Assembly: GCA_000934665.2 (NCBI GenBank) | Contig: KZ537959.1 | Span: forward strand, 186,001 to 233,881 | Origin: Catajapyx aquilonaris | Lineage: Eukaryota | Direction: 5' to 3' | Length of the DNA: 47,881 nt | Shown: piece after piece, positions 1 to 47,881 of the stretch | How positions within the stretch are numbered: position 1 is the first letter of the stretch | How the letters are laid out: each line of letters begins with the position of its first letter | Position numbers and translations under genes: made by a program | Notes under the pieces: generated by a model | What the model saw: the letters and a program-made list of their open reading frames with translations, nothing else | Databases searched by the model: none | What the model was told of the DNA's origin: nothing

Positions 1-1339
1 AAAAAAAAATGTCGCGCCAACACATTGTACCTGATCTGGCAAGTTGTTGGATGTGTGTGTATGTGTGTTGCGTATGCTGGCTATGGATGGGTTGAACAAC
101 ACGGGAGAGCGAGAGGGAGCTGCAGAGCAGTCGATAAAAGGTGGTGTCGGGAGAAATGTGTTGACTGGGAAACTCTCAAGTGGGACTTGATGTACTTGAG
201 AGCAGCTCCATGATGAATAGTCGAGCACAACTTTTGGATGGATTTGCATCGGAAGGCTCACACCATCCGACCTTGCTTTTATTTCCTCCCAACTTTGGGC
301 CTGGGTGGTGATTTGGCGTAAGAAGCGGTGTGCGCCGCTATCAGAGGAGCGCCTTCTGCTGCTGGGCCTGTTTTCACCTGGGAGAAGTGATAGGAAATAG
401 GAGCGGAAGGAGCAGAAGGAAGGAGGGGAAATGCGATTAGCCGGCGCTGAAAGGCCTTTTCTACCTCTCTCACTCTCACTCGCTCTTCATTTTGGCTGCG
501 AGTTTGTTTTTCCGACCCAGAAAGGGGCAAAGTTGCGTGCCTGATCAGATGGGGAGAGGATTGATCGATTGGGGAGGGCCGTGCGTGTGTATGTTCTGCA
601 TACACGCCTCGTACAATAGCGTCCAACTGCAACCGGTTGGTTCTTTGTGTGGGTGAATGTAGTGCAGGCCTACGGGCTCATTGATCCTTTGCCCTCTCCG
701 ACACGTCACCTGAGTTGTGTTCAATGGGAGGTGCGCACTGGTCCTGCGCACCTGCAGGATAGCCCCCCTACCCATCCTCCTCCTCCTCCTTCCCCCACCT
801 TATTCCCGCCACAATCCTCATTAACAGTGCGCCGCAGCGCCAAACTCGACGCCAGCAAAAGGTTTTCTCAGCGCCGGACTCTACACATTGCATTTGCGGC
901 ACATTCCTGCAAAGATGCAGCTGAAAAGGAATGTGATTGATACCGCACTGGCCGACGGCTGCCACTTGTTTCACGCACAATTGATTTCCGTCTAAGCATT
1001 GCCCGAGCAATTACACACAACTAGGCAGTCCGCCGGGAAGGAGATGGTGGGTGGTGGGCATATAGGATTGGTCCAGATGCAGGGGAAAGGAGAGCTGCCG
1101 ATATCGATTTAGTCATTTGGAATTCGCCAATCATCATCTGCAGTCTGGAGTTTTGGGGCTTGCGGCTGTATGAAGACGAGAGAGCTTAGCTATATACAAG
1201 TTCTTTCCGGCACAACTTTCTCTTCCCCCAACTTGTGTATTGACGAGTCTTGCGCTTGAAGACGGGGTGGTAGCGGCAGGGGGGCTGCTTCCTATACCTG
1301 GCCGCTAGCGAGCAAGCAGCTCTGGATGGATGGAAGCTG

Positions 1340-1357
1340 CGTGGGAACCTGTGGGAA
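1340..1357 (+). promoter_or_regulatory. Tandem Su(H)/CSL sites (CGTGGGAA, TGTGGGAA)
   Basis: Two YGTGGGAA matches 10 bp apart. Further matches at 5122-5129, 7212-7219 and 9457-9464. Confidence 0.4.
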
Positions 1358-4300
1358 CTTAACACTCTTACCACCTGATAAACCTAGCGCTACAAAACTC
1401 TTCTTCTCTCGCTAGATTTACTGCCGTTATTCTGAAAACTCATCCGGATTTTAGCCTCTGACATGGAGTGTGTATGCGACTGTACAGTGCATGTGGGTTG
1501 ACACTGGGCCTTCGTGCACGTAAGTCACCTCTTTCTGTTGCTGCGGAGTAATTCTGTTCGGAAATTTGCATAGTACTGTGAGATCCTGGATAACTCGAGA
1601 AACACCACCTTTGATGTAGTCTGCAAATGAGGTGGTAAGAAGGCTTGATCAGTGCCTTGCAGACTAAATGGATCGTTTAGAGTGAGTGATGTGAGGGAAA
1701 AGTCCACAAATAAGGGCTCATTACTGCCAGGGCAGTGGTTAGAAGAATACGCAATCTGTTTATCGGTTATTGGATAACCAATTTGTGCCAAAGTTTTTCT
1801 TCATAACTGCACGAAATATTTAAAAAGGCACGGCCCTGTTCTTTTATGCATCGGTTTTAATAAAACGATGAATGCACAGTTATTAGCCTGACATGACCTG
1901 TCGTCATACTGTCATAGACTACTAAGATTACAAGCTGACCTGCAACGCTCGATAAACGAGAAAAATTGGCACAGTTCCACGGGAAACCCACGCTTGAGTA
2001 GTTAACCTGTACTCTTTTTCTCTGACTCCTAAGTGGTCTTAATGGGATCCTTTTAACTTTTGAATAGTTCTTCTTGAATCAATAACTTTTCCCGGATAGC
2101 GAGACTTTCTGCCGGCTGGCGAACCCCATGAGTGTTTTATATTTCCTATCGAACTGTTACTAATTGAGGATCACTTGTGACCGTTCGAGTGTAAGCGGTG
2201 CAGCAGGAACCGGCTGAATTAATAAACGGATTCAGGGCAAGCACCGCCGAGAGAAGGCGGCCGGACTAGCTAGTTCCGGCCGTGGTTGGCTGCAAAGCCC
2301 GTACTTTTAAAGCGGTGGAAGCAGTGGAAATGCGCTTGCAGGAAATCCCGCCAGATGACAAAGGATTCCCGGAGCCGCCTATTAGGCAATTGTCCAGAAA
2401 CAGCTAACGATTACCGCCTCCCCCAAATATATTGCCATACTTGTTCTTGGTTCCCGAAAGCGGTAAAACTCGGGGGGGCCCAGATAGTTGGAAGGATCCT
2501 TTCATCCGGGCCCGCTTTCTGCTCCGCCGCCGCTAATATCCCCCCCAGCATATATAGAGAGAGAGTATGAATTCAGTGTCATTCCGCAGAACTAGGCTTG
2601 TGCTGCTGCTGCCTGTAGGAGCCTCCTTCTTTAGTGGCAGTGATTGAGAAAGAAGGGAGTTTGAGCGCAGTTCCGGCGGAGACTGGCGGCAGGAAGCCAC
2701 TATTGGAGAAGACGGATGGTGGACAAATATGATCCAAGCATGCCCTTGCTGATGCGGCTGGGAAATGACTTTGCTAGCTGCAGGGGAATATAAAGAGTAA
2801 AGGGGGAGGGGGAGGGGGAGGGAAGAAAGCGTGGCTCTAATTTTTTAGGGGCTTATCTAGAGGGCGAATGGAATGTTGGTAGGGCTCGATAAGAGGCTGA
2901 ATGGATGCCTAGGGGAATGAATGAATCGTCAGGAGGCAGCATCGCGTCGCGCCGCATGGCATCACCTGACAAAGTCGGCATCCATCCGGCCTCCACCTTC
3001 TTATATAGAGCAAGCAGGCTCAGTTATATACCTTTCCGTCCACCCTATCTGCACCGCTCCATTCGTCCCCGGCCTTGATTCGTGCGACACATCTGAATGA
3101 CTCGACGCTCCTTCCTGCCCACTTTCGCTGGCCATTCGTCACCCGGCTTCTTCGGCCCGGGTAATGCCTACAAACGAGATGGAACAGGCCCGGACGGCTG
3201 GGGTCACGACCTCTTCCTGCCACTTGGATGCGGGGTCAGGTCGAATATTTCTTGTTAAAACATATAGCTAAACTGGTGGACCCGGCTGGGGGCAGAAACT
3301 CCCAGGTGGACTGGCGGCATGTGAGTGTGTTTGGATAATGGGCGCGACGGGTGTTTTGTATAGCTGGGAAAATCAGAGTCCGAGCCCGCATGGCTAGCGT
3401 CCATTTTGATAATTGAGGGCCGGGGACTGGGAACGACCGGATTGTTAGCGCCCGCTGCCTGTTGTGCACGATGCCGCCGTTGCAACCTTACCACTGTGTG
3501 TATGCGCCAGTGCGCTTTGCCGCTGTAACCACCGCCGCCCCTGCTGCTGGACCATCTCCAAACAATAGTTTAAGTAGATGTCACGGGGCTGCATCCAGCC
3601 AGATAAAAGAGTCATGGCCGGAACGTGCACTTCAGTGCCGACTTTATTCATGTACTTGCATGCGATGCAGGGGCTTATGGGCGGTACGTGGCGGGCCTAG
3701 TCCGACTCTTCACTGCAGACGCCGCGTTCTCCTGCCTCTCTATTTAGGCAAAAATGGCCATCCTCTTTAGGATTCCACAGCGATGTGCGTGAGTCCCTCC
3801 TCGAAAAACACATGCCCCTCATTCAAAATATACGAGCTAAGCTACATACAGTACCGGCTGAATAATGCAGCGCCAAGGAAACGAGCTGCCACTTTCAATG
3901 CGTCACGGCCAATTTGAAGGCGTCTTTTGCCCCGCAATCCGTCATAATTTTTGCTGGCACAGTCGGCGTCTCTGATTCGAGTTCCAGTAACTTGCGGAAC
4001 GAGTATGGCGAGAAACAAGGTAAAAACCTGGAGGCGGCGAGTAAGCGCTGATTTGTAAAGGTGGGGGAGATGATGAGACACCAAAGCGGCTCCAATTTTG
4101 TAGCGGGGATTTTCTCCGGGCCAAGTTTGCGTGGGAGGATTGGGAGGAGAGGATGGGTAGGGAGGGAGGGAGTAATTAGCATGGGAAGAGGGTAGCGAGC
4201 ATGGATTTCAGGTCGGGCCAGGTGGTGGTGGGCCAAGCAAGCAAGCACTCTGTCTTGTTCCGGGCCAAAAAGTAAATCCAGGCTCCCAAGTCAAGCAGCC

Positions 4301-5559
4301 ATTGCAGATTCAGCGCGTGGCTCTTGATGGCCTCCGGTATCCATACAAGGGACTCTCATTTCCGCTCGCCACTACACCCAGCCGGGTCAAGTGGGCCTCG
4401 CCGGGTTGGGAGAGAGGGGACGTGGATAGGTGATGGAGCTGGGAATACACATGGTCTGCAGCGCACGTATCTGGTCATGTGTGAAGTGTGTATGATGAAT
4501 GGCTCGGAGTTGCAGTTGGGAAACCTGGGCCATGCCGCCATCTGTTCGAGGACTGGGGCAGCATCATAGGGGACAGTATGGTGGAGCCTCTGCCGACGGA
4601 CCAGGGGAATCAGGAGGATACGAGACTGGGAGCGAGCGCCATCTGCCGGGTTCCGCATCAGTTAAAGAGTTTGACCCTGCTTGGCTGCCTCCGCAAGTGG
4701 CATTCCTTGTCATCTCCGGTACATGTATCTGCCCACGACATGTTTTACGTGCGATTTATTTACACCCAGTTTCTGCCACTGCGTTGCCCGTTTTTTAAGC
4801 GCTTCTACTTTCCTGCCTGACTCACGCTGCCTTCTTTAATTACTTGACTCACCACTTGGCTAGGACACTGGATGGGAGGGAGGGTTTGGGGAGAAGGGGA
4901 GGAGCTGTCATCAATATTGTTGGAACTCTGGCTTAACGCGCGATATTGGCCGCTTGTAACATTTTAAGAATTGGCTGCGGCAGAGGTTTTGTACGGAGGT
5001 GGCATCGTGTCCGGGACTTGGCAGCAGATGGATTCACTTCCGGCCGACACCAAAAATAAGCGGACCCTGGTCTATTTTGACTCCCGCGCTTGGAGACGAG
5101 ACGATCCCCAGAGGAGGAAGCTGTGGGAAGGAGGGAGTCTTTTTCACACCATTGCATTGCACAGGCAGGCTAAAGCGAGGAAAAAAGCACGAGATGATGG
5201 AATCTGAATGAAACGACGGGTTCGCTGACACTGCCAACGCTTTATTGCGGGAGATGGTACATGAATTGCGCAAAAGAATGTCGGTTGGGTAGCAATATGA
5301 GTGGCAGTCAGTCATCCTTCGGAGAAAGAGCTAGAGGAAGGAAGCAGCTGCTGTCTGGAACAGAATCACACGTGTTTCCACCCCCCACTGACCTCCCCCA
5401 CCACCAAGCAACCCCACCCACCCAAACCACCATCCCCAGCACCAGACCCAAACAGGCAGCCTCCCTCCTGTCTGTCTAAGGAAGTCCCACCCTTCCTTCC
5501 AGACTCAATCAACCATTGGTATCACATTGTTGCAAGGGGACGATGCTATGCTGGTCTAT

Positions 5560-5637
5560 CCCGCGAGTACTCCATACTTCTTTACATTCCATAAGTCGTA
5601 CACAATATGGCACGTAAGGAAGCATGGCGCTCTCGAC
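5560..5637 (-). ncRNA. mir-1: pre-miR-1 hairpin; mature miR-1-3p 5591->5570, star arm 5627->5606
   Basis: + strand 5570-5591 CTCCATACTTCTTTACATTCCA is the exact reverse complement of arthropod miR-1 (UGGAAUGUAAAGAAGUAUGGAG). The 5p arm CCAUGCUUCCUUACGUGCCAUA pairs with it across a 14-nt loop containing UGUG. A CNNC motif (CAGC) starts 17 nt downstream of the 3p end. Confidence 0.98.
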
Positions 5638-5688
5638 AGGGTTCGTCCCCGGTCCAGGTAGCCACTCCTGCCGGCGAAACTAACTTAC

Positions 5689-6005
5689 CTGCCGCCGAAG
5701 AGGAGGTGGGCATCCGTGGACCGAAGACCAGGATGGATGCTGCAGACGGTCCTTCTCTTGAGGAAGATCCGAGGGAAAAGAAGGGAAAAGAGAGGGGAAG
5801 GCTGGAGGAGGGCTGTTGGCTGGCTGGTTGGGGGCGGCTGAGGCCACAAAAAGCGGGTGGGTCTTACTACTGCCTCTCTGGTCTGCTTCTGCTGGCTTGG
5901 CAGCAGCCAGGCAATGTCGTCCTACTCCTCTCCGACTGCTGTGTTGTTGAGCTGCTTCCTCCTCCGGCCGCGTCCGCCCACCTTCTGGGATCAGTCTGCA
6001 GGGAG
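5689..6005 (-). ncRNA. Putative exon of the antisense pri-miR-1 host transcript
   Basis: Consensus donor CAG|GTAAGT on - at 5689/5688, about 60 nt upstream of the hairpin. Candidate acceptors CCCCTCCATTTTTAG| (exon start 6005) or CTCCCTGCAG| (start 5995). No protein homology recognised. Confidence 0.45.
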
Positions 6006-8454
6006 CTAAAAATGGAGGGGCAGACACCGGAGACGGCACACGGGCAAACACGCACACATATACGTGTGGGGGGTGGGGGGGCTGGAAGGAAGAGGGATGC
6101 TGTTCGTGCTCCTCTCTGCTCTTCTTTGCATCCTATTGGTCCGCCAAATTTGTCCCGTCCCGAAATATCTACACCCCCTTCCATCCCCCCTACACGTATA
6201 CTGTACACACACCACGAGCGAGTCGTGTGCAGGACCCCCCACCCACCCCCTTACGCTTGAGTTTGGCGGAAATGCAACGTTCAGGATGGGCATGTGCGCT
6301 GGCTATAGCAAGGATTCAATGGCTGGCGAAAATTTTGACAATATTTTACACCGAGGGTATTGTTGAGGTCGCAGGTACATGTGTTGCTGGCGACACTCCA
6401 AATGGATTCCCTTCCTATGCCGGCCATGAAGACTCATCGTGTCATACAGTAGTGAACCTGGTGTTTCCCACTGCCATGCCAGTCGCGCCTGGGCTCCATA
6501 GGATGCACGGAATAATGAATGTCGTTGCGTGTAACTTGCGTCATTGTCCGTTATGACGCGATTGCCTCATCTAATGGACTCAGGAAGAAGTCGGACCTCC
6601 GTTCATTGGTCTAGGGGCCCCGGTCATATGGCTGGGTGACGTCGGACGCCCCCACCCAACACACGCCGAATGATAAGGGCAAGGATGGCGAAATCTTAGA
6701 ATTCAAGTCCTACTCAACCGCAGACATATTTGAATCCTCCCATTTGGAGTGTTCGCGAGCCTCTTTAGGACTGCCGCAAAAAACGAGAGAAATACTACCC
6801 CTGTCGGTATCCTCTTACGTCGTGTGAGACACCAACTGGATGGGGAAAGGGTGGGGAGAGGAAGATGGGGGGACATGGCTGCTGGAAAATGTAGTAACAA
6901 CGTTGACGTCACGAATGAACTCGTTTTCGTTAAGGTTTTTCATGTTTATCGTGGATCACGCCTTTTGGTTGTGCCTATACCAGAAGGTTAAAACCCTTTA
7001 TCCGTTTTCGGGGGGAATAATTAGGATTTACTTTCTCGCATTGCATTGCATGGCAATCCATGTAGCAGGGTGCAAACGGTCTCAGTTCAAGGCCAAGAGT
7101 CACGTGAAGGACACTTGATGTGCACATCATTTTATAACTGTCTCCCAGATAACATTCGGATCCAGCTACAAATAATTACCGCCTCGATTATTGTAGTTGT
7201 ACAATTAGGCCTGTGGGAAAATGGCTTAATTGGAGCGGATGATATTGGCGCATATGAGCTTAAGTATAAGGACAAAGAGTCGGAGGTTATCTGGGCCCTG
7301 CCGCAGTGTGCAACATCCCCATCATCCACCGAATGTGTGTGTGTCGAACAACTAAGAGATTCAATCGGGAAGTGATTTTAATTCTGGAAAGTTGTCCCTG
7401 ACACGTTTATAGGCCCGCCTATTTGTTGAGCCTACACCACACTGCACAACCTAATTGAACTGGGGACACATGCATTGGTTAACAGTGCAGGTGCAAGTGA
7501 AGAGCGCCCCCGCCACAATGCAATGGCGACAAGATTAGTGCTATGTTCAGGAAGGTTAGGGACTGGCATTGTTGGTCGGGGGTTGCAGACAAGGAAAAAG
7601 GCAGGCAGGCAGGCAGGCAAGCAGCCAGCCAGGCCTAGACCTCAATTGAATTAGTGGCAGGGAGGTTAGGGGGGTGGGGGGTATGGAGGTGGTGGGGAAC
7701 ATGTAATATATACGGAGATGGGTGCAAGGCCAGAAGGGGCTAACTATATGGTGTCATTGAAGAGCTGGGTCCCACGCGCGTCCGAATGAATGTACACTCT
7801 TGCCGTACCCATTCTTGGAGGAGGAGGAGGCGGAGGAGGAGGAGGAGGACCACTGTCGTCGACACGTGCTCACTCTCACAATAACACTGGCACCAAACAC
7901 TTTCGGATGATGCTCCCTCCTCGACTGCTCTTCCTTCCTTGGTGCGTTTGGTCGCTGGCTGTTGCAGTGTAGCGGCAAAGGGGCCGCCACGGGTCAAGTG
8001 GCTGCTGCCTGGGAGGGTGGGAGAGCATCAGGGGGTCTGGGGGGTAGGAGGAGGAGGATGGGGGGGTACCAGAGTGGGGGCGGGGAGTGCTCCCATATTG
8101 GAGGCCAACGCATGGAGCAGTCCGACATCGCGATACTTTTCACTCCGACTGGATTTTATTCGAGAAAATGGCCGGTATTTGCTCAGCCGGATTCCATTCA
8201 TATGTGAGAGGTCAAGGGGCTGGGAGGGGTCAGGGCTAGTGACCCCGCTGTTGATGCTGGCCCGGGTCCAGCCGCACACAAATCTGCTATAGCCCGGCAC
8301 AAGCCCCATTCATTGTTGAAACGTGAGTCAGGCCCGGCTTATTTCGGCAGATCGGGTCACCGGACACCGACGCATGCAACGTGCTCTATAAACTGCTGGA
8401 TAAGTAAAAGGAGATGGGTTAGGGTGGTTGGGTTGGGTGGGGGTGGGGGGAATA

Positions 8455-8464
8455 TTAAAAATAA
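8455..8464. promoter_or_regulatory. MEF2 consensus site TTAAAAATAA
   Basis: Matches YTA(W)4TAR in an otherwise GC-rich region about 2.8 kb upstream of mir-1 on its own strand. Confidence 0.35.
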
Positions 8465-10467
8465 ATGGGAGCGTGTGTGTGTGAGAGAGAGAGGAGGGGG
8501 ATGGCGCTTGTCCTTTTTCGGTCCTGGCAATAAGAGTCGTGCTTGGAGCCGCCAGGAGAGAAATAGCTGAGCCCACTTGGGAGGAGCCAGCAGGCTGCTG
8601 CTTGCAGGAAGAGAAGAGGAAGGAAAGAAGAAGAAGAAGACGGCGAAAGAGAAGGGGCTGGTGGTTGGTTGCGTGTGATATTGCAAGGGACCGAAATAGG
8701 AGGAATGCCTGCCTGCCTGCCTGCCTGCTTGCTGCTTCCAGGGGGGACATTTTTGGCAGCCTCCACTTCACACTACCAACTATGCCACTTCCCCCCTGCT
8801 GGTGTGCAGCCTCCTTGGAGACAACTCCCCCGCCGCTGCTGCCGCCACCCCCTACTTTGGTCCAGAAAAAGACGCGCTATGAATCCGGCCTCGTCGGAGG
8901 AGCAAGCTTTACGCGATTGCATCTACAGTTCTGCACTTTCTTGGCACATCTCACTCTGCCACGGACGTTTGCGTAATGGGTTTTCGCACGTGTCAAAGTA
9001 CCGGGGCTAAAATTCTTGGCCGATGGGATTGTTCTCGTGGCGAAACTCTGACAAGATTCTAAAATTACATCCTGGCTGACTGCGGGTTTTTTAAAATGCC
9101 GATAATTTTGCCCTTCCTGGTTTTTATGTGACTAGTCGATTGGGTAACAGTTCACTTGCGGATAACTGGGAGGTCATGTGATTAAGTGCAATTTTGATAG
9201 CGTGTATCGGGGTACAGATTTGGCCGGGGTACAGATCGGGCGAGTAAGGTGCGCCGCATATGTAACTTTCAGCAGCAACAAATAATGCGACATTTAATGC
9301 GGGCTGGCTAATTACTTAATGGATGATCCTGTTGCTACTGGCAGTAAAAACGTTAATGCGAGAGGGTTTTTTAATGGAATACTTCATTTTGTAATTCGAT
9401 TAGACAGCGTGGATTGTAACTTATGGAACCCCCTGTACATGTACGAAAATTGCAACCGTGGGAAACTTTACAGCGATGGACACATTTTTGCTATTTCTGG
9501 GAGTGCCTAGCGACACTTATAATTCAAGGGCGAACTCGTATGGGCAGTAGGTACACGAAGTCGTTCACTTGCGTATGAAACAGTTTTTAGTGAGATTTGA
9601 CTGGTAGCTATGAGTGTATCCAGGCACGACTTATTTGTGAGTGGGGGGGGGGGGGGGGGGGGTGCCCAAACTTTCCGAGAACTTGTGTGTTCTCTTGGTA
9701 CGTGACTTGGACTTGGTATGTGGACCACCTGAGCACAACCTGAGATGATGATACTATAGTTAATAAAATATTTCGAGTGATTTGGTATTGAAATGGGCTT
9801 AGCATTCCTGCCCTGTTCATCCTGCCACTATGATATTTGTTTCATTTTCCTCCTTCCCATAATTCTCCCGAATTAGCTTTTCACTTCTGGCATGTATAAG
9901 AAAGAAGATTGTGAGTCGGTATTGCCTCATGTAATATCATTACAGTAAGCAGAACCTAGAAGCAGTGTTAGATGCCCAGGTTTTAAAAAACTTCTCCGTA
10001 TCATATATTTCCAAATCTGGGGTTGTAACTGTATGTGTGATATTGATGCACCACAGAAAATAATATCAGAGATATGCCGTGCACTGAAACCATTACAATG
10101 AGAATTTCTAAATATAATTTTTTACAGGCTATAGCACACGTTACTCTGATCAGTTCTAGAAATGCTTTCTTGTCTGAAATGCTCGAAATAAAGTCTAAAA
10201 TATTAGTGATGCTGTGTCAGTTTGTCAGTTGGCTGGTGATGGCTGCAGCTGTACCCTCATTGCAGAGGGAATCTGAGAAATGGGTGGATTGGGCTGCCTA
10301 GCCTCTAGGATGGAGCATCCCACTTTTTTCTTCTTCTTTTAGGCTAGCAGGTGTTCCCAGATTACCACATCTTTTCAGAATAAACTGGGCCAAGAACTGG
10401 GGATTTTTGTGGGGTGTGAGGGAATAAATGCCTTTCACCAGTGTGATGATTTCTATTCAAGTAAGGG

Positions 10468-10788
10468 GGGGAGGGGCGCTGCGGTAACGTATACGCCCAC
10501 GGATGGAAGGGTCCCAGGTTCGATCCCAGCCCGGGGTCTCCCCCCTTCATCTCGTGCAGAGTTGGGTCGTCTCTGGCTTCGTCTTGGGTGGAATCTCCAA
10601 CAGACTAATTCACCTGGGGAGTTCACAAAATGTACCATTTGAGACATTGCACTGCACATTGCACATCCACTCCCACTCACCCTGCCCGTGTGGCCCAGGT
10701 TCCAGATATGTACTGTATAGTACTACTCAGTATAATAAAGGTCCATGGTGCATTACCACTACCCTGATTATTATTATTGTTGTTGTTG
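10468..10788 (+). mobile_element. tRNA-derived SINE in mib1 intron
   Basis: B-box GGTTCGATCCC at 10518-10528 and (ATT)n(GTT)n tail. Flanking TSD TTCAAGTAAGGG (10456-10467) / TTCAAGGAAGGG (10789-10800). Confidence 0.75.
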
Positions 10789-10921
10789 TTCAAGGAAGGG
10801 AATTAATCAGTTTTTTGGGATCAGTGAGAGGATATTTTAGTAATGAAAGTAGTTGTGATAAATCATTGGTTTTTATGTGCGTGTAGTATATTTATGCAAG
10901 TATTTTATATTCTACCTCTAG

Positions 10922-13820
10922 TGCGATGCGCATCTTGCTGTCAAAGCTTCCCCGTCCATGGCTGGTGGATGAGAAGAAGGATGATGGTTACACGGCCTTA
11001 CACCTTGCCTGCCTCAACAATCATGTGGAGGTGGCTGAATTGCTGGTCCACCAGGGGCGAGCTTCCATGGACCTACAGAATGTGAACCTGCAGACAGCCC
11101 TGCACCTGGCTGTGGAAAGGCAGCACACCCAGGTGGTCCGTTTGTTGGTTAGAGAGGGGGCTAATCTAAATGTTCCGGACAAAGATGGAGACACACCGTT
11201 GCATGAGGCCCTCAGGCACCACACCCTCAGCCAGCTCCGGCAGCTGCAGGACATGCAGGATGTAGGAAAGAACTACAACGGCTTGCTAATGGGACTCGGG
11301 GGACACGGAGCTGACAAGAAATCATCTGCTTCCATTGCTTGCTTCCTGGCTGCCAATGGTGCTGACCTGGCTCTCAAGAACAAGAAGGGTCAGACACCAC
11401 TTGATCTGTGCCCAGATCCAAACCTGTGCAAAACTCTGGACAAGTGCCACAAAGAGAGAACTACGTAAGTGCCCCAACAAATTCCTGAATATCTGTTATC
11501 TTGAAACAATGCTGTCAACATTTATAATTATGGCTCTATTCTAATTAGTTAGTTATTTTGTGCAGATCAGAAGTTGTGTCATCACTCAAGTTTTCTTGCT
11601 AATGATTAAGACATTTTACTTGACTTCCTTTGATTACTTTGCATTTGGTTGTATTCATCCTGAGAAATACATAATACAGAGACCATTGGTTGTACTCTAC
11701 TAACATTGTGTATTGCATTTTCAAGGTCTGGTGCAGATGCAATGGTTCGATCCAGTTCTGGTGGTGCTGGAGGAGAGCCTGAGTCTCTTGAGGAGTGCCT
11801 AGTGTGCTCAGATCAAAAGAGGGACACCTTGTTCGGACCCTGTGGACACATAGCCTCATGCTACTCATGCTCTGCCAGAGTCAAGAAATGCCTCATCTGC
11901 AGGAACAATGTCCTCAACCGAACCAAAGTATGTGTTCTTGGAGGTTAACCTCAATTTTATGGGAATTGCATATCTTGTTGTAGTGGTCTTAAAGAAAAGG
12001 TTCCTATGCATGAAGCAAACATTCAAGTTTTTCCTGTCCTGATCAGTAGGAGAGCAAATTAAAATACAGTAAAACTTCTATAAGTCGAATCTCCATGGGA
12101 CCGGAAACAAACTTCGAGTTATAGAAGATTCGAGTTATAGAAGATTCGAGTTAGGGAAGTTAGGAATTTTTTAAGCACATAACTCTATAAGGAAGCCTAC
12201 CTTCATATCCAGCAACGAAAGGTGTTCATAACTTAATAATATCTGTCACTATCAGTCTATCACACTTACAATGTTCCTTGTTGTTTTGGTGTAAAAAAAA
12301 ACTCAGTGAAGGACAGTGAAGCCTACTCTTAGATCCAAGGATTCAATTGTCACAATCGAGTCAAACACTTCTTTGGTACGTCTGGTAGATGGAGATCAGG
12401 AAATTGAGCCTCTCTGTGCATGTGGCCTACTCTCGAATGTTTGGCTGGGAAATTAGAAAATTTTCCGTACTCGCCAACATGAACTTCGACTTAGGGAGAC
12501 TGAAAATGCATTGATATCCCATCGTAAGGCCCTGCCAACACTTCGAGTTATAGAAATTCGAGTTAGGGAAGATCATTTCCTATTATTTTACATTGTGGCC
12601 AACCAAGCTCGTCATTTTCTTGGACTTATAGAGAACTTCGACTAGGGAAGTTCAACTTATAGAAGTTTTACTGTAGTTTTGAAGTTACTCTCTCTGTCAA
12701 GTTTTGAGCTACAAGGGGAATTGGTCCCTTGCAGATCCTATTTAAAACAGTGATTTATTTCATATCCATTTAGAGAAAAATATTTCCAAATGCAAAAAAT
12801 GCCATTGTCTTAAAGTGTAAATTATATGATACACTTAATTTTTTAGTCAAATAGCAAAAGAAGGTGTGAATACTCAATGGGCATATGATTTAACATTACT
12901 CTCTGCTGTAGCAGGACCTCTTGCAAGCGACTTTCCTGTGCCAATCACCCTAAATTGCTCTTCTGTTTAGCTTATTTCTACTCTACACTGTATTAAAGAG
13001 CCTTGAAGCATAGCCAATTTGTTATCATTGGTTAAATTCTGCAATTTACTAGATTTTCCTTCAGTTTCATGAGTGGTCATGATATACTCTACTCTGTCAT
13101 GTTTTCAGCTTGAGGAGTGTGTGGTATGTTCTGACAAGAAGGCATCAGTGATGTTCCGTCCCTGTGGTCACATCCTAGCTTGTGATGTTTGTGCTGCCCT
13201 AATGAAGAAGTGTGTTCAGTGCCGAGCCCAAATTGAGAGAACAGTGCCATTTGTTGTCTGTTGTGGAGGAGTTGGTAAGTATGCATGAGGATCACGGGTA
13301 CATGAAGCTAATACTTATAAATTGTTAACCATGATTTTCCCTGCAATTTTTGAAACACCACTCTCATAACCATTTCAGGAAAGCACAATTGTAATGTGAA
13401 TACAATTTTAAGAGACAACTGGCATGTATGTTTCACTGAGTAAAATCTCTTTCAGCTCCTCCTGAGCCATCAGTATCTGCCCAGAGCTTGCTTGTTGATA
13501 ACACTACCGGAGGTGTGGTGGGAGGAGGGGCAGCAGCAGCAGCAGCAGCAGCGGCGGCGGCAGCAGTAGGGGCCAGCAGCGGGATGGGTGCCCTGATGAA
13601 TAATGGTATTCGAGACACAACCCCATCAGAGTCTGATGTGCAGAAGCTCCAGCAGCAGCTGCAAGACATTAAGGAGCAGACCATGTGTCCAGTCTGCTTG
13701 GATCGACTCAAGAACATGATCTTCCTCTGTGGACATGGGACCTGCCAGATGTGTGGAGACAGAATGTCAGAATGCCCAATCTGCAGAAAACCAGTGGAGA
13801 AGAGAATCTTGCTGTACTAG
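10922..13820 (+). CDS. mib1: E3 ubiquitin ligase Mind bomb 1, 3' part (ankyrin repeats + three RING fingers); 5' exons lie outside the window
   Basis: Exons 10922-11464, 11726-11927, 13109-13274 and 13456-13820 are GT-AG and phase-consistent. [29 protein letters not shown] and the C-terminal [44 protein letters not shown] are characteristic of Mib1. Confidence 0.98.
12067..12673. mobile_element. Tc1/mariner-pogo-type MITE (607 bp) in mib1 intron
   Basis: TIRs CAGTAAAACTTCTATAAGTcGAA / TTCaACTTATAGAAGTTTTACTG, TA on both sides, subterminal TTCGAGTTATAGAA repeats. Confidence 0.9.
13530..13566 (+). repeat. (GCA/GCG)n encoding a poly-Ala tract in Mib1
   Basis: Trinucleotide run in the last mib1 exon, between RING2 and the coiled coil/RING3. 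Confidence 0.9.
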
Positions 13821-15169
13821 GAAAGTCTGCAAAGATGGGAGATGCTACATGTATAGTCAATGTCTAATGATATAACCACCAAGAAAGTGATTTATTGGCA
13901 GTCAGTTACTCATCAGGAGCTGCGTAGAGGTTATTGCTATTTTTCCAAGCAGATGTTGGAAGCTGATATCTTGATGATATTTTGTATGGTATTAATTACA
14001 TCATTCATGAATGTCTAAAAATTGACATGGTTTCTGTACCCAAAAAAATGGAATAGTGTGAGTAATTGCCTGGTAGTAAGTCATCTTGAAATAGCATTTT
14101 TTTGTGGGGGGATTTTTAAATTTTAATTGCTTCGAGTGTCAGTTATGTTCTGCAGAATATCTGGTTTGAAATATAATCGTAATAATGGCATGAACATATC
14201 AAGAAAGGCAGTGATGTGATAGTTGGTTAGCCAATGGGCCACAGAATGATTTTGTCTTGAAATCCCGTTCAAGTGTTTATTTTCCTTTAAGATATTTTGA
14301 AAAGTGATGTGATCACTTTTGTTAGATTGTTTCAAAGTTCCAGGGTTAATTTTTGTTGTTTGGTCGTATGTTTGTTCTTCTGTTAGTTGTTGTGTAATGT
14401 CATTCATGCCTTGATGGTCAAAGTTGTTGTAATACTTAAAAGCCAAGCTAATCCGGTCTTTTCTCACTTGTCAGTGCATGGTAACTCCTCTGTTGGTTGG
14501 TAAACTCCTCTACCACTGAATGCTTAGCTAACCCATACAAATCCTATATGCATGTTGTGTGATATGCAGCAAGTGTGGCCAACCACTTGGCTCCAGCAAA
14601 TCTGGAAATCAGCTGGAATCTAGATCTTCTCACCTTTATTGCATGATCTGTTCTACCCAAATGTTCAAGCCTGAAACCTGGGGTTAGCATGCTAATGTTA
14701 CGAATTATTTATATATTTATGTAGTAAAAAACTAATGGTTTGAATTCATGTCATTTCCATCATGTTTAATTTGCTTCCAGTATGATCTGTAACAATATGT
14801 ACAATATGAATAGAATTAAATGTTAGTAATAATAATGGAACAAAGCATTTTATTTGTAGGACAGTAGAAAAACCCTCGCTTCGCTCACATTTTTATATGG
14901 GCAGGCCAAGAAAACCACTAGCTTCGCTCACTTTTTTCTAGGCCTGTGGCCTGTGGTGTAGGCCATGTTCTTAATGATGGTCATCCAACAATTATCCGCA
15001 TCATATGCCCCTCCCCCCTGCCCTCCCTCCTGCCTGCCTCCCCCCTCCTTACACTAACCCTTTGACAGCTAAGTACATCACAATTATTATGATGTCCTGA
15101 GGGTTTTTGAATTTGGCATGCGAGGATGTGCATTGAGAAGGCGAACATTGCGGTGCAAACTGCATAACC

Positions 15170-15300
15170 ACACCCTGACATTTTCCACGAGATTCTGTAC
15201 CTGCTGCAGAAACTTTCCAGCCACCCATTTGAAACACTAAATTTTGCCACAACATGTTTTTGGGCTATTCATTTTGCCTGATCTATTGGACCATCGGCTG
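15170..15300 (-). pseudogene. Decayed pogo/Tigger transposase fragment (CENP-B-type HTH)
   Basis: Translation FSVSNGWLESFCSRYRI resembles the FxASxGWLxxFxxRxxI motif. Flanking frames contain stops. Confidence 0.6.
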
Positions 15301-15825
15301 GGACACAGACAATACGTTGAACCTGTATCAACCCTTTCCTCTTCCCTGACATTTTAAAACTGGACTGAAACTTGGAAAACCTAAAGGCTCCAAATACCAA
15401 AAGGTTTTCACATAAGATGTTGGTTCACCAAAGCTTAAGTTTGTATGTAGGCCTACATTAGGTGGTGTAATTTGAGGTGTTTGCAAATTTGTAAGACAGT
15501 CTGGGTATCAGCATGGCATAATATGTTAGAGCCTTCTTATTTAACTAGGCTTTCATCAGTATTTTATACAATGACACACCATTTCAGAAATGACTTGTTG
15601 AATGCCTTTCTCTGAATGCATGATTTTATACATTTTGTGTACAAAACACCTTTCCGGCTTTCTGTGCCACTTCATGTAAGAATATGTTTGCAGCCAACGA
15701 CATTCTAATATGACCATACAAAAGTTCTGCAAAACGGAATTATTAAAACTGGAGACACCAACAAAGCTTACTTTAATAGTGACCTTGGTTGTTTTTTTTA
15801 ATACCGACAAATCGGCATTCACACA

Positions 15826-17436
15826 TCACAATTGCACATGATTGTCTAAGTGGCGCATTGCCTCATGTATGGTATACACTCCATGAGAAATAGCTGGGAA
15901 TGTTTTTTTCACTTTGGGTTTACAACAAGCCACCACATCCCTGAAGAACCGTATGTAGGCCACTCTGTATGCCTTAAGCCTGTAGAAAAATAATGAGATA
16001 TATTAAAGGAATATTGTCTCACCCTTCATAATAATAATAATTGCGTACAACAGAGCTGAATGTTCCACACCTGACAATGTAAATTATGAAATTGCTGGGG
16101 AAGTAGATGAAGGTGAGGAAGTTGACGTAGATGTACGGCTCTGTCCATGGGCTAACAGTGGTAAAGAGGTAGATGGAGATGTTGGGGGCCAAGGAGAGGA
16201 TGTATATGACAGCCAGAACCAGCAAGAGAGCATTCATCCTCCTTTCTCTCTCTCGTAGCTGCTGCATGATGGTAGGGCTCACATCCCTTCAAGTGAGAGT
16301 AAACTGCTAGCGTTTCAACTTAAGTGCTAGCTTTTTGTTGTAGTACATACTTGAATGTGCATATTTGAGACCAGTTTTGATGAAGCTTCACTCCAATGAA
16401 TGCTAGTGATGCGACAGTGAGGACCAAGGGAAGGGTGGCAGAGGCTCCGTATAGCTTGTTGGTGACAGGTGTGTCCACCAAAGTTGTCAAGCAATTCCCA
16501 CTGGCACGACTGTACCCAAAGCCACCTTCTATCTGTTTCAACAATGCATAAGCAAGTAAACAAAAAAGGTCTTGCTTTACAACAGATACCATCAAACATT
16601 TTTATAATACTCGTACACTAGCCATGCCAGGCACATATTATAACCAGTATAATATTAACTTGTTAAGTTGGACATGATGACTCCTAGAGGTAGAAGATGA
16701 TGCTACTCACAATGACTGCCACGGGAAAGCATAGTGGGTATATCCAGATAGCTGTCAATGCTGGAATTCCCTTACCGCTGTGGAATATAGTATTTGAAGC
16801 CTTGGGGCACCAGAGTGTCAGCGCCCTAAAATGACACAGTAGGCCTACCGTATTGCATAGCATATTTTTTTAAAAAAGGGCGATCTAGAACAGAACTGGT
16901 CTGATTCAAGAGCTTACCTGTAAAAAGTAGTGATGGCCAGCAGGAATCGAGAAGCAATCCCAAAGAAATGCATGCAGAAACCAATGACCCTGCAGCCCAG
17001 TTGTCCGAGAGGCCACCTCCTCATCAGCATATTGATGCCTCCGAAGGTCATCGCCGTGGCGCAGAAAATGCAATCGGCCAAGCTCAGGTGCAGCAAGAGC
17101 AACGTGGTATACGTCTTGACGGAACTGGAATAAGGACAAATCCGGTCAGGTGGGGAGCGAAGCGAAGTACATCAGGTATATCCTGTACCTGACAATGGGA
17201 CCATATATAGCCTACCTGAAGGGATCCCTGCATCGTCGACGGGCGTACGGCAGTGCAATCAGCGTGATGGCGTTTCCGACTGTCCCGATTATCCCAGTGA
17301 GTAGCCAGTAGAGGCCTGAGACCAAGGTGAAGGAGTAGGGCAGGTCTGGGAAGCAGCACGAGGGAGCTCCTGGCTGAAGACAAGCTTCAGAACTGTGCCT
17401 GTCGTCCCTGGTGCAAATGGTGCTGTTGTTCATCAT
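15826..17436 (-). CDS. Rhodopsin-family GPCR, Tre1/Moody-like, divergent (~364 aa)
   Basis: Exons 17436-17216, 17124-16918, 16825-16711, 16532-16351, 16286-16071 and 15979-15826 join in frame. Motifs: TM1 GTVGNAIT, TM2 HLSLADCIFC, WPLGQLGC, ECL2 FGY...C, TM7 NFIIY, helix 8 YRVAY. The start codon is uncertain. Confidence 0.85.
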
Positions 17437-18646
17437 GTCCTCGTCCTGGTTGAATGACGGTGCTTCATTTGCGGAACTCACTATTTCCCTCCTTTACATT
17501 GGCATGTCAGGGTGTCACTCATCATCACTTGTTTCACTCACCATGGGGCGAATTGTTTGGGTGGGTCCTAGAAATTGTTAGCACACTACCTGTGCATCAA
17601 TAACTTCATTAGCGGCATATTGGTGGGAGGTCATCACACCGAGAACAGGAGACAGTGTCAGGTGTGTTCTCTATTATTGGCAGTTCCTTTTCACTATTTC
17701 TCAATCTGACATAACGCCCAATGCTTTCCACCTGAATAATGTCATTTTTAGACGGCTATACATTTAGTTTTTGGTGTGATTTAATATTTGACTCAAATTA
17801 AAGACTATACGTACTTCAGAAAAATGCACTACAAAAAAAATCATAGGCAACAAATAATATTCTATATATTTATTGCACATTATCTCTATTAACCTTTTGT
17901 ACGGTACGTTTTGCGTTACATTTTATGTTATTATCATTGTTGACAAACACGCATATGCCAAGTCATTCTAATTCATTTAGTAATTTGGTTTGAACAAAAG
18001 ATGCTCTCACTACCTGGATGAATGAACCTTGGAGTGACCTTACCAGATTGATCCCGCCAAGTGTTGTAAAAGATAATGTTCGAAAGTGACAGCAGACGAG
18101 GAAGTCATGTTCCTCGTGTGCCTTGTGACGCAAACTGATTCTGAATACTCTTTTCCTTCTCATACGATGTGGTGGTAATAAGTCGAGTCACAGTGTCTAT
18201 ATGCACAACGCCGCAACTAATAAAGGGCAGGTGCATCTGGTCTCCCGGGTGTCTGATATTGTATGATAATAAACGAATGATTAACCGACACCTTTTCTCC
18301 TTCGAAGGTTACGTTGAGCGGAGTCATTACATACAGGACAACTCGAATATTGTAGCTAAAGTGTCAGTTGCCTGACAATTTCCTACCCAGATGACAAAAT
18401 GTTGAGTGGCAGGTTGTTCATTGGCACCAATAATTCTCATTTCATACACGCACATGTCAATGCCACATTATTCTGTTCCCTGTAGCACTGTAATCATTTA
18501 AGTATACAGTTGCAATGGCATCCCCCTATAATAATAGCCTTATTTTTTCGCCTCCGGAACGCTCCAGAATAAGCAAGGTCCCCTACATGGTGCCTCCCCA
18601 AAGGATGGAGGAGGCACCCATGTAGGGGACCCTGTCCAGAAGAAGA

Positions 18647-18960
18647 CCCTTTGGTGAGTGCTGTGCCACCTTTTGGTCACGGCACTAATTATTCATCAGG
18701 CGTCCACGTTCCCTTCTCGCCAAAAGTCATAACCGCCACCTATTTCCTTTCCCGCCAATACAGCAGGCCCCTGGTGAGTGCTGCCAACTTCTCATCACGG
18801 CACTAAATCATCAGGCCGCCGCCGCCGCCGCGCCGGGGAGATTAGTGGCTGGGGTCGCCTGCTTTTCCACCTAAACTCCTGAGCGCCAATTCCTTTACCG
18901 CCGAAAGTCCTTCCCGCCAAAAGTCCTAACCGCCACATATTTCCTTGCCCGCCAATGCAG
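18647..18960. repeat. Imperfect direct repeats, probably a transposon remnant
   Basis: TGGTGAGTGCTG...TCACGGCACTAA...CATCAGGC and AACCGCCAC.TATTTCCTT.CCCGCCAAT.CAG each occur twice. Confidence 0.6.
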
Positions 18961-19454
18961 GTTTGCTAACTGATTCAATATGAGCCTCAGAATATTCAGA
19001 AAGCTGTCATATAAGCTGATACTTTCAATTCACCCCCACTTTTTAACTATGCCTCCATCTTGGATCCGGATACAGCAACTTATTATGATTTTCAGCGGAT
19101 AGCTTAAGCTTAGAGTAAACCCATGAGATTAATTATTTGGCGGCGTCGCATGAACCTCCCGGAGCAAGCAAACAAGATATCAGCGGTGGGATCAGCAGGG
19201 GATTGGAGGTTGGCAAAGCCACAATAACGTTCGTTGGCCTCCGCCGTCACAAGACGGACAGTACTGTAAATGTTGCTGATACGAAACCCACAATAATCGC
19301 CCAGCTCCCGCTCCGCATTACCTAAAAATATCCTGCAGGGCAGCGAACCCTGCCTGGCGGGGCCACAACAGATGACATTGGAGATAATGGATACCCCCGT
19401 GATACGCCTCCTTCAGCTTTTTAGGGGATCATCTTTTAATTGACCGACTTTAAT

Positions 19455-19647
19455 CATTGCCTGCTCTGCTGTAATGGATTTTGATAGTGGGAGGAACGGG
19501 AGAACCCCCGAGAAAACCCACGCGAACACGGAGAGAACCCATCGAAACTCTATCCACATAAGCATACTCAGTCCGATCCGGGCATCGAAATCGGGACCTT
19601 ACAGGTGGAAGACTGCGGCGCTAACCACTCCTCCACCGTGTCGCCCA
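19455..19647 (-). mobile_element. tRNA-SINE fragment with V-domain-like core
   Basis: GGGAGGAACGGGAGAACCCCCGAGAAAACCCACGCGAACACGGAGAGAAC...AAACTC followed by the reverse complement of a tRNA-like head. A second copy lies at 36626-36785. Confidence 0.65.
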
Positions 19648-19887
19648 ACAGATGACAGTATTGTAGCGGTACCATAAAGCCATGCAGCATGACCTACACA
19701 AAAGGCAACTCCATCCCTCATGTTGCCGCGTCACTCAAATAAGTGGCAGGTTTAAAATGTACACTTGTACAGTGTGCCACAGGTATTTTTGAAACGGGCG
19801 CCGTCTGGGGTGGCAACAACGTCATATGAATTTCGAAAGAGCTTGAGGACGGCCATGTTTGATGTAGTGTGTAAAGACTGCACCAAG

Positions 19888-21292
19888 ATGTCGGCGCCCA
19901 CACTCCTACGATTCAGTGAGTTCGTTCGTTCCCTCGAAAAAAACAAAACCAACAATACGTACCTCACATGTCACAACGTTTTCAGGTGCAGGCTCTCATC
20001 TGATGCGTGCAGCACTATCGCTCACTCGCCAACCCAGATCCTATCTGTGCACCTCTACATCTCCATCCAATACACCAACTGAGTCTTCGATTAAGGAGAA
20101 ACTGAAGTCCAGTTTTCCTTCTGCCACTGCCATAAATGTGGAAGACATTTCTGGAGGGTGTGGGGCCATGTTTGAGGTGATGGTGGAGGACTCACATTTT
20201 AAGGGAATGAACACTCTCAAACAGCACCAGACAGTCACACAGGTATATTATACTGCACTGGATCTGTAACGTTCATGGAAGTTTTGAGTCCTTTTTATTA
20301 GATGCTTGTCAATAATATTGGTATCAAGATGGCAGAGAACAATCCAACATGTGCAAACCACCTCCATAATTATGTAACTCATAATGAAATGGCCAGTACG
20401 CAGGTCTTATTTAAAGCTGTTGTATCCTAGTCTTTTCATTTATACATTTAAAAACAATTTTCCACTCATACAAGTAGCCATTGGCATCCTCTCTAAGTAT
20501 TAGTCACTTTTAATTGTAGATTCAAATAGGCAAAGAAAGAGGCATTATAAACCCTATGGACACACGAATGGACATTTATCTCAGAAATTTACATGCCTGA
20601 TGGCAGCTCCCATCATGACCAATAATGCAGGTTTCCTATACTGATTGTCCCAATTCCTACTATCCAATAGCTTACTTTACTCTGGAATAAGTGGCCATTG
20701 CATCTTACTTGAACCTACTAGCTGTAACCAGTGCCGGATTTATAGGGGGGTGCAGGGTGAGAGCGCCCTGGGCCCCAAAAAGTTTAAAATATTATATTAG
20801 ATTATTAAAAATTAAAAATTAACTACTTGTGACGATACTGACGAACCTCCAGGTCCAGGCTTAAATGCTTAATTGTAAGCAATTCCTCATCGGAAAAGGG
20901 AGTCAAAGTAGTGTCGTGTCGGGAGCACTATCCACTTTCCCATGGCAGTGAATTATCCTTAGTATGAAATGGGCCCCCACCCGAAATTTATCTGCCTATG
21001 CGTCTGCCTTATTGCTGTATATTTTAATTTCTACATGAGGGAGGGGGGGGGGGGGGNGGCTAACCAGAGATCGGCCTGGGCCTCCCAAGGTCTAAATCCG
21101 GCCCTGTCTGTAACTACGTATTTATAATTTTAAATCCTTCAAACAGTTTAGCCTAGTACGACTCAGCAGTTCTTGAATCAGTAGGGATTAATTCTTTCAT
21201 TCTGGTTTGAACAGGCACTGAAGGAGCACATTCCATCCATGCATGGGATCAGGATAAACACGCAAGTCCCACCTGACAAGAAGAAGCGATGA
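19888..21292 (+). CDS. BOLA3: BolA-like protein 3, mitochondrial Fe-S factor (~120 aa)
   Basis: Exons 19888-19915, 19986-20242 and 21215-21292. Has VEDISGGCGAMFEV, KQHQTV..ALKEHIPSMHGIRI and an Arg/Ser/Leu-rich N-terminus resembling a presequence. ATTAAA at ~21338. Confidence 0.93.
20729..21106. mobile_element. hAT-type non-autonomous element (378 bp) in BOLA3 intron 2
   Basis: TIRs CAGTGCCGGATTTA / TAAATCCGGCCCTG (13/14 match) and 8-bp TSD GCTGTAAC / TCTGTAAC. Confidence 0.88.
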
Positions 21293-21474
21293 CCGTACCA
21301 TTTGTCGAAGCTAGTTATGAAATGGTAATATTGGGGTATTAAAGTTATTTGTATTCTCATTGATTTTTTTCTTTCATGCTTCACATCACAGTATTATTTG
21401 ATGGCAATTTAAATACCAGGAGACATTGTTATCATCCGCAGACCTGAGTTCAAATGGGGCAGTCTGTTATTAAA

Positions 21475-22262
21475 CCCTGGAACCGCACCGTGGGGTCTTT
21501 TCAGACCCCAAAGGAGTTAAAATGCATCGCAATGAGTGATCCTGAAGCGATAATGAGCTGAAACTCCGAATATTCCTCAAAAAAACTTCCTTTCATGGAT
21601 CAAATCCGGTTTCATAATTTTCACACCTACCGAAATGTAGGTAAGTTGTGGTTTGTGGACCCATGTTCACGTGAGGTCCGAAAGGACCCCACGTCACGGT
21701 TCCCGGCATACTCATTTGTGTCAGTTCTTATTGCAAGCTATTTTTTAGTGGAGTACCTGAGTTTTCGTCAGCGAATTTGCATCGGGCGAATATGTACGTC
21801 GGGCGAGTTGTCGTCGGGCGATTTGTGGTCGGGCGACTTGTCTTCGGGCGATTTTTATGCCAACAATGTCACTTTGAGGTACTTTATGGACAATCTGAAC
21901 ATTGTAGTATAGGCTGGGGTCCAAAAGGACCCCACGTCACGGTTCCCGTGATACGCGAAAGAAAACTCTCCACTACAAAAATGATTGGCACGGGGCCTTT
22001 ATGATCGGGTCGCCGTAACTCTGACACAGTCACTACAAAAATGAACTGTTGGCAATTTTTTACAGTAGGGCCTATATAACAGGAAGTGCATGTTTATTTT
22101 GAATTAGCGATCATTTTAGGCATTGTTCAAAGAATGATTGTATATAGTCAATACATCGAAAAGTATCATATAAAAATTAATAAAAATAAAAATATGGCGT
22201 GGGGTCCGAAAAGACCCCACGGCACGGTTAACGTAACTTTTTGGCATGGCACGGTTCCAGGG
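21475..22262. mobile_element. piggyBac-like non-autonomous element
   Basis: Termini CCCTGGAACCG / CGGTTCCAGGG, TTAA on the right and TAAA on the left. Repeated GGGGTC...GACCCCA palindromes at ~21492, 21675, 21916 and 22200, and an internal 15-bp TCGGGCGA tandem at ~21782-21852. Confidence 0.75.
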
Positions 22263-22269
22263 TTAACTG

Positions 22270-22860
22270 TCACCAGCGAAAAATCTTCTTGTTCAATTTT
22301 TCCATCGAGTCTTTCTGATGCACAAAAAGTCTTCATAACCAAGCAAAATACCAATGGATTAAGTGCAGTTGCCATGGCCCCTTGGATAATTAATCTGCTT
22401 CACAAAATATTCCTATGCCAGGTCATACATTCTTGTCATGACAGGTGTAGAATTGTGGCTTGCTTACAGAGTTTCAAAATACTTCGCGGCATTAACTTTG
22501 TGGAACATTAACAGCATGCACTTCCAAGCATGTAAATAAATGGCTAGGGAAGACAGAAAATCCTGGAATCCTGCCTGATTATGAATACTTGGGACCAAAT
22601 GAACTTGACCAGATGATAGAGCAGAAAAATTCTATTTAGTGATGTAAATAACTCAAAACCTCCAAAACAGGACTTGGTGGATTTCTCTTGCATGTCTGTA
22701 GTCATGCATATGCCACTGATAGTTTGGTCTGTAGGAAACCCCCCAAAAAATAGGTGAAAGGAAATCTACATACCCATGGCATGTATCTGGAGGAGCTTTT
22801 ACATGCATGGTCCATGTGAGGTAGCATGAACGTTGCACATTGATACCACTGTGGATCACC
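22270..22860 (-). pseudogene. Possible highly decayed Mutator (MULE) transposase remnant
   Basis: Broken-frame fragments (KYFETL, ALNPLV, TWTMHVKAPP) loosely recall MULE motifs, with many stops and frameshifts. Confidence 0.25.
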
Positions 22861-23083
22861 AGGAAGCGGGATTCCTGCGTTAAACAGGCTTTCGTTGCAT
22901 TTAGCGGGACATTTTTTTATGTCGCAGTAGTCCAGGCTCTGGACTGCATTGAGTACACATAGAATTTGTCATATAACTCTTGCCTCACTTGCTGTAAGTT
23001 GAAAAGTGAGCATGAAAGTGATGGCAGAGGGAACGGACCGGAACGACAGGTGCGCTGAGTGGGACGCGAGGAACGGAGGACCA

Positions 23084-23226
23084 CAAGATGGCGTCGCTTC
23101 GGTAGACAGACGCTTCTCTTCTGAATCTCCGTCTCTCCGGCTTTGGCCTCTGGGTGTTCTCGGCGGTGATACCACGCCGCACTCTGCCCTGCAATCAACG
23201 GGACTAGGACCGCCACAGGAGACCAG
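23084..23226 (+). promoter_or_regulatory. Probable BRD7/9 promoter and non-coding first exon
   Basis: CpG-rich patch with YY1-type CAAGATGGCG (23084-23093) and donor CAG|GTGAG at 23226. The coding ATG at 24151 directly follows an acceptor TTTTGCAG|A. Confidence 0.55.
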
Positions 23227-23527
23227 GTGAGGAGGTGTCGGAACACATTCACGTCACATCTCACCATTGCTGCCGGTTGCCAGATAAAGAGGTGGAATCA
23301 GTCGATGGCCTGCCCCTGTCTTGAAGCAGGGCAGTCAGCCAAGTATGCATGCCTCTGACTCTACTCTGCTCCGACCATCTGCCTGTCAAACCCCCCAGTT
23401 GTTTGTAACCACCATTTTGGAAGCAGTAAACTCATTCTGACAGGTGCAGGGGACTTCATCTCACGTTCGCCATGATTGACATGGGGGTGGAATTGAGCCT
23501 TCATTGGTAGGTAGATCAGTGAGGGGG

Positions 23528-23828
23528 ACCGAAGCAGCAGTGGTGTAGTGGTATGATGTCCGACTGCTAATCGGGAGGTCCTGGGTTCGAATCCCCGAGG
23601 CCAGCGACCCTGATCATGGTTTTCTGTGGTTTCCCATGGTCATCGCAGGATAATTCCAGGGTCGTTACCGTAATTATAGGCCACAGCCGCTACCTTCCTT
23701 ACCTATCCTTGCCTCAATTCCGATGAAAAGTATAGTAAAAATGGAAAGAGTTCCAGACAAAAAAATTGGGAGAAATCCCCCCCTAATAAAGCCTAAAGGG
23801 CTGATAATGGGGTATCAATTATTATTAT
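23528..23828 (+). mobile_element. Full-length tRNA-derived SINE
   Basis: A-box TGGTGTAGTGG, B-box GGTTCGAATCC, body GGTTTTCTGTGGTTTCCC...GGCCACAGCCGC and (ATT)n tail. Perfect 16-bp TSD TAGATCAGTGAGGGGG at 23512-23527 and 23829-23844. Confidence 0.92.
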
Positions 23829-24150
23829 TAGATCAGTGAGGGGGGGAAAGAGGAATGGCTTGCCTCATTTGGGCCACTGCCAGGGGGAAAGGGACGGTTT
23901 AAGGAGAATGGACAGGGGTAAGGGGTGGTGGGAGAAATGGGTGTTGGGGGGAGGGGCGGATAGAGAGAACCCGGAACCTGAAAATCGCAAAAAAGTGTTA
24001 TAGCACGGCTCTGTCTGTCTCTCTGATAACTGTCCACAGACAGACAGACAGAGCCATTCTATAATACATTTTTCTCAAAAGAGTCTAAAAGCTGTTTAAT
24101 ATGTACTGTTGTCAAAGTGTCTGATCCTTCATCTGATAAAATTTTGCAGA

Positions 24151-27100
24151 ATGGGTAGCAAGAAGCATAAGAAGCACAAGAGTGAGCGGCGTGAACGGCA
24201 TGATGCTGAAGTTTCCTCCCCTGTTGCCACCCAGCAATTCCAAGGTGGGGTGACTGGCATCCCTCTGATGGAGTCTTCTGCACAACTCCCAGTGATGACA
24301 GCTGCCCTCTCTCCCGTCCCACCACAGCAGTTCAGTTCCTCAATGGATGTGAAGCCACCAAGTCTCAAGCTAATCCTCAAAGTTGGGGGGTCTTCAACTC
24401 CTGAGAGAACGGCCTCTCCTTGCCCACCTGTCTCTGTACCTAGCACTCTGGCTGAGCCTCCCCGTGAACGACATGACTCATCATCCCGCCACAAGAAGTC
24501 GAAAAAGAAGAAGAAGAAGAAGGAGCGCTCCGGAAGTGGTGGGAAATCACACAAGCGCCGAAAGCGAGATCGGGATGAGTCATCACAGGATGACATAAGT
24601 GGTGCTGATGAGGAACCACCAAAGAAAGTTGTAGTTGTGCCAGAGGTGGTTGTCAAACAGGAGGTGGCAGCTATTGTGCCTCCAGTTCGAATTGTGTCAT
24701 CTCCACAAGGGTCACCCCATCGCGAACCCAGAACATGTGTTCTCCGTCAGCAACGTTCCCCATTCCAGCGCCTGCTTGACCATTTGCTGCGTGCCTTGGA
24801 GAAAAAGGATCACCAGCAATTTTTTGCATGGCCTGTTACGGACAATATTGCACCAGGTAAGCGTGGCAATTTGACTCCTATGTGCCTAGTGAAACCTAGT
24901 AAAATATTCCAAGGATTCGAAAGGAGGTAGAGTTATAACATACTTTTTTCTGCGGACCACTGATGTCTGAACTATATCTGGATTAAACTGTACTTCATGG
25001 GGAGTTGCCAAATTTTGATGGGTGAAATGGGAACTGATGGAAATTTACCATATTTTTAAGAACATAATATTGAAAATGAAATTTTCTTCTAGGCTACTCA
25101 CAGATAATCACTCGACCAATGGACCTCTCTTCAATGAGACACAAATCAGAGGCTGGGGAGTATGCAACTCTGCGAGATTTTACAGAGGACCTACGTCTGA
25201 TGTGTGACAATGCCATGACATATAACCACGCTGAGACCATTTACTACAAGGCAGCTGCCAAATTGCTGCATTTTGGCTTGAGGTTAGTGAGTGCAGACAA
25301 GCTGAGGCAGCTGTACCAGAGCATGTTGTGGATGGGAACAATTGCGAGGGAGGAGTTGGGGTTCGACCTTGGGGTTGTGAGTCAAGTCAAGGTTGAGGAG
25401 GAGGAAGTGGTGACAACAGCTGAGGAGGCAGAGGAAGATGTGCCTGTGGAGGTACCTCCTGTACCAAAGTCAGCCATTGCCAGAATTCCTGCCAGCAAGT
25501 TCCAGGCCATTCCAGATGACCTCACACCTGAACAGGTAGGTTTTTCATTTTATTTTCAAGTACAGCAAAACTTCTATAAGTTGAACTTCCCTAAGGGCCG
25601 GTTGCACCAGTCGCGGTATGTGAAAAACGGTGGGTTTTGACTCCGATATACCGCGAGAAGTGTTGCGCCACCTACGTTTTTTCTAAAACGGCCCGTTCTC
25701 CCTCCCATTTACCGCCTGATCCATCTACCCGCCGATCCTGCAGCACAAGTTGCTTATACCGCGGGTTTATGGTGTTGTCACGGTTGCGGACTGGTGCTAG
25801 GGATTTTGTGTACTGTGTGACACCAGGTGGCAACCCTGCCACGTGGTTGCCATAGATAATAGACGACTAGCCATACTTCCATGACGTCACGGATTGCGTC
25901 ACGGGTACTGCGATCCAATCAGCACTCTCCAAAATTTTTGCCCTCTTACGTCTCTCATGAGCCAGCGTACTACCGATAACGCCGCGTTTATCTGGACCGG
26001 TGCAACGCTATGGAATAAACACGCGGTTTTTCATGGAATATACCGTGCACCCGCGGTGCAGGGTTCTTCCATATATCTTCCCATATACCGCGACTGGTGC
26101 AACCGGCCCTAAGTCGAAGTTCTCTATAAGTCGAATAAAATTATGAGCTTGGTTGGTCACAATGTAAAATAATGGGAAATAAACTTCCCTAACTCGAAGT
26201 TCTCCATAACTCTAAGTGCTGGCAGGTCCTTACGATGGGATATCAATGCATTTTCAGTCTCCCTAAGTCGAAGTTCACGTTGCCAAGTACAGTACATTCC
26301 CCTGGACATGCTTGAACGCGTTATGAAGGGTTTCGTCTGGCGCTTGGAGGAATGTGTTGCCCACAAAGGTGGACATCTATCCGGTGTTGTTTTCAAGTAG
26401 CGAATTTTTTGGACCTTGATCCATAAATGGCATATCTTTCTCTGTGTAGTGTAATTTTTTTAAACATAATCTTTCATTACTTACGCCATGCTGCGTCGTT
26501 TTTATCTGTCCATGACTTTTGCCCCACCCTGTAATAGTAGGGATTGTGATTATGGTATTTATGCAATTGTCCTTCCTACATTCTCTTTAGATTTTAGCCC
26601 AGGCCCGGGGTGCAGCTAAAGCTGCTGCTGAAAAACTGGGTCCAAAGAACCAACTAGGTTTCCTTCGGCAGCGGCCAGATGGAACCACCTCCTTGGCAGT
26701 CCTCCACCCAATGCCAACAGGTGGTGATGGGGAAATAGTTGAGCGGCCTGTCCCGTTAGGCCAACTGGTTGGCCGCCTGACCCATGGGTCAGGTCAGCTG
26801 CAAGGATTCAGGGAGGACAGGCGTAACCTGGCCAAGCCTGTCAAACCTTTGTACTATGGAGCATTTGGTTCTCATGCTCCTGCGTATGATTCCACTTTTT
26901 CCAATCTCTCCAAGGAAGAGTCAGATCTGGTCTTGGCCACATATGGGGATGAAGGTGGAGTTCAGTATGCTGATTCCATTGTAGGGTTTGCAAAGGACTG
27001 CGACTATGCCATGCAGGTCAGTGATAGTGTATATCTGTTCTGTGTTGCTGTTTTTCTAAATATGCACATGAAGGAGCACTGGCTCTGAGGAATGAAAATA

Positions 27101-28425
27101 AAATATGTTGAATTACAGGTGGTTGATGAGCTATTGAACATACTAAGTGGTGGGGAGCACTGTCGTGTGGTTCGCTACTTGGATGAGCGGCGTCGGATAC
27201 AGCAAGAAGACCAGGCTGGGGCTATTGCTAGCACCAGCAATGCAACCACAACTAGCAGCACCAGCACCAGTGCCAGCGCCAGTGCCAGCGCCAGCGCCAG
27301 CACAAGCGCCAGCACCAGCAGCGCAGGCATTGTGAATGTTCAATCTCTCCGCTCCCTCTCTGAGCTTGGGATAGACACTTCCTTCCTAGATGCATATGAG
27401 CGCAGTACCAAGGAGGAGGAGGCCATCCAAAGCAAGCTGGAAGAGACTTCAGGGCTACTAGAACAACTGGAGAAAGTACAGCGTGAGAGGCTAAGCTTAG
27501 GACCAAGTGGGCATCACCTCACTGGACTGCAACCATCAGAGGGTGAGGTACAACTGGCAGAGAGAATCACATCCAGGTAAGCACTTGTAGTTTAGTACTT
27601 TGATTAAGGGCTGGTTGCATGAAAACTAGTTAAAAAGTGCTAACTAGAAATGAGGTCATCCCAAGTTGGCACACACTCCATAGCTGCTGGGTTTCCAGCT
27701 TGAGTGAACTACCGAGTCAAATTTCGTAGTTACTAGGCGGCCCCTCCACAAAAATAGTCCCTGTGTTCCCCATTGGTCATGGCAGCCATTGGTGTCACTA
27801 AATAGCTGTGCTCTTAACAACACCACTTTGTGTCAATGACTTGTCCTGCATCCAACTGTATTTCCACTCTCACCCTTTTTTAAATAGAGTAGTACAATGT
27901 CGTTACTTCTGTACCTTGAAATCTAGGCTGGCAGAGATGGCAAGAGAAGCACAACCACATCACATTGCACCACTTCCGTCCATAAGGAAAGCCATGGGAG
28001 TTGTGGATGCACCAATTGTAGAATCTGAGTCACCAAAGGCTGTTCCAACATCACCAGAATCACCACATGCATCACCTCCAAAGTCACCTGTTCAGGCAGA
28101 AGAAGTCGAAGATACCAAGGCAGAGGAACCAATGGAAGTGGAGGAAAAAGTGGAGGAGGTTAAAGAAGATGGAAAGGTGCCAAGTCCAGTTCCTGAGGTT
28201 CCTGAAGTGGTTGACTTGCAACCCACTGCTCCTCCTTCCTCCTCACCACCTCCTCCAACACTCCCGGCCACAGCATCTGTGACCCCTGCTGTACCTCCCA
28301 CTCCCTTGGAGGCAGCTGATCTCGAGTCAGAGCTGCGTGAGTTCTTAGAGAATAATGAACCTGCACTTGACAACTCTCCCATTGATGATGATGACAAGAC
28401 ATTAGAAGAGATGCTCTCTGCATAA
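24151..28425 (+). CDS. BRD7/9: Bromodomain-containing protein 7/9 (~843 aa)
   Basis: Exons 24151-24856, 25093-25535, 26591-27016, 27119-27576 and 27927-28425 join in frame. N-terminal MGSKKHKKHKSE and LKLILKVG, bromodomain FAWPVTDNIAPGYSQIITRPMDL...NAMTYN, and DUF3512-type YGAFGSHAPAYDSTFSNLSKEESDLV. Confidence 0.96.
25563..26291. mobile_element. Partial inverted copy of the 12067-12673 MITE, interrupted by a nested insertion
   Basis: TA|CAGCAAAACTTCTATAAGTTGAACTTCCCTAA at 25561, resuming at 26110 as the reverse complement of ~12470-12645. Confidence 0.88.
25595..26109. mobile_element. PIF/Harbinger (Tourist-like) MITE, 515 bp
   Basis: Perfect 25-bp TIRs GGGCCGGTTGCACCAGTCGCGGTAT and TAA TSD at 25592-25594 and 26110-26112. 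Confidence 0.92.
26293..26531 (+). mobile_element. 3' end of a Tc1/mariner-family transposon
   Basis: Translates IPLDMLERVMKGFVWRLEECVAHKGGHLSGVVFK*, a typical transposase C-terminus, and ends CACCCTG|TA. Confidence 0.75.
27229..27325 (+). repeat. Degenerate AGCACC/AGCGCC hexamer repeat encoding a Ser/Thr/Ala tract in BRD7/9
   Basis: Encodes STSTSASASASASASTSASTSS. Confidence 0.85.
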
Positions 28426-29751
28426 AATGTGTGTGTGACTGTGTGTGCTGAATTTTTGTACCTTGCACCATGTGTAACTGTTTCCTTGCACTTGGTCACT
28501 CCTTGTGAACGGACATTGAAGGCCATTAGTAGTCTTTCGTTTTAGATCTCTTGATCCTACTCTGATCATAATAGAAAGCATAATAAAAAGGTTGTTGTTT
28601 TAAGATCTTCATGTTGTCAAGAAACTTTGCATTTCTATAAATTGACTCTGATGTGAGAATTATTGTACCTTGTGCCAATTTTGTGGTTTAACAAATTCAA
28701 ACAAAGCAGTCCTGCATTTTTACTACAGTCATTTTCCTCGAAAGATTTGCCCTCACAGCTTTAAAGGTCAGTGACCTCATTCAAGTCAGCCCAAATGTTG
28801 AAATATGGAAGGTGGTGTCTTTCACCATGACAAGTTACAAGTATGAGCACATTCTGAAAGTACTGTTTGGTCATATTAAACAAAAATAATAATTTACCAA
28901 GATATTCAGCATAATCCCATCATGCACCAACCCAATGTTGATCTAAACAGTCATTTTTTGATCTACGTTACCAGCCTTTGTAAGCCTTTGTCATGCACTC
29001 TTGCCACCAAACCTTTGTCTCTTGGACACCCCCAAAATTCCTCTGCAGATGTGATACAAATGAAGGTCACTTGATGCAAGATATGGACCATGGTTTTTGC
29101 ATTCCTTGTTGTTCAGTGATATTCCATTTGGGTGTCTAGGGAAGGGTACATGACAGTATAACTGAGAATGGCAGTTCAAAGTCTTCAACAGTTCAACTTT
29201 TAACACTTCTTCTGAATTTGTTCTGGCCATGATGTAGAGTACTACAAGTTCATATTTGAGACATTGGTAGCATATACTGTACCTATGTTCTTATTGTTCG
29301 TGCATTAAATTCATTTTTTGCTTCTTCTGTGAAGTTGAAGAGCACAGCCGTATTACTCTTTTTATTCTTACCGATTAAATTGGGGTTTAAAAATTACTAT
29401 ACCCTTGCATAAACTAGACATATCTACAGTATAGGGAACTGCGTCAAAACAAATCAAGTTAATCAAACTCAAATTTTATTAGTCTAATTACATTTCAAAA
29501 AGAATTCACTCTGACCTGCCTACTACAGTTGCACATAGCTACCTACCTGTTTGGAAACTTTAAGATTTAAAGTGGGCATCTTCAACTGATATTTACATTT
29601 ACAGCACTTTGAACACCACACCACTTGCTGATCCAAACTGTACATAAGAAACTACTACTTGGTGATCGCCCCACAAAATAATCTTGCCACGGCTTGAGAA
29701 TATTTGAAGATGTTTAAAAAGAGCTCTCTGAAATCAAGTTTATGGCCATTA

Positions 29752-30227
29752 AGCTGCATTTACATGTGAGCGATTTGACAAGCAAAAGTGTTGTCCGATT
29801 GATTGCACTGGTGTAGCCAGTGTACACTCGTGCAGGAAAAAGCGTCCGATTCACCGGGAGCAGCGTGTCCGATTCGCCAGTGTAACTGCACCAGTGCAAG
29901 CGGGGGGCTGCACTCGCTGCACCAGTGGAGAAGGTGGGGCAGGCGGTGTAAGGCGCGAAGACGGGCTGGCAAGATGGCGGAGGCACTGGAGGCACTGGAG
30001 GTGTCCGATTCGAGGCCCCAGTGCTGGGTCACACTCGCTGCACTGTGACGTCACCTCCCTACACCGAGTGTAGCCGGTGCAGTGTCAATCGGACAACACT
30101 AAAGTCTTCGCTAAGCGGTAACATGAGTAACCCAAGTAACCAGTATTGTTTGAGGTGAAAAAAAAATATTGGTTACTTCGCTCAGCCAAGACTTCTCTTG
30201 TCAAATTGCTCACATGTAAACATAGCT
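29752..30227. mobile_element. Harbinger-type MITE (outer element)
   Basis: TIRs AGCTgcaTTTACATGTGAGCgATTTGACAAG / CTTGTCAAATtGCTCACATGTAAAcatAGCT and TTA TSD at 29749-29751 and 30228-30230. A related single end lies at ~33885-33914. Confidence 0.85.
29787..30100. mobile_element. Nested MITE (314 bp) with 3-bp TSD
   Basis: Perfect 16-bp TIRs AGTGTTGTCCGATTGA, with AAA duplicated at 29784-29786 and 30101-30103. Confidence 0.85.
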
Positions 30228-30658
30228 TTATAATTTATTTATATATACTTGATAACAAATATCCCCCATACAACTGCACTCCAACTGCAATGGAACTGAA
30301 GCATAGCTGATTTGAGTTGCAGCTGAAAAAGTGCACCCTTCAGAAGTAACCACAAAAGTTAAATAGGTGTGTTATTGATCAATGTCAATGTGCCCAAGGT
30401 TATTGGTAGAAATATTTTTTGTGGAACTAGAGTTTTATGAATGCAATGGAATGCAGCAATCTTATGTGAGCACTCCATATTCCCCAAAGTTTATATGCCA
30501 GACTGGTAGGTTTGATGTACTTTACTATGTAGTGGCTACTTGATTTCATCAGTTCTACAATCCCTTTGTGACATGTAAGATGGTACATGGTTTAATTTAT
30601 GGACCAATTACATAGCAAAAATTATTTAACATACTCTCCAGCTCGCCCATCCTCCATC

Positions 30659-33505
30659 TTAATTGACGACAATTATTTCTTCTGTCTCACGCCTCACGTT
30701 CATATTGTGTTGCTTTGAGATGTGTGTAGAAAGATCGTGATGCCACTGAAAGAGAGAAACCATTCCAAAGTGTACTGCCTAACTACAATCTGTAACAACT
30801 TATCGAATTAAATACATGTAACTGTAATAATTTAATACCTCTCCACAACGTCCGCACTTGATAAGCAACTTCATCCTGGCACTTCGCTGCCATGACGGAG
30901 TCTCCACACCATGAGAGCAGAGGACATGTCTGTCCAAGCCCATTCTTACGAAGAAACTCTCCTGGCACAAATGGCATTGAAATGGCAATGGCAACGAAGA
31001 GATTACAAGTTCACTCATCTTTCCTGATATCACTACCTTGTGCTGCTCCCACATGTGGTGTTGGAAGTTTTCAAACCCCTAATAATCATAAATGGATTAA
31101 TTAGATTTTGCTTCTATTTTGCACAAACATCACACAAATTCGCAAGGCGTCTAAATCCGATACGAAATGCAAGGCATTTAAAATACCCTTTATTTAACTT
31201 GAAGCTGTCATATCTTACCCGGCAAAGGAAATCGCATATGTCGCAAGCGATGAACTTCACCGGCATCGATCCTTGTGTCTGAGACATCAATGGTTCTTTA
31301 GGAGGCAAGCGTACCTTGCGAGTCTCCGGGCGAACCTTTGTAGCTTTTGTGGGAGGTGTGCCCGGATTTGTATGATGAGGCTGCAGGACTGACTTGCCTC
31401 GAACATAACCTTTAGGAATTGGAGCTACAATTGTGTCATGCTTCCTCTTGACACCCGGCTGAAAGCAAATATGGATGTGCTTAATACGGGCCTTTGACAA
31501 CTTTCGCCATTGAGACTGGACATTACTGGCTCATATGGATTGTGTAATTAATTAATTGCCCCTCCTATGTCTTGAAGGTGAATCTTCTTGACACATCAAT
31601 CCCAGAAGAATGTCTCTCGTTTAAATTTTTTTTAAAGTGGGTACAATCATGCATTATAATTCAAGATCAGTTGTTCATTTTGAGATACGAAAAGACTAAA
31701 TATACGTATTGTAAACATGCACATGCAAATTAAGTATTAATTATCTAGAATTCTCGCTCACCTTTGGTTGATTATCTCCTGCAGCAGAAAGAATGCCATT
31801 CACAACATTTACACCACCTCCACCTTTATTACCACCAGAAGCAGTGGTAGCAGAAAGGCAGATATTCATGTTATTCACACTATTCTCGTCAGCAGAAGCA
31901 GGTTGTGGAGTCAATGTAATTAGCACACCTGAAACAGTATGATAATCACACTTATCCAGAGTGAGACTATTATTTTTGCTTTATACATTGTTAGAAACAA
32001 GGGCATTCTAAGAGTACGTTAGTGGTTTACAGATACCGCTGTGAACTGCAGGATTCAGGAAAAAATTTCAACTTTACAAGGGATCAAAATGCAGGTGGCA
32101 TGTGAATTGCTGAAAGTACTTCTCTCTCACCTGTTAAGTAGGTCCCCACAGGTTGGCCTCCCTTAGTTAATCCACTGATAATACTGATGAATTGCACTGC
32201 TTCATCTAATGATGAAAACAAATGTAGGGAAGAAGGGAGAAAGGCAGGAGAGAGGGAAGGTTGAATTTAAAACAAATCCTGTCTGCTTCAATTACGCACT
32301 TACAATTGGCAATTACAATGATCGCCCGATCTAAATTGGTCAATGACAGCCAACTGCCACTAAAACGAGCCCAACATTGGGTCAAAGTTGAAAGCATGCA
32401 GATATTTTTTACCTGACTTGCGCGCAGCTGTCTCTTTGGCTGTGGGCTTAGGAAGAGCTGGCTGAATGTGCACAAAGGTGGCACTTGATGGTGCAGGCTT
32501 GATGGGTCGGACAGTGTTGGTCTTGACCTTCTTCTGGGGAGATTCATGTTTAAGATCGAAGGAAGACGCAGGATAAGGTTGGACACAAGTCTTGGATGCA
32601 AGGCTCGAAGCACAGACTGACGGAGCAAAGGGCTTCTTGGGAGTAACAGTCGGCGCAGTTTTGGCACTGATCTTAGACCCTAGGCTCGATGAAGGAGGGT
32701 TGTAGATGTACGGAGGAGCAACGAGCTTCTTCGAAACAACAATCGGCGCAGCATATTTGGCAGAGATCTGAACTGGCTTCGACGAAGCAACAATCGATGC
32801 AGTAGGCTTAGTCAATGTTGAAGAAGCCATCCTCGAAACAGTAGGTCCGGCTTTTTCTTCGTCCTGGGATTCCTCAGCACTAGAATGTGGCTGGTAGGTG
32901 AGTGAACGAGGACCAACATTGCTGACAGACATTTTGGCAGGTAAATCCCATGCCCTTTCCGGCCCTTGATTATAGGGCATCTTGTACTGCTCAAAGTTGC
33001 GTCGGCATAACTTCTCATGAGCCACCAGGTCTTGCTTCCGTGTTGCCTCGTACATGCAAGTCGAACAGTCATACATGTTGGACCCGGGCGGAGGTATGGC
33101 TCGGTGTGGATGCCGGGTCGTGTTCCCCAGGTGGCAAAACTTCATGTGCGTATCTATCCTACTAAACCCCGGGCAACTGAAGGAGCACAGATTGCAGTAG
33201 TACTGCTTTGAAGTCCCATGTTTCGTGTTCCTGTATGTCCAGTGCGGATCTTGCATGTGGTTAAAAATCACCAGGCGAGATTCGCTCTTGTATCCGCACA
33301 GGTAGCAAGAGTACAACTTTGGCCGAGGCGTATGCATCGTCTGAAGCGTGCTGGAGTTTTCTACATCTTGTACAAGATACTCGTTGACTACATCTGTCCC
33401 AACAGCGATGAGAAGCTTTCCCAGTGGACCATCATAATTCGGTGCCTTGCGGTTTCGCTTAGTGTAGCTGACGGGAGACTGGTTCTTTTTGGTAGCTTCT
33501 GACAT
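30659..33505 (-). CDS. MEP-1-like C2H2 zinc-finger protein, divergent (~633 aa)
   Basis: Exons 33505-32413, 32205-32131, 31928-31762, 31458-31219, 31078-30839 and 30745 (or 30778)-30659. LGKLLIAVGTDVVNEY, CYLCGYKSESRLVIFNHMQDPH, FIACDICD...HMWEQHKVVISGKM and CHLCQESFFVRMGLDRHVLCSHG parallel the MEP-1 motifs in order. Confidence 0.82.
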
Positions 33506-34942
33506 CTTACTTCCCAGAGATACCTCTCGGTGAACAATGCGTACACTTGATGCGTTCTGAAAACAAAATGTTCGGGCAATATTGAAGCCTAGTTTTAAAA
33601 ATGGCTAAAAAGTAGCAATGCAACATATGAGGTCAGGTATTCCCCACCCTACCAATTCACAATATGCTCAAATATTGTGCCAATTTCCAGCCATTTTTTA
33701 AAGGGGAGGAGGGACACTCAGACATCAATATCATTTCTCAATACAGTCTAACTGTGTTATGTAGGGAGGATTTCCTGATTAAATTGTCCCCAGCACATCA
33801 TGAATTCAAGAGAAACCTTTCATCCTCTCTTTCTGGTGACACTTCCCCGGCATTTAGATCAGTAGTTCTCAAAATTCAAATCGTTCGTCAAATAGCTCAC
33901 ATGTAAACGCACCTTTACTCTTTAGGCCTATCGACGTTCTAAGAATCAGACGATTTAAAAATATATATATATTTCTGAGACATCCTGTGGATGAATTTTT
34001 TCTGAATTTTACATTCAAAAGGACCACCACGAATGAAAATGACTAATTTTGACGCAAAGTTGTTATTCATTAATATCACGAATTTTGGGCAAAAAAGAAT
34101 GAAACGGCCCATAAACCTGCCACAAACTCCGCCGTCAAAGTGTTAAACATGTTTCCCCTTAGAACCAAAGGGAATAAGCTCAAAATTAATACTTCGGCAG
34201 CATATATTCCAGCATTTGAATTAGGGCTCATGATATACAACAAACAACAACAACACTAAAGGAGGACTTGAAACAACCCCAAGCCTCTTCTAAGGACTTA
34301 ACTGTCTTGTTCCCTTCTACCAATTTATCAGAAACTAACTGTTGATATTCCAGACCTAATGCAGGAAGTTGCTCAACCTTAATCCTCTCAACCACCTCAG
34401 GTCTTTTCTTAAACATCCTCCACCCCACCACCTAACCATGATATACGGTCTTATAATATACGGTAGATACCCACCGTTTTAAGTTAACTCCACCCACCAC
34501 CTAAACCAAATCCGGGTATTTTAGAGAAGAAAATAGAGAAATGTTGCTTTGCTCTTATATGAAATAATTGTGTCCCATTGTCATCGTGAATTCCCTATTT
34601 GTCTGGAGTAGTAATGAATGTTAATAGGAATTATGCTACATATTTTTTCACGTTTATCATATTGGGAAAAGCGAACAGCAAAAGCAAAGGAGAAAGAGCA
34701 GAATGGCCTATCTAGGATGAAATTTCCAAAGTGACCTACATTGAAAAAATAATCTTGTTGATGTCAGGTCCCAATGTTAACATAGACGGCAGTGGGTGCC
34801 TATGAGTAACACGAAATAATTGTCGCAGAAATCATGCCTCATTCTATCTTTATGTAGATCTCACCTCTTCGTGTAGCTCTTAAACCAAGGGGGTAACCAC
34901 TCGACTGAAAAGTGTACACTGGAGTACCAAATTCAAGGAGTA

Positions 34943-35155
34943 CAGTCGATTAAAGGAGTATGTTACCAGACCCCTAACCTAGAAATTAGCCTCCAACAGA
35001 GGTGCTGCCTAGGGGAGTGAGATTTATTGTATCAGGGGGAAGCAGCACCTCTGTTCTTCCCCCTGATACAATAAATCTCACTCCCCTAGGCAGCACCTCT
35101 GTTGGAGGCTAATTTCTAGGTTAGGGGTCTGGTAACATACTCCTTTAGCCGACTG
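34943..35155. mobile_element. Fold-back (fully palindromic) Tc1/mariner-type MITE, 213 bp
   Basis: TA|CAGTCG...CGACTG|TA termini, perfect 92-bp arms (34951-35042 / 35056-35147) and a 13-nt spacer. Confidence 0.9.
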
Positions 35156-36625
35156 TACCACTCACAGGTGCACACCTCAACACCTGAGTGTACCGAAGTG
35201 GTCCTTATTATCTTAAACTGTGTAACTTTTCCTGCTTTCTCACTGGCTTGTCTTTTGTCTTCCACTAGACTAGACTGACTAGACAACTCCCAGCCACAAC
35301 ACGGTGTTAGGCATATACCTAGTATTAACCTATCCAAATAATAACCTGTAGGTGACTTCAATTTCTCTTCCTGAGTGCTTATCAGCTGCAAGTTCTCATA
35401 CTTCACACTCAAAAGAAATCTTCTCCAACTGATCTCCTGTCAATCCTTCTCCACCACACTTATATTACCTTACAGATCTCCCAACTATAACCTGTGCTCC
35501 AACATGGACCAAGTATAGACATGCCAACATCTGCACTAGCCATCCATTTTAAACCAAAAGCCTGTCAACCATCGCAAATTCCAACTTACTGACGAACGGA
35601 ACATGGAAGCACGCCTCATTATTTCCTCACTATACCTAAGTGTTTCATGAAGACCCACCTGGGGCCTGGTGCTCTTCCACTTGCGACAGGCACCTCACGC
35701 AGCTTCGAAAATTTCCTGTGCTGGACCGAGCCTGCTCTGTAGTTTCAATGGTACAGTCGGGTACAGTACTATCATGGTAATACAGACCGTCATCACGCAA
35801 CAATATAAGTAAGCGGTGTTATTTGTTGACATTGTATAATTATGCTGCTTCTTTTAGGTCCATACTGTGGTTCATACGAAGTGAAAATTCTGACGCCACT
35901 CACGAGCCCTGTCTCCCCTTCACGCAAACGCTAGCTTTGACTCCCAAGTAGCCAGTTATCCCAGATTCGCACCATTTATAGCCGTTGAGTGACACTAACG
36001 CCATCTGCGCGCAAACCCATACCATATTTTAATTGTTACGCGTCCCCGCATGATGGCGCTGACCGCAAGCCATAGCAATCAAGTGAGTTCTGAACCAATG
36101 TCAATGACCCCTCCGAATTGCGATTGAAGCCGGGATTTGAGGCCCCGGGGGTTGTTGCCACCTTACAGCCTCTCAAAATTTGAAAGTTGGCAATACACCT
36201 GTGTTGGGGACCAAAGTTAGTGGGGGGTTAGGTGCATCGGCCAACACCTGCACCGGCATCTAGGCCTGGGCCTCTGGGGCCAGTGTGAAGGAGCGATACT
36301 GGGCCCTACTCACCTGGGGTTGGCCCGCCAATGCCGTCGCTGGGTGCTCTGACGCCCTAGCCGCCTCCATCTTCTGTAAAAGCGACAGGTTTCCTAATAT
36401 TACACAACCGGTCGACTTCCACAGAACCGCACAGAACACTTTCCTTCCACCAAGTGAAAATTCCCTTTATTGTTTCCTCCCTCCTTGTTGGCTAATAAGG
36501 CAGTCGCTGATTGGCCGGATTAGCAAAGAGAACTCTCCAGTCTGATTGGCTCTGGGGCGTGCGCGCATGCGCACATATTGTGCGGGACTTTCAAATGCCA
36601 CAAGCGAGCACTTCATCTTTGTACA

Positions 36626-36785
36626 TCATTGCCTGTACTGTGACGGATTTTGATTGTAGGAGAAAACGGGAGAGCCTCGAGAAAACCCACGCGAATACGG
36701 AGAGAACCCATCGAAACTCTATTCACATCAGTAGCTATTCTCTGTACGACCTGGGAATCAAACTCGGGACCTCAGAGGTGGTCAC
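36626..36785 (-). mobile_element. Second copy of the V-domain-like SINE fragment
   Basis: Shares ATCATTGCCTG...GGATTTTGAT...GAGAAAACCCACGCGAA.ACGGAGAGAACCCATCGAAACTCTAT with 19455-19647. Confidence 0.7.
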
Positions 36786-37032
36786 CAACTCTGAAAAAAA
36801 GTAGCCTTTATTATCGAAGGCATTTCATGTTTTCTTCTGCCATCCGCGCTGCCATCTTCATTTGAAATGCTTTCTCATCAGACATGCGACGTCATGGATA
36901 TCCAAGTACCCAACAGACCGATACCTGCATGGCTGAATCGAAGGTATATTTATGGATGGTGACTGCCACACTACTACTCTTACATGTTTCTCTGACAAAA
37001 TTATGATCATGACAGTTTTGTTGGTGAAAATT

Positions 37033-37278
37033 GAGGCGCTCAGAGGAAAAACGGCATATCCCAACCGACTTCCGATTTTGAGATTATAGTACTTTTGTAC
37101 TCTCCTGCCATCTACCTTTCATGTGCTGAAGTCCCAAATGAATTGGGATATGCCAAAGGTCACATTTTCCACTTGTAAAATTGATCCGCAATGGAAAATC
37201 ATATTCTTCCAACACAAAAAGCCGTTTATCTCAATATGAACTCCGGTTAGGATATGCCGTTTTTCCTCTGAGCGCCTC
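37033..37278. mobile_element. MITE with GAG...CTC ends and AATT TSD (Sola-like), 246 bp
   Basis: ~35-bp TIRs GAGGCGCTCAGAGGAAAAACGGCATATCC.AACCG, flanked by AATT on both sides. The superfamily is inferred from termini only. Confidence 0.8.
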
Positions 37279-37435
37279 AATTAAGGAAATTTTGTCTGTG
37301 TAATTAAGCAGGGGTGAAATCGAGGAATGAAATATTGGATTATTATGGCTAACTGCAATTTAATTTAGCTTCTTGACACCATTAGCTCTTAACGGTCAGT
37401 TAAAGAGAAAAAAAGGTACTCTCACATACGGTATA

Positions 37436-37540
37436 CAGAGTGTTTCCTGTAACTCTGTAAAGACTTGCAGGGGTAATAGAGGGGACCAAGGCAAGTATTT
37501 TTGACATAGAAACCCGTGTCCGGAAACGCCATCTAGAGGG
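37436..37540 (+). mobile_element. Probable single end of a Tc1/mariner-type element
   Basis: TA|CAGAGTGTTTCC start with typical MITE-end composition. No partner end was found. Confidence 0.4.
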
Positions 37541-37665
37541 GGTTCATAGACAATGAACGGGTGCGCTCAGACGCTTCACTTGGAGGCGCCAGGACTGGTT
37601 TTGACCTACCCTTTTTATGGTGTCTTTCTGTTGTATATTTTTATTGATATATGCATATTCGTCAT

Positions 37666-37792
37666 GACCTTTTCGTTCATCCTGGGCTTGAAGCAAGCTA
37701 GAAGCAACACGTTGCACACAGACAGACCGGCTTCGCCATGGGGAGCATGTGCAACGGGTTGCTTCAAGCCCAGCAGGATGAACGAAAGAGTC
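37666..37792. repeat. Imperfect inverted repeat
   Basis: TTTCGTTCATCCTG-GGCTTGAAGCAA...CGTTGCACA versus TGTGCAACG..TTGCTTCAAGCC-CAGGATGAACGAAA. Confidence 0.75.
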
Positions 37793-39315
37793 AGGACGAA
37801 GTGGCCAAAGGTTTTTGGAACAGATAAGTAGCCTACCATTCTCCTGCCTTCTATGAAGGGGATCATTTGCGAGTCTCTCCCCACCGTTTTGAAACAGTGC
37901 AGTGCAGTTAGTGTTACAAAAATGATGAAGCAACATTCCCCACTGACTCTCACATGCACTTGCGAATGTACTGTACTTTGTACTCCTCATTCTGATTTGA
38001 TGACAGCTCTGTCTGGTTCGATTATTATCAAAACTTGCCATTTGAACACCCACTGCATTTTACACCTACCGGTATCTTATGTGTCATTGTTATATCTTGC
38101 AACAGAATGATAATCGAGTGAATTCTGCTGCCAGAGAAGTCATTTACCAACCTGAAAATGGATTGGCTTGGATTGTATTTTCAATGAATCCCAACCAAAT
38201 AATGTATTACCATGAAATTTAATTTAAATAGCAGTTGTAGAGGGAGTACCAGAGGAAGTATCAGCCGAGGCACCGGAAGTGGCGTAGGCTGTATCGATGA
38301 CATAAATGATGGCAATATTACTAATATTATTAACTCGATAGTGAGGCTCCAGAGATCAAGTGAAATCTATGCATAAAGTGAACCTGTGATGCCCACTGGA
38401 ATTGAGTGTACATTTTTATATCTAATCTAATGTTACAATGACGACATCTGACGAAGACACGACATGATTTTCCGGCCAAACATTGCCCACCATACCGCGG
38501 TCAAAAGTATGTGAGAATCACTGGAGATAATAATTTCCTGCGCAATTTTGTGGTCACAAATTGAAGGGTTTGGTGGAAAAACCGGATATACGTCCACTTT
38601 TGCCTGAAAATGAGTTATGGGTGGTTCTGCAATCTAGTTGCCATTCTGCATATTTTGGTACAAAAATCAAACCTGTTGTAGTCCACTGAGGAACTATAGC
38701 CCTCCTAAGTGACCAGTCTCCTGTCCAGCTCCTAGACTTTTCGGAAACATGAAGCACACATTTCACGCTTCATTTTGAGGTCCATTCAAAAATATCGAAA
38801 AAATAGAGACCTTTGAGTTATATTAAAATCGAAATTTCGCCACCGTCTTGAAATTGAAAGATTTTATCCCGGCTGTTTTCAATGCGATATTATTAAAGCC
38901 CTTTAAAAGAGCTTCCGAAATCACGTATTAGATTTGGATTCACTTTAGGAGTTCCGATGTTACAGGCCTCCATTACAAGCCCTGACAGAGTGACAGCGTC
39001 AAATGAGTGAAAAATCGCAATTACACACCCTGTAGTTTCGCAACCAGGTGTCACAGAGAGACTACATCTCGGTTCCTTACATACAATAACGACTACTACT
39101 ACAAACCCATGAATTTGGTTGAAATGGTCGATAATGGTCGTCAACGTAATGCACTGTACTCAAGCATGACATTCAGAATTTATATCCGGTCTTGTGAAAT
39201 GATTTTGCAGTAAATCTGATTCCGGCGCTTACTCGATCAGTCATTGATTGTCTGTTAAGACGTCACAAGCGATTACGGCATGCCAAGAACAGTGAAAAGT
39301 AAAGTGTTTTCAATA

Positions 39316-39404
39316 CTTATCCTGGATTTCAAGATTCACAAACGGCGATAAGAGATAGATAAGGAGGGGCAAGCAGCAACGTGGGTAGTAGCAGCGTTTA
39401 TAAA
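39316..39404 (+). promoter_or_regulatory. GATA-site cluster and TATA box of the CDA-like gene
   Basis: CTTATC 39316, CGATAA 39346, AGATAG 39353, AGATAA 39357, and TATAAA at 39399-39404, 85 nt upstream of the ATG. Confidence 0.55.
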
Positions 39405-39488
39405 GACTCGGCTTTCTTCAAGTAGCACAAGTTTAGCAGCAGGTGACACGACAGAAAGCGAGGAAGAAAACCACTATTCCGAGTCATC

Positions 39489-41161
39489 ATGGCTACAATG
39501 AAGCTGGTGCTGACTTTGGCCATCATCTCTGTGGTAGCTGCAGCCCCAAGTGCCCCTTCTTCCTCTACCCAAACTCCAACGTCCAGTGAAGGCACCACTG
39601 CACCAACGACCAGTGAAGGCACCACTGCACCACCCTCCGTATGCAATAGGTAATATGGAACATTTTTTTGTGAAAGGTAATATTCAAATTAACTGACTTC
39701 CTTTTTTTTTACAGCAACACTTGCAAGATTGAGGACGGTTGCCGATGCATGAGTCCGGATATACCGGGAGGATTGGCCCCAGATAAAACTCCCCAAATGA
39801 TTTTCATCGCGTTTGACGATGCGTTGACAAACGAGACGTACAATTACCAGAGGCAGATGCTCGGAGAGAGAACGAACCCCAACGGGTGCCCCATCACTAT
39901 GACCTTTTTCCTCACTCATCAGTACACGGAGTACGACAAGGTGAACTACTTCTGGAGAAAGGGGAATGAGTTTGCATCCAACTCAATCACGTAAATATTA
40001 TCATTGCCTAACATGAAGTTACCAGAGTCACCACACTCATTTTAAACAGAAATTTACAAAGAAAGCATAAATTTTCAGTAAAGTGTCGAACTACACTTAC
40101 TGGAATGACGCTACACCTCAAGTGTGGAAGAATGAGATGGTGGGAATGAACAACATTATTCAGAAGTACGCCAAAGTCACAGACAAAATTAATGTATGTA
40201 TGCCTACATAGCAGCATCTAGCATACCGGTATATTATAATCAACCGATGATCTTTTATGTACAGGGTACGAGGGCGCCCTACTTCTACATGGGTGGTGAC
40301 AACTTGTTTGATATGGCCAGTCAAAATTTCTTTTGGGACAGCTCTTGGTCCACCCAGGATCATTCCGAGTATCCCATTTGGCCCTACACCCTCGACTTCA
40401 ACTCACTCGAATCTCAGGTAAGTTAATAAACAGTTTCCGGACTGAGTGAACAATATTGTTCACTCGGTTTTATCATTTCACAACTGAGAGGTCACCGTAC
40501 ATTTTGCAGGACTGCCCCATCAAACCGTGCCCCGTGAAAAGTTACCCAAAGTTTTGGGAGGTGCCGTTGGTAGATCTGCACAGCTTAAACACCACACTGT
40601 GCATAAACCCTGCCTCGTGCGTCCCACTGTAGGTAGACCATCACACTCAATTCGCAATCGCAGAGACTTATTTTTATATGTTTCAGGCCTAATAACGAGG
40701 ATGAGGTCATCACTTTCCTGGACACCAATTTCCAGAAATTTTACGATGGAACGAGGGCACCCTTCGGTCTGTACTTGGGTCTGGGATGGTTCCAGCAAGT
40801 GAAGGGTAGGAACTACATTTTTGATGGATACCTGAAGTGGCTGGATACACAGTTGGCCAAGCCTGACGTGTACGTCATCAGCATTTCAAAGGTGAGTCCC
40901 TCATTGTCTGGAAAATCCATAATTCCACCTATACTTTTTTTTGTTTATTCCCAGGGCCTGGAATGGATAAGGAAGCCAACGGAGCTGGACACCCTTAACA
41001 AAAATGACTTCGATCCGTGGAAGTGCGACAAAGTCATACCGAATCGTTGCATACATCGCTACACTTGTTATTACTCCCACACCCCTGCAGGAGGACCTCG
41101 ATATATGCCATCCTGCACCACTTGCCCTCGTTCATACCCTTGGGTCACAGATCTGTCATAG
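39489..41161 (+). CDS. Secreted chitin deacetylase-like protein (CE4 domain only, group V-like; ~411 aa)
   Basis: Exons 39489-39649, 39715-39990, 40079-40193, 40265-40417, 40510-40628, 40687-40891 and 40955-41161. Signal peptide, PQMIFIAFDDA, NPNGCPITMTFFLTHQYT, GTRAPY, WPYTLDF, RAPFGLY and C-terminal CPRSYPWV. Confidence 0.93.
39583..39632 (+). repeat. 27-bp tandem duplication encoding (T)SEGTTAP twice
   Basis: CCAGTGAAGGCACCACTGCACCA at 39583 and 39610. Confidence 0.9.
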
Positions 41162-41859
41162 AAGTACAGGTGCTTAAGATCTCATTTAGCCACGTGATTG
41201 GTTGGGTTTTATCACCAGCCCATGGAACATGGCTCCCAGGGGGACATGCCAGCCCATATTTATTGAAATGATTGTAATTTGCAACAATTGTATTGTTTTA
41301 ACAATAAACCTGCCCTATTATATACTGAGAGTTTGAATTATTTTAAATTGCGCTATACTGACATAATGCGAGGAAATTTAAAGCTACAGCATATCGCTCT
41401 AATGTTCTGCCTCACAACAGGGACAGAAATATATACACTACGAGTTCAAAATAAGCTCCGCTGAATCCAGAGTATTTTCAGTTTCACGGATGGTGCCGAC
41501 GAAGCTTTTGAGCGGTCATTCCCAGGACCAGTGGCACGTTCACACAATTAGAAACTTCTGATTATGATGATGATGATGATGAAATCTGTTGTTGCTAGGT
41601 AGGCATATGTACTGCAATCGAGGACGAGAAAACCAAACTGTGCTACAGAACGACACTATCAAACATTTCTCAGATAATCTCAAGTATATGGTACAGCTTA
41701 TCACCTAAGACGAACGTATATAGGTATGCATTAGTAAGTTACGCCAACAGCATCGAGACGTTTCTACATGGCAAAAAATATGCAATAGTACACAAAAATA
41801 TTTATTAGGGTTTGAAATACACTACTACAGCATTACTTTTGTTACGCAATTTCCCGTAC

Positions 41860-42446
41860 CTATGGAATGTAGTCGGTTTTTCCTCTTTCGAAATCTTCCA
41901 TCCAAGTACGTTTCCTATTCCTACATATCATGCAGCGACCAACCTGAACTTCAAAGAAGAAGACACAAAGAGACGTGATGCATCCTAAGAAGAGCAGGTA
42001 GAACACCCCTGCCAGTGTGCCGACGGAAAAGGCATCGATCTTGGGCCCAGTCTGGAGACCGACAGTGCTTATGGCTCTGAGAGACTCCATGGTGACATTT
42101 CTCTCCATCATGACGTCCCATCTGTACTTCATCCCGCTTGCCACGTAGTTGGACAGCCAGTAGGAGAAGCTGGCAGTGAAGATGCTGTCCCTGTTCAGCA
42201 CTATGGCCAAGGTGATCATGGGTGACACACCTCGAGTCAGCCGAAGTCGACTCTCACCCCTCTGGTCCAAGAGAGATCTTGCACGAGGAGCGTTTGTGGA
42301 CCAGCGGAACACGCAAATTATGTCCTCGTCCACGCAACGCTCGTAGCAATCGTTCAAGTCGTCGGTCGCATTCAAACGTTCGAAGTACGGCAGGTAGATC
42401 TCCTTGTCTTCTACATATATCTGCAACAGTTTTTTATTCTCTGGTC

Positions 42447-42482
<36 letters not shown>

Positions 42483-44767
42483 TATTACCTGCATTTGTCG
42501 GATAGAGTCGCATAATTACGAGGCAAATTATTACAGGCGACCGTGAGTAATCGCTATCAGTCGCAAACGTGAATTAACGTGAAGGGTTATTGCCCTCTTG
42601 AAGGTTACTGTACTATGTGTACACTTTTACACAATACTCGCCAGATATTTGTGGTCGTGAAGTGTCGCTAAACTTGCCCATAGTGAGACGAGAGGTGGAA
42701 ACGGGCTTATGTATGATATCGTGACCTCGTTTCTAGAGAAATCATTATTTCTAGTGTACCACTGTACCTTATCTTATAAGTGGGAACTATATCAAATCTG
42801 TCTAAGAACATAGTGCACAGTCCACAGCACGTTATGACTAACTGCTCAAAATGTATATAATATGTCTAAATAGTTTAACTTTACACGAATGTAGGACCGG
42901 AAAAGCACCATTGAAAAGTATGGGCGTGGTTTTGAAAAATGCAATGTAACACCTTTCCCATATGAACACGGAATAATTTCTTACAACCTTACCATAACTA
43001 CTAAATGCTGTGTACCGAGAAATATTGCGGTAGTACAAGTCGACGATCACTGTGATCCTTTATTTATATACCCATAGGAAATATTAATACTGTATCAAAA
43101 AAATGCCCGTCATATTTCAAGAAAAACTAGGCTACTGAAAACCTAATATATTCTGATAGACTCCATGATAAGCTTACCTCAATGATAGCTTTGACCAGCC
43201 TTTCAGACATGACTGGAAAATTGCTGGCTAGTAATTCCTTGAGGGTCTGTGGCAGGATCTCAGAAGGAGGCGAAGTGAGGAGATCGTATAGCGCTGTCTT
43301 GTAAGCAGTGCCCAGAACGATGGATATGAAGAGCCAGACGCAGATGAACACTCGGGGAGGAAACTGAGGAGGTACGTATGTCGGAAACTGCTCCAAAAGA
43401 GACTCTGAAATATACCCGAATGAATAGAAAAATGACGAAAGAAAGGTGTGGTGACGCGAGTCCTGGTCCAAGTCATTTGATGAGGCCACAACAAATAAGG
43501 TCAGAACGGAAGCGCAAAAGGTACTCAGAATAGCTATCAATCCCCACACCACTGGCTGAAATGGTCGCACGAATACGTCTGGAGTCAATATCTTCCGAGG
43601 AACTCGAGTCACCATCCCGGCAAAATCAATCCCAAAAGGTGTTGTTTGATCAGTCAAAGTGAAGCTGGCCAAGGTGATTACGCTTTCTGGCAGGAAGGGA
43701 TTCCTGCGAAACATGACGTCCAAGTTCATTTCGATCATCAGAACGTTCTCGGGACATGGGTCGGGACAACCAGGTCTTACAAACTGGTCCAGTTCCCATC
43801 GGAAATGGAGGGCCTCACCTATGAAGCAGAAATGTCGAATGCGCCGCAGATCCAACGTATTTGTGACACACTGCCTAGAGGAGAGAGGAACGGGATACAC
43901 CGAACGCAGCAGGGCTCCTTGCATGTTGAATGTCGTGTCAGGCCACATGATTTTCTCATCTTCCGGAGAGAAGCCACTGCCTTTCAAGTCGTCGTCTTGG
44001 GTTAACAATCTGGTCTTCTCTTCACCATGATTGAGGCCGTAGATATAGTTCGGGAGGTTGAACACGCCAGGTTCTCCTCCGAAGCAGAACCAGCAGACAG
44101 ACTTGATAGACACATACCATTGCGAGAAATCAGGTGATGTTGGGTTGTCTTGGCCTTTTCGCATCTGTCGGGGAAAGAGGCCCAGCTTGAACTTGTACTT
44201 GTTGGCCGGAGGAGCAAACATGTATGACTGTGGCTCCTGTGCATCTCGTACCCACAACACAAACCGATTCAGCGCCTTTCTGACAACCACGCTGCTCTCA
44301 ATTCCGTTCATAAACTCTTCCAATTTGATGAAGTTGTGAGTGCAGGTTGACATGAAAAAGAGGGTGCAGACTGGGAAAATATACTTCTCTCCAACTTTGG
44401 GCCTCTCTATGCCTTCAGTCTGGTTGTGTAGGATTCCAGGTCCGGAGCAGGTCCACTTGGCACGGTCCTCCTCACCACTGACGTGGACCACCGCCGGCCG
44501 AAGCTGGGATGCAGCCCCCATTAATATCTGCACCAGAGGCCTAGGGAAGTAAGGCTCCGAGTCCAATGTGATCACCAAAGGACACTCTGGTAGCAACGTG
44601 CGGCGCATGATATCCACCGTGGCCTCGGCCACGGCGTCTCCAGCTGTGTCCCACACAATGCTCTCTTCTGATGTTCCACTCATTGTCTTCCACACGTCGA
44701 CCACAGCATTATTGCATCGCCTCACAAGTAGGATCAAGAGCAAAGCACTTATCTGCAATGATACCAT
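41860..44767 (-). CDS. Divergent ionotropic receptor (IR/iGluR-related chemoreceptor, ~716 aa)
   Basis: Exons 44767-43178 (GAG|GTAAGC) and 42420-41860. Signal peptide, NMQGALLR, FVRPFQPVVW (pre-M1), SLLEQ (pore), RVFICVWLFISIVLGTAYKTALYDLLTSP (M3) and LAGVFYLLFLG...FFE (M4). An extra small internal exon cannot be excluded. Confidence 0.88.
42447..42487. repeat. (ATT)n microsatellite in the IR intron
   Basis: Seen directly in the sequence. Confidence 0.9.
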
Positions 44768-46604
44768 TGCTAGAACTACCTTCGCAGCCTATTCTCTAAA
44801 GTTAACTCTATATAAAGGGTCCTGTCTCTGAATTGTTTAGCGGGAGGTAAAATATGTCCTTGACGGCCGTGGCCCTTGACCAGTTTCGCCATGAGAGTAT
44901 TGGGTCTTCTAGTTTTCGTGCGTAGAGAACATGAACGTTATTTTTTTTTAGCCCAAGAGCATCAGGCCATAACGTGATTGAGCGTCACAGAAGTTGGTTT
45001 GATCTGAAATACTCATGAACTATTTAGGATTGTGCACTGAAGCATCACAAGACGCGACATTGTTTATGTGACTGAAATGTAGTTATACGCTAAGCTAATC
45101 TGGTTAAATTATACACTAGAACTAAATCAATGAAGACCATTTATATTATCATTCGTCATTTACAGTCCACCTCAAGTTAGATAGTCATGTTTTGCATTCT
45201 TATAAATGTACCCGTAAATGTAAAAAAATATTGGGCCAACTAAATGTCAAAGACCATAATATCCTGTAATCAATGTGTAACAAATTCTATTTGTGTTGCG
45301 TTTGATTTATGTAACATAATCTAATTGAGTTATAATTAACATTTTGTAATACGATGTATTTGATTTTGGGTGAATATTTGTGGGGCACATTTGACTCTAG
45401 AGAGGTTATAAAAGTTCGATTTAAGGTGTTAGCCTGCTGCTTCAATTTCAGAGGGGTTCGTTCGTCCCCTTTGACTTGCGTTGTGTAGTACACTACTTTG
45501 AGAGGTTATCAAGTTTGTGTTCTAATAGAGCCTGTGTATAAATATATGTACATTGCGATATACTTGTATACATAGTAATGAGAAGGGCTCATCTGGCACT
45601 TCATGTCGTGCATAACGGCAATAAAGATACTGTCTCAAAAAATGTCACACGCACATCTCATTCACTCGCAGAGTCATTTTTATCTACTGTTGATTATGAT
45701 GAAGTACTCGTATATACGGTTTAGAAATGGAGAGAAAATAATGTTTCGTAATTGAACGGTTCTCTGTATAGTTACATGCCCCCTTTTTGTTGATCCATTC
45801 CTTCTGGGAACATCCATGACTCTCGAGCCGGACTTAATTATTAAGGGAGGGAGAGTTTCTTTTACATGACAATTGATTGCTAATGGTGTAGATACGTATT
45901 GTGTCAATTAAAAGAACATTTCGAATTAATTTTACGGTACATATTTTATTATTGTCAACTTTCCACTTTTGTAACTGAAAATAGCATAAGTTACATCAAT
46001 GGGTCAAAAGCAACAAATCATGAGAATTCAACAGTAAAATCATGTACCGTACGTATACGCACATCCTCGACCGCGTGTAAAATATCAAGGAAAATTCTCG
46101 GAAATATACGCTCACAACTCTGCCGTGTATTATTTTGGGTTAGCTTTTGTTGCGTGGAAGCTGGTAGGTTTGCCCTGTTGCAGAAAGTTACAACAGTTAA
46201 TACTTAATAGCAAGACCCTGTACTGGCAAAATAAGCGGCTGTTTACGAAGCCGTAGGACGTACTAAGATAGTAATAATAACTGCATGTGCTCACTCATTT
46301 GCATGGTGAACCGATTGATTGGTAAGCCAGTATGATTGTTATTGTATTGCTAGCATACAGGACAACCTCTATGCCATTCGGGAGCGACTATCACATCACA
46401 GTCAAACCAACATATTTTTTCATTCCCCCATTATTCAAGATGCCTTAGTCACAAGTTGACAGTTCCCGTGATTATATCTAGTTATCCAAAATCTGTGAAT
46501 ATATGGTGAAAATCCAGAACTTACAGCGCTTTTTTAAAATAATGTATTTATTGTCCTAGTATACACACTAAATAATTATGACTTTCTGTTATAATTTAGA
46601 GGAT

Positions 46605-46608
<4 letters not shown>

Positions 46609-46684
<76 letters not shown>

Positions 46685-47881
46685 TTTATTCCCATTTCAC
46701 CCCTAAGGGTACTTGAGGGAAGACTTCCCTTGATACACATATACATTCACTCATTAATGCTGCCCTTACTTACAAAATAATGTCACAAAATTCTAGGTAG
46801 TCTCTTGCCGCCAAAAAAAAGGAATACAATTGATAAATGGCATTTTTTGGCATTGAAGCAAACAACGTGTGCATTTTATACGGCGGCACCCTTGGGATAC
46901 TTAGTACATTGTCCAATTTTCTGATCTCACTACTTCAAAAAATCTGCATTCGTACAATATATGATGGATAGACCAGGTTTCGTCAGTACTACACAAGGAA
47001 CAGTGCGTGTCATGGGGAGTAGAAAATTTGTACCCTTTGACGTAAAATGACTGTGATTGATTCCTCAGGTTGCTTGCCAACCGAATATGTTGCAAGGGTA
47101 ATCCGTACAAAAAGTATTGCGCCATTCCTGTGTCCGGGACAAGGTCAAGATAGTAACTGTATCGGGATGATTTTGCTACGTCTGCCATGTCCTGGATAAG
47201 TGTGGCTGCTGCCACATTTTTTACCAAAGCCTGGACATTTGAGTAATCGCCACCTCTTACCCACTCTTGCCAGCCGAAGCCACTCATCCTAAATACTTCC
47301 TTTACCCCCATTTGCCACTTTAGATTAATAGGGGTTTTTAACGCCCAAATCAATGCAACCTTTGCCCATCTCTTGTCTGGTAGTAACATTGTTTTCATCA
47401 AAAATTGTATTAGTTGTTTAAAAATGTTTACTGTTAGGTTCCTTCTTCCAGTCTCTAGACGAACAAAATAGCCAGCTGTATTTCGGGGAAGGTTAAGAAA
47501 TTTTTTAATAAAGTACGTTTGGATTCGTTCAATCTCCTTTTTCCTATCCAGTGCCCAAAAACTTGCCCCGTACATTACCATCGGGATGATCTTTGCGTCT
47601 AGCAGTTTGAAGGCCGTCTTTAAGTTCTTTATTTTCAGATTAATCATAGTTGGCCATAACATATTTATCGCTGCAAATCCTTTGTTCACAAAGTATTGCG
47701 ACGTCTTTGCTGAACTAGTGGATGCGGCAAATAGCACCCCTAAGTATTTATACTCACTCGCTAACTCTAATTTCTTATTGTTCCTGTCATATATTTCTAA
47801 CCCTGTTCTCCCCTGTGTACTGACCCATACACTCCCGCCTCCTGGCGGGAGCAGGAAATAAAAGGCAGTCTAGTGAAAGCC
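46609..47881 (-). mobile_element. 3' portion of a non-LTR retrotransposon (CR1/L2 group, Crack/Daphne-like)
   Basis: RT motif YKYLGV at ~47735-47752, IIPMVMYGASFW, ETGR and C-terminal CSLC...HILYEC, with the stop at 46901. 3'UTR ends in AATAAA (46690-46685) and a 25-unit (TTA)n tail at 46609-46683. Confidence 0.9.

Follow-up and report, generated by a model that had tools for sequence, protein, structure and literature searches.

In the window, by which is meant the whole stretch of 47,881 nt of DNA analysed here, the muscle microRNA gene mir-1 very probably lies antisense within a long (>10.9 kb) intron of mind bomb 1 (mib1, an E3 ligase gene of the Notch pathway) that interrupts the Ser610 codon in phase 2, an inherited arrangement that has been retained in this genome. 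The arrangement is real and is already known, having been described in print for insects, echinoderms and vertebrates, and the remark in the original prediction that it is not new in principle was correct. The window contributes a further lineage, arthropod-like and not among the sampled insects, to a pairing reported from insects to mammals. The locus is also useful for genome annotation, where it is easy to overlook mir-1 and how far mib1 really extends, and could possibly seed a survey of why the miR-1/mib1 pairing persists, while opening no new question.

The microRNA gene is represented by the following features:

5563..5636, minus strand: mir-1 precursor hairpin, from a match to Rfam RF00103 and the fold
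5570..5591, minus strand: predicted mature miR-1 (3′ arm, 22 nt), from the sequence, the Rfam consensus alignment and an identical 22-mer in locus L009
5606..5627, minus strand: predicted 5′ arm (star strand), which is base-paired to the 3′ arm in the fold of minimum energy; exact ends deduced

The covariance-model match to RF00103 spans the full model (1–79) on the minus strand with 62.0 bits (E 9e-11), above the curated gathering score of 45.6, and the plus-strand reading of the same hairpin reaches 48.8 bits, below the score of the minus strand. The minus-strand fold is one long stem of −40.3 kcal/mol (z −4.6), with none of 200 shuffles as stable, and the miR-1 hairpin that had been proposed for this strand is thus borne out by both the model score and the stability of the stem. 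Its 3′ arm, read directly from 5591 down to 5570 and located at exactly the coordinates originally proposed, is TGGAATGTAAAGAAGTATGGAG and agrees with the capitalised conserved consensus of RF00103. On sequence grounds, the hairpin is identified as the conserved muscle microRNA gene mir-1, antisense to mib1, with the 22-mer as its predicted product. That no miRNA is made from it, as in a defunct copy or a hairpin arisen by chance, is scarcely credible, given the 62 bits against the mir-1 model with the whole stem intact, the recurrence of the identical 22-mer in L009 (a genome with no other intronic similarity), the DNA depth of ∼25 over 1–9000, which corresponds to single copy, and the X5 contigs that cover the locus.

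The X5 contigs (kind ‘?’) are taken as RNA-derived only because of three GT..AG joints of mib1, described below, and they carry no strand information. Within the intron they cover two stretches:

5371..5976, no strand assigned: stretch under two X5 contigs (5371–5547 and 5551–5976), hairpin included, from X5 contig mapping
7048..7304, no strand assigned: further X5 contig within the intron, from X5 contig mapping

The contigs at 5371–5976 may represent either pri-miR-1 or unspliced mib1 RNA. An ORF at 7025–7375, located at the contig at 7048–7304, gave no match to a Pfam family.

Downstream of the hairpin, on the opposite strand, the C-terminal part of mib1 is encoded by four exons:

10922..11464, plus strand: mib1 ankyrin-repeat exon, from tblastn and the X5 joint 11464>11726 (GT..AG); followed by a GTAAGT donor
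11726..11927, plus strand: mib1 exon with the first C-terminal RING finger, from the X5 joints 11464>11726 and 11927>13109 and tblastn
13109..13273, plus strand: mib1 exon with the second RING finger, from the X5 joints 11927>13109 and 13273>13455 and tblastn; its end is perhaps one base further right, the joint 13273>13455 being marked ‘cut +1’
13455..14678, plus strand: last mib1 exon, with the third RING finger, the stop (13818–13820) and the 3′ UTR, from an X5 contig that covers 13455–14678

The ankyrin exon begins at 10922, directly after an acceptor AG at 10920–10921, and its start reads AG|T (Ser) followed by A-M-R-I-L-L, so that the exon opens on the third base of the Ser codon; this is the phase-2 start within the Ser of (GNP)S-AMR that had been described in the original prediction. 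The exon continues for 181 residues and shares 79–90% identity with full-length MIB1 from many animals (best E 1e-118). The three downstream introns are confirmed by GT..AG joints in a single 1638-nt X5 contig, and splicing the four exons together yields an open frame of 424 residues that ends in a stop. Ankyrin repeats followed by three RING fingers at the C-terminus, as found with tblastn and the X5 joints, identify the gene as a MIB1 orthologue. The N-terminal MIB/HERC2 and ZZ domains of such a protein would be encoded outside the window. In a tree, the C-terminal part of the window’s Mib1 is sister to nine insects with support of 95/97, which places it outside the nine sampled insects, in a non-insect arthropod-like lineage.

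The region upstream of the ankyrin exon is assigned to the intron that hosts mir-1:

1..10921, plus strand: 3′ portion of the mib1 intron that hosts mir-1, the 5′ end of which falls beyond the window start, from the lack of a mib1 exon, the 945-nt X5 contig and the acceptor AG at 10920–10921

Within it, the hairpin on the minus strand precedes the plus-strand exon by 5286 nt (10922 − 5636). The earlier claim that 1–10921 contains no other mib1 exon was upheld by tblastn with 12 full-length Mib1 proteins and by a search with short probes. The first ∼600 residues of the 12 proteins gave no tblastn match outside the ankyrin exon, the sole other match of these proteins being weak and on the minus strand (2685–2548, E 0.017, 29% identity), and when the preceding exon was sought in 1–10921 with 48 distinct 45-residue probes, the best match outside the exon was again on the minus strand (2693–2737, E 0.47). 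No upstream mib1 exon was found between 5640 and 10921, where one would have spoken against the nesting. A candidate upstream exon at 6998–7060 (E 0.52) was rejected, having an in-frame stop, no GT donor and an end that reads CCA TGT, versus the C-T-A-G demanded before the exon by the X5 contig.

Of the 945-nt X5 contig, only letters 637–945 map, on 10918–11226, and its first 636 letters place nowhere in positions 1–16000 of the window; since these upstream letters of a spliced contig are absent from this region, the host intron must be longer than 10.9 kb. The mib1 exon that flanks miR-1 on the downstream side is located in the DNA itself, and the upstream side would be represented by the 636 unplaced letters. 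A DNA contig (X1) is unbroken over 1–7810 and extends ∼17.9 kb leftwards past the window start, which leaves room for upstream mib1 exons. The placement of mir-1 inside a mib1 intron is based on the X5 contig together with the assumed collinearity of the assembly, the upstream exon presumably lying to the left of the window. Were the upstream exons located elsewhere, through rearrangement or misassembly, miR-1 would adjoin mib1 and not lie inside it, as reported for a silkworm assembly in which the pair is intergenic, between MIB1 and another gene (PMC2500172), and the lack of an upstream mib1 exon in the window would agree with such an arrangement. It is nevertheless very unlikely, in that the exon at 10922 is internal, with an acceptor, and the X5 contig continues for 636 letters upstream of it; in a collinear gene the upstream exons would lie left of the window, hence placing 5563–5636 in the intron, and the X1 contig is continuous over 1–7810 and 17.9 kb further left.

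The position of the intron that carries mir-1 is ancient and widely common to animals, as judged from the sequences of 72 metagenome loci. In each of the 56 genomic loci that were informative, the acceptor AG falls at the same base as in the window; 56 is not a count of species, because many metagenome loci are near-copies from the same hosts. The Ser that is split by the intron (GNP-S|AMR) corresponds to residue 610 of the 1006-aa mammalian MIB1. One locus of vertebrate type (L043) reads cag|T GCC ATG around this Ser codon and, like the window, has its intron there in phase 2; its 44-residue exon is found exactly, among named proteins, only in vertebrate MIB1 (120 proteins; 29 named vertebrates and 4 unnamed). 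The intron in the same Ser codon of vertebrates, which the original prediction had put forward, is therefore confirmed by L043 with regard to codon and phase, while its number stands on a count of exons: the Ser610 intron would be the vertebrate ‘intron 12’ according to isoform exon boundaries. A comparison of vertebrate MIB1 isoforms gave boundaries that could be used for this count and none at residue 610 itself, and a literature search for the human MIB1 exon 12/13 junction (c.1829, c.1830, exon numbers) returned nothing useful.

In 27 of the 56 genomic loci the whole intron is present, measures 57–1339 nt and lacks miR-1, so that these animals either lost the nesting or never had it. Because the short miR-1-free intron is kept by many animals, the intron either predates the nesting or is the more stable of the two. 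The common base of the Ser codon in the informative loci and the short intron without miR-1 in many animals are modest points that the present analysis adds to the record.

A second instance of the nesting is provided by L009, where the exact miR-1 22-mer occurs in a minus-strand hairpin with an Rfam score of 41.9 bits (E 4.5e-6), less than the gathering score of 45.6. Here the hairpin precedes the corresponding mib1 exon by 2.1 kb; the acceptor of that exon falls at the same base, and the 7.9 kb before the exon contain no upstream mib1 exon. The likeness of L009 to the window is limited to the 22-mer and the exons, and L009 is read as a distant genome, an independent locus in which the antisense nesting is repeated.

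In print, Yu et al. (2008, PMC2500172) report an antisense miR-1/miR-133 pair in intron 12 of MIB1, the same intron in each case, for honey bee, red flour beetle (Tribolium), frog, chicken, mouse and human, the insect arrangement being cited in the pertinent passage as unpublished data, without codon-level mapping there. The insects of that report resemble the window in arthropod lineage, host gene and orientation, whereas the window would extend the record to a non-insect arthropod-like lineage. The mammalian miR-1-2/miR-133a-1 cluster is like the window in miRNA family, host gene and antisense orientation (PMC2500172), and the mouse miR-1-2 cluster has likewise been placed within Mib1 intron 12 (PMC12214129), so that the mammalian precedent invoked in the original prediction is found in both papers. 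Sea urchins have a ∼142-kb Mib1 intron that contains both miR-1 and miR-133, with RT-PCR support across the intron, and the echinoderm miR-1 is flanked by Mib1 exons of one transcript (PMC11076791); the likeness to the window consists in miR-1 lying between Mib1 exons, whereas the echinoderm intron is far larger and has miR-133 inside it. For Ciona, a literature search on miR-1, miR-133 and mind bomb gave one paper, in which mind bomb appeared only in the reference list.

A chance move of mir-1 into the long mib1 intron in this lineage, as opposed to descent from a bilaterian ancestor, would be in keeping with the loci in which the intron is present without miR-1 (27/56, counted as loci and not as species). 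Such an independent origin is highly improbable, however, as the same host gene, intron and antisense orientation are reported in insects and vertebrates, miR-1 is reported in a Mib1 intron in echinoderms (PMC2500172, PMC11076791) and the antisense nesting is seen again in L009; retention, with losses where the intron shrank, is far more probable than several separate captures by the same intron. The proposal that the host/miRNA arrangement was inherited and kept in this arthropod is thus supported by the reports in insects, echinoderms and vertebrates and by L009, and the nesting would have been inherited and then maintained in a non-insect arthropod-like genome.

Because mir-1 is antisense to its host gene, it would not be made from the mib1 pre-mRNA and a promoter of its own would be needed. 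Transcription would start from such a minus-strand promoter, to the right of 5636, and the primary transcript would be cut by Drosha and Dicer, as in established miRNA biogenesis, to the 22-nt 3′-arm product at 5591–5570. A scan of MEF2 motifs gave four matches against 3.85 expected, which is chance, and a scan of CArG motifs gave one match against 4.35 expected and was likewise counted as chance level, both patterns being consensus sequences. Two MEF2-like sites, at 8455 and 10108, were given no weight as the MEF2 count was at chance level, and a promoter/terminator scan was set aside since it employs a bacterial consensus that is inapplicable here.

It is doubtful that the nesting is held in place by function, with the host gene being dampened when pri-miR-1 is transcribed, specifically in muscle, through or against mib1. 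If this were so, miR-1 would affect Notch signalling at two points, through its action in trans on the ligand Delta and through a cis effect on the Delta-activating ligase, and the 27 loci with an intron shrunk to 57–1339 nt would have lost the cis arm. In a milder version, mib1 may be a bystander gene that is trapped in the miR-1 regulatory landscape.

The usual partner of miR-1 is miR-133. No mir-133 was detected in the whole window at the gathering score, in 1–11000 at E values up to 1, in 16 long metagenome loci (149,554 nt) at the gathering score, or in L009 at E values up to 1. Compared with the mammalian cluster, the window therefore differs in having no miR-133, which could at the nearest be >5.5 kb past miR-1 in the downstream direction of the minus strand; the partner may lie beyond the window start. 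A further difference from vertebrates concerns the ankyrin exon, which in L043 is split again after 44 residues, whereas that of the window runs on for its full 181.

The stretch at 5563-5636 on the minus strand is a full-length match to the Rfam mir-1 family (RF00103; 62.0 bits, E 9e-11; gathering score 45.6), and the same palindrome-like stretch read on the plus strand scores 48.8 bits with the mir-1 model. The minus strand folds into a single long stem of -40.3 kcal/mol (shuffle mean -25.2, z-score -4.6), and equally good folds were found in 0 of 200 shuffles. The conserved 3′ arm, TGGAATGTAAAGAAGTATGGAG, runs from 5591 down to 5570 on the minus strand, exactly where the original prediction had placed it. 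It is thus a canonical mir-1 hairpin on the strand opposite to mib1.

An open frame occupies 10887-11468 on the plus strand. The AG at 10920-10921 and the frame reading AG|T (Ser), then Ala-Met-Arg, place the exon start at 10922, the third base of the Ser codon, bearing out the proposal that the mib1 ankyrin exon begins in phase 2 within a Ser; a GTAAGT donor follows directly after 11464. The 181-residue exon translation found 2800 proteins at E 0.001 or better, of 4193 candidates, and among the 120 matches listed is 79-90% identical to full-length MIB1 proteins (best E 1e-118); MIB1 matches come from insects, molluscs, annelids, brachiopods, amphioxus, and vertebrates. The remaining C-terminal part was detected at about 11750-11930, 13097-13273, and 13587-13817 (tblastn with 12 of the MIB1 proteins). 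A 1638-nt contig assembled from sequencing run X5, which is of kind '?' and from another study than the four DNA runs, carries three GT..AG joints (11464>11726, 11927>13109, and 13273>13455). None of these three mib1 joints was found in the DNA run X1, and X5 is therefore taken to be RNA-derived. Joined, the four mib1 exons form an open frame of 424 residues with a stop at 13818-13820. In a tree with 23 named proteins, from which three rows in which the anchoring motif was not found had been dropped, this C-terminal part is sister to nine insects with a support of 95/97, the bootstrap being not fully settled and the copepod row a long branch. The arthropod placing has reasonable support, with the animal falling outside the nine insects of the tree.

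The first ∼600 residues of 12 full-length Mib1 proteins had no tblastn match in the whole window outside the ankyrin exon, where their matches are repeat cross-matches, save a weak one at 2685-2548 on the minus strand (E 0.017). A finer search, in which 112 of the 120 proteins supplied 48 different 45-residue probes with GNP at their end, likewise did not find the preceding exon in 1-10921, where the strongest match was at 2693-2737 on the minus strand (E 0.47); a distant match at 34863-34946 reached E 0.2. By either search 1-10921 contains no other mib1 exon, as had been claimed, and none lies between 5640 and 10921, a candidate there (6998-7060, E 0.52) being rejected for an in-frame stop and the lack of a donor site. 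In a 945-nt X5 contig, letters 637-945 fall on 10918-11226 and the first 636 letters occur nowhere in 1-16000, indicating that the mRNA extends upstream into exons beyond the window. The additional four-letter match at 10918-10921 is consistent with a Pro-Ser junction that reads C-T-A-G. An X1 DNA contig is unbroken over 1-7810 and extends about 17.9 kb further left. The simplest reading is a mib1 intron of >10.9 kb with mir-1 inside, antisense, and the upstream exon to the left of the window.

On general principles of miRNA biogenesis, mir-1 would be transcribed from its own minus-strand promoter, right of 5636, and the transcript processed by Drosha and then Dicer to the 3′-arm 22-mer. Since the host pre-mRNA holds the complement, mir-1 would be expressed independently of mib1. 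The promoter was not located; matches to MEF2 and CArG motifs are at chance level, and miR-133 was not found in the window. Two X5 contigs (5371-5547 and 5551-5976) lie over the hairpin, and a 257-nt X5 contig (7048-7304), which neither matches a Pfam family nor joins other pieces, stands alone in the mib1 intron 1.4 kb right of it. These three may represent pri-miR-1 or unspliced mib1 RNA, contigs telling neither strand nor level; 7048-7304 might derive from an upstream portion of pri-miR-1.

Metagenome contigs scanned with the mib1 exon provided 72 loci, which count contigs and not species, with many near-copies from the same hosts. Ten are uninformative (exon start off contig or unmatched) and six are cDNA-like, continuous through GFNALHHAALRGNPS-AMR. 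All 56 genomic loci have AG plus one base before the Ala codon, in the position and phase seen in the window. One of them, L043, has an exon of 44 residues, then a gt donor, that is exact in 33 of the 120 listed MIB1 proteins (29 named, all vertebrates, and four unnamed). As this exon is vertebrate-type and its acceptor falls at the same base, the proposed vertebrate intron in the same Ser codon holds for a vertebrate-type gene. The split Ser is residue 610 of a 1006-aa mammalian MIB1 (P0066). Vertebrate isoform gaps indicate boundaries after residues 75, 133, 177, 212, 251, 274, 334, 364, 457, and 493, and residues 494-609 are split into two exons in mollusc- or annelid-like loci, from which we infer that the Ser610 intron is the twelfth, provided that no boundary is missing or spurious. 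This count totals 21 exons, in agreement with the 21 exons of human MIB1. Locus L012 carries a compact mib1 gene (7945-11583) in which a single exon encodes residues 160-609 and the Ser610 intron has shrunk to 58 nt; this intron is kept even in a genome with most mib1 introns lost.

A search for the 22-mer, exact or with ≤2 mismatches, over the 385,467 nt of the 72 loci found it at one, L009, at 5801-5822 on the minus strand. Its hairpin scores 41.9 bits with the mir-1 model (E 4.5e-6), under the gathering score and so missed at that cut-off, and is followed 2.1 kb downstream by the same mib1 exon, which is at 7964 and has no upstream mib1 exon in the preceding 7.9 kb. Similarity between L009 and the window is confined to the 22-mer and the exons, which makes L009 an independent instance. 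A whole Ser610 intron, 57 to 1339 nt long and bounded by GT and AG, is present on 27 of the 56 genomic loci, none of which contains the miR-1 22-mer at ≤2 mismatches; at the other 29 the upstream exon is off contig and, except for L009, they are uninformative on nesting. Given the constant acceptor position and the 27 miR-1-free introns, the intron is very widely shared, while only some lineages retain the nesting.

Published reports of the mib1/miR-1 pairing include that of Yu et al. (PMC2500172). In other papers, the mouse miR-1-2 cluster is placed in Mib1 intron 12 (PMC12214129), sea urchin miR-1 within a ∼142-kb Mib1 intron by RT-PCR, a second urchin and a starfish being annotated likewise (PMC11076791), Mib1 is treated as host of miR-1-2/133a-1 in fishes (PMC4177693), and flatworm miR-133 and miR-1 are near Mind bomb genes (PMC4405270). 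The pairing across bilaterians, arthropods included, has thus already been described. The finding is real and correctly read, and adds a further genome to an ordinary arrangement that is in print. It contributes two minor points, namely that the position of the host intron is conserved to the base and that, on the evidence of the loci, many animals have the intron but not the miRNA; no paper giving a codon-level intron position was found, a weak negative given that most subscription journals lie outside the search.

Other features of the window are as follows.

Features elsewhere in the window
16019-17493, minus strand: rhodopsin-family receptor gene, several exons, just downstream of mib1 on the opposite strand
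23541-23597, plus strand: match to part of the Rfam tRNA model (positions 8-63, 29.2 bits)
25080-27088, plus strand: bromodomain (E 4e-17), then DUF3512 (E 2e-52)
43127-44788, minus strand: 553-residue ORF with weak similarity to ligand-gated ion channels (E 6e-6, below the Pfam cut-off)

Within the receptor gene, ORF 16914-17171 matches Pfam 7tm_1 (E 8e-11). ARAGORN detected no tRNA gene in the whole window, and 23541-23597 may be a tRNA-derived repeat fragment. The bromodomain and DUF3512 pairing may point to a BRD7/BRD9-type protein, and 43127-44788 may be an ionotropic receptor gene. The sequence has an N at ∼21050, giving an X in ORF 20963-21127. Summed X1 contig depth rises from about 25-30 to 11,000-60,000 at 10147-10680, shortly before the ankyrin exon, and at 11749-12816, in the intron that separates the first two RING exons; both stretches are also covered by X5 contigs and look like very high-copy repeats.
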